From the NCBI RefSeq assembly GCF_050920415.1, contig NZ_CP169309.1: a DNA stretch of 64,000 nt; one strand, written 5' to 3'. The stretch comes from Escherichia coli. Lineage in GTDB: Bacteria > Pseudomonadota > Gammaproteobacteria > Enterobacterales > Enterobacteriaceae. Numbering within the stretch: position 1 is the first letter of the stretch; each line of letters opens with the position of its first letter. Made by a program: the position numbers and the translations under genes. Of this stretch, positions 1 through 64,000 are shown piece after piece. The notes beneath the pieces were generated by a model, which was not told the DNA's origin, did no database searches, and worked only from the letters and a program-made list of their open reading frames with translations.

Positions 1-1731
1 AGCCATACTTTGTACCAGCAGGCCGTGGATACGCGCCTGCGGCCAGGCCATTTTTACGCGATCGAAAATAGCATTTGCGGCTTGCTGGACTTCATTGGCT
101 GTACGCAAGTAGAGCATGACGCCCTGAACTTCTGATTTATGTGGAATATCCGGCGAGCGTAATTTTAGTGCCACCGGATAACCAATCTGTTCGGCAATAT
201 GCACAGCCTCGGTGCTGTCAGTGGCAATCCAGGTGGGAAGTGTGTTCATGCCGTACGCTTGCAGGATAGGCTGAACTTCATGGGTATCGAGCGACGTTGC
301 CCCTTCGACAATGGCCTGTTGCAACAGAAGATGCGCTTCTGCGGTATTAGAGGTCAGATTGCTGGGCAACGCCGGCGTTTCGCGTAGTTGCTTCTGATTA
401 CGCCGGTACTCCACCATATGCATAAAAGCGGTGATGGTTCCTTCCGGGGTGCGGTAGGTCGGCAGCCCGGCTTCGCTGAATAAACGTCGTGCCTCTTGCG
501 AGGAGTGCTCGCCGCACCAGTTCGTCAGCAGAGAAACATACTTGCTGCGGGGATGATGCTTTACCGCTTCAATTAATGCATGTGCGCTTTCTGTTGCGGG
601 AGCAGCGGCGCTGGGCGAATGAATAACCATCAGCGCATCAAAATCCTGACTGTGGAGCAGAATATCCAGCGTTTTAATATAATGCTCACTACTGGCGTCA
701 TCACGAAGATCGAGCGGGTTAGAGATTGCCACATGTTCTGGCAGTGCATCGCGCAATTTCTGGCAGGTTTCTTCACTGAGCGTAGCCAGCTTGCCATTGC
801 GTGACCATAAGGCATCCAGCGCCAGTGCGGCAGGTGCTGCACCGTTGCTGATAATCATCAGCCGCTCTCCACGTAGCGGGCGCATATGGCTAAGGGTTTC
901 GACTGCCGAAAACAGCTCGTGGGTATCCTGTACTCGCAACAAACCGGCGCGCTGAATAGCTGCATCCCAAGCAGGATCCATTCCTGCCGTGGTGTTCAGT
1001 AGTCGTTGCGCCGCCGGGCTACGTCCACTTTTAATCACCAGAATCGGTTTATTACGTGAGGCGCTACGTGCAGCCGAAACAAAACGTCGCGCATCACTTA
1101 ATTGTTCGAGGTAGAGCAGGATTGCACTGGTTTTGCTGTCGCGCGCCAGATAATCGAGCAATTCATCAACGTCGATATCCAGGCTGTCGCCGAGAGCAAT
1201 AAAGTAGGAAAAGCCCATTTCCCGCTGTTGTGCCCAGTCGAGGATGGTATTGGAGACGGCGGCAGACTGCGAAATAAACGCCAGTTTGCCGCGTTTAATC
1301 GGTACAGGCGAAAAGCTGGCATTCAGGCCTTGCCAGGGGGCCAGTAATCCCAGACTGTTTGGCCCCAGCAGACGCATGTTATGGCGCAGGGCGCAGGCGC
1401 GGAGATCTTCGTGTTGCGATACCGGGGCGGAAAGAATAATGCAGGTTTTACAGCCTTTCTCGCCGAGCTCTTCCAGAAGAGCAAGATTGCGGCTGGCATT
1501 GGTACATAAAACCGCAAGATCGGGTGTAAAGGGCAGGCTGGCAATATCCGGCCAGGCCAACACACCCAACACCGCTTTCCAGGCAGGCGTCACCGGGAGT
1601 ACCGGCCCGTTAAATCCCCCCGCCAGCAGGTTACGCATCATCAGATAACCTGCGCGATTGGGTTTCATCGATGCGCCAATTACCGCAATCGATTTTGGTC
1701 GCAGTAATGCTTCCAGTCCTCGCTGACTCAT
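1..1731 (-). CDS. patZ: Protein lysine acetyltransferase PatZ/Pka, N-terminal ~577 codons; 3' end lies beyond window start
   Basis: Reverse-strand translation from ATG at 1731 reads MSQRGLEALLRPKSIAVIGASMKPNRAGYLM, matching PatZ N-terminus; GGGAGA SD upstream; ORF runs off the window edge so it is absent from the ORF track. Confidence 0.85.
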   Translation of the reverse strand, partial: MSQRGLEALLRPKSIAVIGASMKPNRAGYLMMRNLLAGGFNGPVLPVTPAWKAVLGVLAWPDIASLPFTPDLAVLCTNASRNLALLEELGEKGCKTCIILSAPVSQHEDLRACALRHNMRLLGPNSLGLLAPWQGLNASFSPVPIKRGKLAFISQSAAVSNTILDWAQQREMGFSYFIALGDSLDIDVDELLDYLARDSKTSAILLYLEQLSDARRFVSAARSASRNKPILVIKSGRSPAAQRLLNTTAGMDPAWDAAIQRAGLLRVQDTHELFSAVETLSHMRPLRGERLMIISNGAAPAALALDALWSRNGKLATLSEETCQKLRDALPEHVAISNPLDLRDDASSEHYIKTLDILLHSQDFDALMVIHSPSAAAPATESAHALIEAVKHHPRSKYVSLLTNWCGEHSSQEARRLFSEAGLPTYRTPEGTITAFMHMVEYRRNQKQLRETPALPSNLTSNTAEAHLLLQQAIVEGATSLDTHEVQPILQAYGMNTLPTWIATDSTEAVHIAEQIGYPVALKLRSPDIPHKSEVQGVMLYLRTANEVQQAANAIFDRVKMAWPQARIHGLLVQSMA

Positions 1732-1762
1732 ATCGGTCTCCCGCAGAAGTGACCGAATGATT

Positions 1763-2461
1763 TTAAACGCTTTCTAACTGTTCTGCTGTGATGCTACCCA
1801 GATGTTGCGTTTTTCCTGCCAGATAGCGTGTTTTAAAGCGGGTGAAATACTCGCCTAGACCTGCCGCCGCTCCGGTATCGCCGGCCATATCTAACAGTGC
1901 GATGGCAACTTCGGCAGTGCAGTATTGGCCTTCAGCCTGGGCTTCACGCAGGCGATAGGCAGATAGCCGGGAAAGATCGACGGAAATGACGGGGAGATTA
2001 TCCAGATACGGACTTTTACGAAACATCTTGCGAGCTTCCGGCCAGGTACCATCGAGCATGATAAACAGCGGTGGCTTACCAGCAGGTGGTGTAAAAATCA
2101 CTTCCCGTTGTTCATTAGCATATGAGGCAGGGAAGACCACCACCGGTTGATAATCCGGGTTTTGTACCAGAGCCAGCAAATCCTGCGAGGGTTCGGTACG
2201 GGACCATTGAAACGCGACGGTATTTGGCAAGATATCGGCAATCAGACGCCCGGTGTTACTGGGCTTCATTGGCTCGGTGTCGAACATCAGCAAACAAAAG
2301 CGACTTTTAGCTTCCGCTGGAGTAATTGTCGAACAGAGACATAATTTCTCTGGCAAAAGACAGCGTTGGCAGCGACGAACGCGATTACCGCGGGCAAGAA
2401 AAGGACGTGTTGCGCGCGCAATACGCTCGGCGCGTAACTGGAGAACAGCGTTTTCGGTCAT
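1763..2461 (-). CDS. yfiP: DTW-domain tRNA-uridine aminocarboxypropyltransferase (YfiP/TapT), 232 aa
   Basis: ORF 1763..2527; DTW motif (LDGTWPEARKMF); start set at internal ATG (MTENAVLQLRAER) to match known length. Confidence 0.85.
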   Translation of the reverse strand: MTENAVLQLRAERIARATRPFLARGNRVRRCQRCLLPEKLCLCSTITPAEAKSRFCLLMFDTEPMKPSNTGRLIADILPNTVAFQWSRTEPSQDLLALVQNPDYQPVVVFPASYANEQREVIFTPPAGKPPLFIMLDGTWPEARKMFRKSPYLDNLPVISVDLSRLSAYRLREAQAEGQYCTAEVAIALLDMAGDTGAAAGLGEYFTRFKTRYLAGKTQHLGSITAEQLESV

Positions 2462-2529
2462 AAGAGAGCGTCGAAAAAACGCCATTGTCGCAGAGGAGAA
2501 AACGGGGCACAAGATGCACCCCGACAAGA

Positions 2530-2949
2530 TTAAAGCGATTCGTTCAGCCAGCTATCGAAAGGTGCTTTTGGTACTGCGCCATTAAGCATGTCGACAACCT
2601 GACCGTTTTTGAAAATCATGATTGTCGGAATGCTACGAATACCAAAGCGGCTGCTTAATTCACGTTCAGCTTCGGTATTCACTTTCACAAAGCGCACTTT
2701 ACCGCTACGCTCTTGCGCAACATCTTCAAAAATTGGTGCGAAATTACGGCAGGGGCCGCACCACGGCGCCCAGAAGTCGATCACCACAGGCAGATCATCT
2801 TTCAGCAATTTATCGAGCGTTTCACCGGTCGCATTAATCACCTCTCCGTCAAACAAGTCGTGACCGCAGCGTCCGCATTTTGCCGCATCTTCGATCCGAT
2901 CGTCGGGAATGCGATTGATGGCCTGACAATGGGTACAAACGGTATTCAT
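2530..2949 (-). CDS. trxC: Thioredoxin 2
   Basis: 139-aa ORF with N-terminal Zn-finger cysteines (CTHC..CGRC) and WAPWCGPCR active site. Confidence 0.95.
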
Positions 2950-3155
2950 AACTAACCTCGGGATGAGTAAGGAGACTTATCGGCAACGACGCCGGTATGT
3001 TTCTAATATGTTACATATTATCGGGGACATTGTTCCAGACAACAATCTGTTTTATTCAATAGGTATGATAGTCGCAGGCTTTGGTACGAAATCATGGCGA
3101 ACCGCGCGCACTTCGGGTAATCTGCGCGCTTCGCGCAGCGCTGGTGGAGAAAAGC

Positions 3156-4193
3156 ATGAACGATGAGATGAAAGGTAAAAGCGGCAAGGTCAAAGTGATG
3201 TATGTCCGCAGTGATGATGATTCTGATAAACGTACCCATAACCCGCGTACCGGGAAAGGGGGCGGGCGTCCAGGAAAATCTCGTGCCGACGGTGGCCGTC
3301 GCCCCGCCCGCGATGACAAACAAAGTCAGCCCCGTGACCGCAAGTGGGAAGAGTCTCCGTGGCGCACGGTTTCCCGCGCGCCGGGTGATGAGACGCCGGA
3401 AAAGGCCGATCACGGTGGCATCAGTGGTAAAAGTTTTATTGATCCGGAAGTGTTGCGTCGTCAGCGTGCGGAAGAAACCCGCGTCTACGGCGAAAACGCC
3501 TGTCAGGCACTGTTCCAGAGCCGCCCCGAAGCGATTGTTCGCGCCTGGTTTATTCAGAGCGTAACGCCACGTTTTAAAGAAGCATTGCGCTGGATGGCGG
3601 CAAACCGCAAAGCGTATCATGTGGTGGATGAAGCGGAACTGACCAAAGCGTCAGGCACGGAACATCACGGCGGCGTTTGCTTCCTGATCAAAAAGCGTAA
3701 CGGTACAACCGTGCAGCAGTGGGTAAGTCAGGCAGGTGCGCAGGATTGTGTACTGGCACTGGAAAACGAATCTAACCCGCATAACCTGGGTGGCATGATG
3801 CGCAGTTGCGCGCACTTCGGCGTGAAAGGCGTTGTGGTGCAGGATGCGGCGTTGCTGGAATCCGGTGCGGCTATCCGTACCGCAGAAGGCGGTGCAGAGC
3901 ATGTTCAGCCGATTACTGGCGACAACATTGTTAACGTGCTGGATGACTTCCGCCAGGCGGGTTACACCGTAGTGACCACCTCCAGCGAGCAGGGTAAACC
4001 GCTGTTCAAAACCAGTCTGCCAGAGAAAATGGTGCTAGTGCTGGGTCAGGAATATGAAGGGTTACCGGATGCCGCACGCGATCCGAACGATTTGCGCGTG
4101 AAGATTGACGGAACTGGCAATGTTGCCGGGCTGAATATCTCTGTTGCAACCGGCGTTTTGCTTGGCGAATGGTGGCGTCAGAACAAAGCCTGA
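3156..4193 (+). CDS. yfiF: SpoU/TrmH-family RNA 2'-O-methyltransferase YfiF with basic low-complexity N-terminal extension
   Basis: ORF 3081..4193; start at ATG 3156 ([11 protein letters not shown]) preceded by GGTGGAGA; C-terminal SpoU-like domain. Confidence 0.85.
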
Positions 4194-4200
4194 TAAATCA

Positions 4201-4231
4201 GCCGGGTGGCAATTCTGCCATCCGGCGTTTT
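4201..4231. terminator. Hairpin between convergent yfiF and ung (bidirectional terminator)
   Basis: gccgggtggcaattctgccatccggc stem-loop followed by T-run. Confidence 0.6.
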
Positions 4232-4240
4232 CCCTTAAAT

Positions 4241-4930
4241 TTACTCACTCTCTGCCGGTAATACTGGCATCCAGTCAATCGGTTTCTCGCCACGTTGTTC
4301 CAGCCACTGATTTGCCAGCACAAAATGATTGCAGCCAAAGAATCCACGATGTGCAGAAAGCGGCGATGGATGCGGCGCTTTCAGTACGTGGTGGCGTTGC
4401 TTATCTATAATCGCCCCTTTCTTTTGCGCATGTGATCCCCACAACAAAAACACCACGCCTTCGCGGTGCTGGTTAATCAGGCTGATGACTTTGTCGGTGA
4501 AGGTCTCCCAACCGAGGCTGGCGTGGGAATGCGCCTGACCTGCGCGAACCGTCAAGACGGTATTGAGCAGCAAAACGCCCTGACGCGCCCAGCTCTCAAG
4601 ATAGCCATGATCAGGGCGGGTAAAGCCGGGAATGGTATTTTCCAACTCTTTATACATATTCAGTAATGACGGAGGAATGGCGATTCCGGGACGAACAGAA
4701 AATGCCAGACCATGCGCTTGCCCGGGGCCATGATAGGGGTCCTGACCGAGGATCACGACTTTGACATCGCCCAACTCGGTAAAGCGAAAGGCGTTAAAGA
4801 CATCTTTTTGTGGTGGATAGATAGTGATGCCGGACTGCCGCTCGCTGGCGACGGTTTGAAGGGTATTAAGGAAATAGGGTTGTTGCTTCTCTTCAGCCAG
4901 CACGTCATGCCAGGTTAATTCGTTAGCCAT
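4241..4930 (-). CDS. ung: Uracil-DNA glycosylase
   Basis: 229-aa [27 protein letters not shown]... with [18 protein letters not shown] motif. Confidence 0.97.
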
Positions 4931-5060
4931 CTCGCTCTCCTGCGAATTTTCAATCCGCCTAGCTTAACTGCTTCTTTCTACAGAACAAAACCAAGCTCAT
5001 TTTTTAGACTTTAATGAGTGCAAAAAAATGTAAATTGGTAAAATTTCACACCCGTATAAG

Positions 5061-5127
5061 TTGATGTAAAACAATAAAATCCATTTGCGACCACACTTGA
5101 TGCGTGGTTTTTATTGATTTAAATCAA
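5061..5127 (+). promoter_or_regulatory. grcA promoter region with two FNR-type boxes (TTGATgtaaAACAA at ~5061-5074; TTGATttaaATCAA at ~5114-5127)
   Basis: Perfect TTGAT-N4-ATCAA palindrome about 120 nt upstream of grcA ATG, second half-conserved box ~53 bp further upstream; grcA is known to be FNR-activated. Confidence 0.6.
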
Positions 5128-5234
5128 TGAATCAAGGGTGTTTGAGGAGTATATATACACTCAAGCAACAATGGTTTTACCAATTGGCCGCGACAGGCTA
5201 AACAAATCAAATAATTTTGCCGGGGAGGCATCAC

Positions 5235-5618
5235 ATGATTACAGGTATCCAGATTACTAAAGCTGCTAATGACGATCTGCTGAACTCTTTCTGGCTGCTG
5301 GACAGCGAAAAAGGCGAAGCGCGTTGCATCGTTGCGAAAGCAGGTTTTGCAGAAGACGAAGTGGTTGCAGTAAGCAAACTGGGTGACATTGAATACCGTG
5401 AAGTTCCAGTAGAAGTTAAACCAGAAGTTCGCGTTGAAGGTGGTCAGCACCTGAACGTAAACGTTCTGCGTCGTGAAACTCTGGAAGATGCAGTTAAGCA
5501 TCCGGAAAAATATCCGCAGCTGACCATCCGTGTATCCGGTTATGCAGTTCGCTTTAACTCTCTGACTCCGGAACAGCAGCGCGATGTTATCGCTCGTACC
5601 TTTACTGAAAGCCTGTAA
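5235..5618 (+). CDS. grcA: Glycyl-radical autonomous cofactor (pyruvate formate-lyase repair protein)
   Basis: 127 aa from ATG 5235 ([14 protein letters not shown]...) with C-terminal RVSGYAVRF glycyl-radical motif; GGGGAGG SD. Confidence 0.95.
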
Positions 5619-5640
5619 GGTTTAAGTAGCAAGTTACTAA

Positions 5641-5671
5641 GCGGAAGAGGGCGACCTCTTCCGCTTTTTTT
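5641..5671. terminator. Bidirectional rho-independent terminator between grcA and eamB
   Basis: gcggaagagg-gcga-cctcttccgc hairpin followed by T7 run. Confidence 0.7.
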
Positions 5672-5673
5672 CA

Positions 5674-6261
5674 TTAACAGAAAATGCGCACCGCGCAATA
5701 GACCAGCAACAACGCCAGCACGATATTTAACTGGCGACCATACTGGCGAAACAATCGCTGAAACAGATGCCCCGCCAGCGCCCAGCACACATTGCCAAAG
5801 GTCCCAATCATTGCCAGCAAAACGCTGACGCCAATCACCCAGCTTAACGCCTGCGTTTGTGGCAGGACAAATGTCGACAGTGCTGTAATGCCGTACAAAA
5901 TAATTTTGACGTTCACAAACTGCAAAGCAAAGCTGGCCCAGAAGCTGATCGGTTTGGCCTGAAGTCCGTCTTCCTTGGTTGGACTGGTAGCGATTTTCCA
6001 CGCCAGCCAGACAATATATGCCGCTCCTGCCCAACTCAAAAGGTGCACCGCTGCCGGGTCAATAACAGCCAGTGAAAATGAAATTCCTGCACACAGTAAC
6101 ATCACAATCAAAAATCCCAGACTCATCCCTGCCAGCACGTGGGTACTCCGACGAAATCCATGCGACGTGGCAGAGCTAAGAGCGAGTATATTGTTTGGTC
6201 CTGGCGTCAGGGCGGTAATCAGGGTGTAGGTCCAAAAAGCACTTAAAAGGGTCGGTGTCAC
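5674..6261 (-). CDS. eamB: LysE/RhtB-family cysteine/O-acetylserine exporter
   Basis: 195-aa hydrophobic ORF, length and position match eamB (yfiK). Confidence 0.9.
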   Translation of the reverse strand: MTPTLLSAFWTYTLITALTPGPNNILALSSATSHGFRRSTHVLAGMSLGFLIVMLLCAGISFSLAVIDPAAVHLLSWAGAAYIVWLAWKIATSPTKEDGLQAKPISFWASFALQFVNVKIILYGITALSTFVLPQTQALSWVIGVSVLLAMIGTFGNVCWALAGHLFQRLFRQYGRQLNIVLALLLVYCAVRIFC

Positions 6262-6363
6262 TTGTTATCTCCTCTGTTTTGGTAGACAGTACCCGACACA
6301 AAACATTTAAAAAAATGAATGTTTTAACATTCTAAATTCGATATTTTCGATAGGTTTGGGGTT

Positions 6364-7245
6364 ATGGATCTGCGCCGTTTTATTACGCTTAAAACCGTGG
6401 TGGAAGAGGGTTCCTTTTTGCGAGCTTCGCAAAAATTGTGCTGCACACAATCGACGGTGACTTTTCATATTCAGCAGCTTGAACAGGAGTTCTCAGTACA
6501 ATTGTTTGAGAAAATTGGTCGACGCATGTGCCTCACTCGCGAAGGCAAAAAGTTGCTGCCGCACATCTATGAACTCACCAGAGTGATGGATACGCTTCGT
6601 GAGGCTGCCAAAAAAGAGTCTGATCCGGACGGAGAACTGCGCGTTGTTTCAGGCGAAACGCTGCTCTCTTACCGAATGCCGCAGGTGTTGCAGCGTTTTC
6701 GGCAACGTGCACCAAAAGTGCGTTTATCACTGCAGTCGCTGAACTGTTACGTGATCCGTGATGCTCTACTGAATGATGAGGCCGACGTCGGTGTTTTTTA
6801 TCGCGTAGGAAATGATGATGCTCTGAATCGACGAGAATTGGGTGAACAATCGCTGGTGCTGGTGGCTTCACCGCAAATTGCAGATGTCGATTTTACCCAG
6901 CCGGGAAGACATAACGCCTGTAGTTTTATTATCAACGAACCGCAATGTGTCTTCCGGCAGATATTTGAGAGCACGCTGCGCCAGCGGCGGATCACGGTGG
7001 AAAATACCATTGAGCTTATAAGTATCGAAAGCATAAAGCGTTGTGTCGCGGCGAATATCGGAGTTAGCTATCTGCCGCGTTTTGCGGTGGCAAAAGAGTT
7101 GGAGTGCGGAGAATTAATCGAATTGCCTTTTGGCGAACAGTCGCAGACCATTACGGCAATGTGCGCACACCATGCCGGGAAAGCGGTTAGCCCGGCGATG
7201 CACACTTTTATTCAGTGTGTTGAAGAGTGTTTTTTGCCGGGATAA
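6364..7245 (+). CDS. yfiE: LysR-family transcriptional regulator YfiE
   Basis: 293-aa ORF with N-terminal HTH (LRRFITLKTVVEEGSFLRASQKL) and LysR substrate-binding region. Confidence 0.9.
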   Translation: MDLRRFITLKTVVEEGSFLRASQKLCCTQSTVTFHIQQLEQEFSVQLFEKIGRRMCLTREGKKLLPHIYELTRVMDTLREAAKKESDPDGELRVVSGETLLSYRMPQVLQRFRQRAPKVRLSLQSLNCYVIRDALLNDEADVGVFYRVGNDDALNRRELGEQSLVLVASPQIADVDFTQPGRHNACSFIINEPQCVFRQIFESTLRQRRITVENTIELISIESIKRCVAANIGVSYLPRFAVAKELECGELIELPFGEQSQTITAMCAHHAGKAVSPAMHTFIQCVEECFLPG

Positions 7246-7303
7246 AAATAATGCCGGGCTTAAACCCGGCACCCAACTTGTCGACGAAGTGCGTTTTGTT
7301 CAT

Positions 7304-7401
7304 GCCGGATGCGGCGTGAACGCCTTATCCGGCCTACAAGATCGTGCAAATTCAATATATTGCATGAGCCATGTAGGCCTGATAAGCGTAGCGCATCAGG
7401 C
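7304..7401. repeat. BIME: inverted pair of REP elements, flanked by two copies of a ccgggcttaaacccgg hairpin (7253-7270 and 7426-7449)
   Basis: gccggatgcggcgtgaacgccttatccggcctac and inverted gtaggcctgataagcgtagcgcatcaggc; typical REP consensus. Confidence 0.85.
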
Positions 7402-7453
7402 AGTTTTGCGTTTGCCAGCACTTTTAATTCCGGGCTTAAACCCGGAATTAAGA

Positions 7454-8788
7454 TCACTCTTCTGTCGTTTGCGGTGGTACGCCTGTTCCGCTTGGTTTGC
7501 GTCGCTTACCAATATTTTTGGTATCGCGATGGCGTTTTTTCACCCGTGGCTTCTCTTTCTCTTTAGCCTTTTTCTTCTCGGCGCGTTTTGCCAGTACTTT
7601 CTTCGATGGCTTGCCGGTCTGCTTCTCGCTTGGCGCACGCGTTTTCGGGCGTAACTCATCAATTACGCGAGCTTTAATTGGCTCTTCAATATAACGGCCT
7701 ACTTTGCCCAGCAGCAGATGGTCATGAGCTTCAACCAGTGAAATCGCGGTTCCCTTACGACCAGCGCGAGCAGTACGTCCGATACGGTGTAAATAAGTAT
7801 CGCCACTGCGTGGCATATCGAAGTTAAAGACATGGCTGACATCCGGAATGTCGATACCGCGCGCGGCAACATCAGTGGCAACCAGTACGTTAACGCGACC
7901 TTCGGTCAGACGCTTGATCGCTTCGTTACGCTTGCCTTGTACCATCTCACCTTCGAGATAGCAGTTGTTGATGCCCGCTTCGCGCAGCCAGTTTGCCAAC
8001 TCATGCACACGCTCACGCTTACGCACAAATACAATTGAGCGGGTCGCTTCCGGTTGTTTTAACAGATGCACCAGTAATGCGGTTTTATGTTCCAGGTCAT
8101 CAGCGCGGTAATACCACTGATGAATCTTTTTGCGCTCACGGGTGGATGGATTCGCAGAAACTTCCACCGGATCTTCAAGCAGACGCTCGGCAAAATCCTG
8201 AATGGCATCGCCTTCAAGCGTTGCCGAGAAGAACAGAGTCTGTTTACGCCAGCGCGTTTCGCCCGCAATATGTTCGATATCCTGAGCAAAACCCATATCC
8301 AGCATTCGGTCTGCTTCGTCGAGGATCAGCGTTTCAACCGCGCGGCAATCGAAGTTCTCTTCTTTTATGTATTGCAGCAGACGTCCGGTCGTGGCAACCA
8401 CGATATCCTGGTTTTCGCTGAATACTTCCGCGTGGTTCATATAGGCTACGCCGCCGGTGATGGTGGCGATATCCAGATGCGTATGTTTCGCCAGTTCGCG
8501 GGCATGATCGGCCACCTGCATCGCCAATTCGCGAGTCGGGGTGAGGATCAAAATACGCGGCGGACCGGATTTCTTACGGGGAAAATCGAGCAGGTGCTGC
8601 AACGCTGGCAGCAGATACGCCGCCGTTTTACCGGTGCCTGTCGGCGCAGAACCGAGTACATCACGGCCATCGAGCGCAGGCGGAATGGCGGCAGCCTGAA
8701 TGGCGGTCGGGCGAGTGAAACCTTTATCCTGGAGGGCTTCCAGCAGGCTTTCGTCGAGTTCAAGTTCGGAAAAAGTCGTTACAGTCAT
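7454..8788 (-). CDS. srmB: DEAD-box ATP-dependent RNA helicase SrmB
   Basis: 444-aa ORF with GTGKT (Walker A), DEAD, SAT and [10 protein letters not shown] motifs and K/R-rich C-terminal tail. Confidence 0.95.
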
Positions 8789-8919
8789 GTTCTACCTCTG
8801 TGTGGGGCGCTGATTATAGACGTTACGGCTGCAATCTTCATCTGTTTGTATGGATATCGCTTCTCGGGTATTGTTCTCACCCGGTGCTATCGCCGTTTTT
8901 CCTGCAAGGTTTTATTTTC

Positions 8920-9657
8920 ATGTCACAGTCTACATCCGTGCTTCGTCGTAATGGATTTACTTTTAAACAGTTTTTTGTTGCTCACGATCGCTGTGCGATG
9001 AAAGTGGGAACGGATGGCATTTTGCTGGGCGCATGGGCACCGGTGGCTGGGGTAAAACGTTGCCTTGATATCGGCGCGGGTAGCGGGTTGCTGGCATTAA
9101 TGCTGGCGCAGCGAACCGATGACAGCGTGATGATTGATGCCGTTGAACTGGAAGGTGAAGCTGCGACTCAGGCGCAGGAAAATATCAACCAGTCCCCTTG
9201 GGCAGAGCGGATTAATATCTATCCGGCGGATATTCAGCAGTGGATCACCCAGCAGACAGCACGCTTTGATTTAATCATCAGTAACCCGCCTTATTATCAG
9301 CAGGGCGTTGAGTGCGCTACGCCGCAGAGGGAACAGGCACGCTATACCACTACGCTTGATCATCAATCGTTGCTAACCTGCGCGGCGGAGTGCATTACTG
9401 AAGAGGGATTTTTTTGCGTGGTGTTGCCAGAGCAGATTGGTAATGGTTTTACTGAACTGGCATTAAGAATGGGCTGGCATTTACGTTTACGGACGGATGT
9501 GGCGGAAAACGAAACGCGACAGCCGCATCGGGTGCTGCTGGCATTCTCCCCACAGGCGGGAGAATGCTATAGCGATCGCTTAGTGATTCGTGGGCCAGAC
9601 CAGAGCTATTCCGAAGCGTACACTGCGCTGACCCAGGCTTTTTATTTGTTTATGTAA
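8920..9657 (+). CDS. yfiC: tRNA (adenine37-N6)-methyltransferase TrmN6 (YfiC)
   Basis: ORF 8800..9657; start at ATG 8920 ([13 protein letters not shown]) gives 245 aa; NPPY methyltransferase motif (IISNPPYY). Confidence 0.85.
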
Positions 9658-11264
9658 AGGTTGTCGGGGGAAAGGATCGATGGGCCAGAGTGAGTGAGCA
9701 ACTCCGGGTAATCCAGCGTGAAATGCAGCCCCCGGCTCTCCTTGCGCACCATCGCACAGCGAACAATCAACTCGGCAACCTGTACCAGATTACGCAGCTC
9801 CAGCAAATTATTTGATACGCGGAAATGGGCGTAATATTCGTCTATTTCCTGCTGAAGCATATTGATCCGCCGCAGGGCGCGTTCCAGACGTTTCGTTGTG
9901 CGCACAATGCCGACGTAATCCCACATAAACAGACGTAGCTCGTGCCAGTTATGTTGAATCACCACCAGTTCGTCAGGGTTCTCAACACGGCTTTCATCCC
10001 ACGGCGGTAACGTACTGACGTCGTGGGCATAAGGCATACGCCTGGTAATATCCTCCGCCGCCGACCAGCCGTAAACCAGACACTCCAGTAATGAATTTGA
10101 GGCCATGCGGTTAGCGCCGTGTAAGCCGGTATAACTCACTTCGCCAATGGCGTACAAACCTTCGACGTCCGTACGCCCATGATCATCAACCATTACACCA
10201 CCGCAGGTATAGTGTGCAGCAGGCACAATCGGCACAGGGCCTTTCGTGAGATCAATCCCCAGTCCCAATAACTTTTCATAAATCATCGGGAAATGCTGAC
10301 GAATAAAATCGGCAGGCTTATGGCTGATGTCGAGATACATACAATCCGCACCGAGGCGTTTCATTTCATGATCAATAGCGCGGGCGACAATATCGCGCGG
10401 GGCCAGTTCGCCGCGCTCATCGAAATCGGGCATAAAACGCGTGCCATCCGGGCGCTTGAGATAAGCACCTTCGCCGCGCAGTGCTTCCGTTAACAGGAAA
10501 TTTCGTGCCTGTGGGTGATAGAGCGCGGTAGGGTGAAACTGATTAAATTCGAGATTGGCGACCCGGCAGCCCGCGCGCCACGCCATAGCAATGCCATCGC
10601 CAGAAGAAATATCCGGATTGGTGGTGTACTGATAAACCTTCGACGCACCGCCGGTTGCCAGCACAACCGCTTTTGCGTGGCAGGTTTCAACCGTTTCTTT
10701 ATTTCGGTTCCATACCCACGCGCCTACAACTCGTCGCGTGCCCGGCAGGCCAATTTTGTCAGAGACAATCAGATCAACCGCGTTGCTGCGCTCCAGCACG
10801 CGAATATTCGGATGGTTCTGCGCCTTGCTCACTAGGGTGGTTTCTACTTCTTTACCGGTGGCGTCCGCAGCATGAAGAATTCGTCGGTGACTATGTCCAC
10901 CTTCACGGGTCAAATGGTAACTTTCTTCGCCATTCGATTGAACGTGGGTATCAAACAACACCCCCTGGTCGATTAACCATTGCACACAGGAACGCGCATT
11001 GCTGGCGACAAATTCAACTGCATGGCGATCACAAATACCAGCACCGGCTATCATTGTGTCTTCCACATGCGAATCAATGCTGTCAGTTTCATCAAACACG
11101 GCGGCAATTCCGCCCTGGGCATAAAATGTTGAACCTTCCGTGACTGGGCCTTTACTTAGAACGATGACATGATGCCGATCAGCCAGACGTAGCGCCAGTG
11201 AAAGCCCGGCAGCGCCGCTACCGATAATCAACACGTCACATGAATGTTCAGGGAGAGTATTCAT
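9642..11264 (-). CDS. nadB: L-aspartate oxidase
   Basis: 540-aa ORF with N-terminal FAD-binding GSGAAGLS motif; 3' end overlaps yfiC 3' end by 16 nt. Confidence 0.95.
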
Positions 11265-11270
11265 TTTCTT

Positions 11271-11288
11271 TGTTTAATTTACTAAACA
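11271..11288. promoter_or_regulatory. NadR-type operator (TGTTTA-N6-TAAACA) immediately upstream of nadB
   Basis: tgtttaatttactaaaca palindrome 7 nt upstream of nadB start codon. Confidence 0.6.
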
Positions 11289-11561
11289 CGGTTTGGTCAG
11301 CATAGCATCATGTTGTGCGATTAAACACCTGCTATTTTAATTTTTGTTACAGAGGCTAAACAGACCGAATCACGGCGACGAGAAAACGAGAAGTTACTGG
11401 CTGGCGAAGGATTAGGTGGTGAAATAAAAAGGCCGTTGGGTTACTCTTCAGGCAGTTAAATGGGCATTTCTACACAGATAATGCGATGTTCAGATTCTGT
11501 AGACTTATAATGATAGATAATGATCCGTCTACAGCATGACAAACAAAAACAGATGCGTTAC

Positions 11562-11589
11562 GGAACTTTACAAAAACGAGACACTCTAA
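11562..11589 (+). promoter_or_regulatory. Sigma-E dependent promoter of rpoE (autoregulated P2-type)
   Basis: GGAACTT -16 nt- TCTAA, matching the sigma-E -35/-10 consensus, ~85 nt upstream of rpoE ATG. Confidence 0.7.
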
Positions 11590-11615
11590 CCCTTTGCTTG
11601 CTCAAATTGCAGCTA

Positions 11616-11675
11616 ATGGAGTGGCGTTTCGATAGCGCGTGGAAATTTGGTTTGGGGAGACTTTACCTCGGATGA
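11616..11675 (+). CDS. rseD: 19-codon leader ORF (rseD-type) translationally coupled to rpoE via ATGA overlap
   Basis: atg gag tgg cgt ttc ... ctc gga TGA, with the stop overlapping the rpoE ATG (ggATGAgc). Confidence 0.55.
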   Translation: MEWRFDSAWKFGLGRLYLG

Positions 11676-12247
11676 GCGAGCAGTTAACGGACCAGGTCCT
11701 GGTTGAACGGGTCCAGAAGGGAGATCAGAAAGCCTTTAACTTACTGGTAGTGCGCTATCAGCATAAAGTGGCGAGTCTGGTTTCCCGCTATGTGCCGTCG
11801 GGTGATGTTCCCGATGTGGTACAAGAAGCTTTTATTAAAGCCTATCGTGCGCTGGATTCGTTCCGGGGAGATAGCGCTTTTTATACATGGCTGTATCGGA
11901 TTGCTGTAAATACAGCGAAAAATTACCTGGTTGCTCAGGGACGCCGTCCACCTTCCAGTGATGTGGATGCCATTGAAGCTGAAAACTTCGAAAGTGGCGG
12001 CGCGTTGAAAGAAATTTCGAACCCTGAGAACTTAATGTTGTCAGAAGAACTGAGACAGATAGTTTTCCGAACTATTGAGTCCCTCCCGGAAGATTTACGC
12101 ATGGCAATAACCTTGCGGGAGCTGGATGGCCTGAGCTATGAAGAGATAGCCGCTATCATGGATTGTCCGGTAGGTACGGTGCGTTCACGTATCTTCCGAG
12201 CGAGGGAAGCTATTGATAACAAAGTTCAACCGCTTATCAGGCGTTGA
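11672..12247 (+). CDS. rpoE: RNA polymerase sigma-E (sigma-24) factor
   Basis: 191 aa from ATG 11672 (MSEQLTDQVLVERVQKGDQKAFNLLV...), ECF sigma regions 2 and 4. Confidence 0.97.
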   Translation: MSEQLTDQVLVERVQKGDQKAFNLLVVRYQHKVASLVSRYVPSGDVPDVVQEAFIKAYRALDSFRGDSAFYTWLYRIAVNTAKNYLVAQGRRPPSSDVDAIEAENFESGGALKEISNPENLMLSEELRQIVFRTIESLPEDLRMAITLRELDGLSYEEIAAIMDCPVGTVRSRIFRAREAIDNKVQPLIRR

Positions 12248-12279
12248 CGATAGCGGGATACTGGATAAGGGTATTAGGC

Positions 12280-12930
12280 ATGCAGAAAGAACAACTTTCC
12301 GCTTTAATGGATGGCGAAACGCTGGATAGTGAGCTGCTTAACGAACTGGCTCATAACCCAGAAATGCAGAAAACCTGGGAAAGCTATCACTTAATCCGTG
12401 ACTCAATGCGGGGTGATACTCCCGAGGTGCTCCATTTCGATATCTCTTCACGCGTAATGGCCGCCATTGAAGAAGAGCCAGTACGTCAACCGGCGACACT
12501 GATCCCAGAGGCCCAGCCTGCGCCGCATCAATGGCAGAAAATGCCATTCTGGCAGAAAGTACGTCCATGGGCTGCACAGCTTACCCAAATGGGCGTAGCA
12601 GCATGCGTATCGCTTGCAGTTATCGTTGGCGTCCAGCACTATAATGGGCAATCTGAAACGTCCCAGCAGCCCGAAACGCCAGTATTTAATACACTGCCGA
12701 TGATGGGTAAAGCCAGCCCGGTTAGCCTGGGAGTACCTTCTGAAGCGACTGCAAATAATGGTCAACAGCAGCAGGTACAGGAGCAGCGTCGTCGCATTAA
12801 TGCTATGTTGCAGGATTACGAACTGCAACGTCGACTCCACTCTGAACAGCTTCAGTTTGAGCAGGCCCAAACCCAGCAAGCCGCTGTACAGGTGCCAGGA
12901 ATTCAAACTTTAGGAACGCAATCGCAGTAA
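12280..12930 (+). CDS. rseA: Anti-sigma-E factor RseA
   Basis: 216 aa from ATG 12280 (MQKEQLSALMDGETLDSELL...), single TM segment, Q-rich C-terminus. Confidence 0.95.
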   Translation: MQKEQLSALMDGETLDSELLNELAHNPEMQKTWESYHLIRDSMRGDTPEVLHFDISSRVMAAIEEEPVRQPATLIPEAQPAPHQWQKMPFWQKVRPWAAQLTQMGVAACVSLAVIVGVQHYNGQSETSQQPETPVFNTLPMMGKASPVSLGVPSEATANNGQQQQVQEQRRRINAMLQDYELQRRLHSEQLQFEQAQTQQAAVQVPGIQTLGTQSQ

Positions 12931-13886
12931 TGAAGCAACTTTGGTTTGCCATGTCATTAGTGACAGGTAGCCTGTTATTCTCTGCTAACGCCTCGGCCAC
13001 TCCCGCGTCCGGGGCGTTATTACAGCAGATGAACCTGGCCAGTCAGTCACTGAATTACGAGCTGTCATTCATCAGCATCAATAAACAGGGTGTTGAGTCT
13101 CTGCGTTATCGACATGCACGCCTCGATAACCGTCCTCTTGCACAATTGTTGCAAATGGATGGCCCGCGCCGGGAAGTGGTACAGCGCGGCAATGAAATCA
13201 GCTACTTTGAACCGGGCCTTGAACCGTTCACGCTTAATGGCGATTACATTGTTGATTCTCTGCCATCGCTCATCTATACCGATTTCAAACGCCTTTCTCC
13301 TTACTACGACTTTATCTCCGTGGGACGCACGCGTATTGCTGATCGTCTTTGCGAAGTCATTCGCGTGGTGGCCCGTGATGGCACACGCTACAGCTACATC
13401 GTGTGGATGGACACCGAATCGAAATTACCGATGCGGGTTGATCTCCTTGATCGCGATGGTGAAACGCTGGAACAATTTCGCGTGATTGCTTTTAACGTTA
13501 ATCAGGATATCAGCAGCAGTATGCAGACGCTGGCGAAAGCAAATCTGCCGCCGCTGCTTTCTGTTCCTGTAGGTGAAAAAGCTAAATTCAGCTGGACGCC
13601 AACCTGGTTGCCACAGGGGTTTAGTGAGGTTTCCAGCAGCCGACGTCCGTTACCGACGATGGACAACATGCCTATCGAATCACGTCTCTATTCCGACGGA
13701 TTATTCAGCTTCTCGGTAAACGTTAACCGCGCTACGCCATCGAGCACCGATCAGATGTTGCGCACCGGACGCAGAACCGTCAGTACAAGCGTACGTGATA
13801 ACGCCGAAATCACCATTGTCGGCGAACTGCCGCCGCAAACGGCGAAACGCATTGCCGAGAATATTAAGTTCGGGGCAGCGCAATGA
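12930..13886 (+). CDS. rseB: Sigma-E regulatory protein RseB (periplasmic)
   Basis: 318-aa ORF with signal peptide, start overlaps rseA stop (TAATG). Confidence 0.95.
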   Translation: MKQLWFAMSLVTGSLLFSANASATPASGALLQQMNLASQSLNYELSFISINKQGVESLRYRHARLDNRPLAQLLQMDGPRREVVQRGNEISYFEPGLEPFTLNGDYIVDSLPSLIYTDFKRLSPYYDFISVGRTRIADRLCEVIRVVARDGTRYSYIVWMDTESKLPMRVDLLDRDGETLEQFRVIAFNVNQDISSSMQTLAKANLPPLLSVPVGEKAKFSWTPTWLPQGFSEVSSSRRPLPTMDNMPIESRLYSDGLFSFSVNVNRATPSSTDQMLRTGRRTVSTSVRDNAEITIVGELPPQTAKRIAENIKFGAAQ

Positions 13887-14362
13887 TCAAAGAGTGGGCT
13901 ACGGTCGTCTCCTGGCAAAACGGGCAGGCGCTGGTCAGTTGTGATGTTAAAGCCTCATGCAGCAGCTGTGCTTCTCGTGTCGGTTGCGGTAGCCGCGTGC
14001 TGAATAAACTTGGCCCACAAACCACGCATACCATTGTCGTACCCTGTGATGAACCGTTAGTGCCGGGGCAAAAAGTGGAATTAGGAATCGCCGAGGGCAG
14101 CCTGCTTAGCTCCGCATTACTGGTTTATATGTCGCCGTTGGTGGGATTATTCCTCATCGCTTCGTTATTTCAGCTACTCTTTGCTTCAGATATTGCAGCA
14201 TTATGCGGTGCGATTCTCGGCGGCGTTGGTGGATTCCTGATTGCACGCGGCTACTCGCGAAAGTTTGCTGCCCGGGCGGAATGGCAACCGATCATCTTAA
14301 GCGTGGCATTGCCGCCAGGCCTTGTGCGATTTGAAACATCTTCGGAAGACGCGAGCCAGTGA
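13883..14362 (+). CDS. rseC: RseC (SoxR-reducing system component-like membrane protein)
   Basis: 159-aa ORF, overlaps rseB stop; cysteine-rich N-terminus plus TM segments. Confidence 0.9.
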   Translation: MIKEWATVVSWQNGQALVSCDVKASCSSCASRVGCGSRVLNKLGPQTTHTIVVPCDEPLVPGQKVELGIAEGSLLSSALLVYMSPLVGLFLIASLFQLLFASDIAALCGAILGGVGGFLIARGYSRKFAARAEWQPIILSVALPPGLVRFETSSEDASQ

Positions 14363-14559
14363 TTTCACTGGCTTTGTTGCATTTTGCATAACAAATGCGA
14401 GGACGTTTCCAGATACCACAATCCATACCGTATGAACATTTCCTCGCCTCAATGTTGTAGTGTAGAATGCGGCGTTTCTATTAATACAGACGTTAAGCTC
14501 AGAACAGCGACTTCTAAAAGCCTGGTTAACCGGGCATTAAGGCACAATAATCATACTTT

Positions 14560-16359
<1,800 letters not shown>

Positions 16360-16374
16360 CCCTTAGGAGTTGGC

Positions 16375-17349
16375 ATGGCGAATATGTTTGCCCTCATTCT
16401 GGTGATTGCCACACTGGTGACGGGCATTTTATGGTGCGTGGATAAATTCTTTTTCGCACCTAAGCGACGGGAACGTCAGGCAGCGGCTCAAGCGGCTGCT
16501 GGTGACTCACTGGATAAAGCAACGCTGAAAAAAGTTGCGCCGAAGCCAGGTTGGCTGGAAACCGGGGCTTCTGTTTTTCCGGTGCTGGCTATTGTATTGA
16601 TTGTGCGTTCGTTTATTTATGAACCGTTCCAAATCCCGTCAGGTTCGATGATGCCGACTCTGTTAATCGGTGACTTTATTCTGGTAGAAAAGTTTGCTTA
16701 CGGCATTAAAGATCCTATCTACCAGAAAACGCTGATCGAAACCGGTCATCCGAAACGTGGCGATATCGTGGTCTTTAAATACCCGGAAGATCCAAAGCTT
16801 GATTACATCAAGCGTGCGGTGGGTTTACCGGGCGATAAAGTCACTTACGATCCGGTTTCAAAAGAGCTGACGATTCAGCCGGGATGCAGTTCCGGTCAGG
16901 CGTGTGAAAACGCGCTGCCGGTCACCTACTCAAACGTGGAACCGAGCGATTTCGTTCAGACCTTCTCGCGCCGTAATGGTGGGGAAGCAACCAGCGGATT
17001 CTTTGAAGTGCCGAAAAACGAAACCAAAGAAAATGGAATTCGTCTTTCCGAGCGTAAAGAGACTCTGGGTGATGTGACGCACCGTATTCTGACAGTGCCG
17101 ATTGCGCAGGATCAGGTGGGGATGTATTACCAGCAGCCAGGGCAACAACTGGCAACCTGGATTGTTCCACCGGGCCAATACTTCATGATGGGTGACAACC
17201 GTGACAACAGCGCGGACAGCCGTTACTGGGGCTTTGTGCCGGAAGCGAATCTGGTAGGTCGGGCAACGGCTATCTGGATGAGTTTCGATAAGCAAGAAGG
17301 CGAATGGCCGACTGGTGTGCGCTTAAGTCGTATTGGCGGCATCCATTAA
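16375..17349 (+). CDS. lepB: Signal peptidase I
   Basis: 324-aa ORF with catalytic SGSMMPTL and GDNRDNSADSRYWGFV boxes. Confidence 0.97.
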   Translation: MANMFALILVIATLVTGILWCVDKFFFAPKRRERQAAAQAAAGDSLDKATLKKVAPKPGWLETGASVFPVLAIVLIVRSFIYEPFQIPSGSMMPTLLIGDFILVEKFAYGIKDPIYQKTLIETGHPKRGDIVVFKYPEDPKLDYIKRAVGLPGDKVTYDPVSKELTIQPGCSSGQACENALPVTYSNVEPSDFVQTFSRRNGGEATSGFFEVPKNETKENGIRLSERKETLGDVTHRILTVPIAQDQVGMYYQQPGQQLATWIVPPGQYFMMGDNRDNSADSRYWGFVPEANLVGRATAIWMSFDKQEGEWPTGVRLSRIGGIH

Positions 17350-17364
17350 TAGCTTATCTTCGTT

Positions 17365-17400
17365 CACGTTGTCGCCGTTATGGCGACAACGTGAATTATT
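17365..17400 (+). terminator. Rho-independent terminator after lepB
   Basis: cacgttgtcgccgttatggcgacaacgtg perfect hairpin followed by T-rich tract. Confidence 0.7.
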
Positions 17401-17591
17401 TATGAGATAAATCTCCCGTGGCTAACGACATCCCCCGTCGTTGTGTATAGAATATTCCCCCGAAGTTTAAGGTTGGCACCTCCAGGTTGCCACGGCACAC
17501 GAAACAGCGTTGGTCCCCATATACCGGTAAACTGAAACTGCAGCGAAGCAGTTAGCAGAGCCATGTATATCAGGTCTGTTTCGTGTGCTGA

Positions 17592-19204
<1,613 letters not shown>

Positions 19205-19215
19205 GAGTTACTCCG

Positions 19216-19944
19216 ATGGAAGGCTGGCAGCGCGCATTTGTCCTGCATAGTCGCCCGTGGAGCGAAACCAGCCTGATGCTGGACGTCTTCACGGAGGAAT
19301 CGGGTCGCGTGCGTCTGGTTGCCAAAGGCGCACGCTCTAAACGCTCTACTCTGAAAGGTGCATTACAGCCTTTCACCCCTCTCTTGCTACGTTTTGGCGG
19401 GCGTGGCGAAGTCAAAACGCTGCGCAGTGCTGAAGCTGTCTCGCTGGCGCTGCCATTAAGCGGTATCACCCTTTACAGTGGTTTGTACATTAACGAACTT
19501 CTCTCCCGCGTGCTGGAATACGAGACGCGCTTCTCTGAACTCTTTTTCGATTACTTGCACTGCATTCAGTCTCTTGCAGGTGCCACTGGTACGCCAGAAC
19601 CCGCGCTGCGCCGCTTTGAACTGGCACTGCTCGGGCATCTGGGCTATGGCGTCAATTTTACCCATTGTGCGGGTAGCGGCGAGCCGGTAGATGACACCAT
19701 GACGTATCGTTATCGCGAAGAAAAAGGGTTTATCGCAAGTGTCGTTATCGATAATAAAACGTTCACCGGAAGGCAGTTAAAAGCGTTAAACGCGCGGGAA
19801 TTTCCTGACGCAGACACACTGCGCGCCGCGAAACGCTTTACCCGCATGGCGCTAAAGCCGTATCTTGGCGGTAAACCATTAAAGAGCAGGGAACTGTTCC
19901 GGCAGTTTATGCCTAAGCGAACGGTGAAAACACATTATGAATGA
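19216..19944 (+). CDS. recO: DNA repair protein RecO
   Basis: 242-aa ORF, operon position downstream of era. Confidence 0.93.
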
Positions 19945-19955
19945 TGAGGATTGTC

Positions 19956-20687
19956 ATGGCTGAATTACTGTTAGGCGTCAACATTGACCATATTGCAACG
20001 CTGCGTAACGCACGTGGTACTGCTTACCCGGATCCGGTGCAGGCGGCGTTTATTGCTGAGCAGGCGGGGGCGGATGGCATTACCGTGCATCTACGTGAAG
20101 ATCGTCGCCACATTACCGACCGCGACGTGCGCATCCTGCGTCAGACGCTGGATACCCGCATGAATCTGGAGATGGCGGTGACCGAAGAGATGCTGGCGAT
20201 CGCCGTTGAAATAAAGCCGCATTTTTGCTGCCTGGTACCTGAAAAGCGCCAGGAAGTCACAACCGAAGGTGGCCTGGACGTCGCAGGGCAGCGTGACAAA
20301 ATGCGCGATGCCTGTAAACGTCTGGCGGATGCCGGGATTCAGGTTTCTCTGTTTATCGACGCCGATGAAGAGCAGATCAAAGCCGCGGCAGAGGTTGGCG
20401 CACCGTTTATTGAGATCCACACCGGTTGCTATGCCGATGCCAAAACTGATGCCGAACAGGCGCAAGAGCTGGCGCGCATTACGAAAGCCGCGACCTTTGC
20501 GGCAAGCCTCGGTCTGAAAGTTAACGCTGGTCACGGTCTGACCTATCACAACGTGAAAGCCATTGCCGCCATCCCTGAGATGCATGAACTGAATATCGGT
20601 CATGCCATTATTGGTCGTGCAGTGATGACCGGACTGAAAGATGCGGTGGCAGAAATGAAGCGTTTGATGCTGGAAGCGCGTGGCTAA
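19956..20687 (+). CDS. pdxJ: Pyridoxine 5'-phosphate synthase
   Basis: 243 aa from ATG 19956 ([21 protein letters not shown]...). Confidence 0.93.
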
Positions 20688-21067
20688 TGGCAATATTAGG
20701 TTTAGGTACGGATATTGTGGAGATCGCTCGCATTGAATCGGTGATCGCCCGATCCGGTGAGCGCCTGGCTCGCCGCGTATTAAGCGATAACGAATGGGAA
20801 ATCTGGAAAACGCACCACCAGCCAGTGCGTTTTCTGGCGAAACGCTTTGCCGTAAAAGAAGCCGCAGCAAAAGCGTTTGGCACCGGGATCCGCAATGGTC
20901 TGGCGTTTAATCAGTTTGAAGTATTTAACGATGAGCTTGGTAAGCCACGGCTGCGACTGTGGGGTGAGGCATTAAAACTGGCGGAAAAGCTCGGCGTTGT
21001 AAATATGCATGTAACGCTGGCAGATGAACGCCACTATGCTTGCGCCACGGTAATTATCGAAAGTTAA
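20687..21067 (+). CDS. acpS: Holo-[acyl-carrier-protein] synthase
   Basis: 126-aa [19 protein letters not shown]..., start overlaps pdxJ stop. Confidence 0.95.
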
Positions 21068-21084
21068 AATAATACCGTTCTCTT

Positions 21085-21170
21085 TAAAAAGTAAAACCCC
21101 CGAACTGGTAAGGAACGGGGGTTTTACTTTACAACTTTAATTTTGTGCAGCACGCACCCTCAATGAGAGC
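21085..21170 (-). ncRNA. ohsC: Putative OhsC antisense sRNA (antitoxin of ShoB); boundaries approximate
   Basis: Known shoB-ohsC locus between acpS and yfhL; segment 21145-21164 is a 19/20 direct repeat of shoB 5'UTR segment 21393-21412, so a minus-strand transcript here would pair with the shoB leader; terminator at 21091-21130 fits a minus-strand 3' end. Confidence 0.45.
21091..21130. terminator. Bidirectional rho-independent terminator (acpS on + strand; likely also ohsC on - strand)
   Basis: aaaacccccg-N14-cgggggtttt hairpin flanked by A-run upstream and T-run downstream. Confidence 0.7.
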
Positions 21171-21486
21171 GATTATGGATCAGTGTGGTTATCTTTTACA
21201 AGCAACTTGCAATCTTTAGTATAAAAACTCGAGCCTTGACGAAGAAATCGATATTGATGGAAAGATTAACGTGACCACCAATTCGTAAGTACATTAAAAT
21301 TGGCTTCGTTATTGGAGATTTTGCTGTGCTTTAAACCATATCACTGAATTCCCCCATTGAAACGAGTGGTGTCGTCAAAGCTCTGGTGTGGAGTGCAGCA
21401 TGCACCCTCAATAACTCGCACGTTCAGATTTGGGGAGATGTAAGGGCTAATCTTAACGGCTGCATTCCTTGTTTAAGGAAAAACGA

Positions 21487-21567
21487 ATGACTGATTGCCG
21501 ATACCTGATTAAACGGGTCATTAAAGTCGTCATTGCTGTTTTACAGCTGATCCTTCTGTTCTTGTAA
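21487..21567 (+). CDS. shoB: Type I toxin ShoB, 26-aa hydrophobic peptide
   Basis: atg act gat tgc cga tac ... ttc ttg taa = MTDCRYLIKRVIKVVIAVLQLILLFL; AAGGA SD 7 nt upstream; hairpin terminator at ~21585-21625. Confidence 0.85.
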   Translation: MTDCRYLIKRVIKVVIAVLQLILLFL

Positions 21568-21760
21568 CACCAGGAAACGTACTTAAGGCGCGTCAGGTTA
21601 ACCAGCCAGGCGCGCCTTTAATAATTAGACGTAAGTGTCGGCGTATATATTATCGGAATTCATTTAATGAATATATTCATTAATGATATTATGGAAATTA
21701 ATATATAACTTTCGCTTTTATACGAGCAAATAAGTAATATCCTGTTCATAGAGCAAAATA

Positions 21761-22057
<297 letters not shown>

Positions 22058-22076
22058 TTATACGCGCATTCTTTAC

Positions 22077-22925
22077 TCAAACCAGTTTTTTCACCAGCGC
22101 TTCACTATGACGAATACGTTCTGGTGCCAGTTCCAGATCCTGCTGAATCAGCGCAATGAACAGTAAATCCGTTAACATTCCCTGAGCGTGACAAGCAGAG
22201 ATTGAAGCACTGTTTGTCGCTTGTTCTTCGGCAATGGTATACAGGCAGTGAGAAGCGCGTTGTTGCAGGGCATTGGGAGTAAAGCCGGTAATCGCCAGTA
22301 CTTTTCCGCCCACTCGCAGCATCTCATCTGCCGCCAGGTTTAACTCGCGTCGTACACCAGTGTAGGAAATGGCTAATAACAGATCGTCAGGGGACGACGC
22401 CTGGACTGTGGCGAGTAGCGCATGCATATCGCGCACTGCGGCGGCATTGAAGCCAATCTTCATCAGCTTCCAGGCAAAGTTTTGCGCCACCAGACCCGAA
22501 GCGCCAATACCGGTCAGAATTATCCGCCGTGCAGAGCGCAACATTGTTACGCATTCATGCAGTTTCTCTTCACTATTAACATTTAGCGTTGCGTACATAG
22601 CGGCAGTATTTTCTTTAATCAGTTTTTCGCCGACCAGCCGTAACGGATCATCACCGCGGATTTGGTTATGAATGGGCACGGAGGGAGATTCCGGCTGGCT
22701 TGCCAGCGCTTCACTCAACGCCAACTTAAGTGCCGGAAAACCTTTATAGCCGAGTTTTTGCGCGAACTTCACGACGCTGGACTGACTGACTCCGGCTTCG
22801 TTGGCCAGTTGCTGAGAGCTTAAATGGCGCGCCGTATCAGGTTGTAGTAGCAAATAGTCCGCCAGTTTTTTATCACTCTGGGCAAGCCCCTGGTAACGCT
22901 GACGGATACGAAGTAAGCCGTTCAT
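22077..22925 (-). CDS. murR: RpiR/SIS-family transcriptional regulator MurR
   Basis: ORF 22077..22997; HTH (VSQSSVVKFAQKLGYKGF) plus SIS domain; start placed at ATG 22925 (MNGLLRIRQRY), exact start uncertain. Confidence 0.8.
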   Translation of the reverse strand: MNGLLRIRQRYQGLAQSDKKLADYLLLQPDTARHLSSQQLANEAGVSQSSVVKFAQKLGYKGFPALKLALSEALASQPESPSVPIHNQIRGDDPLRLVGEKLIKENTAAMYATLNVNSEEKLHECVTMLRSARRIILTGIGASGLVAQNFAWKLMKIGFNAAAVRDMHALLATVQASSPDDLLLAISYTGVRRELNLAADEMLRVGGKVLAITGFTPNALQQRASHCLYTIAEEQATNSASISACHAQGMLTDLLFIALIQQDLELAPERIRHSEALVKKLV

Positions 22926-23133
22926 ATCTTTCCTCGCGATGAAACTATGGCGACAACAGGCAATATGAAACACACGCGAGTGAATTTTATATTCCATTGC
23001 TGTTAATTGCCATGAATTAAAAATTCCAGATAGCCATGATGCAGTCGATTGTTGCCGGAAAAGTGATGATCTATCTGTTAGGCTATGTAGTAGCGAAGAT
23101 TAATCAGGATGTTTCAGTCCAGAGGAGTATGGT

Positions 23134-23769
23134 TTGGCAACTCACGAGCGTCGTGTGGTGTTTTTTGACTTAGATGGAACATTGCATCAGCAGGATATGT
23201 TCGGCAGTTTTTTGCGTTATTTACTGCGTCGCCAACCGCTGAATGCATTACTTGTCCTGCCGTTGTTGCCGGTCATTGCCATCGCGTTATTGATAAAAGG
23301 TCGTGCAGCACGCTGGCCGATGAGTCTGCTTCTTTGGGGATGCACTTTTGGTCACAATGAAGCGCGTTTGCAGGCGTTGCAGGCCGATTTCGTACGCTGG
23401 TTTCGTGACAATGTTACCGCCTTTCCGCTGGTTCAGGAGCGATTAACCACCTACCTGTTAAGTTCCGATGCTGATATCTGGTTGATTACCGGCTCTCCGC
23501 AGCCGCTGGTTGAAGCGGTTTATTATGATACGCCCTGGCTGCCGCGGGTTAATCTTATTGCCAGTCAGATTCAGCGTGGCTATGGTGGTTGGGTATTGAC
23601 GATGCGTTGCCTCGGGCATGAGAAGGTCGCGCAACTGGAGCGTAAAATCGGCACGCCACTGCGGTTGTACAGTGGCTATAGCGACAGTAATCAGGACAAC
23701 CCGCTGCTTTATTTCTGCCAGCATCGTTGGCGGGTAACCCCGCGCGGTGAACTCCAGCAACTGGAATAG
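23134..23769 (+). CDS. pgpC: Phosphatidylglycerophosphatase C (HAD family)
   Basis: 211-aa ORF with HAD motif I (VVFFDLDGTL). Confidence 0.9.
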   Translation: MATHERRVVFFDLDGTLHQQDMFGSFLRYLLRRQPLNALLVLPLLPVIAIALLIKGRAARWPMSLLLWGCTFGHNEARLQALQADFVRWFRDNVTAFPLVQERLTTYLLSSDADIWLITGSPQPLVEAVYYDTPWLPRVNLIASQIQRGYGGWVLTMRCLGHEKVAQLERKIGTPLRLYSGYSDSNQDNPLLYFCQHRWRVTPRGELQQLE

Positions 23770-23781
23770 AGTAAAGCATAG

Positions 23782-25882
<2,101 letters not shown>

Positions 25883-26047
25883 TTAGTTAATTCTCTGTGT
25901 CGTGCGCATCCCAGCTTGAAAAAACGTAATAATAGTGAAAGGTTTACTCATAAATGAGCGGCATTTTGCGTAAACCAGCGCCAGTTGGCAACTTATTACA
26001 GCCATTGGCGGCACGCGTTGCTAATTCACAATGGTGATTTTATTTCC

Positions 26048-26063
26048 ACGCAAACGGTTTCGT
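26048..26063. promoter_or_regulatory. PurR operator upstream of purL
   Basis: acgcaaacggtttcgt matches the PurR box consensus (aCGCAAACGtTTtCnT), ~80 nt upstream of purL ATG. Confidence 0.7.
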
Positions 26064-26139
26064 CAGCGCATCAGATTCTTTATAATGACGCCCGTTTCCC
26101 CCCCTTGGGTACACCGAAAGCTTAGAAGACGAGAGACTT

Positions 26140-29100
26140 ATGATGGAAATTCTGCGTGGTTCGCCTGCATTGTCGGCATTCCGAATCAACAAACTGCTGG
26201 CACGTTTTCAGGCTGCCAGGCTCCCGGTTCACAATATTTACGCCGAGTATGTCCATTTTGCTGACCTCAATGCGCCGTTAAACGATGATGAGCACGCACA
26301 ACTTGAACGCCTGCTGAAATATGGCCCGGCACTCGCCAGCCACGCCCCGCAAGGTAAACTCCTGCTGGTGACCCCGCGTCCTGGTACCATCTCTCCCTGG
26401 TCTTCGAAAGCGACCGATATCGCCCATAACTGCGGGCTGCAACAGGTAAACCGCCTTGAGCGCGGCGTTGCTTACTATATAGAAGCCGGTACGCTGACCC
26501 ATGAACAATGGCAGCAGGTGACCGCTGAACTGCACGACCGCATGATGGAAACGGTCTTTTCTGCTTTAGATGATGCAGAGCAGCTGTTTGCACACCATCA
26601 ACCGACTCCGGTCACCAGCGTTGATTTGCTGGGGCAGGGACGTCAGGCGCTAATCGACGCTAACCTGCGTCTTGGCCTGGCACTGGCGGAAGATGAAATT
26701 GACTATCTGCAGGATGCATTCACAAAGCTGGGTCGTAACCCGAACGACATCGAGCTGTATATGTTCGCCCAGGCGAACTCTGAGCACTGCCGCCATAAAA
26801 TTTTTAACGCCGACTGGATTATCGACGGTGAACAACAGCCGAAATCGCTGTTCAAGATGATCAAAAACACCTTCGAAACCACGCCGGATCACGTTCTCTC
26901 GGCTTATAAAGATAACGCCGCCGTAATGGAAGGTTCTGAAGTGGGCCGCTACTTTGCTGACCACGAAACGGGCCGCTACGATTTCCATCAGGAACCGGCG
27001 CATATCCTGATGAAAGTAGAAACCCACAACCACCCAACGGCGATTTCTCCGTGGCCGGGTGCGGCAACCGGTTCCGGTGGCGAAATTCGTGATGAAGGTG
27101 CCACCGGCCGCGGCGCGAAGCCGAAAGCTGGTCTGGTCGGTTTCTCCGTATCCAACCTGCGTATTCCTGGCTTTGAACAACCGTGGGAAGAAGATTTCGG
27201 TAAGCCTGAGCGCATTGTCACCGCGCTGGACATCATGACAGAAGGTCCGCTGGGCGGCGCGGCATTTAACAACGAATTTGGTCGTCCGGCACTGAACGGC
27301 TACTTCCGTACCTATGAAGAAAAAGTGAACAGCCACAACGGCGAAGAGCTGCGCGGGTATCACAAACCGATCATGCTGGCGGGTGGGATCGGCAACATTC
27401 GCGCCGATCACGTACAAAAAGGCGAGATCAACGTCGGTGCGAAACTGGTCGTTCTCGGCGGCCCGGCAATGAACATCGGTCTTGGCGGCGGCGCGGCCTC
27501 TTCCATGGCCTCCGGCCAGTCTGACGCGGATCTCGATTTCGCGTCCGTTCAGCGCGATAACCCGGAAATGGAACGTCGCTGTCAGGAAGTGATCGACCGC
27601 TGCTGGCAGCTTGGCGACGCGAACCCGATTCTGTTTATCCACGACGTCGGCGCAGGCGGTCTTTCTAACGCCATGCCGGAGCTGGTGAGCGACGGCGGAC
27701 GCGGCGGTAAATTTGAACTGCGCGATATCCTGAGCGACGAACCGGGCATGAGCCCGCTGGAAATCTGGTGTAACGAATCCCAGGAACGCTACGTGCTGGC
27801 CGTTGCTGCCGATCAGTTACCGCTGTTTGACGAACTGTGTAAGCGTGAGCGCGCACCGTACGCGGTGATTGGTGAGGCCACCGAAGAATTACATCTTTCT
27901 CTGCACGATCGTCATTTTGATAATCAACCCATCGATCTGCCGCTCGACGTACTACTTGGCAAAACGCCGAAGATGACCCGCGATGTGCAAACGCTGAAAG
28001 CGAAAGGCGACGCGTTGTCCCGTGAAGGGATCACCATCGCTGACGCGGTGAAGCGTGTGTTACATCTGCCGACTGTGGCGGAGAAAACCTTTCTGGTGAC
28101 CATCGGCGATCGCAGCGTAACCGGCATGGTGGCGCGCGATCAGATGGTGGGTCCGTGGCAGGTGCCGGTCGCTAACTGCGCAGTCACTACCGCCAGCCTC
28201 GACAGTTACTACGGTGAAGCGATGGCAATAGGCGAACGTGCGCCAGTTGCACTGCTGGATTTCGCCGCTTCTGCCCGCCTGGCGGTCGGTGAAGCGTTAA
28301 CTAACATCGCCGCTACGCAGATTGGCGATATCAAACGCATTAAACTTTCCGCTAACTGGATGGCGGCAGCAGGTCATCCAGGTGAAGACGCGGGCCTGTA
28401 TGAAGCCGTTAAAGCGGTGGGCGAAGAGCTTTGTCCGGCGCTGGGCCTGACGATTCCGGTGGGTAAAGACTCTATGTCGATGAAAACCCGCTGGCAGGAA
28501 GGTAGCGAAGAGCGCGAAATGACCTCGCCGCTTTCGCTGGTGATTTCTGCATTTGCCCGCGTGGAAGATGTGCGTCACACCATCACGCCGCAGCTTTCTA
28601 CCGAAGATAACGCACTGCTGCTGATTGATCTGGGCAAAGGCAATAACGCGCTGGGCGCAACGGCGCTGGCGCAGGTTTATCGTCAGCTTGGCGACAAACC
28701 GGCAGATGTACGCGATGTCGCGCAACTGAAAGGCTTCTATGATGCGATTCAGGCGCTGGTTGCACAGCGTAAGCTGCTCGCGTATCACGACCGCTCTGAT
28801 GGCGGGCTGGTGGTAACGCTGGCGGAAATGGCCTTTGCTGGTCATTGCGGCATTGACGCGGATATCGCCACTCTGGGTGACGATCGCCTGGCGGCGTTGT
28901 TTAACGAAGAACTGGGGGCGGTGATTCAGGTGCGCGCTGCTGACCGTGAAGCGGTCGAAGCGGTACTGGCACAGCATGGCCTTGCTGATTGCGTCCATTA
29001 TGTTGGGCAGGCGGTTTCCGGTGACCGTTTTGTAATTACCGCCAACGGGCAGACTGTATTCAGCGAAAGCCGCACCACGTTGCGTGTCTGGTGGGCAGAA

Positions 29101-30027
29101 ACTACCTGGCAGATGCAGCGCCTGCGTGACAACCCGGAGTGTGCCGATCAGGAACATCAGGCGAAATCTAACGACGCCGATCCGGGCCTGAATGTGAAAC
29201 TGTCGTTTGATATCAACGAAGATGTGGCAGCACCGTATATTGCCACTGGTGCGCGTCCGAAAGTTGCCGTGCTGCGTGAGCAGGGGGTGAACTCGCATGT
29301 TGAAATGGCGGCAGCTTTCCACCGTGCAGGCTTCGATGCACTCGATGTGCATATGAGCGACCTGCTGGCTGGACGCACGGGCCTGGAGGATTTCCACGCT
29401 CTGGTAGCGTGCGGCGGTTTCTCCTACGGTGATGTGCTGGGTGCTGGTGAAGGCTGGGCGAAGTCTATCCTGTTCAATGACCGTGTACGCGATGAGTTTG
29501 CAACCTTCTTCCACCGTCCGCAAACGCTGGCGCTGGGGGTATGTAACGGTTGCCAGATGATGTCTAACCTACGCGAACTGATCCCAGGTAGCGAGTTGTG
29601 GCCACGTTTCGTGCGTAACACCTCCGATCGCTTTGAAGCGCGTTTCAGCCTGGTAGAAGTGACCCAAAGCCCGTCTCTGCTGTTGCAAGGGATGGTGGGT
29701 TCGCAGATGCCGATTGCTGTCTCTCACGGCGAAGGACGCGTGGAAGTGCGCGATGCGGCGCATCTGGCGGCACTGGAAAGCAAAGGGCTGGTGGCACTGC
29801 GCTATGTCGATAACTTCGGCAAAGTCACTGAAACCTACCCGGCTAACCCGAACGGTTCTCCGAATGGTATTACGGCGGTCACGACTGAAAGTGGTCGAGT
29901 CACCATTATGATGCCGCACCCGGAACGTGTTTTCCGTACTGTCAGTAACTCCTGGCATCCGGAAAACTGGGGCGAGGATGGCCCATGGATGCGTATTTTC
30001 CGCAATGCGCGTAAGCAGTTGGGGTAA
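26140..30027 (+). CDS. purL: Phosphoribosylformylglycinamidine synthase (FGAM synthase)
   Basis: 1295-aa [27 protein letters not shown]..., C-terminal glutaminase domain. Confidence 0.97.
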
Positions 30028-30049
30028 GTCGTCAAACTATTGGTTTTGC

Positions 30050-30082
30050 TGCCCGGATGTGGCATTCACGCCGCATCCGGCA
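30050..30082. repeat. REP element downstream of purL
   Basis: gcccggatgtggcattcacgccgcatccggca, REP consensus in inverted orientation. Confidence 0.75.
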
Positions 30083-30103
30083 TTAAACGCCGACCACTAT
30101 CAT

Positions 30104-30130
30104 AAGCTCCCAGCTCCGGGAGCTTTTTTT
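30104..30130 (+). terminator. Rho-independent terminator of purL
   Basis: aagctccc-agctcc-gggagctt hairpin followed by T7. Confidence 0.75.
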
Positions 30131-30131
30131 G

Positions 30132-30245
30132 TGTCTGTAAATCACGACAATGGGTGGTTTACTGTGTCGCTTTTTGGCGACATTTAATTGATTGATTTTA
30201 TTTGGGTCTAATAAATTTATCTTAAGGTGTCTCTTTTTAGCGACA
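30132..30245. promoter_or_regulatory. Three TGTC-N10-GACA sites (~30132-30149, 30165-30182, 30228-30245): GlrR/QseF activator binding sites upstream of glmY
   Basis: tgtctgtaaatcacgaca, tgtcgctttttggcgaca, tgtctctttttagcgaca; arrangement matches the known GlrR-dependent glmY upstream region. Confidence 0.65.
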
Positions 30246-30333
30246 CAATGGCTGATTGACACCCAAATAGCGAAGAAGTCATAAATCCATCAAAACAACG
30301 TATAATCAGTACGTTACCAAACTATTTTATTTA

Positions 30334-30349
30334 TTGGCACAGTTACTGC
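30334..30349 (+). promoter_or_regulatory. Sigma-54 (-24/-12) promoter of glmY
   Basis: TGGCAC-agtta-CTGCA with GG at -24 and GC at -12, about 12 nt upstream of the glmY 5' end. Confidence 0.65.
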
Positions 30350-30361
30350 ATAATAGTCATC

Positions 30362-30548
30362 AGTGGCTCATTCACCGACTTATGTCAGCCCCTTCGGGAC
30401 GTGCTACATAAAATTCGAATGACGCACAACAAGGTGCCTGCCGTCCAACTTCTGATATCAGCTTAGCTATATCAACCCTCGGGCGAAACGTCGAGTTAGG
30501 CACCGCCTTATTCCATAACAAAGCCGGGTCATTCCCGGCTTTGTTGTA
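30362..30548 (+). ncRNA. glmY: GlmY small RNA (regulator of glmS via GlmZ/RapZ)
   Basis: Starts AGTGGCTCATTCACCGACTTATGTCAGCCCC as recalled for GlmY; ends at aagccgggtcattcccggctt hairpin plus U-rich tail; lies between purL and glrK. Confidence 0.8.
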
Positions 30549-30603
30549 TCTGAACTTCCCCTCGGTTAGCATCAGGCTATTCGCGTCTGACGAGAGTAAC
30601 ACC

Positions 30604-32031
30604 TTGAAACGCTGGCCCGTTTTTCCCCGCTCATTACGACAACTGGTAATGCTGGCATTTTTGCTGATTCTGCTACCCCTGTTGGTGCTGGCATGGCAAG
30701 CCTGGCAAAGCCTGAATGCGCTTAGCGATCAGGCGGCGCTGGTTAACCGCACTACGCTTATTGATGCCCGGCGCAGTGAAGCGATGACCAACGCGGCGCT
30801 GGAGATGGAGCGTAGCTACCGTCAGTATTGCGTGCTGGATGACCCAACCCTGGCGAAGGTTTATCAAAGCCAGCGCAAGCGTTATAGCGAAATGCTCGAT
30901 GCCCACGCAGGCGTACTGCCGGACGATAAACTATACCAGGCATTGCGTCAGGACTTGAACAATCTGGCTCAACTTCAGTGTAACAACAGCGGTCCCGATG
31001 CTGCCGCCGCCGCGCGTCTGGAAGCTTTTGCCAGCGCCAATACCGAAATGGTACAGGCCACGCGCACAGTGGTGTTCTCTCGCGGACAGCAGCTTCAGCG
31101 TGAAATCGCCGAACGTGGGCAATATTTTGGTTGGCAATCGCTGGTGTTATTTCTGGTAAGTCTGGTGATGGTGCTGCTCTTCACGCGGATGATTATCGGC
31201 CCGGTGAAAAATATTGAACGGATGATCAACCGTCTGGGGGAAGGGCGTTCTCTGGGCAATAGCGTTTCGTTCAGTGGACCGAGTGAGTTACGCTCGGTTG
31301 GGCAACGTATTCTTTGGTTAAGTGAGCGCCTGTCATGGCTGGAATCCCAGCGCCATCAATTCTTAAGACATTTATCTCATGAATTAAAAACCCCGCTGGC
31401 GAGTATGCGAGAGGGCACTGAATTACTGGCTGACCAGGTTGTCGGGCCGCTTACGCCCGAGCAAAAAGAGGTGGTGAGCATCCTTGATAGCAGCAGCCGC
31501 AATTTGCAAAAACTGATCGAACAACTGCTTGATTACAACCGTAAACAGGCGGACGGTGCAGTGGAACTGGAGAGTGTAGAGTTAGCACCGCTGGTGGAAA
31601 TGGTGGTTTCTGCTCATAGCCTGCCCGCACGGGCTAAAATGATGCATACCGACGTCGATCTCAAAGCAACTGCTTGCCTGGCGGAGCCAATGCTGCTGAT
31701 GAGCGTACTGGATAATCTTTACTCCAATGCGGTGCACTACGGGGCTGAATCCGGTAACATTTGCCTTCGCAGCAGTTTACATGGCGCGCGGGTTTATATT
31801 GATGTCATCAATACGGGCACACCCATTCCGCAAGAGGAACGCGCCATGATCTTCGAACCCTTTTTTCAGGGAAGCCACCAGCGAAAAGGGGCGGTGAAGG
31901 GCAGCGGTCTGGGATTAAGCATTGCCAGGGATTGTATTCGCCGTATGCAGGGGGAACTGCATCTGGTCGACGAGAGCGGGCAAGAGGTTTGCTTCCGCAT
32001 TGAATTACCGTCGTCGAAAAACACGAAATAA
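30604..32031 (+). CDS. glrK: Sensor histidine kinase GlrK (QseE)
   Basis: ORF 30541..32031; start set at in-frame TTG 30604 (475 aa, clear of the glmY terminator); TM segment, HAMP and H-box (LSHELKTPL). Confidence 0.8.
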   Translation: MKRWPVFPRSLRQLVMLAFLLILLPLLVLAWQAWQSLNALSDQAALVNRTTLIDARRSEAMTNAALEMERSYRQYCVLDDPTLAKVYQSQRKRYSEMLDAHAGVLPDDKLYQALRQDLNNLAQLQCNNSGPDAAAAARLEAFASANTEMVQATRTVVFSRGQQLQREIAERGQYFGWQSLVLFLVSLVMVLLFTRMIIGPVKNIERMINRLGEGRSLGNSVSFSGPSELRSVGQRILWLSERLSWLESQRHQFLRHLSHELKTPLASMREGTELLADQVVGPLTPEQKEVVSILDSSSRNLQKLIEQLLDYNRKQADGAVELESVELAPLVEMVVSAHSLPARAKMMHTDVDLKATACLAEPMLLMSVLDNLYSNAVHYGAESGNICLRSSLHGARVYIDVINTGTPIPQEERAMIFEPFFQGSHQRKGAVKGSGLGLSIARDCIRRMQGELHLVDESGQEVCFRIELPSSKNTK

Positions 32032-32195
32032 TGTTAAGAGCCTATCCCATCAGGCTATTTTATTTGCCAGTTTGGCCCCGTGCAGTGCTCGAAATCCTTA
32101 CGTACTACGTGTACGCTCCGGTTTCTCCGCGCTGTCCATGTCCAAACTGCCTGCAACAATTACGCCCACTGGGATAGGTTTTAAGTCTGGTGAAT

Positions 32196-32909
32196 ATGCG
32201 ACACATTTTTCAACGATTATTGCCCCGACGGCTATGGCTGGCAGGGCTGCCATGTCTGGCATTGCTGGGTTGCGTGCAGAGTCACAATAAGCCAGCTATT
32301 GATGCGCCAGCAGAAGAAAAAATTCCGGTTTATCAACTGGCTGACTATCTTTCTACTGAATGTAGCGACATCTGGGCGCTGCAAGGTAAATCAACCGAAA
32401 CCAATCCGCTTTACTGGCTGCGGGCGATGGATTGTGCTGAACGTTTAATGCCTGCGCAGTCGCGTCAGCAAGCCCGCCAATATGACGACGGCAGCTGGCA
32501 AAATACCTTCAAACAAGGGATTTTGCTCGCCGACGCCAAAATTACGCCTTATGAGCGCCGCCAGCTGGTCGCGCGCATTGATGCGTTAAGTACCGAGATC
32601 CCGGCACAGGTTCGCCCACTGTATCAACTCTGGCGCGACGGTCAGGCGCTGCAACTGCAACTGGCGGAAGAGCGCCAACGCTACAGCAAACTCCAGCAGT
32701 CCAGCGACAGCGAACTGGATACTTTGCGCCAGCAACATCACGTTCTACAGCAGCAACTGGAGCTCACCACCCGCAAGCTGGAAAATCTGACCGATATTGA
32801 ACGTCAGCTCTCGACCCGCAAACCGGCTGGCAATTTCTCGCCGGATACGCCGCACGAGAGTGAAAATCCCGCGCCATCTACCCATGAGGTCACTCCTGAT
32901 GAGCCATAA
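32196..32909 (+). CDS. qseG: Outer-membrane lipoprotein QseG (YfhG)
   Basis: ORF 32190..32909 with lipoprotein signal (LALLGC) and Q-rich coiled-coil C-terminus; start 32190 or 32196. Confidence 0.8.
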   Translation: MRHIFQRLLPRRLWLAGLPCLALLGCVQSHNKPAIDAPAEEKIPVYQLADYLSTECSDIWALQGKSTETNPLYWLRAMDCAERLMPAQSRQQARQYDDGSWQNTFKQGILLADAKITPYERRQLVARIDALSTEIPAQVRPLYQLWRDGQALQLQLAEERQRYSKLQQSSDSELDTLRQQHHVLQQQLELTTRKLENLTDIERQLSTRKPAGNFSPDTPHESENPAPSTHEVTPDEP

Positions 32910-34233
32910 GCCTGCGCATTTATTACTGGTCGATGACGATCCTGGATTGCTGAAACTGCTTGGCTTGCGTCTGACCAGCGAAGGCTACAGCGTGGTCACG
33001 GCAGAAAGTGGAGCTGAAGGATTGCGGGTACTGAATCGCGAAAAAGTAGATTTAGTCATCAGCGACCTGCGGATGGATGAAATGGACGGTATGCAGTTGT
33101 TTGCCGAAATCCAGAAAGTGCAGCCGGGAATGCCGGTAATTATTCTTACCGCCCATGGTTCCATTCCCGATGCGGTTGCCGCGACACAGCAGGGCGTGTT
33201 CAGTTTCCTCACCAAGCCTGTCGATAAAGACGCGCTGTATCAGGCAATTGACGATGCTCTGGAGCAATCAGCTCCCACTACCGACGAACGCTGGCGCGAG
33301 GCGATTGTCACTCGTAGTCCGTTAATGTTGCGCTTGTTGGAACAGGCGAGGCTGGTGGCGCAGTCAGATGTTAGCGTTTTGATTAACGGTCAGAGCGGTA
33401 CCGGGAAAGAGATTTTTGCCCAGGCGATCCACAACGCCAGCCCGCGCAACAGCAAGCCGTTTATTGCTATTAACTGTGGCGCATTGCCCGAGCAATTACT
33501 GGAGTCCGAGCTGTTTGGTCATGCGCGTGGCGCGTTTACTGGCGCTGTCAGCAATCGCGAAGGTTTATTCCAGGCGGCGGAAGGCGGTACGCTGTTTCTC
33601 GATGAGATTGGCGACATGCCCGCACCGTTGCAGGTCAAACTGCTACGCGTGTTGCAGGAGCGCAAAGTGCGCCCGCTGGGGAGCAACCGCGATATTGATA
33701 TCGACGTGCGGATTATTTCCGCCACTCACCGTGACCTGCCAAAGGCGATGTCGCGCGGGGAATTCCGTGAAGATCTCTACTATCGCCTCAACGTTGTCAG
33801 TCTGAAAATCCCGGCATTGGCGGAGCGCACAGAAGACATTCCGCTACTGGCAAACCACTTATTGCGCCAGGCGGCAGAGCGACATAAACCGTTTGTCCGC
33901 GCATTCTCCACCGATGCAATGAAACGACTGATGACCGCGAGCTGGCCGGGTAATGTGCGCCAGTTGGTCAACGTGATTGAACAGTGCGTGGCGCTAACAT
34001 CATCTCCGGTGATTAGTGATGCGTTAGTCGAGCAGGCGCTGGAGGGCGAAAATACGGCTCTGCCAACCTTTGTTGAGGCGCGTAATCAGTTTGAACTCAA
34101 CTACTTGCGTAAGCTGCTGCAAATCACCAAAGGTAATGTCACCCACGCGGCGAGAATGGCGGGGCGCAACCGGACAGAATTTTATAAACTGCTTTCCCGA
34201 CACGAGCTGGATGCAAACGATTTCAAGGAATGA
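32899..34233 (+). CDS. glrR: Sigma-54-dependent response regulator GlrR (QseF)
   Basis: ORF 32797..34233; start at ATG 32899 ([18 protein letters not shown]) gives 444 aa; receiver domain, AAA+ sigma-54 activator domain (GESGTGKE-like GQSGTGKE), C-terminal HTH. Confidence 0.9.
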
Positions 34234-34257
34234 ATCGGCGTAATGTGTTACGTTTAG

Positions 34258-34632
<375 letters not shown>

Positions 34633-34675
34633 ACCGCGTCAGGGTTGCCGGATGTCTCCATCCGGCAACCTCAAA

Positions 34676-35866
34676 TCACAGCACTTTATGCGGGCCAAAG
34701 CATTCGTAATGAATGTTTTCCTGTTTCACACCCAGGTCCACTAACTGTTTCGCGGCAAACTGCATGAAGCCAACCGGGCCGCAGAGATAGAACTGCATTG
34801 TCGGATCGCTGAACGCACCTTCCAGTTTGCTCAAATCCATCAGACCTTCACTATCAAACTGACCTTTAGCGCGATCGGCTTCGCTCGGCTGACGATACCA
34901 GGTGTGCGCGGTAAAGCGTGGCAGTGCTTGCCCCAGTTCCTTAACTTCATCGGCAAAGGCATGAACATCGCCATTTTCTGCCGCATGGAACCAGTTTACC
35001 TCAGCGCTATGACCTGCTTTTGCCAGCGTGTCGAGCATTGCCAGCATTGGTGTTTGACCGACACCGGCAGAGATTAACGTCACCGGCGTGTCATCTGCGA
35101 TAGCCATAAAGAAATCACCTGCCGGAGCGACCAGTTTCACGACATCGCCAACGTTGGCGTGATTGTGTAACCAGTTTGATACCTGCCCACCCTCTTCGCG
35201 TTTCACTGCAATACGATAGCCTTTGCCATCCGGTTTGCGCGTCAAAGAGTACTGACGAATTTCCTGATGTGGGAAACCTTCCGGCTTCAGCCAGACGCCG
35301 AGATATTGCCCTGGACGGTATTCCGCCACTGCGCCGCCGTCCACCGGCTCAAGTTCGAAACTGGTGATAAGCGTGCTGCGCGGTGTTTTAGCTACAATGC
35401 GGAAATCGCGAGTACCTTCCCAGCCACCGGCTTTGCTGGCGTTTTCGTTATAGATTTCCGCCTCGCGATTAATAAATACATTAGCCAGTACGCCATAGGC
35501 TTTACCCCACGCGTCCAGTACTTCCTGGCCCGGGCTGAACATTTCGTCCAGCGTCGCCAACAGGTGTTCACCGACGATATTGTATTGTTCCGGTTTGATC
35601 TGGAAGCTGGTGTGTTTCTGAGCGATTTTTTCTACCGCTGGTAACAGCGCAGGCAGGTTTTCAATATTGCTGGCGTAGGCGGCAATAGCGTTAAACAGGG
35701 CTTCACGTTGATCGCCATTACGCTGGTTACTCATGTTAAAAATTTCTTTGAGTTCTGGGTTATGAGTAAACATACGGTCGTAGAAATGGGCGGTTAACTT
35801 TGGCCCTGTTTCCACCAGTAAAGGGATGGTGGCTTTTACTGTAGCGATGGTTTGAGCGTCAAGCAT
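34676..35866 (-). CDS. hmp: Flavohemoprotein (nitric oxide dioxygenase)
   Basis: 396 aa from ATG 35866 ([17 protein letters not shown]...), globin domain plus FAD/NAD reductase domain. Confidence 0.95.
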
Positions 35867-35892
35867 ATGGTCTTCCTTTTTTTGCATCTTAA

Positions 35893-35915
35893 TTGATGTA
35901 TCTCAAATGCATCTT
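35893..35915 (-). promoter_or_regulatory. NsrR operator in hmp promoter
   Basis: Reverse strand reads AAGATGCATTTGAGATACATCAA, an 11-1-11 inverted repeat matching the NsrR consensus, ~30 nt upstream of hmp ATG. Confidence 0.6.
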
Positions 35916-36193
35916 ATAAAAAATAGCCCTGCAATGTAAATGGTTCTTTGGTGTTTTTCATGAAGAATGTGATGAAGTGAAAAATTTGCATCACAAACCT
36001 GAAAAGAAATCCGTTTACGGTTGCAAGCTCTTTATTCTCCAAAGCCTTGCGCAGCCTGAAGGTAATCGTTTGCGTAAATTCCTTTGTCAAGACCTGTTAT
36101 CGCACAATGATTCGGTTATACTGTTCGCCGTTGTCCAACAGGACCGCCTATAAAGGCCGAAAATTTTATTGTTAGCTGAGTCAGGAGATGCGG

Positions 36194-37447
36194 ATGTTAA
36201 AGCGTGAAATGAACATTGCCGATTATGATGCCGAACTGTGGCAGGCTATGGAGCAGGAAAAAGTACGTCAGGAAGAGCACATCGAACTGATCGCCTCCGA
36301 AAACTACACCAGCCCGCGCGTAATGCAGGCGCAGGGTTCTCAGCTGACCAACAAATATGCTGAAGGTTATCCGGGCAAACGCTACTACGGCGGTTGCGAG
36401 TATGTTGATATCGTTGAACAACTGGCGATCGATCGCGCGAAAGAACTGTTCGGCGCTGACTACGCTAACGTCCAGCCGCACTCCGGCTCCCAGGCGAACT
36501 TTGCGGTCTACACCGCGCTGCTGGAACCCGGCGACACCGTTCTGGGTATGAACCTGGCGCATGGCGGTCACCTGACTCACGGTTCTCCGGTTAACTTCTC
36601 CGGTAAACTGTACAACATCGTTCCTTACGGTATCGATGCTACCGGTCATATCGACTACGCCGATCTGGAAAAACAAGCCAAAGAACACAAGCCGAAAATG
36701 ATCATCGGTGGCTTCTCTGCATATTCCGGCGTGGTTGACTGGGCGAAAATGCGTGAAATCGCTGACAGCATCGGTGCTTACCTGTTCGTTGATATGGCGC
36801 ACGTTGCGGGACTGGTCGCTGCTGGCGTCTACCCGAACCCGGTTCCTCATGCTCACGTAGTGACTACCACCACTCACAAAACCCTGGCGGGTCCGCGCGG
36901 CGGCCTGATCCTGGCGAAAGGCGGTAGCGAAGAACTGTACAAAAAACTGAACTCTGCCGTTTTCCCTGGTGGTCAGGGCGGCCCGTTGATGCACGTAATC
37001 GCTGGTAAAGCGGTTGCTCTGAAAGAAGCGATGGAACCTGAGTTCAAAACTTACCAACAGCAGGTCGCGAAAAACGCTAAAGCGATGGTAGAAGTATTCC
37101 TGGAGCGCGGTTACAAAGTGGTTTCCGGCGGTACTGATAACCACCTGTTCCTGGTTGATCTGGTTGATAAAAACCTGACCGGTAAAGAAGCTGACGCCGC
37201 TTTGGGCCGTGCTAACATCACCGTTAACAAAAACAGCGTACCGAACGATCCGAAGAGCCCGTTTGTAACCTCCGGTATTCGCGTGGGTACTCCGGCGATT
37301 ACACGTCGTGGCTTTAAAGAAGCCGAAGCGAAAGAACTGGCTGGCTGGATGTGTGACGTGCTGGACAGCATCAATGATGAAGCCGTTATCGAGAGCATCA
37401 AAGGTAAAGTTCTCGATATCTGCGCACGTTACCCGGTTTACGCATAA
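36194..37447 (+). CDS. glyA: Serine hydroxymethyltransferase
   Basis: 417 aa from ATG 36194 ([22 protein letters not shown]...), PLP-lysine motif TTTTHKTL. Confidence 0.97.
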
Positions 37448-37486
37448 GCGAAACGGTGATTTGCTGACAATGTGCTCGTTGTTCAT

Positions 37487-37584
37487 GCCGGATGCGGCGT
37501 GAACGCCTTATCCGGCCTACAAATTATTGCAAATTCAAGATATTGCAATCTCCGTGTAGGCCTGATAAGCGTAGCGCATCAGGC
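37487..37584. repeat. BIME: inverted pair of REP elements downstream of glyA, followed by bidirectional terminator hairpin (~37605-37628)
   Basis: gccggatgcggcgtgaacgccttatccggcctac ... gtaggcctgataagcgtagcgcatcaggc, nearly identical to the BIME at 7304-7401; caaggcttcc-ttag-ggaagccttg hairpin. Confidence 0.85.
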
Positions 37585-37644
37585 AATTTTTCGTTTGTGA
37601 TCATCAAGGCTTCCTTAGGGAAGCCTTGTTACGTTATCGTGCCA

Positions 37645-38838
37645 TCAAATCTGTCGTAACTGCGCCTCAACATACAAATAGCCAATCCCCAGCACCTGCT
37701 GTGCGCGGCTTAATTGCCCAAAGCCAATCTGTGTCGCTTTCACGCTCGGTCCTTCGTCACGGTCGAACGGGTTAAATCCTGTCTGGCGAATAATGGAATT
37801 AAGCCAGTTCTCACCAAAGGCGCAGCTGCGACCATACAGCCAAATCTGATTAATATTGAGGATATTGAGGAAGTTATACAGACTCAAACCAATGGCGTTG
37901 GCACTGCGGTCAACCCAGCTGGTGATCCACGGTTCTCCACTCTGCCAGGCAGCGATTAATTGTGCGGTTGTCAATTTTTCAGGATCAAGCTGAGTATTAA
38001 CCGGTTGTGATTTTAGCCATACTCGCGCCTGTTTTTTTAATGCGCTTAACGAGGCGACGGTTTCCAGGCAGCCATAACGTCCACAGTCGCAGGCGACGCC
38101 ATCCGGATTAACGATGGTGTGACCAATCTGTCCGCTACCATACAAACTGCCGCGATAAATTTGCTCGTTAATCACGAACGACGAGCCAATACCGTAATCA
38201 ACGTTGATCACGCAGAAATCCCGTCCTTGCGAATTATTTTGCCATTTCTCCGCCAGCGCCAGCATCACGCAGTCATTATCGACCATCACCCGAATGCCCA
38301 GCTTCTCTTCCAGCAGATACTTCACCTCAACCGGTGTTGTCCACGGCGCTTGCGGCATGGTTTGCGACACGCCAGTCACTGGATCAACCTGACCGTGGAT
38401 AGCCAGCGCCAGGTTGATGGTACGGTCTGGCCACAGTTTACGATGGCGATGCCAGCATTTTTCGATTTCGGACAACAGAGCCTGCGGTGTCGGTGCATCA
38501 ATCTGAAAATATTCAAATTCGCCTTTCGGACTTAAACAGGCATTAGCGACCTGACACTCAATGCTGGTGGGCGTCACGTTCAGGCACAGCGTCCAGTCAC
38601 CTTCCGGCGCGATCAGCCATGTACCGCTACTGTGCCCGCGCGTCTGGCTTTCATCGTCGATATTCACCACCCGTTTTTCGCTTTCCAGCTCCTGCAAAAT
38701 ATTACTGACCGCTGGAATTGAAATTTGCGCCAGCCGGGCCAGCGTTGATTTATTGGCGCGCTTTTGCCGGTACAGCAGTTCCAGAATCACGCATTTGTTA
38801 TGGTGGCGAATCTGTTGATTATTAATGCAGGCTCTCAT
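37645..38838 (-). CDS. yphH: ROK-family (NagC/Mlc-like) transcriptional regulator YphH
   Basis: ORF 37645..38844; N-terminal HTH, ROK sugar-kinase-like core with CxCGxxGC zinc motif (CDCGRYGCLE). Confidence 0.85.
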   Translation of the reverse strand: MRACINNQQIRHHNKCVILELLYRQKRANKSTLARLAQISIPAVSNILQELESEKRVVNIDDESQTRGHSSGTWLIAPEGDWTLCLNVTPTSIECQVANACLSPKGEFEYFQIDAPTPQALLSEIEKCWHRHRKLWPDRTINLALAIHGQVDPVTGVSQTMPQAPWTTPVEVKYLLEEKLGIRVMVDNDCVMLALAEKWQNNSQGRDFCVINVDYGIGSSFVINEQIYRGSLYGSGQIGHTIVNPDGVACDCGRYGCLETVASLSALKKQARVWLKSQPVNTQLDPEKLTTAQLIAAWQSGEPWITSWVDRSANAIGLSLYNFLNILNINQIWLYGRSCAFGENWLNSIIRQTGFNPFDRDEGPSVKATQIGFGQLSRAQQVLGIGYLYVEAQLRQI

Positions 38839-38955
38839 CTTCACTAAACCTTGTTTAGTTAATTGCGTGATTATTCCGCGAAAACATTGCCAGATTGTTC
38901 AATACACTGCCACAAATCTTTTAATTCAGTATGTCTTGTTAATATTGAGGGCACT

Positions 38956-41900
38956 ATGACTCCAGTAAAAGTGTGGCAAGAGCGCGTTGAGATCCCGACT
39001 TATGAAACCGGGCCGCAGGATATACACCCTATGTTCCTGGAAAATCGCGTTTATCAGGGATCGTCCGGCGCGGTTTATCCCTACGGCGTGACCGATACGC
39101 TGAGCGAGCAGAAAGTCCTGAAATCCTGGCAAGCGGTGTGGCTGGAAAACGACTATATCAAAGTGATGATCCTGCCGGAGTTGGGCGGTCGGGTGCATCG
39201 CGCTTGGGATAAAGTGAAACAGCGCGATTTTGTCTATCACAATGAGGTGATTAAACCGGCGCTGGTAGGGCTATTGGGGCCGTGGATTTCGGGCGGGATT
39301 GAGTTTAACTGGCCACAACACCATCGCCCGACTACCTTTATGCCCGTTGATTTCACCCTCGAAGCCCATGAAGACGGCGCACAGACGGTGTGGGTCGGCG
39401 AAACGGAGCCGATGCACGGTTTACAGGTGATGACCGGTTTCACACTACGCCCTGACCGGGCGGCGCTGGAGATTGCCAGCCGCGTCTATAACGGCAATGC
39501 CACGCCGCGTCATTTCTTGTGGTGGGCCAACCCGGCAGTGAAAGGTGGCGAAGGGCATCAGAGCGTTTTCCCGCCGGATGTAACGGCGGTGTTTGATCAC
39601 GGCAAACGGGCTGTTTCAGCTTTCCCTATCGCTACCGGCACTTACTACAAAGTGGACTACTCCGCCGGAGTGGATATTTCTCGCTATAAAAATGTGCCAG
39701 TGCCGACTTCGTATATGGCCGAAAAATCGCAGTACGATTTTGTTGGCGCATGGTGTCACGATGAAGATGGCGGTTTGCTACACGTTGCCAACCACCACAT
39801 CGCGCCAGGTAAAAAACAGTGGAGCTGGGGACACAGTGAATTCGGCCAGGCGTGGGATAAGAGCCTGACCGACAATAACGGCCCGTATATCGAACTGATG
39901 ACGGGTATTTTTGCCGATAACCAGCCCGATTTTACCTGGCTTGATGCTTACGAAGAGAAGCGTTTCGAGCAGTATTTCCTGCCTTATCATTCTCTGGGCA
40001 TGGTGCAAAACGCCTCCCGCGATGCGGTGATTAAACTCCAGCGTAGCGAGCGGGGGATTGAGTGGGGGCTGTATGCCATCTCCCCGTTGAACGGATACCG
40101 GCTGGCGATCCGCGAAATCGGCAGATGCAACGCGTTACTCGACGATGCCGTGGCTCTGACACCAGCGAACGCCATTCAGGGCGTGTTGCATGGTATCAAT
40201 CCTGACAGACTAACCATTGAACTCTCCGATGCTGACGGCAATATCGTACTGAGTTATCAGGAACATCAGCCGCAAGAGTTGCCGTTGCCGGACGTCGCCA
40301 AAGCGCCACTGGCAGCACAAGAGATTACCAGTACAGATGAAGCCTGGTTTATCGGGCAGCATCTGGAGCAATATCATCATGCCAGCCGTTCCCCCTTCGA
40401 TTACTACCTGCGCGGCGTGGCGCTGGACCCGCTGGATTATCGCTGTAACCTGGCGTTGGCGATGCTGGAATATAACCGCGCCGACTTCCCGCAAACGGTG
40501 GCGTATGCCACTCAGGCGCTGAAACGCGCACATGCGTTGAACAAAAACCCGCAGTGCGGACAGGCGAGTTTAATTCGCGCCAGTGCTTACGAACGTCAGG
40601 GGCAATATCAACAAGCCGAAGAGGATTTCTGGCGTGCGGTCTGGAGCGGCAACAGTAAAGCGGGTGGCTATTATGGTCTGGCACGGCTGGCTGCGCGTAA
40701 TGGTAACTTTGACGCTGGTCTGGATTTTTGCCAACAAAGTCTTCGCGCCTGCCCAACCAATCAGGAAGTGCTTTGCCTGCATAACCTGCTGCTGGTGTTA
40801 AGTGGTCGTCAGGACAACGCGCGTTTGCAGCGAGAGAAGTTGCTGCGTGATTATCCGCTGAACGCCACTCTGTGGTGGCTGAACTGGTTCGATGGTTGTA
40901 GCGAATCTGCCCTCGTACAGTGGCGAGGTCTGTGTCAGGGACGCGACGTTAACGCCCTGATGACCGCCGGGCAACTGATTAACTGGGGCATGCCCGCTCT
41001 GGCGGCAGAGATGCTGAACGCACTGGACTGTCAGCGCACGCTACCGCTTTACCTGCAAGCCAGCTTGCTGCCGAAAGCTGAACGCGGCGAACTGGTCGCA
41101 AAAGCCATTGATGTTTTCCCGCAGTTTGTCCGTTTCCCTAATACGCTGGAAGAGGTTGCGGCGCTGGAGAGTATTGAAGAGTGCTGGTTTGCCCGGCATT
41201 TACTGGCCTGTTTCTACTACAACAAGCGCAGCTACGGCAAAGCAATTGCCTTATGGCAACGTTGCGTTGAGATGTCGCCGGAGTTTGCCGACGGCTGGCG
41301 TGGGCTGGCAATCCATGCGTGGAATAAGCAGCATGATTATGAACTGGCCGCGCGTTATCTTGATAGTGCTTATCAGCTTGCGCCGCAGGATGCTCGTCTG
41401 CTTTTTGAACGGGATTTGCTGGATAAGCTAACCGGAGCCGCACCGGAGAAACGACTGGCTCGTCTGGAAAATAATCTGGAAATTGCTCTGAAACGCGACG
41501 ACATGACCGCAGAATTGCTCAATTTGTGGCATCTCACTGGTCAGGCGGACAAAGCGGCAGACATTCTCGCCACGCGTAAATTCCATCCGTGGGAAGGCGG
41601 AGAAGGGAAAGTCACCAGTCAGTTTATCCTCAACCAGTTGTTACGCGCCTGGCAACACCTTGATGCCAGACAACTGCAGCAGGCCAGCGAACTGCTTCAT
41701 GCCGCGCTGCACTATCCGGAGAATTTAAGCGAAGGCCGTTTACCGGGGCAAACTGACAACGACATCTGGTTCTGGCAGGCGATATGTGCCAAAGCCCAGG
41801 GCGATGAAACTGCAGCAACGCGCTGTTTACGTCTGGCGGCGACTGGCGATCGCACCATTAACATTCACAGTTATTACAACGATCAACCGGTTGATTATCT

Positions 41901-42237
41901 CTTCTGGCAAGGGATGGCGTTGCGATTACTGGGCGAACAAAAAACCGCACAGCAACTGTTTAGTGAAATGAAACAGTGGGCGCAAGAGATGGCAAAAACC
42001 AGTATCGAAGCGGATTTCTTTGCCGTCTCGCAACCTGACTTGTTATCGCTGTATGGCGATTTACAACAGCAACATAAAGAAAAATGCCTGATGGTGGCGA
42101 TGCTGGCGGCCGCGGGATTAGGCGAGATTGCGCAATACGAATCTGCTCGCGCTGAATTGACGGCGATTAATCCGGCCTGGCCGAAAGCGGCATTATTCAC
42201 CACCGTGATGCCTTTTATTTTTAACCGCGTTCACTAA
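38956..42237 (+). CDS. yphG: Large uncharacterised protein YphG (N-terminal domain of unknown function plus C-terminal TPR-like helical repeats), 1093 aa
   Basis: ORF 38863..42237; start at ATG 38956 (MTPVKVWQERVEIP) after GAGGG; no signal peptide seen. Confidence 0.8.
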   Translation: MTPVKVWQERVEIPTYETGPQDIHPMFLENRVYQGSSGAVYPYGVTDTLSEQKVLKSWQAVWLENDYIKVMILPELGGRVHRAWDKVKQRDFVYHNEVIKPALVGLLGPWISGGIEFNWPQHHRPTTFMPVDFTLEAHEDGAQTVWVGETEPMHGLQVMTGFTLRPDRAALEIASRVYNGNATPRHFLWWANPAVKGGEGHQSVFPPDVTAVFDHGKRAVSAFPIATGTYYKVDYSAGVDISRYKNVPVPTSYMAEKSQYDFVGAWCHDEDGGLLHVANHHIAPGKKQWSWGHSEFGQAWDKSLTDNNGPYIELMTGIFADNQPDFTWLDAYEEKRFEQYFLPYHSLGMVQNASRDAVIKLQRSERGIEWGLYAISPLNGYRLAIREIGRCNALLDDAVALTPANAIQGVLHGINPDRLTIELSDADGNIVLSYQEHQPQELPLPDVAKAPLAAQEITSTDEAWFIGQHLEQYHHASRSPFDYYLRGVALDPLDYRCNLALAMLEYNRADFPQTVAYATQALKRAHALNKNPQCGQASLIRASAYERQGQYQQAEEDFWRAVWSGNSKAGGYYGLARLAARNGNFDAGLDFCQQSLRACPTNQEVLCLHNLLLVLSGRQDNARLQREKLLRDYPLNATLWWLNWFDGCSESALVQWRGLCQGRDVNALMTAGQLINWGMPALAAEMLNALDCQRTLPLYLQASLLPKAERGELVAKAIDVFPQFVRFPNTLEEVAALESIEECWFARHLLACFYYNKRSYGKAIALWQRCVEMSPEFADGWRGLAIHAWNKQHDYELAARYLDSAYQLAPQDARLLFERDLLDKLTGAAPEKRLARLENNLEIALKRDDMTAELLNLWHLTGQADKAADILATRKFHPWEGGEGKVTSQFILNQLLRAWQHLDARQLQQASELLHAALHYPENLSEGRLPGQTDNDIWFWQAICAKAQGDETAATRCLRLAATGDRTINIHSYYNDQPVDYLFWQGMALRLLGEQKTAQQLFSEMKQWAQEMAKTSIEADFFAVSQPDLLSLYGDLQQQHKEKCLMVAMLAAAGLGEIAQYESARAELTAINPAWPKAALFTTVMPFIFNRVH

Positions 42238-42333
42238 ACCTTATTAACTGTAATATTTGAGCGGCACGCGCTGCCGCTCACGCTCAAATAATTAAAATAA
42301 GCCGTTGTAAATAAAAACCCTACAGGAGGCACT

Positions 42334-43317
42334 ATGCCTAAAAAAATGAGAACAACCCGTAATCTATTATTAATGGCTACGCTATTAGGTAGCACACTAT
42401 TTGCCAACGCTGCGGATAAAGAAATGACCATTGGCGCAATATACCTTGATACCCAGGGATATTACGCTGGAGTGCGCCAGGGCGTTCAGGATGCGGCAAA
42501 AGATTCTTCAGTACAGGTACAGTTAATTGAAACTAACGCCCAGGGCGATATTTCGAAAGAAAGTACCTTTGTTGATACCCTCGTGGCGCGTAATGTCGAT
42601 GCCATTATTTTGTCGGCAGTGTCCGAAAATGGCAGTAGCCGCACCGTTCGCCGCGCCAGTGAGGCGGGTATTCCGGTGATTTGCTACAACACCTGTATTA
42701 ATCAAAAGGGTGTCGATAAATATGTCTCGGCATATCTGGTTGGCGACCCGCTGGAATTTGGTAAAAAACTGGGTAACGCTGCCGCCGATTATTTTATTGC
42801 CAACAAAATTGACCAGCCGAAAATTGCCGTCATCAATTGCGAAGCCTTTGAAGTTTGTGTGCAACGACGTAAAGGGTTTGAAGAAGTATTAAAAGCCCGC
42901 GTTCCCGGCGCGAAAATTGTCGCTAATCAGGAAGGGACTGTTTTAGATAAAGCGATTTCTGTTGGTGAAAAATTGATTATCTCCACGCCAGATCTCAACG
43001 CCATTATGGGGGAATCGGGGGGAGCGACACTCGGCGCGGTAAAAGCGGTACGTAATCAAAATCAGGCTGGAAAAATTGCCGTTTTCGGTTCGGATATGAC
43101 CACTGAAATTGCACAGGAACTGGAAAATAACCAGGTGCTGAAAGCGGTAGTGGATATTTCCGGTAAGAAAATGGGCAATGCTGTTTTCGCGCAAACATTG
43201 AAGGTTATCAATAAACAAGCCGACGGTGAAAAAGTGATTCAGGTGCCAATCGATCTCTATACCAAAACGGAAGACGGTAAACAGTGGCTGGCAACGCACG
43301 TTGATGGTCTGCCCTAA
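42334..43317 (+). CDS. yphF: Periplasmic sugar-binding protein of ABC transporter (YphF)
   Basis: 327-aa ORF with signal peptide, ribose/galactose-binding-protein-like. Confidence 0.85.
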   Translation: MPKKMRTTRNLLLMATLLGSTLFANAADKEMTIGAIYLDTQGYYAGVRQGVQDAAKDSSVQVQLIETNAQGDISKESTFVDTLVARNVDAIILSAVSENGSSRTVRRASEAGIPVICYNTCINQKGVDKYVSAYLVGDPLEFGKKLGNAAADYFIANKIDQPKIAVINCEAFEVCVQRRKGFEEVLKARVPGAKIVANQEGTVLDKAISVGEKLIISTPDLNAIMGESGGATLGAVKAVRNQNQAGKIAVFGSDMTTEIAQELENNQVLKAVVDISGKKMGNAVFAQTLKVINKQADGEKVIQVPIDLYTKTEDGKQWLATHVDGLP

Positions 43318-43339
43318 TCGCTGATTCGCAGAGGTCCCT

Positions 43340-44851
43340 ATGTTCACGGCAACAGAGGCAGTTCCGGTAGCAAAAGTGGTGGCAGGAAATAAGCGTTACC
43401 CCGGCGTCGTTGCGCTGGATAACGTTAACTTTACGCTCAATAAAGGCGAAGTTCGCGCGCTGTTAGGCAAAAACGGTGCGGGAAAATCGACCCTCATTCG
43501 AATGCTTACCGGTAGCGAACGTCCGGATAGCGGTGATATCTGGATTGGCGAGACGCGACTGGAAGGCGACGAAGCTACGCTGACTCGCCGTGCCGCTGAA
43601 CTGGGGGTACGCGCGGTTTATCAGGAATTAAGTCTGGTGGAAGGGCTGACAGTGGCGGAAAACCTCTGCCTCGGTCAGTGGCCCCGCCGCAACGGCATGA
43701 TTGATTACCTGCAAATGGCGCATGACGCCCAACGTTGCTTGCAGGCGTTGGGCGTTGACGTTAGTCCTGAACAACTTGTTTCGACACTAAGCCCGGCGCA
43801 AAAGCAACTGGTGGAAATTGCGCGGGTGATGAAAGGCGAGCCGCGCGTGGTCATTCTTGATGAACCCACCAGCTCGCTTGCCAGTACGGAAGTTGAACTG
43901 GTAATCAGCGCCGTGAAAAAAATGTCAGCACTGGGCGTGGCGGTGATTTATGTCAGCCACCGGATGGAAGAAATTCGCCGCATTGCCTCCTGTGCCACCG
44001 TTATGCGCGATGGTCAGGTGGCGGGCGATGTGATGCTCGAAAACACCTCAACCCGTCATATTGTGTCGCTGATGCTCGGGCGCGATCACGTTGATCTTGC
44101 ACCGGTTGTAGCTCAGGAGATTGCGGACCAGACCGTACTGGAAGTTCGCGCGTTACGCCACAGACCAAAACTTACGGAGATCAGTTTTTCCCTGCGTCGT
44201 GGCGAAGTGCTCGGCATTGCTGGCCTGCTGGGGGCAGGGCGCAGTGAATTGCTGAAGGCGATTGTTGGGCTGGAGACGTATGAACAGGGCGAAATTGTTA
44301 TCAACGGCGAGAAAATCACGCGCCCCGATTACGGCGAGATGCTGAAACGCGGTATTGGCTATACGCCAGAAAACCGCAAAGAAGCGGGGATCATTCCCTG
44401 GCTGGGCGTTGACGAAAATACGGTACTGACCAATCGGCAAAAAATCAGCGCCAACGGTGTGCTGCAATGGTCCACCATCCGCCGCCTGACCGAAGAGGTG
44501 ATGCAGCGGATGACGGTCAAGGCAGCCAGTAGCGAAACGCCTATTGGTACGCTTTCTGGCGGCAATCAGCAAAAAGTGGTGATCGGTCGTTGGGTCTATG
44601 CCGCCAGCCAGATTTTATTGCTCGACGAGCCAACGCGCGGCGTCGATATCGAAGCCAAACAGCAGATTTACCGTATTGTCCGCGAGCTGGCTGCCGAAGG
44701 GAAAAGCGTGGTGTTTATCTCCAGTGAAGTGGAGGAGTTGCCGCTGGTGTGCGACCGCATCCTGTTATTACAGCACGGTACGTTCTCGCAGGAGTTTCAC
44801 TCGCCGGTCAATGTGGATGAGCTGATGTCCGCCATTCTGTCTGTGCACTGA
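43340..44851 (+). CDS. yphE: Sugar ABC transporter ATP-binding protein with duplicated ATPase domains (YphE)
   Basis: 503-aa ORF; Walker A GKNGAGKST, signature LSGGNQQK, second NBD. Confidence 0.9.
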   Translation: MFTATEAVPVAKVVAGNKRYPGVVALDNVNFTLNKGEVRALLGKNGAGKSTLIRMLTGSERPDSGDIWIGETRLEGDEATLTRRAAELGVRAVYQELSLVEGLTVAENLCLGQWPRRNGMIDYLQMAHDAQRCLQALGVDVSPEQLVSTLSPAQKQLVEIARVMKGEPRVVILDEPTSSLASTEVELVISAVKKMSALGVAVIYVSHRMEEIRRIASCATVMRDGQVAGDVMLENTSTRHIVSLMLGRDHVDLAPVVAQEIADQTVLEVRALRHRPKLTEISFSLRRGEVLGIAGLLGAGRSELLKAIVGLETYEQGEIVINGEKITRPDYGEMLKRGIGYTPENRKEAGIIPWLGVDENTVLTNRQKISANGVLQWSTIRRLTEEVMQRMTVKAASSETPIGTLSGGNQQKVVIGRWVYAASQILLLDEPTRGVDIEAKQQIYRIVRELAAEGKSVVFISSEVEELPLVCDRILLLQHGTFSQEFHSPVNVDELMSAILSVH

Positions 44852-44875
44852 TGAATTTTACCGAGGAACCTGAAG

Positions 44876-45874
44876 ATGTCTGCTTCGTCATTATCATTGC
44901 CGCAGGGCAAGAGCGTCTCGCTCAAACAATTTGTCAGTCGCCATATTAATGAGATTGGTTTGCTGGTGGTAATCGCCATTCTTTATCTGGTCTTCTCCCT
45001 GAACGCACCGGGCTTTATCTCATTGAATAATCAGATGAACGTGCTGCGCGATGCTGCCACCATCGGGATTGCCGCCTGGGCAATGACGCTGATTATTATC
45101 TCCGGTGAAATTGATGTCAGTGTTGGACCGATGGTGGCTTTTGTCTCGGTGTGCCTGGCATTTTTGCTGCAATTTGACGTTCCACTGGCGATTGCTTGTC
45201 TGCTGGTGTTGCTGTTAGGCGCGCTGATGGGGACGCTGGCGGGCGTGCTGCGCGGCGTGTTTAACGTGCCCAGTTTCGTTGCCACGCTGGGGCTGTGGAG
45301 CGCCCTGCGCGGAATGGGGCTGTTTATGACTAATGCCCTGCCAGTGCCGATTGACGAAAACGAGGTACTGGACTGGCTGGGGGGACAATTTCTCGGTGTG
45401 CCAGTATCCGCGCTGATCATGATGGTGTTGTTTGCGCTGTTTGTGTTCATTAGCCGCAAAACCGCCTTCGGGCGCTCGGTTTTTGCTGTTGGCGGTAATG
45501 CCACGGCGGCGCAGTTGTGCGGTATTAATGTTCGTCGGGTACGCATTCTTATTTTTACCCTTTCGGGATTATTAGCGGCGGTGACCGGCATTTTGTTGGC
45601 GGCGCGCCTCGGTTCTGGTAACGCAGGTGCCGCAAACGGTCTGGAGTTTGACGTGATCGCCGCGGTCGTGGTTGGCGGTACGGCACTTTCCGGCGGTCGC
45701 GGTTCCTTGTTCGGTACGTTGCTTGGTGTGCTGGTGATTACGCTAATCGGTAACGGTCTGGTGCTGCTCGGGATTAACTCCTTTTTCCAGCAGGTGGTGC
45801 GCGGCGTCATCATCGTGGTGGCGGTGCTGGCGAATATCTTGCTGACCCAGCGTAGCAGTAAAGCGAAACGCTAA
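44876..45874 (+). CDS. yphD: Sugar ABC transporter permease (YphD)
   Basis: 332-aa polytopic membrane ORF, RbsC/AraH-like. Confidence 0.85.
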   Translation: MSASSLSLPQGKSVSLKQFVSRHINEIGLLVVIAILYLVFSLNAPGFISLNNQMNVLRDAATIGIAAWAMTLIIISGEIDVSVGPMVAFVSVCLAFLLQFDVPLAIACLLVLLLGALMGTLAGVLRGVFNVPSFVATLGLWSALRGMGLFMTNALPVPIDENEVLDWLGGQFLGVPVSALIMMVLFALFVFISRKTAFGRSVFAVGGNATAAQLCGINVRRVRILIFTLSGLLAAVTGILLAARLGSGNAGAANGLEFDVIAAVVVGGTALSGGRGSLFGTLLGVLVITLIGNGLVLLGINSFFQQVVRGVIIVVAVLANILLTQRSSKAKR

Positions 45875-45939
45875 ACCTTAACGCCCCTGGCGCGGGTGCG
45901 GCAGGGATGAAAATTAATCGTATTGTTAATGAGGGATTT

Positions 45940-47001
45940 ATGAAAACGATGCTGGCAGCTTATTTACCAGGAAATTCGACCGTCGATCTGCGGGAAGTTG
46001 CGGTGCCGACGCCGGGGATTAACCAGGTACTGATCAAAATGAAATCCTCCGGAATTTGCGGGAGCGATGTCCACTATATCTACCACCAGCACCGCGCTAC
46101 GGCGGCGGCACCCGATAAACCGTTATACCAGGGATTTATCAACGGTCATGAACCGTGCGGGCAGATTGTGGCGATGGGGCAAGGCTGCCGCCATTTTAAA
46201 GAGGGCGACCGCGTGCTGGTGTATCACATTTCTGGCTGTGGTTTTTGCCTGAACTGCCGTCGCGGTTTTCCTATCTCTTGTACTGGCGAAGGAAAAGCCG
46301 CTTACGGCTGGCAGCGTGATGGCGGTCATGCCGAATACCTGCTGGCGGAAGAAAAAGATCTGATCCTCCTGCCGGATGCGTTGAGCTACGAAGATGGTGC
46401 GTTTATCAGTTGTGGCGTTGGCACAGCGTATGAAGGGATTTTGCGCGGCGAAGTTTCCGGCAGTGATAACGTGCTGGTGGTCGGTCTGGGGCCGGTCGGC
46501 ATGATGGCGATGATGCTGGCGAAAGGTCGCGGTGCAAAAAGGATCATCGGCGTTGATATGCTGCCGGAACGTCTGGCGATGGCGAAACAGTTAGGGGTGA
46601 TGGATCACGGCTATTTAGCAACGACCGAAGGCCTGCCGCAGATTATCGCCGAACTCACCCACGGTGGCGCGGATGTTGCGCTCGATTGTTCCGGTAATGC
46701 CGCAGGTCGCTTACTGGCGTTGCAATCCACTGCTGACTGGGGACGGGTGGTTTACATCGGGGAAACCGGAAAAGTGGAGTTCGAGGTTAGCGCTGATCTG
46801 ATGCATCATCAACGGCGGATTATTGGCTCCTGGGTGACCAGTCTGTTCCATATGGAAAAATGCGCCCACGATTTAACGGACTGGAAACTGTGGCCGCGTA
46901 ACGCCATTACCCACCGCTTCACGCTGGAACAGGCAGGTGATGCCTATGCGCTGATGGCGAGCGGCAAATGCGGGAAAGTTGTGATTAACTTCCCGGATTA
47001 A
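45940..47001 (+). CDS. yphC: Zn-dependent medium-chain alcohol/polyol dehydrogenase (YphC)
   Basis: ORF 45907..47001; start at ATG 45940 (353 aa); GHEPCG zinc ligand motif and GLGPVG Rossmann motif. Confidence 0.85.
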   Translation: MKTMLAAYLPGNSTVDLREVAVPTPGINQVLIKMKSSGICGSDVHYIYHQHRATAAAPDKPLYQGFINGHEPCGQIVAMGQGCRHFKEGDRVLVYHISGCGFCLNCRRGFPISCTGEGKAAYGWQRDGGHAEYLLAEEKDLILLPDALSYEDGAFISCGVGTAYEGILRGEVSGSDNVLVVGLGPVGMMAMMLAKGRGAKRIIGVDMLPERLAMAKQLGVMDHGYLATTEGLPQIIAELTHGGADVALDCSGNAAGRLLALQSTADWGRVVYIGETGKVEFEVSADLMHHQRRIIGSWVTSLFHMEKCAHDLTDWKLWPRNAITHRFTLEQAGDAYALMASGKCGKVVINFPD

Positions 47002-47012
47002 GGAGTCAGCGG

Positions 47013-47885
47013 ATGACCATCTATACCTTATCTCACGGGCCGCTAAAGCTGGACGTTTCTGACCGGGGCGGCGTCATCGAAGGCTTCTGGCGTGACGCGA
47101 CGCCGCTCTTACGTCCCGGTAAAAAAAGCGGTGTGGCAACCGATGCCTCTTGTTTTCCGCTGGTGCCGTTTGCAAACCGGGTGAGTGGCAACCGTTTTGT
47201 CTGGCAGGGGCGTGAGTATCAACTGCAACCGAATGTTGAGTGGGATGCGCACTATCTGCACGGCGACGGCTGGCTGGGGCAGTGGCAATGTGTCTCGCGC
47301 AGCGATGATAGCTTGTGTCTGGTGTATGAACATCGCAGCGGTGTTTATCACTATCGGGTAAGTCAGGCGTTTCATTTAACGGCAGATACGCTGACGGTGA
47401 CGCTCTCTGTCACCAATCAAGGGGCAGAGACGCTGCCATTTGGTACCGGCTGGCATCCTTATTTTCCGTTGTCACCACAAACGCGGATTCAGGCGCAGGC
47501 GAGCGGTTACTGGCTGGAACGGGAGCAGTGGCTGGCGGGGGAGTTTTGCGAGCAGCTACCGCAGGAGCTGGATTTCAACCAGCTCGCGCCGTTGCCGCAC
47601 CAGTGGGTGAACAATGGCTTTGCCGGATGGAATGGTCAGGCCCGCATTGAGCAGCCGCAGGAGGGTTATGCCATCATCATGGAAACGACGCCACCTGCAC
47701 CATGTTATTTCATCTTTGTTTCCGACCCGGCGTTTGATAAAGGATATGCGTTTGATTTCTTCTGTCTGGAACCGATGAGCCATGCGCCGGATGACCATCA
47801 TCGCCCGGAAGGAGGTGACCTCATTGCGCTTGCGCCGGGGGAATCAACAACGTCAGAGATGTCGTTGCGGGTTGCGTTACTGTAA
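47013..47885 (+). CDS. yphB: Aldose 1-epimerase family protein (YphB)
   Basis: 290-aa ORF, galactose mutarotase-like fold inferred from family assignment of YphB. Confidence 0.8.
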   Translation: MTIYTLSHGPLKLDVSDRGGVIEGFWRDATPLLRPGKKSGVATDASCFPLVPFANRVSGNRFVWQGREYQLQPNVEWDAHYLHGDGWLGQWQCVSRSDDSLCLVYEHRSGVYHYRVSQAFHLTADTLTVTLSVTNQGAETLPFGTGWHPYFPLSPQTRIQAQASGYWLEREQWLAGEFCEQLPQELDFNQLAPLPHQWVNNGFAGWNGQARIEQPQEGYAIIMETTPPAPCYFIFVSDPAFDKGYAFDFFCLEPMSHAPDDHHRPEGGDLIALAPGESTTSEMSLRVALL

Positions 47886-47895
47886 TTTATAAAAT

Positions 47896-47925
47896 GCCGG
47901 ATAAGGCGTTCACGCCGCATCCGGC
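47896..47925. repeat. REP element between yphB and yphA
   Basis: gccggataaggcgttcacgccgcatccggc. Confidence 0.75.
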
Positions 47926-47932
47926 ATCTTTC

Positions 47933-48355
47933 CTAACGCCGATCGAGAGAAATTGCCCCCGGCCCGGTAATTGCCAACAGCAGGAATGCGCCAGCGATAC
48001 TGACATTCTTCCAGAAATTAATCATATTTGGCCCAACCGCATCGCCGGTCATATCCCAGTAATGGTGACCAATCACCGCCGTACCCAGCGTGTAGAAAAT
48101 AAACAGCACCGCCAGCGGACGGGTGAAAAAGCCAAGCACGATTAAAATCGCGGCGGGCACTTCCATAACTACCGCAATAATCGCTGCCAGCATCGGCATT
48201 GGCGCGCCCAGCGAGGCCATATATTGGACCGTACCGTCAAAGCCCATCATTTTGGGAAAACCAAAAATAATGAAAATTAAGACCACGGCGATACGGGCAA
48301 TTAATAACAAAACGGGGCGGGCAGCACCAAAATCAAAATAACGTAGTGTGTTCAT
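47933..48355 (-). CDS. yphA: DoxX-family inner membrane protein YphA
   Basis: ORF 47933..48400 (GTG); start at ATG 48355 gives 140 aa; four predicted TM helices. Confidence 0.8.
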
Positions 48356-48451
48356 AACCAATCCCTTTGCAAGATAATGTGATTTAAACGTAATACACAC
48401 TCTGGTACCTCGCCACGCCCCAGGCGTTGAGATATTCGCTAATTATCCTGG

Positions 48452-49663
<1,212 letters not shown>

Positions 49664-50476
49664 TTAAAGATCCAGCCCAGCCGCTACGTGGCGAATGCCG
49701 CGAATCGCTAAACCCGCATCAGCGTTGATCATCACACCGCTTAATGCGCGATTATTGCGCCGCGATGCCAACATCACATACGGACCCGTAAAATCCGCCG
49801 GTTGCGGGAAAAATTGCAGCGGTAATATGGCGGCAATTTTCTCCGGCGTCAGAGACTGCATTATCGAGGTTTCACTTTGCCCGAGCGCCTGTGGGCCGCG
49901 CAGGTCGCTGGCCATACCACACGGGCCGACGCCATTCACCCGCACTTTCGGTGCCAGTTCATAAGCCAGTTGGCGAATAAGTCCGGTTGCGGCATGTTTA
50001 CTGGCGGTGTACAGCGGGCCACCGCCGCCGGGATACCAGGCGGCATTTGACAGTGTGAAAATCATGCTGCCTTCACTGGCGATTAACGCCGGAGCGCAGG
50101 CTTTTGCGCCCAGCAGGTAACCGAGTACGTTGACGTTAAACAGCTCGTGGAAGCCGGTTTCGAGCGTCTCTGCGGGAGTATTAACCAGTGAGGCATTGTG
50201 ATCCCAGATGCCCGCATTGCCGATAAAACAATCCAGCTTGCCAGAACGAGTCAGGATCTGATCGACCGCGCGTTGATAATCGGCATAGCAGGTCACGTTA
50301 CCTTCCACCGCCAGAATATGTTCGCCAAATCGCTGACGCAGACTGGCGACTTTTGCCGCCGACAGTTCCAGCGTGGCAACCTGCGCACCTTCTTCGATAA
50401 ATCGCTCGACCAGTGCCAGTCCTAATCCCGATCCGCCACCAGTAATAAAGATGGACTCGTTATGCAGATCGCTCAT
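49664..50476 (-). CDS. hcaB: 2,3-dihydroxy-2,3-dihydrophenylpropionate dehydrogenase (SDR family)
   Basis: 270-aa [12 protein letters not shown] cofactor motif, YxxxK catalytic pair. Confidence 0.93.
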
Positions 50477-50792
50477 GGCTGCGCCTCCGGTAAGTCGATG
50501 AAGATATCACCACCTTCAACGTGTACTGGATAAGTGGTTAGCGGATCGGTGGCGGGCAGGCATAACGCTTTCCCCGTTTTCAGGCAAAAACTGGCGGCGT
50601 GCAGTGGGCACTCTACCGTAGCATCATCTTCCAGATACCCTTCTGACATCGACGCATTACCATGACTGCAACGATCGTTAATGGCATAAAACTCGCCGCC
50701 AACGTTGAACAGGGCGATGACGGGCGAGGTATCGAGCCGGAGAGCCTCACCTTCCGGCACATCCGCAACGGGACACGCATAAATTCGATTCA

Positions 50793-50793
<1 letters not shown>
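50473..50793 (-). CDS. hcaC: Rieske-type ferredoxin of 3-phenylpropionate dioxygenase
   Basis: 106-aa ORF with CSH...CPLH Rieske motifs. Confidence 0.93.
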
Positions 50794-52705
<1,912 letters not shown>

Positions 52706-52804
52706 CTATTTTTGTGCCATAAGGATGTTGCTGGTTGGTTGCTGATATGTGAAATAGTTAATTTCTACCAACTGAGACGTTTTTTCGATAACAAGGGGAA
52801 GGTG

Positions 52805-53695
52805 ATGGAACTACGGCATTTACGCTATTTCGTCGCAGTGGCGCAGGCACTGAACTTTACCCGTGCGGCGGAAAAACTGCATACCTCACAGCCTTCGTTA
52901 AGCAGCCAGATCCGCGATCTCGAAAACTGTGTTGGTGTTCCGCTACTGGTACGTGATAAACGTAAAGTCGCGTTGACGGCGGCGGGAGAATGTTTTCTCC
53001 AGGACGCGCAGGCAATCCTGGAACAAGCGGAAAATGCCAAACAACGGGCGCGGAAAATTGTTCAGGAAGATAAGCATTTAATCATCGGTTTTGTGCCATC
53101 GGCGGAAGTGAATTTACTGCCAAAAGTATTGCCCATGTTCCGACTGAAACAGCCAGAAACCTTGATCGAGTTGGTGAGTTTAATTACCACGGAACAGGAA
53201 GAAAAAATTCGCCGTGGTGAACTGGATGTCGGCTTAATGCGCCATCCTGTCTATAGCCCGGAGATTGATTATCTGGAACTTTTTGACGAACCATTAGTGG
53301 TGGTGTTGCCGGTTGATCATCCTTTAGCACAAGAAAAAGAGATCACCGCCGCGCAGCTGGATGGCGTGAATTTCGTTAGTACCGATCCGGCATATTCCGG
53401 TTCGCTTGCGCCGATCGTTAAGGAGTGGTTTGCGCAAGAAAACAGCCAGCCGAATATCGTCCAGGTGGCAACCAATATTCTGGTAACGATGAATTTGGTG
53501 GGGATGGGGCTTGGCGTAACTTTGATACCCGGTTATATGAATAATTTTAATACCGGGCAGGTGGTATTTCGGCCAATTGCCGGAAATGTGCCTTCCATTG
53601 CCCTACTAATGGCGTGGAAGAAAGGCGAAATGAAACCGGCATTACGCGATTTCATCGCCATTGTGCAGGAACGTTTGGCAAGCGTAACGGCATAA
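52805..53695 (+). CDS. hcaR: LysR-family activator of the hca operon
   Basis: ORF 52712..53695; start at ATG 52805 (MELRHLRYFVAVAQALNFTRAAEKLH) gives 296 aa; divergent from hcaE. Confidence 0.9.
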   Translation: MELRHLRYFVAVAQALNFTRAAEKLHTSQPSLSSQIRDLENCVGVPLLVRDKRKVALTAAGECFLQDAQAILEQAENAKQRARKIVQEDKHLIIGFVPSAEVNLLPKVLPMFRLKQPETLIELVSLITTEQEEKIRRGELDVGLMRHPVYSPEIDYLELFDEPLVVVLPVDHPLAQEKEITAAQLDGVNFVSTDPAYSGSLAPIVKEWFAQENSQPNIVQVATNILVTMNLVGMGLGVTLIPGYMNNFNTGQVVFRPIAGNVPSIALLMAWKKGEMKPALRDFIAIVQERLASVTA

Positions 53696-53855
53696 ATACG
53701 CAATAATTTTGCAAGGTGCGTTGTGGGGCGCAGCTTTTTTAGTGCTTGCGAACAGGCGTTACAGACATCGGGAAGCAGGCTCGAATATTCTTATTTTTCA
53801 ACTTGCACCAACATTCGATTAACCCCAGACTAACGCCTCCTGACGGGAGGGACTC

Positions 53856-54995
53856 ATGGTTTTGCAATCCACGCGCTGGTTGGCGCTCGGTTATTTCACA
53901 TACTTTTTTAGTTACGGCATTTTTCTACCTTTCTGGAGCGTCTGGCTTAAGGGGATTGGCTTAACGCCAGAAACTATCGGCCTGTTATTGGGGGCTGGTC
54001 TGGTTGCCCGTTTTCTCGGGAGTTTGATCATCGCGCCCCGCGTTAGCGATCCTTCCCGCCTGATTTCCGCCTTGCGCGTACTGGCACTGCTGACACTTCT
54101 CTTTGCTGTCGCCTTCTGGGCGGGGGCGCATGTAGCGTGGTTGATGGTGGTGATGATTGGCTTTAACCTCTTTTTCTCACCGCTGGTACCGTTGACCGAT
54201 GCACTGGCGAATACATGGCAAAAACAGTTCCCGCTTGATTACGGCAAAGTGCGACTGTGGGGCTCGGTGGCGTTTGTCATTGGCTCGGCGCTGACAGGCA
54301 AACTGGTCAGTATGTTGGATTATCGGGTGATCCTCGCGCTGTTGACGTTGGGCGTGGCGTCCATGCTGCTCGGATTTCTCATTCGTCCAACGATTCAGCC
54401 ACAAGGGGCTAGCCGTCAGCAGGAGAGCACGGGAGGGCCAGCCTGGCTGACACTGGTCCGCCAGAACTGGCGCTTTCTGGCCTGCGTTTGTTTATTACAG
54501 GGAGCGCATGCAGCCTATTACGGTTTTAGCGCTATTTACTGGCAGGCAGCTGGGTATTCTGCTTCAGCGGTGGGCTATTTGTGGTCGCTGGGCGTGGTGG
54601 CAGAAGTCATTATTTTTGCGCTGAGTAATAAACTTTTCCGCCGTTGTAGTGCACGCGATATGCTGCTGATCTCGGCGATTAGCGGTGTAATGCGCTGGGG
54701 AATTATGGGAGCAACGACGGCGTTGCCGTGGTTGATAGTGGTGCAAATTCTGCATTGCGGCACCTTCACGGTCTGCCACCTGGCGGCCATGCGTTATATT
54801 GCCGCCCGCCAGGGTAGCGAAGTCATCCGTTTGCAGGCGGTTTACTCTGCCGTTGCAATGGGCGGTAGTATCGCCATCATGACCGTCTTCGCCGGTTTCC
54901 TGTATCAATATCTGGGCCACGGCGTGTTCTGGGTGATGGCGCTGGTGGCGCTTCCGGCAATGTTCTTGCGCCCGAAAGTTGTTCCCTCATGCTGA
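53856..54995 (+). CDS. hcaT: MFS transporter (probable 3-phenylpropionate permease)
   Basis: 379-aa polytopic ORF. Confidence 0.9.
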   Translation: MVLQSTRWLALGYFTYFFSYGIFLPFWSVWLKGIGLTPETIGLLLGAGLVARFLGSLIIAPRVSDPSRLISALRVLALLTLLFAVAFWAGAHVAWLMVVMIGFNLFFSPLVPLTDALANTWQKQFPLDYGKVRLWGSVAFVIGSALTGKLVSMLDYRVILALLTLGVASMLLGFLIRPTIQPQGASRQQESTGGPAWLTLVRQNWRFLACVCLLQGAHAAYYGFSAIYWQAAGYSASAVGYLWSLGVVAEVIIFALSNKLFRRCSARDMLLISAISGVMRWGIMGATTALPWLIVVQILHCGTFTVCHLAAMRYIAARQGSEVIRLQAVYSAVAMGGSIAIMTVFAGFLYQYLGHGVFWVMALVALPAMFLRPKVVPSC

Positions 54996-56267
54996 TTCGA
55001 GCATTTTGCGGATCTGCTCCTGTTGGTGTGTTGTCAGCGTCAGATCTGTGTAGATCAGTGGTGGTGAAAAAAGCGGTAACGGCGTGGTGTAAGGCGCAAT
55101 AATCAGTGCCGCGCCGCGTGGAGCACCTCTCTGCAAAAATGCTTTTACCGACATATGCTTAATGTTGAGCGGCAGTAACGTCAGTTCACGTAACTGCTGC
55201 TCAATCTGCGCTTCACGCTCGCTATCATTCCCGGTCAGTAGAATAATCTGTTTTTCATGCAGGTCGTTTTCCTGCATTAGCCAGGCACCGAAAATCACAG
55301 CGACCAGACCGCTTTCCTCATCAGAAAGATGGACGCTGTATTCACTTTCAAATCCGGTCAGCGCCGCGCGGGTGGTGCGCACCAGGCGTGGGTACAGTCT
55401 GGAGAACTCTTCTGGCAGGGTGTTATCAATACCGATGGCAAACAAACTGCGATTTAACGCCTGGGCGAGGTGAGTATAAAGCTGATCGCATAACCCCTGT
55501 TCATCATAAAAACGAACATTTCCCAGCTCACGAAAATGGTTTACCAGACGTTTGATAGACTGACGCAATTGTCTGTCCCGCTGATGCGCATCCCGAATTG
55601 GATCGGGAACTCGCAACATGGAAAAAAGTAATGCCATAAATAGTGGCTCATCAGGCGGTACAGGCTGAAGCGCCCGACGCTGCCAGTGGCGTCCAATTTC
55701 CTGCGCTACCTGAAATTCCAGGCAGGATTCTGCCCAGCGACGTTGGAGCGGATTAAACTGAGGCGTAATGCCAGCGTGGTGTTGCAGCAAGCAATATTGC
55801 AGATACAGACACAGGAAATGAATATCGCGCGTTTCAAAGCGTTTTTGTAGCCGTCGAGAGCAGAGATTCACTAACGCTTGTAGATTGGTATCGTCGTAAA
55901 AGTTACGCGAAATTCCGCGCCGCTTTAGTTCACTCTTCAGAGCAGGTGTGAATTGGCTGGTAATAAATGACGGACACAGACGGAAACCACGTCGTAGCCA
56001 ATGAAATAAACACAAACGTTGGTTAAGCACTGTGCCTTCAACCCGATAGCTACCGTCATAACCAGTAGTCAGTGTGAGTTGATGATAGCGCAGGATCTCC
56101 CGTCCTGTTTCGCTGATATCAAGACTGGCAATATCATCATCCACACCATTAAGCTTGCTGAAGGTTGCCGTGGTGGCGGTCAACCCCGGCTGAAAGAGTG
56201 TCAGCAAGATCTGGCAGCGGCGCTGGGGAGCCGAAAGGACAGATGGTGAAGCAAGCGTAGGCATCAT
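54987..56267 (-). CDS. csiE: Stationary-phase inducible protein CsiE
   Basis: ORF 54987..56288; start at ATG 56267 (MMPTLASPSVLS) gives 426 aa; 3' end overlaps hcaT 3' end by 9 nt. Confidence 0.85.
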   Translation of the reverse strand: MMPTLASPSVLSAPQRRCQILLTLFQPGLTATTATFSKLNGVDDDIASLDISETGREILRYHQLTLTTGYDGSYRVEGTVLNQRLCLFHWLRRGFRLCPSFITSQFTPALKSELKRRGISRNFYDDTNLQALVNLCSRRLQKRFETRDIHFLCLYLQYCLLQHHAGITPQFNPLQRRWAESCLEFQVAQEIGRHWQRRALQPVPPDEPLFMALLFSMLRVPDPIRDAHQRDRQLRQSIKRLVNHFRELGNVRFYDEQGLCDQLYTHLAQALNRSLFAIGIDNTLPEEFSRLYPRLVRTTRAALTGFESEYSVHLSDEESGLVAVIFGAWLMQENDLHEKQIILLTGNDSEREAQIEQQLRELTLLPLNIKHMSVKAFLQRGAPRGAALIIAPYTTPLPLFSPPLIYTDLTLTTHQQEQIRKMLESA

Positions 56268-56457
56268 CTGTAGATCTCCCATAAGCATAATTGATAAGAA
56301 TAGCTAAAGTTTGCTCAGGGAAATGGCGAAGGGAATGCTAATCATCAGAAATGTTGGCAAGCGTCACAGAATTTTTCTCATCTTAAACTGTTCTGACCAG
56401 TGGATTAGCTCGTCTAAAGGTGGATTTGTGAATGATTATCGCGCTAGCGATCATGGG

Positions 56458-57312
56458 TTAGTTGTGCGGATTCAACGTGCTAAGGATAAAATCCACTATT
56501 TGTTCGCGATAAACATCACCGTGACGATCGGAAAAAGCATCAATGTGTTCGCCGTCAGGGATTAAGATTAAACGTTTTGGCTCTTTTGCCAGATCATACA
56601 ACTTTTGGCTGTGCTGCCATGGGATAACGTGATCGGCCTTACCGTGAATGAGTAAAACTGGGATCGGGCTGACGCTGGCGATGTAATTTTCGCCGCTGTA
56701 ACTCTCATCAAGTAAGTAGCCACTGCCGGGGATCATCTGGTTGGCGATGGTTGCATAAGAGGCAAATGTGGAGTCGAGGATCACTGCACGTATGCCCTCA
56801 CGATCACCCTGACCAACAACATCAAGAATATTCGCCCCGCCAATACTCTGCCCGAACAGCACCAGTCGTTGTGGGTTTACATCACTGCGATGGCGCACCA
56901 CATTGATGGCACTTAGCGTATCGTCCAGCAATCCGGCCTGAGACGGCGTGCCTTTTGATTTACCAAACCCGCGATAATCAAACATAAAAACGTTGAAATT
57001 ACGCTCGGGTAACCAACTGACCAGCGGCCAGTGGGCGGACATATTTCCGGCATTGCCGTGAGCATGAATGATGGTTGCGATGGCGTTGTCAGCGGGGCCT
57101 GTCGAAGAAGGGATAAACCAGCCTTGCAGACGAGTACCGTCCTTAGCTGTAAATTCGACGGATTCCGCCGACCAGGGGTCGGGACCGTAAATTTTGTCGT
57201 CGGGATAAAAGAAGAAGTTGATGGCAACGCGCGGCACTAAATAAACGCAGAAGGCAACAACAAAGAGAATAAACAGAATTTTGAGAACGCGTGTGTTCAC
57301 TGGCAGTGCCAT
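56458..57312 (-). CDS. yfhR: Alpha/beta-hydrolase-fold membrane-anchored protein YfhR
   Basis: ORF 56458..57339; start at ATG 57312 gives 284 aa; N-terminal TM anchor, GQSIGG nucleophile elbow. Confidence 0.85.
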   Translation of the reverse strand: MALPVNTRVLKILFILFVVAFCVYLVPRVAINFFFYPDDKIYGPDPWSAESVEFTAKDGTRLQGWFIPSSTGPADNAIATIIHAHGNAGNMSAHWPLVSWLPERNFNVFMFDYRGFGKSKGTPSQAGLLDDTLSAINVVRHRSDVNPQRLVLFGQSIGGANILDVVGQGDREGIRAVILDSTFASYATIANQMIPGSGYLLDESYSGENYIASVSPIPVLLIHGKADHVIPWQHSQKLYDLAKEPKRLILIPDGEHIDAFSDRHGDVYREQIVDFILSTLNPHN

Positions 57313-57456
57313 AACCTTTCCTTGCGACTTCTTTATCATCCATTAATCGGGGAAAGATGGTGGGAGAGTGACGAAAGAAAGTAAAGCAGAGCGGAAGCAT
57401 TTCGGAATAGCGCCTGAAAGGCGAGGGCGGGTGAGAGAAATCACCCGCCAGAGAAA

Positions 57457-58260
57457 TTAACGCTTCAGGGCGTCGCTTAACTCGTCACGCATGTTCGCCA
57501 GCATGGCTTTAACAACGCGCGGGTTACCGGCAACGATGTTACCGGTCAGCATGTAGTTATGACCACCGGTGAAGTCGCTGACGATACCGCCCGCTTCACG
57601 AACCAGCAGCTCACCTGCGGCGAAATCCCACGGACGCAGACCGATTTCAAAGAAACCGTCAACACGACCTGCGGCAACGTAAGCCAGATCCAGCGCCGCA
57701 GAACCAGTACGACGGAAGTCTGCACATTCGTTGAACAGTTTGCCGACGATGTTGATGTAAGTGGTAGCGTACTGTTTTGCTTTGAACGGGAAGCCGGTCG
57801 CCAGAATAGTACCGTCGAGATCGCGAGCGGTGCTGCCGCGCAGACGGTAGCCGTTCAGCTGTGCGCCCTGACCGCGAGTCGCGGTGAACAGTTCGTTACG
57901 CATAGGATCATAAACCACAGCAACTTCAGTGCGGCCTTTGATACGAACGGCAATAGATACCGCGAAGTGCGGCAGGCGTTTGATAAAGTTGGTAGTGCCA
58001 TCCAGTGGATCGATAACCCATTGAACATCCTGATCGGTACCTTCAAGTTCACCGCTTTCTTCGGTGATGATGGTGTGCTGTGGGTAAGATTTACGAATCG
58101 TGTCGATAATCACCGCTTCGGCAGCTTTATCTACGTTGGTCACGAAATCGTTACTGCCTTTCTGGCTCGCTTCTACAGCGTCCGGGGTTTCATAGTTTTT
58201 GGCAATTAAATTACCCGCCTTGCGCGCTGCGCGCACGGCGATGTTCAGCATCGGATGCAT
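57457..58260 (-). CDS. suhB: Inositol monophosphatase SuhB
   Basis: 267-aa ORF with IMPase motifs (WVIDPLDGTTNF). Confidence 0.95.
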   Translation of the reverse strand: MHPMLNIAVRAARKAGNLIAKNYETPDAVEASQKGSNDFVTNVDKAAEAVIIDTIRKSYPQHTIITEESGELEGTDQDVQWVIDPLDGTTNFIKRLPHFAVSIAVRIKGRTEVAVVYDPMRNELFTATRGQGAQLNGYRLRGSTARDLDGTILATGFPFKAKQYATTYINIVGKLFNECADFRRTGSAALDLAYVAAGRVDGFFEIGLRPWDFAAGELLVREAGGIVSDFTGGHNYMLTGNIVAGNPRVVKAMLANMRDELSDALKR

Positions 58261-58378
58261 CGGTCTCTCTCACTGGATGTTAAAGAACGGGAAAACGGCG
58301 CAGAGTATAGCAGCGAGATCGGCATCTGTCTTCGTTTTATGATAAGATGCGTGAATAATCTTTAGATGAAGAAAGACA

Positions 58379-59119
58379 ATGCTGCAAAATATTCGAATTG
58401 TGCTGGTGGAGACGTCACACACCGGTAATATGGGTTCTGTTGCCCGTGCCATGAAAACAATGGGCTTAACCAATCTGTGGCTGGTTAATCCACTAGTGAA
58501 ACCTGACTCCCAGGCGATTGCTCTGGCAGCAGGGGCCAGCGATGTGATTGGTAATGCTCACATTGTCGATACACTCGACGAAGCGTTAGCCGGTTGTAGC
58601 CTGGTGGTTGGCACCAGTGCACGCTCGCGCACGCTGCCGTGGCCGATGCTCGACCCGCGCGAATGCGGTTTGAAAAGCGTCGCTGAAGCGGCAAATACGC
58701 CGGTGGCACTGGTTTTTGGTCGTGAGCGTGTCGGCTTGACCAATGAAGAGTTGCAAAAGTGCCATTATCATGTCGCCATTGCCGCTAACCCGGAATACAG
58801 TTCGCTGAACCTGGCGATGGCTGTTCAGGTTATTGCCTATGAAGTCCGTATGGCCTGGCTGGCGACTCAGGAGAACAGCGAGCAGGTTGAACATGACGAG
58901 ACGCCGTATCCGCTGGTCGATGATCTGGAACGTTTTTACGGTCATCTTGAACAAACGCTGCTGGCAACCGGCTTTATCCGTGAAAACCATCCGGGGCAGG
59001 TGATGAATAAGCTGCGTCGTCTGTTTACCCGTGCGCGCCCGGAAAGCCAGGAGTTGAATATCCTGCGCGGGATTCTGGCTTCTATTGAGCAGCAGAATAA
59101 AGGTAACAAGGCCGAATAA
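58379..59119 (+). CDS. trmJ: tRNA (cytidine/uridine-2'-O)-methyltransferase TrmJ
   Basis: 246-aa ORF, SPOUT fold. Confidence 0.93.
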
Positions 59120-59127
59120 CCGAGGTT

Positions 59128-59211
59128 GCCTGATGCGGCGCTTAACGCGTCTTGTCAGGCCTACATTGTACTGAACCCCTGGACGGATAAAGTGTTTACG
59201 CCGCACCCGAC
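59128..59211. repeat. Two REP-like palindromic units downstream of trmJ
   Basis: gcctgatgcggcgcttaacgcgtcttgtcaggcctac and ggacggataaagtgtttacgccgcacccgac. Confidence 0.65.
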
Positions 59212-59255
59212 AACAGGTACAAACGCCACGATAAAAAAATGGCACTGAAGGTTAA

Positions 59256-59305
59256 ATACCCGACTAAATCAGTCAAGTAAATAGTTGACCAATTTACTCG
59301 GGAAT
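59256..59305 (+). promoter_or_regulatory. Tandem IscR type-1 binding sites in the iscR promoter
   Basis: ATACCCGACTAAATCAGTCAAGTAA followed by ATAGTTGACCAATTTACTCGGGAAT, 85-135 nt upstream of iscR ATG. Confidence 0.65.
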
Positions 59306-59388
59306 GTCAGACTTGACCCTGCTATGCAATACCCCCACTTTTACAATAAAAAACCCCGGGCAGGGGCGAGTTTGAGGTGAAGTAAGAC

Positions 59389-59877
59389 ATGAGACTGACA
59401 TCTAAAGGGCGCTATGCCGTGACCGCAATGCTTGACGTTGCGCTCAACTCTGAAGCGGGCCCGGTACCGTTGGCTGATATTTCCGAACGTCAGGGAATTT
59501 CCCTTTCTTATCTGGAACAACTGTTTTCCCGTCTGCGTAAAAATGGTCTGGTTTCCAGCGTACGCGGGCCAGGCGGTGGTTATCTGTTAGGCAAAGATGC
59601 CAGCAGCATCGCCGTTGGCGAAGTAATTAGCGCCGTTGATGAATCTGTAGATGCTACCCGTTGTCAGGGTAAAGGCGGCTGCCAGGGGGGCGATAAATGC
59701 CTGACCCACGCGCTGTGGCGTGATTTGAGCGACCGCCTTACCGGTTTTCTCAACAACATTACTTTAGGCGAACTGGTTAATAACCAGGAAGTGCTGGATG
59801 TATCTGGTCGTCAGCATACTCACGACGCGCCACGCACCCGCACACAAGACGCGATCGACGTTAAGTTACGCGCTTAA
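59389..59877 (+). CDS. iscR: Fe-S cluster biogenesis transcriptional regulator IscR
   Basis: 162-aa [23 protein letters not shown]..., Rrf2 HTH and C92/C98/C104 cluster ligands. Confidence 0.97.
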
Positions 59878-59880
59878 TTT

Positions 59881-60002
59881 AACCGTCCTGTTTCGTGTTG
59901 CATCTGCGTTGACTGCACATACTCACTCCGGTCACTTACTTATGTAAGCTCCCGGAGATTCGTAAGTTTGTCAACTTGCTGAAACCCGAAACAGTTAGGT
60001 TA
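59881..60002. repeat. ERIC/IRU-like imperfect palindromic element within the iscR-iscS spacer
   Basis: Reverse strand reads GAATCTCCGGGAGCTTACATAAGTAAGTGACCGGAGTGAG...AACGCAGATGCAAC, closely matching the ERIC core (both ERIC primer sites); nested inverted repeats centred on cttacttatgtaag. Confidence 0.7.
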
Positions 60003-60117
60003 AAGATAACAAGATATTAGAATCAGGCCGGGGCGTCTCGCGCTCCGTAAACACGGTCGTACATCCAGCCGGTAGCCTGGTTCCTTGCATTGAGTGATGT
60101 ACGGAGTTTATAGAGCA

Positions 60118-61332
60118 ATGAAATTACCGATTTATCTCGACTACTCCGCAACCACGCCGGTGGACCCGCGTGTTGCCGAGAAAATGATGCAGTTTATGAC
60201 GATGGACGGAACCTTTGGTAACCCGGCCTCCCGTTCTCACCGTTTCGGCTGGCAGGCTGAAGAAGCGGTAGATATCGCTCGTAATCAGATTGCCGATCTG
60301 GTTGGCGCTGATCCGCGTGAAATTGTCTTTACCTCTGGTGCTACCGAATCTGACAACCTGGCGATCAAAGGTGCTGCTAACTTTTATCAGAAAAAAGGCA
60401 AGCACATCATCACCAGCAAAACCGAACACAAAGCGGTACTGGATACCTGCCGTCAGCTGGAGCGCGAAGGTTTTGAAGTCACTTACCTGGCACCGCAGCG
60501 TAACGGTATTATCGACCTGAAAGAACTCGAAGCAGCGATGCGTGACGACACCATCCTTGTTTCCATCATGCACGTAAATAACGAAATCGGCGTGGTGCAG
60601 GATATCGCGGCTATCGGTGAAATGTGCCGTGCTCGTGGCATTATCTATCATGTTGATGCAACCCAGAGCGTGGGCAAACTGCCTATCGACCTGAGCCAGT
60701 TGAAAGTTGACCTGATGTCTTTCTCCGGTCACAAAATCTACGGCCCGAAAGGTATCGGTGCGCTGTATGTGCGTCGTAAACCGCGCGTACGTATCGAAGC
60801 ACAAATGCACGGCGGCGGTCACGAGCGCGGTATGCGTTCCGGTACTCTGCCTGTTCACCAGATCGTCGGTATGGGCGAAGCCTATCGCATCGCAAAAGAA
60901 GAGATGGCGACCGAGATGGAACGTCTGCGCGGCCTGCGTAACCGTCTGTGGAACGGCATCAAAGATATCGAAGAAGTTTACCTGAACGGTGACCTGGAAC
61001 ACGGTGCGCCGAACATTCTCAACGTCAGCTTCAATTACGTTGAAGGTGAGTCGCTGATTATGGCGCTGAAAGACCTTGCGGTTTCTTCCGGTTCTGCCTG
61101 TACGTCAGCAAGCCTCGAACCGTCCTACGTGCTGCGCGCGCTGGGGCTGAACGATGAGCTGGCACATAGCTCTATCCGTTTCTCTTTAGGTCGTTTTACT
61201 ACTGAAGAAGAGATCGACTACACCATCGAGTTAGTTCGTAAATCCATCGGTCGTCTGCGTGACCTTTCTCCGCTGTGGGAAATGTACAAGCAGGGCGTGG
61301 ATCTGAACAGCATCGAATGGGCACATCATTAA
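60118..61332 (+). CDS. iscS: Cysteine desulfurase IscS
   Basis: 404 aa from ATG 60118 ([19 protein letters not shown]...), PLP-lysine [12 protein letters not shown], active-site SSGSACTS. Confidence 0.97.
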
Positions 61333-61359
61333 TCGGTATCGGAATCAGGAGAATTTATA

Positions 61360-61746
61360 ATGGCTTACAGTGAAAAAGTTATCGACCATTACGAGAATCC
61401 GCGTAACGTGGGTTCCTTTGACAACAACGACGAGAACGTCGGCAGTGGCATGGTGGGTGCACCGGCCTGTGGCGACGTGATGAAGTTGCAGATTAAAGTC
61501 AACGATGAAGGTATCATTGAAGACGCGCGTTTTAAAACTTACGGCTGCGGTTCCGCTATCGCTTCCAGCTCCCTGGTCACCGAATGGGTGAAAGGGAAGT
61601 CTCTCGACGAAGCACAGGCGATCAAAAACACCGATATTGCTGAAGAACTTGAACTGCCGCCGGTGAAAATTCACTGTTCTATTCTGGCAGAAGACGCGAT
61701 CAAAGCCGCCATTGCGGACTATAAAAGCAAACGTGAAGCAAAATAA
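61360..61746 (+). CDS. iscU: Fe-S cluster scaffold IscU
   Basis: 128-aa ORF MAYSEKVIDHYENPRNVG... with LPPVK motif. Confidence 0.97.
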   Translation: MAYSEKVIDHYENPRNVGSFDNNDENVGSGMVGAPACGDVMKLQIKVNDEGIIEDARFKTYGCGSAIASSSLVTEWVKGKSLDEAQAIKNTDIAEELELPPVKIHCSILAEDAIKAAIADYKSKREAK

Positions 61747-61762
61747 GAGTTGAGGTTTGGTT

Positions 61763-62086
61763 ATGTCGATTACACTGAGCGACAGTGCAGCAGCGCGAGT
61801 AAATACCTTTCTGGCTAACCGCGGCAAAGGGTTTGGCCTGCGTCTGGGTGTGAGAACCTCCGGATGTTCAGGTATGGCTTATGTACTGGAATTTGTTGAC
61901 GAACCGACGCCGGAAGACATCGTGTTTGAAGACAAAGGCGTGAAAGTCGTGGTCGATGGCAAAAGCCTGCAATTTCTGGACGGTACGCAACTGGATTTTG
62001 TAAAAGAAGGCCTGAACGAAGGGTTTAAATTTACCAACCCGAACGTCAAAGATGAGTGTGGTTGCGGCGAAAGCTTCCACGTTTGA
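61763..62086 (+). CDS. iscA: Fe-S cluster insertion (A-type carrier) protein IscA
   Basis: 107 aa from ATG 61763 ([13 protein letters not shown]...), C-terminal CGCGESF. Confidence 0.95.
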
Positions 62087-62181
62087 TGCGCATACCGATA
62101 ACCCCACCGTGGTCAGCTGCGCGTGGGGTTTGTTTTACCTGATTCGTCGTTATTGCGGCGGATCGCAGCCCTGAGAATGTT

Positions 62182-62697
62182 ATGGATTACTTCACCCTCT
62201 TTGGCTTGCCTGCCCGTTATCAACTCGATACCCAGGCACTGAGCCTGCGTTTTCAGGATCTACAACGTCAGTATCATCCTGATAAATTCGCCAGCGGAAG
62301 CCAGGCGGAACAACTCGCCGCCGTACAGCAATCTGCAACCATTAACCAGGCCTGGCAAACGCTGCGTCATCCGTTAATGCGCGCGGAATATTTACTTTCT
62401 TTGCACGGTTTTGATCTCGCCAGCGAGCAGCATACTGTGCGCGACACCGCGTTCCTGATGGAACAGCTGGAGCTGCGCGAAGAACTGGACGAGATCGAAC
62501 AGGCGGAAGATGAAGCACGGCTGGAAAGCTTTATCAAACGTGTGAAAAAGATGTTTGATACCCGCCATCAGTTGATGGTTGAACAGTTAGACAACGAGAC
62601 GTGGGACGCGGCGGCGGATACCGTGCGTAAGCTGCGTTTTCTCGATAAACTGCGAAGCAGTGCCGAACAACTCGAAGAAAAACTGCTCGATTTTTAA
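62182..62697 (+). CDS. hscB: Co-chaperone HscB (J-protein)
   Basis: 171-aa ORF with J-domain HPD motif (RQYHPDKF). Confidence 0.95.
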
Positions 62698-62713
62698 TTT
62701 CTGGAAGCTAAAC

Positions 62714-64000
62714 ATGGCCTTATTACAAATTAGTGAACCTGGTTTGAGTGCTGCGCCGCATCAGCGTCGTCTGGCGGCCGGTATTGACCTGGGCACAACC
62801 AACTCGCTGGTGGCGACAGTACGCAGCGGTCAGGCCGAAACGTTAGCCGACCATGAAGGCCGTCACCTGCTGCCCTCTGTTGTTCACTATCAACAGCAGG
62901 GGCATTCGGTGGGTTATGACGCGCGCACTAACGCAGCGCTTGACACCGCCAACACCATTAGTTCTGTTAAACGCCTGATGGGGCGCTCGCTGGCTGATAT
63001 CCAGCAACGCTACCCGCATTTGCCTTATCAATTCCAGGCCAGCGAAAACGGCTTGCCGATGATTGAAACAGCAGCGGGATTGCTGAATCCGGTGCGCGTT
63101 TCTGCGGACATCCTCAAAGCACTGGCGGCGCGGGCAACTGAAGCCCTGGCAGGCGACTTGGATGGTGTCGTTATCACCGTTCCGGCGTACTTTGACGATG
63201 CCCAGCGTCAGGGCACCAAAGACGCGGCGCGTCTGGCGGGGCTACATGTTCTGCGCTTGCTTAACGAACCGACCGCTGCGGCTATCGCCTACGGACTGGA
63301 CTCCGGTCAGGAAGGCGTGATCGCTGTTTATGACCTCGGTGGCGGGACGTTTGATATTTCCATTCTGCGCTTAAGTCGCGGCGTGTTCGAAGTGCTGGCG
63401 ACCGGCGGTGATTCCGCGCTCGGCGGTGATGACTTTGACCATCTGTTAGCAGATTACATTCGCGAACAGGCGGGCATTCCTGACCGTAGCGATAACCGCG
63501 TTCAGCGTGAACTGCTGGATGCCGCCATTGCGGCCAAAATCGCGCTGAGCGATGCGGACTCTGTGACCGTGAATGTTGCGGGCTGGCAGGGTGAAATCAG
63601 CCGTGAACAATTCAACGAACTGATCGCGCCATTGGTAAAACGAACCTTACTGGCTTGTCGTCGTGCGCTGAAAGACGCGGGCGTAGAAGCTGATGAAGTG
63701 CTGGAAGTGGTTATGGTTGGTGGTTCTACCCGCGTGCCGCTGGTGCGTGAACGGGTGGGTGAATTTTTCGGTCGTCCACCGCTGACTTCCATCGACCCGG
63801 ATAAAGTCGTCGCTATTGGCGCGGCGATTCAGGCGGATATTCTGGTGGGTAACAAGCCGGACAGCGAAATGCTGTTGCTTGATGTGATCCCGCTGTCGCT
63901 GGGCCTGGAAACTATGGGCGGCCTGGTGGAGAAAGTGATCCCGCGTAACACCACAATTCCGGTGGCGCGCGCCCAGGATTTCACCACCTTTAAAGATGGT
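62714..64000 (+). CDS. hscA: Hsp70-type chaperone HscA, N-terminal ~429 codons; 3' end beyond window
   Basis: ATG at 62714, translation [34 protein letters not shown]... (Hsp70 ATPase domain); runs off window end. Confidence 0.9.

Follow-up and report, generated by a model that had tools for sequence, protein, structure and literature searches.

The 23-bp imperfect dyad AAGATGCATTTGAGATACATCAA, read on the hmp strand at 35915-35893 of the 64-kb window (the whole stretch of Escherichia coli DNA analysed here), is by its sequence almost certainly the NsrR operator at the sigma-70 promoter of hmp; we put the probability at about 0.95. The feature is the already characterised E. coli hmp NsrR operator with a nested FNR box. 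For a textbook site of this kind confirmation adds no new biology. What it yields is a coordinate-mapped hmp-glyA control region, and the case demonstrates that a real operator is recognisable from sequence alone.

The operator is located in the 327-bp spacer (35867-36193) between two divergent genes, exactly the bounds that the sequence-only reading had drawn for an hmp-glyA divergent regulatory region. On the minus strand, hmp (hmpA), encoding the NO-inducible flavohaemoprotein, occupies 34676..35866 as an open reading frame with its ATG at 35866-35864. On the plus strand, glyA, encoding serine hydroxymethyltransferase, occupies 36194..37447, with its ATG at 36194 and a Shine-Dalgarno sequence AGGAG at 36183-36187. 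Both products were identified with NCBIfam models of equivalog/subfamily level: Hmp matched NF009805 (NO-inducible flavohemoprotein) with 626.6 bits against a cut-off of 432, and GlyA matched NF000586 (serine hydroxymethyltransferase) with 678.2 bits against a cut-off of 335. The names hmpA and glyA are also those used by RefSeq in E. coli genomes with the same spacer, where the hmp coordinates are identical. The spacer was matched in 5425 of 5426 complete E. coli genomes, and E. coli MFDS1022581 shares a 20-kb part of the window (26000-46000) at 100% identity. The regulator gene nsrR lies outside the window, approximately 1.7 Mb from hmp in K-12, and was found in 5425 of the 5426 complete genomes. 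Downstream of glyA, a 119-nt element (37479-37597) was observed that is 89% identical to a second copy at 7296-7414, in the yfiE-srmB interval according to the offset annotation of strain 2013C-4282. Both copies are REP/BIME elements with GCCGGATGCGGCGTGAACGCCTTATCCGGCCTAC-type units.

NsrR sites have been described as an 11-1-11 arrangement in which two AAGATGCATTT-like 11-mers stand inverted with one base between them, 23 bp in total (PMC5320621, PMC10783083). In the window the dyad reads AAGATGCATTT-G-AGATACATCAA (minus strand, 35893..35915), and its identification draws on the literature match, a position weight matrix (PWM) and conservation. The left, promoter-side arm AAGATGCATTT covers 35905..35915, one central G stands at 35904, and the right, transcribed-side arm AGATACATCAA covers 35893..35903. 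The right arm is degenerate, its reverse complement TTGATGTATCT being equal to the left arm at 7 of 11 positions. An inverted repeat had been claimed from the letters, and an imperfect dyad with arms 7/11 alike is indeed present, but it escaped a generic repeat finder and forms no hairpin. The output of the generic inverted-repeat search, run with a 6-nt seed, was limited to short direct repeats and an unrelated palindrome (35954-35967), the operator dyad being absent. Single-strand DNA folding of the dyad gave -1.3 kcal/mol (z = -0.55 versus shuffles), and no stable hairpin was seen. The operator is weak as a plain inverted repeat, yet strong as a match to a known recognition sequence.

The latter statement was quantified with a PWM trained on 25 other 11-1-11 NsrR sites of strain CFT073 (Table 4 of PMC5320621), the hmp site being left out. 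The operator scored 18.57 bits, the highest value in the 64 kb, with the runner-up at 12.67 bits, and this score is inside the range of the training sites (12.2-31.7 bits). At this score the chance level is P = 2.6e-7 per position, corresponding to 0.0165 expected matches per 64 kb, or to 0.0012 if only the spacer with its own AT-rich base content is considered. Among single 11-mer half-sites of the 64 kb, none scores higher than the left arm (15.63 bits). The 23-mer itself is present as a single copy; no second match with up to 3 mismatches was found in the window, and 100 shuffles gave zero. Another locus of the window, yfhB/pgpC, is listed as NsrR-bound (PMC5320621; K-12 ChIP-chip study). 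Around the pgpC/yfhB start (~22900-23400) no 11-1-11 match was found nearby, and the half-sites are weak (at most 7.5 bits).

The same 23-mer is in print. Its plus-strand form TTGATGTATCTCAAATGCATCTT is given as the CFT073 hmp NsrR site, ChIP-seq positive and with ln P -18.22 (PMC5320621 Table 4; Mehta et al. 2015), and its 19-bp core GATGCATTTgAgATaCATC had been predicted in 2005 to be an NsrR site, with position -48 relative to hmp in E. coli (PMC1274295 Table S2; Rodionov et al.). Together with the top PWM rank, these two records bear out the proposal of an NsrR 11-1-11 operator abutting hmp. The comparison with curated NsrR sites, which had been suggested as a check, thus ended in identity between the window 23-mer and the published one. 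In the hmp-strand orientation the 23-mer gave no full-text literature match, the published table giving the other strand. In CFT073, the hmp ChIP-seq peak was 3.79-fold enriched (-log10 P 32), with its summit 34 nt inside hmp (PMC5320621 Table 2). ChIP data placing NsrR elsewhere would have spoken against the assignment; the NsrR peak sits at hmp (PMC5320621). The enrichment is modest, however, and the summit is found ~72 bp from the operator centre, so ChIP alone cannot fix the site to these 23 bp. Two 11-mers are listed for hmp in the same Table 2, namely AAGATGCATTT as 'hmp (44)' and AAGATGCAAAA as 'hmp (19)', the numbers being nt upstream. Placed on the window, they correspond to 35915-35905 and 35890-35880, respectively. 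According to PMC5320621, hmp was also a target in an earlier K-12 ChIP-chip study. NsrR is described as a NO-sensitive Fe-S repressor of hmp (PMC5320621, PMC6950321, PMC2884951, PMC10783083), and NO-sensitive binding of NsrR to the Salmonella hmp site was observed in EMSA (PMC10783083).

In vivo occupancy by NsrR and NO-sensitive repression are derived from the literature, and the present analysis contributes identity, statistics, position and conservation. For the strain of the window, the assignment to NsrR rests on sequence identity with experimentally tested strains. The hmp-proximal 115 bp of the spacer are identical to K-12 MG1655, and 3645 of 5418 E. coli genomes share the 79 bp adjoining hmp without a difference. 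The NsrR operator of E. coli hmp was reportedly studied by Bodenmiller and Spiro in 2006, and in K-12 it is said to have been covered by the ChIP-chip work of Partridge in 2009.

Conservation was analysed beyond E. coli. A scan for the Hmp protein with one genome per species yielded 80 Enterobacteriaceae loci, 78 of them with enough upstream DNA, and these 78 other species plus the window made up a comparison of 79 sequences. In 78 of 78 loci glyA is divergent from hmp, with spacers of 272-346 bp. The best PWM match of the spacer was found at the orthologous position in all 79 sequences, 29-50 nt (mode 38) upstream of the hmp ATG, with scores from 18.5 to 31.0 bits (median 26.6). The majority-base frequency was 0.96 in the left arm, 0.60 at the central base, 0.88 in the right arm and 0.59 in the downstream UTR. 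Conserved arms around a variable centre are what a protein site of the 11-1-11 type would show, and fit a promoter alone less well. Since the left arm shares bases with the -10 hexamer, part of its conservation may stem from the promoter itself.

A promoter scan placed the hmp -35 hexamer TTTACA at 35935..35940 and the -10 hexamer TAAGAT at 35911..35916 (both minus strand), separated by an 18-nt spacer. The -35 is invariant in the 79 sequences, and the -10 has a majority-base frequency of 0.99. The transcription start is the A at 35903 on the minus strand, leaving a 37-nt 5' UTR; it is the base mapped experimentally for hmp and marked, here by brackets, in the E. coli line TTTG(A)GATACA (PMC1274295 Fig. 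S3). It is located 7-8 nt downstream of the predicted -10. Given the hexamers and the mapped start, the operator reaches from -12 to +11, and five of the six -10 bases as well as the transcription start fall within it. The hmp ATG follows 26 nt after its 3' end, in keeping with the distance of at most about 30 nt estimated from the letters. Because the -10 overlaps the left arm, one could argue that the core promoter alone produces the match, in which case the -10, the discriminator and the start would explain the conservation and the dyad would be a chance AT-rich near-palindrome. The failure of the generic inverted-repeat search to report the dyad suits this explanation, as does a best PWM score that once reached 20.1 bits in mononucleotide shuffles of the window. 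Yet the expected number of matches is low in the 64 kb and lower still in the spacer at its own composition (0.0165 and 0.0012, as given above). Moreover, conservation runs to +11, past the promoter elements, before dropping to 0.59, the central position is variable, and the identical sequence is ChIP-positive (PMC5320621). We consider a mere promoter by-product to be extremely improbable.

Downstream of the operator, the hmp leader contains a third, weak half-site-like motif, AAGATGCAAAA (minus strand, 35880..35890), which corresponds to direct repeat D1 and has a score of 5.00 in PMC5320621. The left arm is 25 bp upstream of it, and the Shine-Dalgarno sequence AGGAAG (minus strand, 35872..35877), which was read from the sequence and is part of the conserved block AAAGGAAG, follows closely on its downstream side. 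The third motif scores 7.68 bits, rank 97 among the half-sites of the window, and is Escherichia-specific, the 79 sequences having there a mean identity of 0.45 to that of the window. An in-frame ATG at 35885-35887 (minus strand), 21 nt upstream of the annotated hmp start, would give a 403-aa open reading frame. As an hmp start, this ATG at 35887 was rejected: it is 16 nt into the leader, lacks a Shine-Dalgarno sequence, falls within the third motif and is unconserved outside Escherichia. With no Shine-Dalgarno sequence and no conservation beyond that genus, it leaves the annotated hmp start in place. Since transcription starts at 35903, the right arm and the third motif are transcribed, which would agree with a repeat acting in RNA, as a structured element of the hmp 5' UTR that controls translation or stability. 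The left arm, however, is upstream of the start, and the dyad is therefore absent from the RNA. In addition, the predicted fold of the 57-nt leader is no more stable than those of shuffled sequences (-3.4 kcal/mol, z = 0.29), and conservation is poor (0.59) in the UTR from the operator to the Shine-Dalgarno sequence. Rfam, scanned over 35600-36500, returned only a chance mir-67 match (18.6 bits against a gathering score of 53). An RNA element is just as hard to credit as the promoter by-product, and binding of NsrR to the DNA remains the preferred reading.

The right half of the NsrR site is at the same time an FNR-type box. The plus-strand sequence TTGATGTATCTCAA (35893..35906) differs by one mismatch from the FNR consensus TTGAT-N4-ATCAA (PMC4601167), and on the hmp strand the same 14-mer, with its one mismatch, reads TTGAGATACATCAA. 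The sequence-only reading described the NsrR site correctly but missed this second role of its right arm. The centre of the box, 35899.5, is at about +4.5, a position compatible with repression. An FNR site at hmp was reportedly placed at +5.5 by Cruz-Ramos in 2002. Six matches to the FNR pattern at 1 mismatch were found in the window versus 2.2 expected, and the pattern alone is therefore weak evidence. Two FNR-type boxes, among them the perfect TTGATTTAAATCAA, were observed 53 bp apart (5061-5074 and 5114-5127) upstream of grcA (yfiD). These tandem boxes (5061-5127) presumably match the FNR sites known for the grcA (yfiD) promoter.

Two bases distinguish the Escherichia right arm from the family majority AAATACATCAT, at the second position (G for A) and at the last (A for T). 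The central G (35904) is Escherichia-specific as well, and together with the two right-arm changes it creates the FNR-type box. The Escherichia site has the lowest NsrR score of the 79 (18.5-18.6 bits), and it is the weakest match because its right arm doubles as an FNR-type box. The box was found within 1 mismatch in only 11 of the 79 sequences (Escherichia and some Citrobacter) and is not conserved family-wide. On these sequences it appears as a lineage-specific overlay, not as a family-wide feature. In the literature, the hmp FNR site is likewise described as conserved only in close relatives (PMC1274295). FNR regulation, including repression, of hmp has been reported. The FNR overlap is a refinement already in print, and likewise the extra 11-mer.

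One might go further and regard the element as in essence an FNR operator, TTGAGATACATCAA, through which hmp is repressed anaerobically, with the NsrR resemblance incidental. Such a view could appeal to the single mismatch from the consensus (PMC4601167), to the FNR regulation of hmp described in the literature, and to the Escherichia-specific bases of the centre and right arm, which are precisely the bases that raise the similarity to the FNR consensus. It accounts poorly for the left arm, which is outside the FNR box although it has the highest conservation of the site (0.96) and, within the window, the top NsrR half-site score. Nor does it agree with the family: 11 of 79 sites come within 1 mismatch of the FNR consensus, whereas 79 of 79 reach at least 18.5 bits as NsrR sites, and the limited conservation of the FNR site in PMC1274295 points in the same direction. 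The NsrR ChIP-seq cultures were aerobic (PMC5320621), a condition in which FNR is inactive. The opposite of a loss of NO induction in an fnr mutant with intact nsrR, combined with no change in an nsrR mutant, is described in published data. We hold an FNR-only element to be very unlikely. The most fitting view is that FNR uses the operator alongside NsrR and is no alternative to it.

The remainder of the spacer had been assigned to the glyA promoter. Elements of that promoter are indeed found there, but this assignment is too simple, because the hmp -35 (35940-35935) falls outside the 23-mer and the MetR-type sites are reported for both genes. One MetR-type site, TGCAAATTTTTCA (minus strand, 35978..35990), has 1 mismatch to TGAAnnTnnTTCA and is part of a conserved block. 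A second candidate, TGAAAAGAAATCC (plus strand, 36000..36012), was found by eye in the conserved block CGGATTTCTTTTCAGG, which is among the best-conserved parts of the spacer. This candidate has 2 mismatches to the eight fixed bases TGAA...TTCA, and its central T is also unmatched. The MetR pattern is no commoner in the window than by chance (25 matches found versus 27 expected). MetR is reported to act on both glyA and hmp through two sites in the hmp-glyA region (PMC5002191, which also gives the consensus), and we infer that 35978-35990 and 36000-36012 may be the footprinted sites.

Upstream of the glyA promoter, AGGTAATCGTTTGCGT (plus strand, 36060..36075) lies in the nearly invariant block TTTACGCAAACGATTA and was read as a candidate PurR-type box with 3 mismatches. 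PurR-type calls were made against the palindromic purine-box consensus. The best PurR-type box of the window is ACGCAAACGGTTTCGT at 26048-26063 (2 mismatches), ~90 bp upstream of the purL start, and is presumably the purL operator. The glyA core promoter region (plus strand, 36084..36122), placed by the promoter scan and by conservation, contains TTGTCA at 36084-36089 and two candidate -10 hexamers, AATGAT at 36106-36111 and TATACT at 36117-36122; TATACT is the better conserved of the two.

Natural variation was observed on both sides of the spacer. In the 79 bp adjoining hmp, 1773 of 5418 E. coli genomes depart from the window sequence. The A7 tract at 35877-35883, which separates the third motif from the hmp Shine-Dalgarno sequence, varies in length. 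The clinical E. coli isolate MS14384 (NZ_LR130562.1; locus L085, 1363-1718) has a spacer of 356 bp owing to a 29-bp tandem duplication, TTTGAGATACATCAATTAAGATGCAAAAA, in the hmp leader, which copies the right arm with the FNR-type box and the third motif. In the two variants examined, A8 in place of A7 and the MS14384 duplication, the operator itself is unchanged. In a Buttiauxella metagenome-assembled genome the operator has been rearranged naturally as well: an insertion upstream of hmp gives a second copy of the left arm, AAGATGCATTAAAAGATGCATATTAAATGCATC. On the glyA side, 248 bp of the spacer represent a rare allele, present with at least 99% identity in only 18 of 5425 genomes; positions 35954-35967, 36017, 36052 and 36159 were noted for it. 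A 2-nt difference from K-12 at 35961-35962 creates the palindrome TTTTTCATGAAGAA (35954-35967), which falls within the least conserved part of the spacer and is situated between the MetR-type site and the hmp -35.

A mechanism can be proposed from the layout. A dimer of the Rrf2-family protein NsrR, loaded with its Fe-S cluster, would occupy the operator and exclude RNA polymerase from the hmp promoter; promoter occlusion is the most likely mechanism of hmp repression. NO would nitrosylate or destroy the cluster, NsrR would leave the DNA, and hmp would be transcribed, providing NO dioxygenase. In Escherichia, where the right arm is shaped into an FNR-type box, anaerobic FNR could repress from about +4.5 on the same DNA, and sharing of the operator by NsrR and FNR is suggested for the window strain by its sequence. 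MetR-type sites 75-110 bp further upstream would be common to hmp and the divergent glyA.

The sequences themselves display the weakened NsrR site, the FNR overlay and the third motif. A more speculative and rather doubtful extension is that the Escherichia operator is a deliberately weakened NsrR site, its right arm converted into an FNR box and a third half-site, AAGATGCAAAA, added, so that two Fe-S sensors compete or cooperate on 36 bp. If this were true, the A7/A8 tract and the 29-bp duplication of MS14384 might tune basal Hmp levels. The weak Escherichia operator is also of relevance to the possibly easier escape of hmp, compared with ytfE or hcp, from NsrR repression.

Compared with known systems, the operator is closest to that of K-12 and CFT073, where the 23-mer is identical and its position relative to hmp, the -10 and the start is the same. 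There are no operator differences; the rare allele of the window strain is confined to the glyA-proximal part of the spacer. The strongest E. coli site, the ytfE operator AAGATGCATTTAAAATGCATCTT, has the same 11-1-11 layout, and both of its arms equal the left arm of hmp, AAGATGCATTT. The ytfE site is a perfect palindrome (ln P -25.1; PMC5320621), whereas the right arm of hmp is degenerate (ln P -18.2), because the FNR-type box is also encoded there. The hmp sites of other Enterobacteriaceae (Citrobacter, Enterobacter, Klebsiella, Salmonella and others) resemble that of the window, with a mode of 38 nt between site centre and ATG, and have in common with it the invariant -35 TTTACA, the block TATAAGATGCATTT and the divergent glyA. 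They differ in the right half: the majority sequence TAAAATACATCAT is nearer to the NsrR consensus, while the Escherichia sequence TGAGATACATCAA (18.6 bits) gains the FNR match. A more distant relative is IscR, the Rrf2 paralogue of NsrR, and an iscR gene with the iscSUA-hscBA operon was observed at the 3' end of the window (~59.8-64 kb). Type-1 IscR sites are also dyads over core promoters that are bound by a dimer of an Fe-S Rrf2 protein. They differ from the NsrR operator in their recognition sequence and in the signal, which is Fe-S status and not NO.

Follow-up and report, generated by a model that had tools for sequence, protein, structure and literature searches.

Serine at codon 401 of glyA in an Escherichia genome: very probably a natural, lineage-restricted polymorphism from cryptic clade I

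In the 64,000-nucleotide stretch of DNA analysed here, hereafter the window, the glyA gene for serine hydroxymethyltransferase (SHMT) has a serine codon at position 401, where an earlier note had expected arginine from Escherichia coli K-12. The locus raises the question of whether this codon reflects an error or an artificial change, a peculiarity of K-12, a substitution that modifies the enzyme, or natural variation of the lineage from which the DNA derives.

The glyA open reading frame extends over 36194..37447 on the plus strand and encodes 417 amino acids plus stop. Strain MFDS1022581 has the same glyA sequence (100% identity), and the ATG start at 36194 agrees with the RefSeq annotation of the gene there. 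Counted from this start (36194 + 1200), codon 401 occupies 37394..37396 on the plus strand, inside the coding region of a C-terminal α-helix comprising residues 396–412 (37379..37429, plus strand), as delimited by AlphaFold2/DSSP and alignment. The window reads AGC (Ser) at this codon and K-12 (strains ER1709 and MG1655) reads CGC (Arg), which corresponds to a single-base change from C to A at nt 1201 and to the loss of a charge at GlyA residue 401. The K-12 C-terminus given in the note, ...AVIERIKGKV..., was correct, as evident from the K-12 sequence and from the crystallised E. coli SHMT chains in PDB entries 1DFO, 1EQB and 3G8M, which likewise have Arg401. The claim of a Ser codon in place of the K-12 Arg was, thus, borne out by the alignment, with the reference glyA, checked for a serine at this position, encoding arginine.

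Two further features are located at the gene. Opposite glyA, the list of open reading frames contains a 429-aa antisense frame (36197–37486, minus strand), which is taken as a shadow ORF of glyA, itself a highly expressed gene. Between glyA and yphH lies an intergenic palindromic repeat (37450..37590, no strand assigned), which we take to be composed of REP/BIME-like palindromic units and which is context and not part of the variant; a copy with approximately 90% identity is present at 7296–7414 of the window, between yfiE and srmB.

The encoded protein was readily recognised as SHMT. The profile NCBIfam NF000586 matched it with 678.2 bits at a cut-off of 335, covering profile positions 1–404 of 404, PF00464 is listed for the exact Ser401 protein, and comparison with PDB 1DFO_A gave an E-value of 1.2e-283 over residues 1–417. 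The PLP-binding Lys229 as well as the catalytic and substrate-binding residues H126, D200, H228, R235 and R363 are all present, and the last 50 residues are those of 1DFO except for position 401.

Over 1,254 bases, the window glyA differs from the K-12 gene at 33 nucleotides (2.6% DNA divergence), 32 of which are synonymous, so that R401S, caused by C1201A, is the sole amino acid difference between the two proteins (416 of 417 residues identical). The predominance of synonymous differences implies a long natural divergence under purifying selection and not random or engineered point changes.

The divergence extends beyond glyA. Over 40 kb, identity between the window and K-12 was 95.36%; in 32 intact genes, 4.53% of the bases and 1.53% of the codons differed from K-12, yielding 170 replacements that include tadA L16M and glnB T72I. 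At 1.53%, approximately 6 replacements are expected for a gene of 417 codons; with 1 observed in GlyA, this replacement would represent no more than chance for this strain. When 5,426 complete genomes labelled "E. coli" were searched with a 24-kb query, 18 genomes scored 97.6–100%, and all others scored 95.7% or less. EC42405 and 2013C-4282 were among those 18; both are named by Okuno et al. 2023 (PMC10100065) as completely sequenced strains of Escherichia cryptic clade I. The same paper regards clade I as sister to E. coli sensu stricto at the rank of a subspecies, its genomes usually being deposited as E. coli. Genome-level criteria for membership are a whole-genome ANI of >95% to E. coli, a distinct sister clade and a C-I-specific PCR marker gene. 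Judged by its sequence, the window can be placed in an Escherichia cryptic clade I strain near-identical to MFDS1022581, the clade I assignment being made from the 64-kb window and referring to this locus. The earlier note had proposed, with low confidence, either a strain other than the reference or point changes scattered over the sequence, and the former stands, in the specific form of a cryptic clade I strain approximately 4.5% away from K-12. Since the differences of the window from K-12 all reflect the clade I background, they are not to be read singly as mutations.

MFDS1022581 is a food isolate from South Korea, and its corresponding region (NZ_CP169399.1, about 1295011–1359011) differs from the window by 3 SNPs and 1 single-base deletion in 64 kb. 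At window position 8233, srmB has TTC (Phe) as its codon 186, and MFDS1022581 has CTC (Leu) there. At 31533, codon 310 of qseE is GAT (Asp) in both the window and K-12 and GAG (Glu) in MFDS1022581, which implies that the change is private to the latter. The SNP at 59808, in iscR (nt 420), is synonymous between the two strains. The deletion affects mltF (24327–25882, minus strand), where the loss of 1 bp at ~25333 splits the gene into the open reading frames 24327–25319 and 25319–25882; the site reads gagCtttttt in the window and gagCCtttttt in MFDS1022581 and is situated beside a T6 run. The gene is intact, at 1,557 bp, in K-12 and MFDS1022581, and a 35-base probe across the deletion matched 0 of the 5,426 complete E. 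coli genomes, so that mltF may be either a private pseudogene or the product of an assembly/indel error.

The distribution of the alleles at codon 401 was determined with probes of 35 bases, in which each 28-base seed word covers the variant base. With 81- and 62-base queries, a synonymous SNP close by, at nt 1224, confounded the counts. The AGC 35-mer was found in 2 of the 5,426 complete E. coli genomes and the CGC 35-mer in 5,151 (at least 95%), with approximately 273 genomes being assigned to neither probe, presumably due to another nearby SNP. Outside this set of complete genomes, the Ser401 allele is well represented. The exact protein corresponds to RefSeq WP_000919162.1, annotated in MFDS1022581 and N96; it is found on 109 contigs of a large protein collection (NCBI, ENA, Logan and UniRef entries), and 169 index blocks encode it, among them AP025751.1, AEXD01000017.1, GCA_015278885.1, GCA_015511755.1 and GCA_018706865.1. 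Over glyA with its 3-kb flanks (7.25 kb), the window DNA is identical to AP025751.1, AEXD01000017.1 and GCA_015278885.1, and the same identity of gene and flanks was seen with MFDS1022581. Ser401 GlyA is an already catalogued natural variant and not a new one.

These counts bear on the reading of AGC as a sequencing or assembly error, or as an engineered or planted change, in a gene that otherwise encodes Arg. It could draw on the scarcity of the AGC probe among the complete RefSeq genomes and on the mltF deletion, a second change in the window that is absent from complete genomes and indicates that private changes or errors do exist here. The same codon and an identical protein were, however, recovered from at least 7 independent assemblies produced in different laboratories and countries, besides the contigs counted above, and with the identical allele in so many independent assemblies, an error or planted change at codon 401 is hardly credible and was rejected. 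For the same reason, and in view of the synonymous nature of 32 of the 33 glyA differences, the part of the earlier note that spoke of scattered point changes was not upheld.

Arginine is the dominant residue at this position, being present in 114 of 120 E. coli/Shigella GlyA sequence variants (the best 120 matches listed). The codon is multi-allelic in E. coli, with Ser on 109 + 4 contigs next to the dominant Arg; among the E. coli GlyA variants in the matches listed, Cys401 alleles occur on at least 15 contigs and His401 alleles on at least 23 + 1 contigs. The codons for Ser, Cys and His are each one base step from CGC (variants P0003, P0013 and P0014).

Comparison with further members of the clade revealed the direction of the change. 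Seven other clade I genomes have CGC at codon 401 in all seven cases, and in five of the seven, the protein is identical to K-12 GlyA; those five genes carry approximately 30 synonymous differences from K-12. We conclude from this that Arg401 is ancestral and Ser401 derived, and both the polarity and the distribution of Ser401 can be read directly from the genomes compared. The converse reading, according to which Arg401 is a laboratory peculiarity of K-12 and Ser the wild-type residue, could appeal to nothing beyond the general fact that K-12 has some private mutations. It is contradicted by the prevalence of the CGC probe in the complete genomes and of Arg in the listed variants, as well as by the Arg found in the clade I relatives and in PDB 3gbx, a 96% identical homologue with Arg at column 401. 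A K-12-specific Arg401 was, therefore, ruled out on the basis of this prevalence, and we give the reading no credence.

Ser401 resides on two glyA haplotypes that are 6 synonymous sites apart (nt 366, 918, 1009, 1032, 1110 and 1224), the genes of N96 (L002) and GCA_015511755.1 (L006) differing from the window glyA at those 6 sites. With two haplotypes, more than one origin of Ser401 is conceivable, and either intragenic recombination or recurrent mutation could explain the pattern. A separate observation concerns LR-28 (L017), whose glyA is intermediate: it departs from the K-12 gene at 18 positions and from the window gene at 27, with some sites having the base typical of clade I and others that of K-12. 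The sequence suggests a mosaic or recombinant allele.

To what extent the substitution would matter for the enzyme was judged from the model and from family alignments. The AlphaFold2 model of the Ser401 protein has a mean pLDDT of 96.4, and DSSP assigns residue 401 to the helix spanning 396–412; the model speaks for the helix and has no say on the effect of a point substitution. Conservation across the family was taken from a search of representatives, the best 120 homologues all being near-identical E. coli/Shigella variants. In the resulting SHMT alignment of 77 diverse representatives, column 401 was occupied by R (16), E (11), A (9), K (6), S (5) and others, and H126, D200, K229, R235 and R363 were nearly invariant. 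Along the helix, the hydrophobic columns at 399, 402, 406, 409 and 413 of GlyA are conserved and column 401 is variable; the PDB homologue 5vmb has Asp there. GlyA position 401 is, on these grounds, probably weakly constrained and exposed. Given that column 401 varies widely among SHMTs and that Cys and His alleles exist in E. coli, the effect of R401S is most likely neutral or nearly neutral; we infer a lack of functional effect, with the Ser401 enzyme most likely working as the SHMT of K-12.

The opposing view is that R401S is adaptive or function-modifying, acting on stability, subunit interaction or regulation, and was selected in a clade I sub-lineage. It would be in keeping with R401S being the lone amino acid change in a protein that is otherwise the same in clade I and K-12 despite the approximately 30 synonymous differences, with the Ser, Cys and His alternatives at this codon in E. 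coli, and with the two Ser401 haplotypes, which could mean recurrence. Several alleles at one codon are, however, equally expected at an unconstrained site, and intragenic recombination can account for both haplotypes. Moreover, column 401 is among the most variable of the C-terminal helix, Ser occurs naturally there in other SHMTs, and residue 401 is distant in sequence from the catalytic residues, all of which are unchanged. A literature search found no paper tying R401 of E. coli SHMT to function. We regard an adaptive or function-modifying role as quite improbable. Its more specific form, in which R401S, possibly together with the Cys and His alleles, would adjust the stability of SHMT or the packing of its subunits via the C-terminal helix and would have been favoured by selection in a clade I sub-lineage, perhaps repeatedly, is to be considered very improbable.

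Taken together, R401S is, with high confidence, a natural, lineage-restricted missense polymorphism from cryptic clade I, in which Arg is ancestral and the enzyme most likely functions as in K-12. According to this natural-polymorphism reading, the change from CGC to AGC would have arisen within a clade I sub-lineage with Arg401 as the starting state and would have been stably inherited there. With glyA otherwise conserved, the Ser401 SHMT would perform the PLP-dependent interconversion of serine and glycine with tetrahydrofolate as in K-12. The rarity of Ser401 among the complete genomes (2 of 5,426) is expected because the variant is confined to a rare lineage; it would also be compatible with a change that is mildly deleterious. 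In itself, Ser401 is of little importance, being a known variant at a variable, probably exposed site in a housekeeping enzyme; it serves as a flag for the clade I background of the window and could, as a SNP, mark a clade I sub-lineage.

Among known SHMTs, the mammalian enzymes invite a comparison by residue number. Arg-401/402 of mammalian SHMT presumably corresponds to Arg363 of E. coli. Arg363 is invariant in the SHMT alignment and unchanged in the window GlyA, and alignments with eukaryotic and mammalian SHMTs stop at query residue 385–386, residue 401 of the E. coli enzyme lying beyond this point. In sheep cytosolic SHMT, Arg-401 is reported to bind the substrate carboxylate (Jagath et al. 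1997, Biochem J 327:877, cited in PMC7820547); it shares the residue number and the enzyme family with E. coli residue 401, and a link between R401S and the published SHMT "Arg-401" was rejected as a coincidence of numbering with the mammalian cytosolic enzyme. The window GlyA resembles K-12 GlyA (WP_000919159.1; PDB 1DFO, 1EQB and 3G8M) in its length, its Pfam and NCBIfam assignment and its hmpA-glyA-yphH neighbourhood, with the catalytic and PLP-binding residues all being the same, and it differs from it in having Ser401 instead of Arg401, with the further 32 differences between the genes being synonymous. To WP_000919162.1 (UniRef A0A0L7ANQ8_ECOLX), the window GlyA is identical as a protein. 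At the level of the lineage, the window is approximately 4.4–4.6% distant from mainstream E. coli, as fits the subspecies-level sister lineage of PMC10100065, and it groups with the clade I strains named there.

Follow-up and report, generated by a model that had tools for sequence, protein, structure and literature searches.

A stretch of 64 kb of E. coli DNA (contig NZ_CP169309.1, assembly GCF_050920415.1), here called the window, was analyzed, and all positions are given in window coordinates. Positions 37645 to 48355 comprise the E. coli yph locus, for which the list of open reading frames was concordant with the way RefSeq annotates an E. coli chromosome of 100% identity (Table 1). The yphH gene is divergent from yphG-yphF-yphE-yphD-yphC-yphB, and yphA is convergent with this series. 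An earlier note on this DNA had named the genes, their order and orientation and their protein families, all correctly when compared with the open reading frame list, RefSeq, NCBIfam and Pfam. The apparent operon described there is consistent with the gaps of 11 to 32 bp that separate yphF, yphE, yphD, yphC and yphB, a spacing compatible with a single operon; yphG is set off from these genes by a 96-bp spacer, which carries a hairpin. No T-run was found downstream of this hairpin and it had no match in Rfam. The palindrome between yphB and yphA is presumably a REP element, to judge by the GCCGGATAAGGCGT...ACGCCGCATCCGGCA pattern of such elements.

Table 1. Genes, protein domains and nucleotide features of the yph locus.
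Feature	Position	Strand	Basis
yphH, ROK-family transcriptional regulator, 397 aa	37645..38838	-	RefSeq; NCBIfam; dN/dS 0.031
23-bp quasi-palindrome beside yphH start codon, candidate YphH operator	38840..38862	.	inverted repeat
yphG, 1093-aa cytoplasmic protein, DUF5107 + TPR	38956..42237	+	Pfam, RefSeq, AlphaFold2; dN/dS 0.047
YphG all-beta domain, residues 1-445, aldose-1-epimerase (galactose mutarotase) fold	38956..40290	+	carries the invariant polar residues of the family
YphG TPR part, residues 460-1091, ~17 repeats (34 helices)	40333..42228	+	model secondary structure
GC-rich hairpin, yphG-yphF spacer	42254..42290	+	inverted repeats; RNA fold -22.5 kcal/mol, z = -2.2
yphF, periplasmic sugar-binding protein, signal peptide, 327 aa	42334..43317	+	weak NCBIfam matches; closest structure apo 5HSG
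yphE, fused double ABC ATPase, 503 aa	43340..44851	+	NCBIfam AraG, XylG, AlsA, MglA, RbsA
yphD, ABC permease, 332 aa	44876..45874	+	NCBIfam RbsC E 4e-67, AraH E 3e-65, below cut-off
yphC, zinc-dependent medium-chain dehydrogenase, 364 aa	45907..47001	+	NCBIfam, PDB relatives, motifs; dN/dS 0.009
yphB, aldose 1-epimerase family protein, 290 aa	47013..47885	+	identical to PDB 3NRE, E 2e-202
REP-like palindrome between convergent yphB and yphA	47891..47930	.	19-nt arms, 84% complementary
yphA, DoxX-family membrane protein, 140 aa	47933..48355	-	RefSeq

All eight yph open reading frames are intact, and the locus was matched in 5425 of the 5426 complete E. coli genomes, with coverage of at least 80% in 5370. 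Since the locus is nearly universal in E. coli and dN/dS against E. albertii is low for all eight genes (0.009 to 0.066), the yph genes are real, maintained and under strong purifying selection.

By its zinc motif (CDCGRYGC, of the CxCGxxGC type) and N-terminal DNA-binding region, YphH is a ROK regulator. It matches the NCBIfam models for NagC (E 6e-32) and Mlc (E 5e-31, over residues 10-335), as well as ROK glucokinase models, down to 5e-25. Assignment as an equivalog was rejected both for NagC (111 bits against a cut-off of 650) and for Mlc (108 bits against 530), and YphH is still catalogued as an uncharacterized ROK regulator (PMC4288165, PMC4797297, PMC9308461). The 23-bp quasi-palindrome next to its start codon, TTCACTAAACcttGTTTAGTTAA, is a predicted YphH operator; the pattern was found once in the window, where 0.01 matches were expected, and it lies within a block of about 35 nt (ACTAAAC...ATTGCGTGA) that is kept across 12 gammaproteobacterial yphH-yphG intergenic regions, the flanks of which diverge.

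YphFED has the composition of a CUT2-type sugar ABC importer, with a type-I binding protein, a double ATPase and an RbsC-like permease, and its substrate is probably a carbohydrate of monosaccharide size. The full-length matches of YphE to AraG, XylG, AlsA, MglA and RbsA (E ~1e-134 to 1e-115) are all below the equivalog cut-offs, and so are the weak matches of YphF to AlsB, MglB, RbsB, LsrB and YtfQ. YphF was therefore rejected as the binding protein of a named sugar (ribose, allose, arabinose, xylose, galactose, galactofuranose or AI-2), the best score being 65 bits against the 335 of the AlsB model. YphF has been detected by proteomics, at a level that increased on a non-repressing carbon source (PMC8753852), and yphF was among the ABC-importer mutants of uropathogenic E. 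coli chosen for single-gene follow-up on the basis of defects in vivo or in vitro (PMC11032443). Elsewhere yphFED has been tabulated as a putative sugar ABC transporter, with nothing more specific (PMC10305011).

Ligands for both the catalytic and the structural zinc, together with an NAD(P) site of the GxGxxG type, are represented in the translation by GICGSDVH, GHEPCG, CGFCLNCRRGFPISC and GLGPVG and identify YphC as a Zn-dependent medium-chain dehydrogenase. In the PDB it is related to alcohol, xylitol and threonine dehydrogenases (E 1e-31 to 7e-36), and its best NCBIfam models, threonine 3-dehydrogenase and scyllo-inosose 3-dehydrogenase, reach about 170 bits against cut-offs of 380 to 450. 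All equivalog scores being below cut-off, substrate-specific assignments were rejected; the designation of YphC as a polyol dehydrogenase in the earlier note thus holds for the Zn-dependent dehydrogenase, while "polyol" is a guess at the level of the family. YphB has the aldose 1-epimerase fold and carries the motifs YLHGDG, GWHPYF and CLEP. Three loci (RIT691, Enterobacter sp. R1 and Enterobacter sp. Ag1) have yphA on the opposite flank of yphH, and most other loci lack it; the functional tie of yphA to the yph operon is uncertain.

The largest protein of the locus is YphG. The mechanical open reading frame of yphG starts at a TTG and would encode 1124 aa; the ATG start of the 1093-aa form is preceded by a GAGGG ribosome-binding site, and alignments with homologues begin at residue 4. 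Residues 39-324 match Pfam DUF5107 (PF17128, E 3.3e-55), and RefSeq names the protein accordingly as a "DUF5107 domain-containing protein". Structure prediction and remote-homology search, by which the earlier note had proposed to approach YphG, returned a mutarotase-like domain joined to a TPR solenoid. The AlphaFold2 model (pLDDT 95.5, pTM 0.93) shows the galactose-mutarotase beta-supersandwich in the N-terminal domain, which has an uncharacterized homologue of solved structure (PDB 5CD6), and the nearest folds are true mutarotases and not glycosidase domains. The domain that had been called unknown therefore has an identifiable, aldose-1-epimerase-like fold. The TPR-like repeats noted in the C-terminal part are genuine tandem 34-residue TPRs, as Pfam TPR_16 was matched at E 8e-5 and 2e-4 and the family profile matched consensus-TPR structures at E 9e-98; conserved motifs in this part are R782 and F876-x-P-W-E880-G881-G-E-G.

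The order of motifs in the YphG N-terminal domain parallels that in mutarotases, the residue equivalences being tentative because no Aldose_epim (PF01263) match was present among the Pfam hits, even at an independent E of up to 10, and because the profile-profile match is weak (hhalign of the YphG family with YphB/GalM, E 0.024, probability 2%). With this reservation, GPWISGG may correspond to the mutarotase P-x-A-N-R-I-x-G, H122/H123 are near the position of the histidine of the LHG motif, and P331-x-E333 may correspond to the last PGE strand. PYIE313LM can be compared with FCLEPM of YphB and PYVEIQ of 5CD6, and the IELM motif at E313 parallels LEPM and LETQ; this Glu motif tentatively resembles the mutarotase catalytic base. 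The second mutarotase histidine (GWHPYF) is perhaps represented by N192 (WWAN192) or by H215. D325 and H122 are absent at the equivalent positions of 5CD6. Neither in sequence nor in fold was YphG found to match a characterized catalytic domain from the glycoside hydrolase and polysaccharide lyase families known to date.

Relatives of YphG numbered 5676 in a representative library of 50%-identity clusters, 1140 of them at E<1e-30, and reach gut Bacteroidota, Lachnospiraceae, Bifidobacterium and marine Flavobacteriia. The complete architecture of about 1100 residues was found in Proteobacteria, Bacteroidota, Firmicutes and Bifidobacterium. Gene neighborhoods were counted at 80 yphG-family loci from four phyla. 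A regulator adjoins YphG in about 60 of the 80 (AraC-type in 44-46, ROK in 16), a monosaccharide-class transporter in about 55 (either an MFS sugar porter that passes the cut-off of TIGR00879 or an ABC system of CUT2 type), and a canonical mutarotase in 20 (YphB-like 13, GalM 7); a Zn-dependent dehydrogenase is near YphG in 10-12 loci of distant lineages. The entire module in Rahnella, Budvicia aquatica, Citrobacter and Hafnia is yphH / yphG, MFS, yphB, followed by unrelated genes. The family of the neighboring regulator varies (ROK, AraC, LacI) and YphG is constant; YphG is the conserved core of the system. Some distant members of the family are secreted with signal peptides, and some are located in polysaccharide utilization loci that also encode GH16, sulfatases and SusC/D. 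A CBM9-like domain is fused to one member, and a stand-alone CBM9 protein follows another. Downstream of one secreted homologue are genes for a TIM barrel protein resembling xylose isomerase and for an oxidoreductase of the Gfo/Idh/MocA type.

Among 65 non-gammaproteobacterial loci, 39 have a galactosidase family or GalM within 7 kb of YphG (GH2 26, GH35 8, GH36 4, GH97 3, GalM 7). The GH2 neighbors match the BT4151 and BT4156 exo-beta-1,4-galactosidase models with scores below cut-off, and GH31 and GH3 enzymes are likewise near some YphG loci. At Bacteroidota loci the neighboring glycosidases and sulfatases carry signal peptides and YphG does not; a monosaccharide would therefore be freed outside the cytoplasm and converted inside. 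The galactose link suggested by these neighborhoods is one of association. The best candidate for the yph sugar, at about an even chance, is a galacto-configured one: D-galactose, L-arabinose, D-fucose or something derived from them, or else a galactoside of very small size. The E. coli yph locus contains no glycosidase gene, and E. coli already possesses GalM, MglBAC and GalP; both points count against the galacto-type reading.

No functional study of yphG, DUF5107, yphF, yphC, yphB or yphH was found in about 8 million open full-text papers and preprints, subscription journals being outside this search. NCBIfam, Pfam and AFDB hold family-level names alone for the yph proteins, all NCBIfam equivalog scores being below cut-off, and the AFDB relatives of YphG are named just "DUF5107 domain-containing protein". 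This literature, NCBIfam and AFDB thus bear out the view that no substrate has been established for the locus and no role for YphG. What is new here is the mutarotase-like domain of YphG with its Glu motif and about 17 TPRs, in an architecture that recurs across phyla, nearly always next to a regulator and a transporter of monosaccharide type, together with the galactosidase and GalM neighborhoods and the distant members that are secreted, located in polysaccharide utilization loci or fused to CBM9.

Taken together, the locus is very probably a live sugar-utilization operon in which YphG acts on carbohydrate. The fuller reading, in which the system utilizes a sugar of galacto type or a small galactoside and YphG is its core enzyme, acting at the anomeric center, is tentative as a whole and falls somewhat short of an even chance. 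In such a system, YphH would repress the divergent promoters, probably by way of the palindrome beside the start of its own gene, and would probably respond to the yph sugar, while YphFED would import a carbohydrate of monosaccharide size. Inside the cytoplasm, the mutarotase-like domain of YphG may grip this sugar at its free anomeric center and catalyze proton-transfer, ring-opening chemistry, as a specialized mutarotase or ring-form isomerase, with the TPR solenoid of 17 repeats serving as scaffold or lid. YphB could provide or remove the other anomer, and YphC could add an oxidoreduction step confined to the Escherichia/Enterobacter lineage.

Mutarotase-type chemistry on a free sugar is the reading of YphG that we tentatively favor, at rather less than even probability. 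A second canonical mutarotase in 20 loci would be redundant if YphG were a mere mutarotase. Its 1100 residues and 630-residue TPR solenoid far exceed the needs of known mutarotases, and the members that are secreted, located in polysaccharide utilization loci with GH16 and sulfatases, or linked to CBM9 are more in keeping with an enzyme active on glycans than with an anomerase of monosaccharides.

These last members also lend support to the proposal, which we regard as unlikely, that YphG is a new glycoside-cleaving enzyme (hydrolase, lyase or phosphorylase) with a catalytic domain of mutarotase fold. The importer would then take up a small glycoside, such as a galactosyl-polyol or galactobiose, for YphG to split; YphB would equilibrate the anomers of the freed sugar, as GalM does after LacZ, and YphC would oxidize the polyol aglycone. 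A module of regulator, transporter and YphG with no other catabolic enzyme resembles the logic of lacY-lacZ, and the recurrent neighbors of YphG are other galactosidases. Cleavage would also account for the nearby canonical mutarotases and, in 10-12 loci, the dehydrogenase, and the N-terminal domain is rich in invariant acidic and basic residues. However, the two unrelated transporter types are both classically for monosaccharides, the exported exo-glycosidases of Bacteroidota should already free the monosaccharide outside the cytoplasm, and the closest folds are those of true mutarotases. We know of no glycoside hydrolase family with a mutarotase fold as its catalytic domain, which likewise counts against cleavage.

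Another cofactor-independent sugar conversion (such as aldose-ketose isomerization, epimerization, or hydration/dehydration of an unusual sugar intermediate), by which a common sugar would be made from a rare one, appears improbable. It would fit a single conserved enzyme adjoining a monosaccharide transporter, to which neighboring mutarotases could supply one particular anomer, and E116, H122, H123, H215, E313 and D325 might form a metal or acid-base cluster; the TIM barrel and Gfo/Idh/MocA pair after one secreted homologue is typical of keto-sugar pathways. Nevertheless, the recurrent YphG neighbors release ordinary galactose, for which no such conversion is needed, the chemistry is without precedent in the mutarotase fold, and D325 and H122 are not retained in 5CD6. 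A non-enzymatic role, in which a mutarotase-like sensor binds sugar and the TPRs dock the regulator, transporter or other proteins, is quite improbable: although TPR solenoids usually serve protein-protein contacts, those of YphG match the genuine consensus, about 60 of the 80 loci have a divergent regulator next to YphG and the second catalytic His may be replaced (WWAN192 for GWHPYF, tentatively), such adjacency is normal for any catabolic gene, the regulator changes among unrelated ROK, AraC and LacI families with YphG unchanged, secreted and CBM9-fused members cannot be cytoplasmic signaling partners, and the dense set of invariant polar residues in the N-terminal domain, including the catalytic-Glu motif, resembles an active site.

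YphG is among the largest core proteins of E. coli K-12 that are still without a function, and its family is large. The analysis provides a confident model of YphG with a putative mutarotase-type pocket and named residues (E313, H122/H123, H215, N192, K287 and E116), as well as a candidate YphH operator, and it points to sugars of galacto configuration or small galactosides as the likely class of substrate. We think it unlikely, on present evidence, that the DUF5107-TPR family is a new class of carbohydrate-active enzymes, in which a mutarotase fold closed by TPRs cleaves glycosides, as a new family of glycoside hydrolases or lyases, or converts the ring form or reducing end of galacto-type sugars in a way not yet described. 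If it were, the E. coli core genome, many gut Bacteroidota and Lachnospiraceae and marine Flavobacteriia would share an unrecognized step of galactoside catabolism; a new catalytic type would supply a step now missing from models of how galactans and galactosides are used in the gut and at sea, and close a gap in E. coli metabolic reconstruction. If YphG is an oversized mutarotase, the question shifts to the purpose of the TPR solenoid.

The solved homologue 5CD6 (BDI_1685 of Parabacteroides distasonis, a structural-genomics "TPR-domain containing protein") has 580 aa, half the length of YphG, and about 5 TPR pairs, and is 21% identical to it; it gives YphG a fold and no activity, no function having been found for 5CD6 either. 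Compared with the aldose 1-epimerases (GalM and E. coli YphB, YeaD and YihR; PF01263), YphG is outside the family by sequence, with Trp in place of the Arg of the NRI motif and possibly Asn in place of the second catalytic His. It further differs by a conserved N-terminal arm of 40 residues, by the fusion to 630 residues of TPRs and by co-occurrence with canonical mutarotases. YphFED shares the subunit architecture of MglBAC, RbsACB, AlsBAC, AraFGH, XylFGH and YtfQRT-YjfF (type-I binding protein, double ATPase of about 500 aa, permease of about 330 aa), and yph resembles these E. coli CUT2-type systems in having catabolic enzymes in the operon and a dedicated repressor. However, every equivalog score is below cut-off, suggesting a distinct specificity, the regulator is of ROK type where theirs are LacI/GalR- or AraC-type, and YphG, YphC and YphB fit no known pathway. 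YphH itself shares the ROK fold, zinc motif and N-terminal DNA-binding region with NagC and Mlc but forms its own small, long-branched cluster without the conserved GR linker motif (PMC4288165). The candidate YphH operator has the 23-bp geometry of NagC/Mlc operators (PMC4288165), with TA/TA at positions +/-5 and 6, where those operators have TT/AA.

The yph locus was identified at window positions 37645-48355, flanked by glyA and the hca operon, by an ORF list and by megablast against 5,426 complete E. coli genomes; the coordinates, gene order, orientations and YphG length (1093 aa) proposed in an earlier, sequence-only note all match this result. The mechanical yphG ORF, which starts at a TTG upstream of the annotated ATG, comprises 1124 aa; a GAGGG ribosome-binding site accompanies the annotated ATG, and homologue alignments begin at residue 4.

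Genes and sequence features of the yph locus (window coordinates)
Feature	Coordinates	Strand	Description
yphH	37645-38838	-	ROK regulator, 397 aa
23-bp quasi-palindrome	38840-38862		adjoins yphH start codon
yphG	38956-42237	+	DUF5107 + TPR, 1093 aa
Hairpin in yphG-yphF spacer	42254-42290		TGAGCGGCA-cgcgc-TGCCGCTCA, nested in TATTTGAGCG/CGCTCAAATA
yphF	42334-43317	+	substrate-binding protein
yphE	43340-44851	+	double ABC ATPase
yphD	44876-45874	+	permease
yphC	45907-47001	+	Zn-dependent dehydrogenase
yphB	47013-47885	+	aldose 1-epimerase
REP-like palindrome	47891-47930		GCCGGATAAGGCGT..ACGCCGCATCCGGCA; between convergent yphB and yphA
yphA	47933-48355	-	DoxX family

The locus was found in 5425 of the 5426 genomes (5370 of them covering at least 80% of it), and dN/dS was 0.025-0.125 for the seven genes with a match in an Enterobacter, where yphA had none, and 0.009-0.066 for all eight genes against Escherichia albertii. 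A cryptic or decaying locus was ruled out by the intact ORFs, this near-universal presence and the latter dN/dS values (<0.07). YphF has also been detected via proteomics (PMC8753852), and yphF was picked for single-gene follow-up in a UPEC study on account of in vivo or in vitro defects seen in its transposon screen (PMC11032443). YphF was reported to be higher on levoglucosan than on fructose, with MalE, XylF, MglA, UgpB and YtfQ rising too (PMC8753852); because of this co-rise, levoglucosan specificity was rejected and the increase was read as general catabolite derepression. Very probably, the yph locus is a functioning operon for sugar utilisation, whose conserved core is YphG. Identity across 37645-48400 was at least 99% in only one of the 5425 matching genomes (strain MFDS1022581, 100%), 95-99% in 5331 and 90-95% in 93; at the yph locus, the source strain represents a fairly divergent E. 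coli lineage.

Intergenic gaps from yphF to yphB are 11-32 bp, and yphG and yphF are parted by a 96-bp spacer containing a GC-rich hairpin (RNA fold -22.5 kcal/mol, z = -2.2), which has no T-run after it and no Rfam match; an Rfam search of 37000-49000 likewise returned no RNA family. This hairpin may set the expression of yphG apart from that of the transporter genes, or stabilise the mRNA. Terminator-like matches numbered 20, mostly within genes, and the scan gave no clear terminator downstream of yphB; the REP-like palindrome is probably a bidirectional terminator or stabiliser. The yphA gene, missing at most other yphG loci, probably lies outside the functional unit. At three loci of our genome scan, L005 (Enterobacteriaceae bacterium RIT691; 8622, minus strand), L006 (Enterobacter sp. 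R1; 8604, minus strand) and L016 (Enterobacter sp. Ag1; 8548, minus strand), yphA is found upstream of yphH, not downstream of yphB. Long antisense ORFs inside yphD (45031-45813, minus strand, 260 aa) and inside glyA (36197-37486, minus strand, 429 aa) look like shadow ORFs rather than genes; the translation of the former is Pro/Thr/Ser/Ala-rich and of low complexity.

The yph locus is a known unknown: both the locus and its DUF already have catalogue entries, and operons of this type are ordinary. The claim of the earlier note that neither the substrate nor the function of YphG is established was supported, since no functional study of yphG, DUF5107, yphF, yphC, yphB or yphH was found in the open full-text literature, subscription-only papers being outside reach; overall, the finding was real and correctly read. 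Literature matches for 'yphC' were mostly a B. subtilis GTPase or H. pylori MLST, and those for 'YPHF' mostly peptides. DUF5107 appears in one paper, merely as an unnamed orthogroup (PMC8163842), YphH is an uncharacterised ROK regulator in lists from 2014, 2016 and 2022 (PMC4288165, PMC4797297, PMC9308461), and yphFED is a 'putative sugar ABC transporter' in a 2023 table (PMC10305011). Every yph protein gave only sub-threshold matches to NCBIfam named equivalogs, and an AFDB50 fold search with YphG returned nothing but generic TPR proteins and proteins labelled just 'DUF5107 domain-containing protein'. The fold, probable pocket, tentative substrate class and candidate regulatory site added here make the yph question directly testable.

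In YphG, Pfam identifies DUF5107 at residues 39-324 (E 3e-55) together with TPR repeats. A search of 1.84 billion representatives yielded 5676 relatives, including 1140 at E<1e-30; the top 150 are mostly full length (~1100 aa) and the whole YphG architecture is therefore conserved. The AlphaFold2 model from an alignment of 84 homologues (pLDDT 95.5, pTM 0.93) is all-beta to approximately residue 445, followed by 34 helices (~17 TPR pairs) through the C-terminus, and the C-terminal repeats, previously described as TPR-like, are true TPRs, as the family profile matches consensus-TPR proteins (E 9e-98). The sequence link to mutarotases was weak: hhalign of the N-domain against YphB and GalM (galactose mutarotase) gave E 0.024, usable for motif order alone, and residue equivalences from this profile-profile alignment were dropped because the match was too weak. 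By Pfam search, YphG is not a member of PF01263 (Aldose_epim).

The motif order of the N-domain is that of mutarotases, with LENxY..V.iLPELGGRI corresponding to their opening strands, GPWISGG to P-x-A-N-R-I-x-G and QPDF...P331-x-E333 to the final 'L.PGE' strand; HH122/123 is three residues off their LHG histidine. The catalytic-base motif of GalM is ..LE-T-Q.., and the invariant E313 of YphG lies within PYIE-L-M, with the counterparts FCLE-P-M in YphB and PYVE-I-Q in 5CD6, the PDB entry of a YphG-like protein from Parabacteroides distasonis. Like YphG, 5CD6 keeps E116, H123, N192, H215, K287 and E313. Judging from these motifs, YphG probably keeps the anomeric-centre pocket and a general base, the second catalytic histidine being uncertain.

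Our genome scan gave 80 YphG loci, for which ORFs were called and clustered and representatives annotated. Across the gammaproteobacterial set (Escherichia, Enterobacter, Budvicia, Rahnella, Citrobacter, Hafnia, Aeromonas and Photobacterium), a ROK gene and yphG are adjacent, forming a divergent pair in Enterobacterales and Aeromonas, and a YphB-like mutarotase is nearly constant. The ABC importer and YphC are found only in Escherichia, Enterobacter and Budvicia diplopodorum, with a sugar-porter MFS in the others of this set. In Rahnella, Budvicia aquatica, Citrobacter werkmanii and Enterobacter sp. Ag1 nothing more belongs to the module, and unrelated genes (dusA, pspG, hcaT, csiE) come next; the Hafnia contig terminates just past yphB, so this locus was read only as far as that gene. 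In Photobacterium pectinilyticum (locus L013, 15149-22329), yphG and yphH lie by a MelB-type glycoside:cation symporter, a GH2 and a RhaT-type transporter, along with an L-arabinose-isomerase-like or SftI-like protein; this variant module hints at a glycoside substrate.

Within 7 kb of the YphG homologue, the 65 non-gammaproteobacterial loci (Bacteroidota, Firmicutes and Bifidobacterium) carry an AraC-type partner regulator (44 loci) and a sugar-porter MFS (33 loci, above the TIGR00879 cut-off), the alternative being a CUT2-type ABC importer with GalM. At least one of GH2 (26), GH35 (8), GH36 (4), GH97 (3) and GalM (7) is present at 39 of them; GH2 matches to the BT4151 and BT4156 exo-beta-1,4-galactosidase models were below cut-off, and 20 other large neighbours sampled added one GH2, two GH31 and one GH3, the remainder being unrelated or unknown. 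In Bacteroidota, signal peptides are found on glycosidases, sulfatases and a GDSL esterase and none on YphG; in Firmicutes, glycosidases and YphG are all cytoplasmic. Firmicutes genes downstream of YphG (pheS, pheT, histidine kinase, HipA-like, GGDEF, ABC exporters) were judged unrelated, and YphG thus often forms a one-gene unit together with its regulator. Marine Flavobacteriia (loci L018, L028, L036, L041, L072 and L073) share a block of sulfatase, sugar-porter MFS, secreted GDSL esterase, secreted GH2 and a cytoplasmic YphG homologue, followed directly by a second GH2 in L018 and L028, and by two more sulfatases and a second GH2 in the others. This block looks like a utilisation locus for sulfated, possibly acetylated galactan.

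Of the 84 homologues in the alignment, about 14 have signal peptides. One secreted homologue belongs to a polysaccharide utilisation locus (PUL) that also encodes SusC/D, GH16, a beta-helix protein and two sulfatases. Another has a CBM9 protein encoded next to it downstream, with RhaT, a mutarotase, dehydrogenases and an enolase-superfamily dehydratase nearby, and one family member is fused to a CBM9-like domain. Given these secreted, PUL-located and CBM9-linked members, the DUF5107-TPR family is carbohydrate-active, independently of any cytoplasmic cofactor. At locus L086 (10001-15487), the genes directly downstream of a secreted DUF5107-TPR gene encode a xylose-isomerase-like TIM barrel protein (AP_endonuc_2) and a Gfo/Idh/MocA oxidoreductase, an arrangement that resembles oxidative keto-glycoside pathways; a GH29 fucosidase and a GH2 are close by. 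In a single case, the secreted DUF5107-TPR protein P0081 (1399 aa), the C-terminal 276 residues are an exonuclease-III/EEP-like phosphoesterase (NCBIfam xth, E 2.5e-12).

Our leading, if tentative, reading is that YphG could be an enzyme working at the anomeric centre of a free, galacto-configured reducing sugar, which is favoured by the two independent monosaccharide-class transporter families, the exo-glycosidases outside the cytoplasm, the mutarotase fold and the Glu motif that YphG retains. A new glycoside-cleaving enzyme, with YphB equilibrating the released sugar and YphC oxidising a polyol aglycone, is rather unlikely, and is kept alive by the large size of YphG, by the ordinary mutarotases that co-occur with it and by those relatives that are secreted or fused to a CBM. 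Another sugar conversion (isomerase or epimerase) is improbable and a non-catalytic sensor or scaffold slightly more so, both ranking below the free-sugar and glycoside-cleaving readings. It appears doubtful that the catalytic type of YphG is truly new.

A sigma-70 promoter scan found nothing above threshold in the yphH-yphG spacer and was uninformative, with 6 promoter-like matches vs 10.2 expected. A weak, sub-threshold candidate yphG promoter at 38907-38935 (-35 CTGCCA, 17-nt spacer, -10 TATGTC; 7/12 matches), whose ACTGCCA block is kept throughout Enterobacterales in the spacer alignment, would be so weak that an activator is needed. A CRP site in this spacer was rejected, GTGA-N6-CGCGA being judged by eye a poor match to TGTGA-N6-TCACA. 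The 23-bp quasi-palindrome has its sole match in the 64-kb window here (0.01 expected by chance) and lies inside a block of ~35 nt kept across 12 genera, while the other spacer sequence diverges. It is proposed as a candidate YphH operator, which equals the NagC/Mlc operators in length and symmetry but differs from them in sequence.

Follow-up and report, generated by a model that had tools for sequence, protein, structure and literature searches.

Directly after the stop codon of iscR, the Escherichia coli DNA analysed here (a stretch of 64,000 nucleotides, hereafter the window) carries a full-length copy of the ERIC (IRU/RU-1) family, a non-autonomous, MITE-like palindromic repeat, followed by an intact copy of the iscRS "iscR stability element" (Rfam RF01517). 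What is known to protect iscR is not the ERIC, since RF01517 accounts for the whole of the 111-nt spacer of K-12 and is intact beside the ERIC in the window. We consider it highly probable that the ERIC is a largely neutral structured spacer between iscR and iscRS, and that the RyhB-dependent protection of iscR operates independently of it.

The function of ERICs has been an open question since 1990-91. The copy described here lies at a junction with well-characterised mRNA decay (RyhB, iscRS) and is naturally dimorphic within the species (e.g. O111 strains), so that an isogenic comparison at this site would be a clean test of whether an ERIC is stabilising, destabilising or neutral for the gene upstream. 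ERICs and their strain-to-strain variability are textbook knowledge, and a review notes that 14 ERIC sites absent from K-12 have already been catalogued in other E. coli strains (PMC10969869), a set that may include the present one. No paper found in our literature search mentions an ERIC between iscR and iscS.

The ERIC between iscR and iscS

The genes trmJ, iscR, iscS, iscU, iscA and hscB all lie on the + strand of the window, the last 24 kb of which are 100% identical to E. coli strain MFDS1022581. As the initial annotation had it, the palindrome sits in the 240-nt gap between iscR and iscS (59878-60117), though alignment to the family consensus, together with the terminal inverted repeats, sets limits slightly wider than the 59881-60002 given there (Table 1). 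The iscS-iscU and iscA-hscB spacers of the window (27 and 95 nt) are without an ERIC. Upstream, the trmJ-iscR spacer contains REP-like palindromes (GCCTGATGCGGCG...) at 59120-59245, with two sub-threshold matches to the Rfam family naRNA4, and this gap is also polymorphic in length, with 269 nt in the window, ~451 nt in a K-12-type genome and ~300 nt in O157:H7.

Table 1. Features of the iscR-iscS junction, in window coordinates
Feature	Position	Strand	Basis and remarks
iscR coding sequence	59389-59877	+	TAA stop 59875-59877; ORF list and RefSeq annotation of the identical locus of strain MFDS1022581
ERIC (IRU/RU-1), full-length, 127 nt	59878-60004	+	consensus orientation; first base directly after iscR stop
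Left terminal inverted repeat arm	59878-59902	+	repeat search; base of hairpin in MFE structure
Right terminal inverted repeat arm	59980-60004	+	repeat search; folding
Conserved ERIC core (ERIC-PCR primer region)	59920-59963	+	inner arms 59926-59939/59944-59957
Compensatory pairs, E. coli/C. amalonaticus	59912/59971, 59921/59963, 59927/59956, 59931/59952		
Flank block with four ERIC-linked SNPs	60005-60018	+	SNPs 60010, 60015, 60016, 60018
iscRS "iscR stability element" (Rfam RF01517), intact	60007-60116	+	117.8 bits, model 1-110/110, E 9e-31
iscS coding sequence	60118-61332	+	ATG at 60118; Shine-Dalgarno GGAG 60103-60106; ORF list, sequence, RefSeq annotation

The suspected relation of the palindrome to ERIC was confirmed. 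Aligned without gaps at equal length and in the + orientation, the segment matches 92/127 positions of the published E. coli ERIC/RU-1 consensus, for which we used the 127-nt sequence given by Delihas 2007 (PMC2759123, Table 1a, from Wilson & Sharp 2006). The corresponding value for 2000 ungapped shuffles is 32.9±4.9 matches with a maximum of 51; a control by gapped global alignment proved uninformative (mean of 71 matches), and the ungapped control was used instead. The outer arms are 25 nt long and 80% complementary, and the central 44 nt match the sequences of the two ERIC-PCR primers, both of which are contained in the consensus, at 18/22 positions each. A chance palindrome is rejected by the identity to the consensus and by the folding relative to shuffles.

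The copy aligns end to end with E. coli ERICs at cusC-cusF, aceF-lpdA, pgk-fbaA and downstream of ybiT, and a consensus built from these four reproduces the published, canonical ERIC core. Three of them lie inside the cusCFBA, aceEF-lpd and pgk-fbaA gene clusters. When the window copy is compared to the other E. coli copies and to the consensus the identity is 72-74%; the copy most similar to it is the one that Citrobacter amalonaticus carries at this site (85.8%), which is closer than any E. coli paralogue. The family is dispersed, with 33,237 places in 5426 complete E. coli genomes (median of 7 per genome), these relatives being 70-73% identical over ~115 nt and found in essentially all of the genomes. 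Nearly all of the places (33,211) are chromosomal, and no annotated feature lies under the matches listed.

Reviews describe ERIC as a 127-bp MITE that has terminal inverted repeats, carries TA at both ends and is transcribed together with its neighbours (PMC3184786, PMC10969869, PMC2759123, PMC2229807). The window copy begins with TT (59878-59879) and ends with AA (60003-60004), as compared to TA...TA in the family. At the K-12-type empty site, TA follows directly after the iscR stop, and hairpin inserts there in Raoultella keep TA at both ends. The termini thus fit an old insertion at TA that has since mutated, without proving it.

There is no ERIC family in Rfam. Three sRNA families, V_AS5 (Vibrio), CssrA (Shigella) and RmaA (Erwinia), align over the full length of their models at only 20-22 bits, far below their thresholds, and we do not treat this as membership; the alignments cover 59882-60004 (-), 59833-59932 (-) and 59860-59965 (+). 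The V_AS5 consensus visibly has ERIC-like motifs, and these annotated sRNAs may be ERIC-derived transcripts. A separate observation concerns the reading frame: the ERIC is in frame with iscR and leaves 34 codons open after the TAA (59878-59982; FNRPVSCCICVDCTYSLRSLTYVSSRRFVSLSTC), a frame that resembles the published RU-1 translation, so that loss or readthrough of the iscR stop would give IscR an ERIC-encoded tail.

Presence and absence at the site

Strain-to-strain variation, which the initial annotation had expected, is found at this site. A 601-nt query across it is fully covered in 490 of the 5426 complete E. coli genomes (~9%) and is broken by a 129-nt gap in the other ~4930, while a query centred on the ERIC finds it in 489 genomes, in 486 of them at 99% identity or more. 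The remaining ~91% are without the ERIC and keep an iscR-iscS spacer of 111 nt. Relative to the window, empty alleles of the K-12 type lack a block of 129 nt, and those of the E. albertii type one of 125 nt. Within E. coli the ERIC is thus dimorphic, being either present or absent. Carriers include O111:H8, O111:H2, O111:NM, O139:H1, O158:H23 and O9:H10. Whether the reference has the element had been left undecided by the initial annotation; it is absent after iscR in K-12 MG1655, as it is in O157:H7 and in the ST131-type strain MNCRE44, and the best match to the window copy in K-12 MG1655 is the cusC-cusF ERIC, at 72% identity.

The four SNPs immediately 3' of the ERIC (Table 1) perfectly separate 6 ERIC+ from 7 ERIC- alleles, E. 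albertii included, and the ERIC+-type 32-mer at 60003-60034 occurs in exactly 490 genomes, the same number as the ERIC itself. There are therefore no excision products with that flank, and repeated, recent, precise excision is rejected as the source of the E. coli ERIC- alleles. Over 2317 flanking sites the alleles are not grouped by ERIC state. For instance, the ERIC+ allele of AHM9C61I differs from K-12 at 17 sites and from the window at 52, and that of O111:H8 differs from O157:H7 at 24. A single clonal origin in one E. coli lineage is rejected for the same reason. The ERIC+ copies differ from each other by 0-1 nt, and their flanks by 0.7-2.9%. From these comparisons we infer two short haplotypes, both stable and covering at least 59878-60018, which recombination would have moved between backgrounds. 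A related observation comes from E. coli 33E (L095), in which the last 40 nt of iscR (window 59837-59874) and the empty site (TAAAAGATAAAAAG) match E. albertii (L011) rather than other E. coli, suggesting a short recombinant tract from E. albertii.

To place the site within the family, we scanned single genomes of each species for an 18-nt motif of iscRS, which gave 78 stretches, of which ~57 are Enterobacteriaceae isc loci; the scan is incomplete in that E. coli, E. fergusonii and S. enterica subsp. enterica were not included. A bare spacer of 110-124 nt is seen at 17 species loci (E. albertii, some Citrobacter, Trabulsiella, Kosakonia). A full ERIC at the same position and in the same orientation as in the window is seen at 10 (C. 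amalonaticus, C. werkmanii, C. youngae, Enterobacter asburiae, Phytobacter), and a full ERIC that is reversed and lies a few bases further downstream of the stop at 2 (another C. amalonaticus and a Citrobacter MAG). A shorter hairpin insert of 50-86 nt with predicted energies of -18 to -33 kcal/mol is seen at 28 species loci (Klebsiella, Raoultella, Kluyvera, Salmonella arizonae and diarizonae). In all, 40/57 of the sampled non-E. coli species (70%) have a hairpin insert between iscR and iscS. The K-12 spacer is thus a minority state in the family, and what has been found in K-12 on the decay of iscRSUA concerns a kind of spacer that most of the sampled Enterobacteriaceae species lack.

With two of the copies reversed, the site must have received at least two independent insertions. 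A particular case is found in two genomes named C. amalonaticus (L046 and L056), which carry the ERIC in opposite orientations, one directly after the stop in the window orientation and the other reversed and ~8 nt after it; a single named species shows independent insertions at nearly one position. In many of the 50-86-nt inserts the arms can be aligned to the terminal repeats of ERIC, and the shorter hairpins of Klebsiella, Raoultella and Kluyvera appear to be ERIC-derived, while those of Salmonella resemble reverse-oriented ERIC copies. An ERIC origin is less certain for the inserts in Kluyvera, Salmonella and Lelliottia. Full-length ERICs also occur in other spacers of these operons. Citrobacter sp. 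wls619 (L064:2249-2375) and a Klebsiella MAG (L034:1919-2045) have one in consensus orientation 4 nt after the iscS stop, in the iscS-iscU spacer, and Salmonella diarizonae, Klebsiella indica, Pseudenterobacter and Enterobacter have reversed copies 12-95 nt after the iscA stop, between iscA and hscB (L071:4447-4572, L045:4630-4754, L041:6488-6613, L038:6299-6425).

Folding, the iscRS element and constraint on the hairpin

Folded as RNA, the 127-nt ERIC reaches -45.1 kcal/mol compared to -24.3±3.2 kcal/mol for dinucleotide shuffles (z -6.6, 0/200), which bears out the large stable structure that the initial annotation had foreseen in the spacer; its antisense strand folds to -53.9 kcal/mol (z -7.8). 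The ERIC would be co-transcribed within iscRSUA. Lying at an A/T-rich site just 3' of the iscR stop and just 5' of iscRS, it would place a hairpin of about -45 kcal/mol between the iscR stop and the iscRS structure, and would set that structure 127 nt further from ribosomes terminating at iscR.

The palindrome had also been put forward as a good candidate for the structure that protects the upstream iscR segment after RyhB pairing, and this part of the proposal is not supported. According to secondary sources, RyhB pairs upstream of iscS, and the iscR part of the transcript survives through a strong intergenic structure between iscR and iscS (PMC5040110, PMC12533949). That structure is RF01517, which in a covariance-model search matches only the adjoining 60007-60116, at full length and far above its gathering score of 40; the match is wholly outside the ERIC, which contributes nothing to it. 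The iscRS element is intact and keeps the same helices whether it is folded alone or within the whole spacer, with the ERIC as a separate domain in the MFE structure, and it is the sole content of the K-12/O157-type spacer (111 nt). The 2009 work of Desnoyers on RyhB and the protection of iscR was reportedly done in K-12.

The apical hairpin of the iscRS element (60032-60042) is itself polymorphic within E. coli, reading GGGGCGUCUCGCGCUCC or GGAGUGCUAAAUACUCC; the stem is altered on either side, O139:H1 and O158:H23 have mixed forms, and either type occurs with ERIC+ and with ERIC- alleles. Three of the ERIC-linked SNPs (60015, 60016 and 60018) lie within 60014-60018, which is the 5' strand of the outer helix in the Rfam structure of iscRS. 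The strand with which it pairs (60104-60108) overlaps the Shine-Dalgarno sequence of iscS. This helix has 5/5 pairs in K-12 and 3/5 in the window, the other two being non-canonical in the Rfam structure. The ERIC+ haplotype could thus differ in iscS expression or translation independently of the ERIC, and an expression difference between haplotypes could stem from these helix SNPs rather than from the ERIC.

Several comparisons suggest that the hairpin has been maintained. Between the window and C. amalonaticus, the ERIC identity given above exceeds the 75.0% found at 4-fold degenerate sites of iscR/iscS, and between C. werkmanii and E. asburiae the values are 97.7% and 68.7%. Among ten full-length copies, 13/43 stem pairs are changed on both sides, compared to 5.9±1.5 for shuffles and 0-3 for slid controls, a count that is to be read knowing that the structure was derived from the window sequence and that covariation is also inflated when family members, palindromic already, insert independently. 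Between the ERICs of E. coli and C. amalonaticus there are 18 differences, 8 of which form four compensatory pairs (Table 1; permutation P=1e-4). Selection on the sense RNA through tolerance of G.U pairs was tested and not found: the stem mismatches comprise 13 G.U and 25 A.C, the latter being G.U on the antisense strand, and there is thus no sense-strand RNA signature. The antisense strand folds better in 8/10 copies. Judged from the alignments, maintenance of the hairpin is real, but because a sense-strand signature is missing and the covariation is limited in the ways just described, it is not assignable to a function of the iscRSUA transcript.

A possible, though in our view rather unlikely, explanation is that the hairpin is kept at the level of DNA without any cellular function, being palindromic by descent and having its complementarity restored by template switching, while short-tract homologous recombination carries the allele from lineage to lineage and even across genera. 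Template switching corrects mismatches within quasi-palindromes, and it would have to do so at the iscR-iscS locus. The strand-symmetric or antisense-favouring mismatches would be expected on this account, as would the incongruence of ERIC state with flanks seen in AHM9C61I and the near-uniformity of the E. coli ERIC+ copies relative to their flanks. The ERICs of C. werkmanii and C. youngae (L010/L022) and those of Enterobacter asburiae and Enterobacter sp. RIT418 (L016/L082) are likewise near-identical (97.7%) between the two genera, with flanking 4-fold degenerate sites that are only ~69-72% identical, which points to transfer of a short segment between genera or to unusually strong constraint. 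By itself, however, a DNA-level process leaves the persistence of inserts in 70% of the sampled species unexplained.

Possible effects on iscR and comparison with known elements

If the ERIC is a largely neutral spacer, as we favour, its hairpin may still have an auxiliary effect on iscR, and may modestly alter the stability of the iscR 3' end in either direction. One possible direction is destabilisation. De Gregorio et al. 2005 are cited as finding that stop-adjacent Yersinia ERICs in one orientation lower the levels of the upstream transcript (PMC2229807, PMC10969869), the proposed cause being the exposure, by ribosomes, of an RNase E site in the 3' arm (PMC3184786, PMC10969869, PMC2229807). 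By analogy, ribosomes terminating at the iscR stop would hold the left arm open and expose such a site in the right arm, and the cut would separate iscR from iscRS and lower iscR mRNA relative to iscSUA. The geometry is suitable in that the ERIC starts 0 nt after the stop, and masking the first 15 nt after it (fold of 59893-60004) leaves the right arm largely single-stranded. Both the mechanism and its dependence on orientation are reported in the reviews (PMC2229807, PMC10969869, PMC3184786). Copies 0-6 nt from a stop are mostly in the window orientation (iscR-iscS, iscS-iscU, cusC-cusF, ybiT) and those at least 12 nt away are reversed (iscA-hscB, pgk-fbaA, aceF-lpdA), which fits the reported bias, though it is only from these seven loci that we infer the window orientation to be the destabilising ("B-oriented") one. 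Against this, where the right arm of the consensus has the A/U-rich stretch GAATTATTTT, the window copy has GAAACAGTTA. We regard such an effect at iscR as improbable, and yet, because of the orientation and stop-distance pattern and the right arm freed by masking, it is as plausible as a protective one.

It is similarly doubtful, though worth stating, that the hairpin 3' of iscR is a cis-regulatory module of the isc operon that was exapted from ERICs (full, shortened or reversed), is selectively maintained across Enterobacteriaceae and tunes the ratio of IscR to IscSUA. Such a module might insulate iscRS and the helix sequestering the Shine-Dalgarno sequence from terminating ribosomes, or might determine the 3' terminus of the iscR fragment; E. 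coli would then be dimorphic, with an ERIC+ haplotype that moves between lineages by recombination together with its linked changes in the Shine-Dalgarno helix. The observations that count against a mere passenger are conservation at the same site beyond that of 4-fold sites, compensatory changes, inserts in 40/57 species and the SNPs in the Shine-Dalgarno helix.

That the ERIC hairpin is the protective structure, or a second barrier to 3'-5' exonucleases after RyhB-induced cleavage of iscSUA, is very unlikely: the hairpin is very stable, lies directly 3' of iscR, is kept by compensatory changes and has counterparts at the site across the family, but the curated protective element is the neighbouring 110 nt, intact here and making up the entire spacer of K-12 and of 91% of the complete E. 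coli genomes, the iscRS element downstream would stop an exonuclease before it reached the ERIC, and the stem has no sense-strand signature. A role as terminator or promoter is rejected, with neither signal present: 59878-60020 has no terminator-like site, in the sense of a G+C-rich hairpin with a U-run after it, on either strand (the ERIC hairpin is followed by AAAGATAACAAG), and no promoter-like signal was found in the ERIC.

Our favoured reading, a largely neutral ERIC beside an intact iscRS element, can be set against several known systems. The window copy shares its length, palindrome, terminal inverted repeats and core with ERIC/IRU/RU-1 as originally described (Sharples & Lloyd 1990; Hulton et al. 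1991; Wilson & Sharp 2006), and like other members it is intergenic within an operon, multi-copy and variable in presence between strains; it departs from a typical ERIC in its TT...AA termini and in its low identity to the E. coli copies and consensus. REP/BIME and Correia elements, which are intercistronic mRNA stabilisers or RNase III targets, are also co-transcribed repeated palindromes able to alter segmental decay, but they belong to other sequence families with other sizes and nucleases, and the REP-like elements of the window lie upstream of iscR rather than in the iscR-iscS spacer. The iscRS element (RF01517; Desnoyers et al. 2009) has the spacer and the transcript in common with the ERIC, and both are stable RNA structures 3' of iscR. 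Unlike the ERIC, it is present in all E. coli, has no repeats elsewhere and is not palindromic overall, and the two sequences do not overlap. The closest functional parallel is with the stop-adjacent Yersinia ERICs, in which, as here, the ERIC abuts a stop codon in a polycistronic mRNA and the left arm would be covered by ribosomes, whereas in the window the candidate A/U-rich site of the right arm has diverged and a strong protective structure lies directly downstream.
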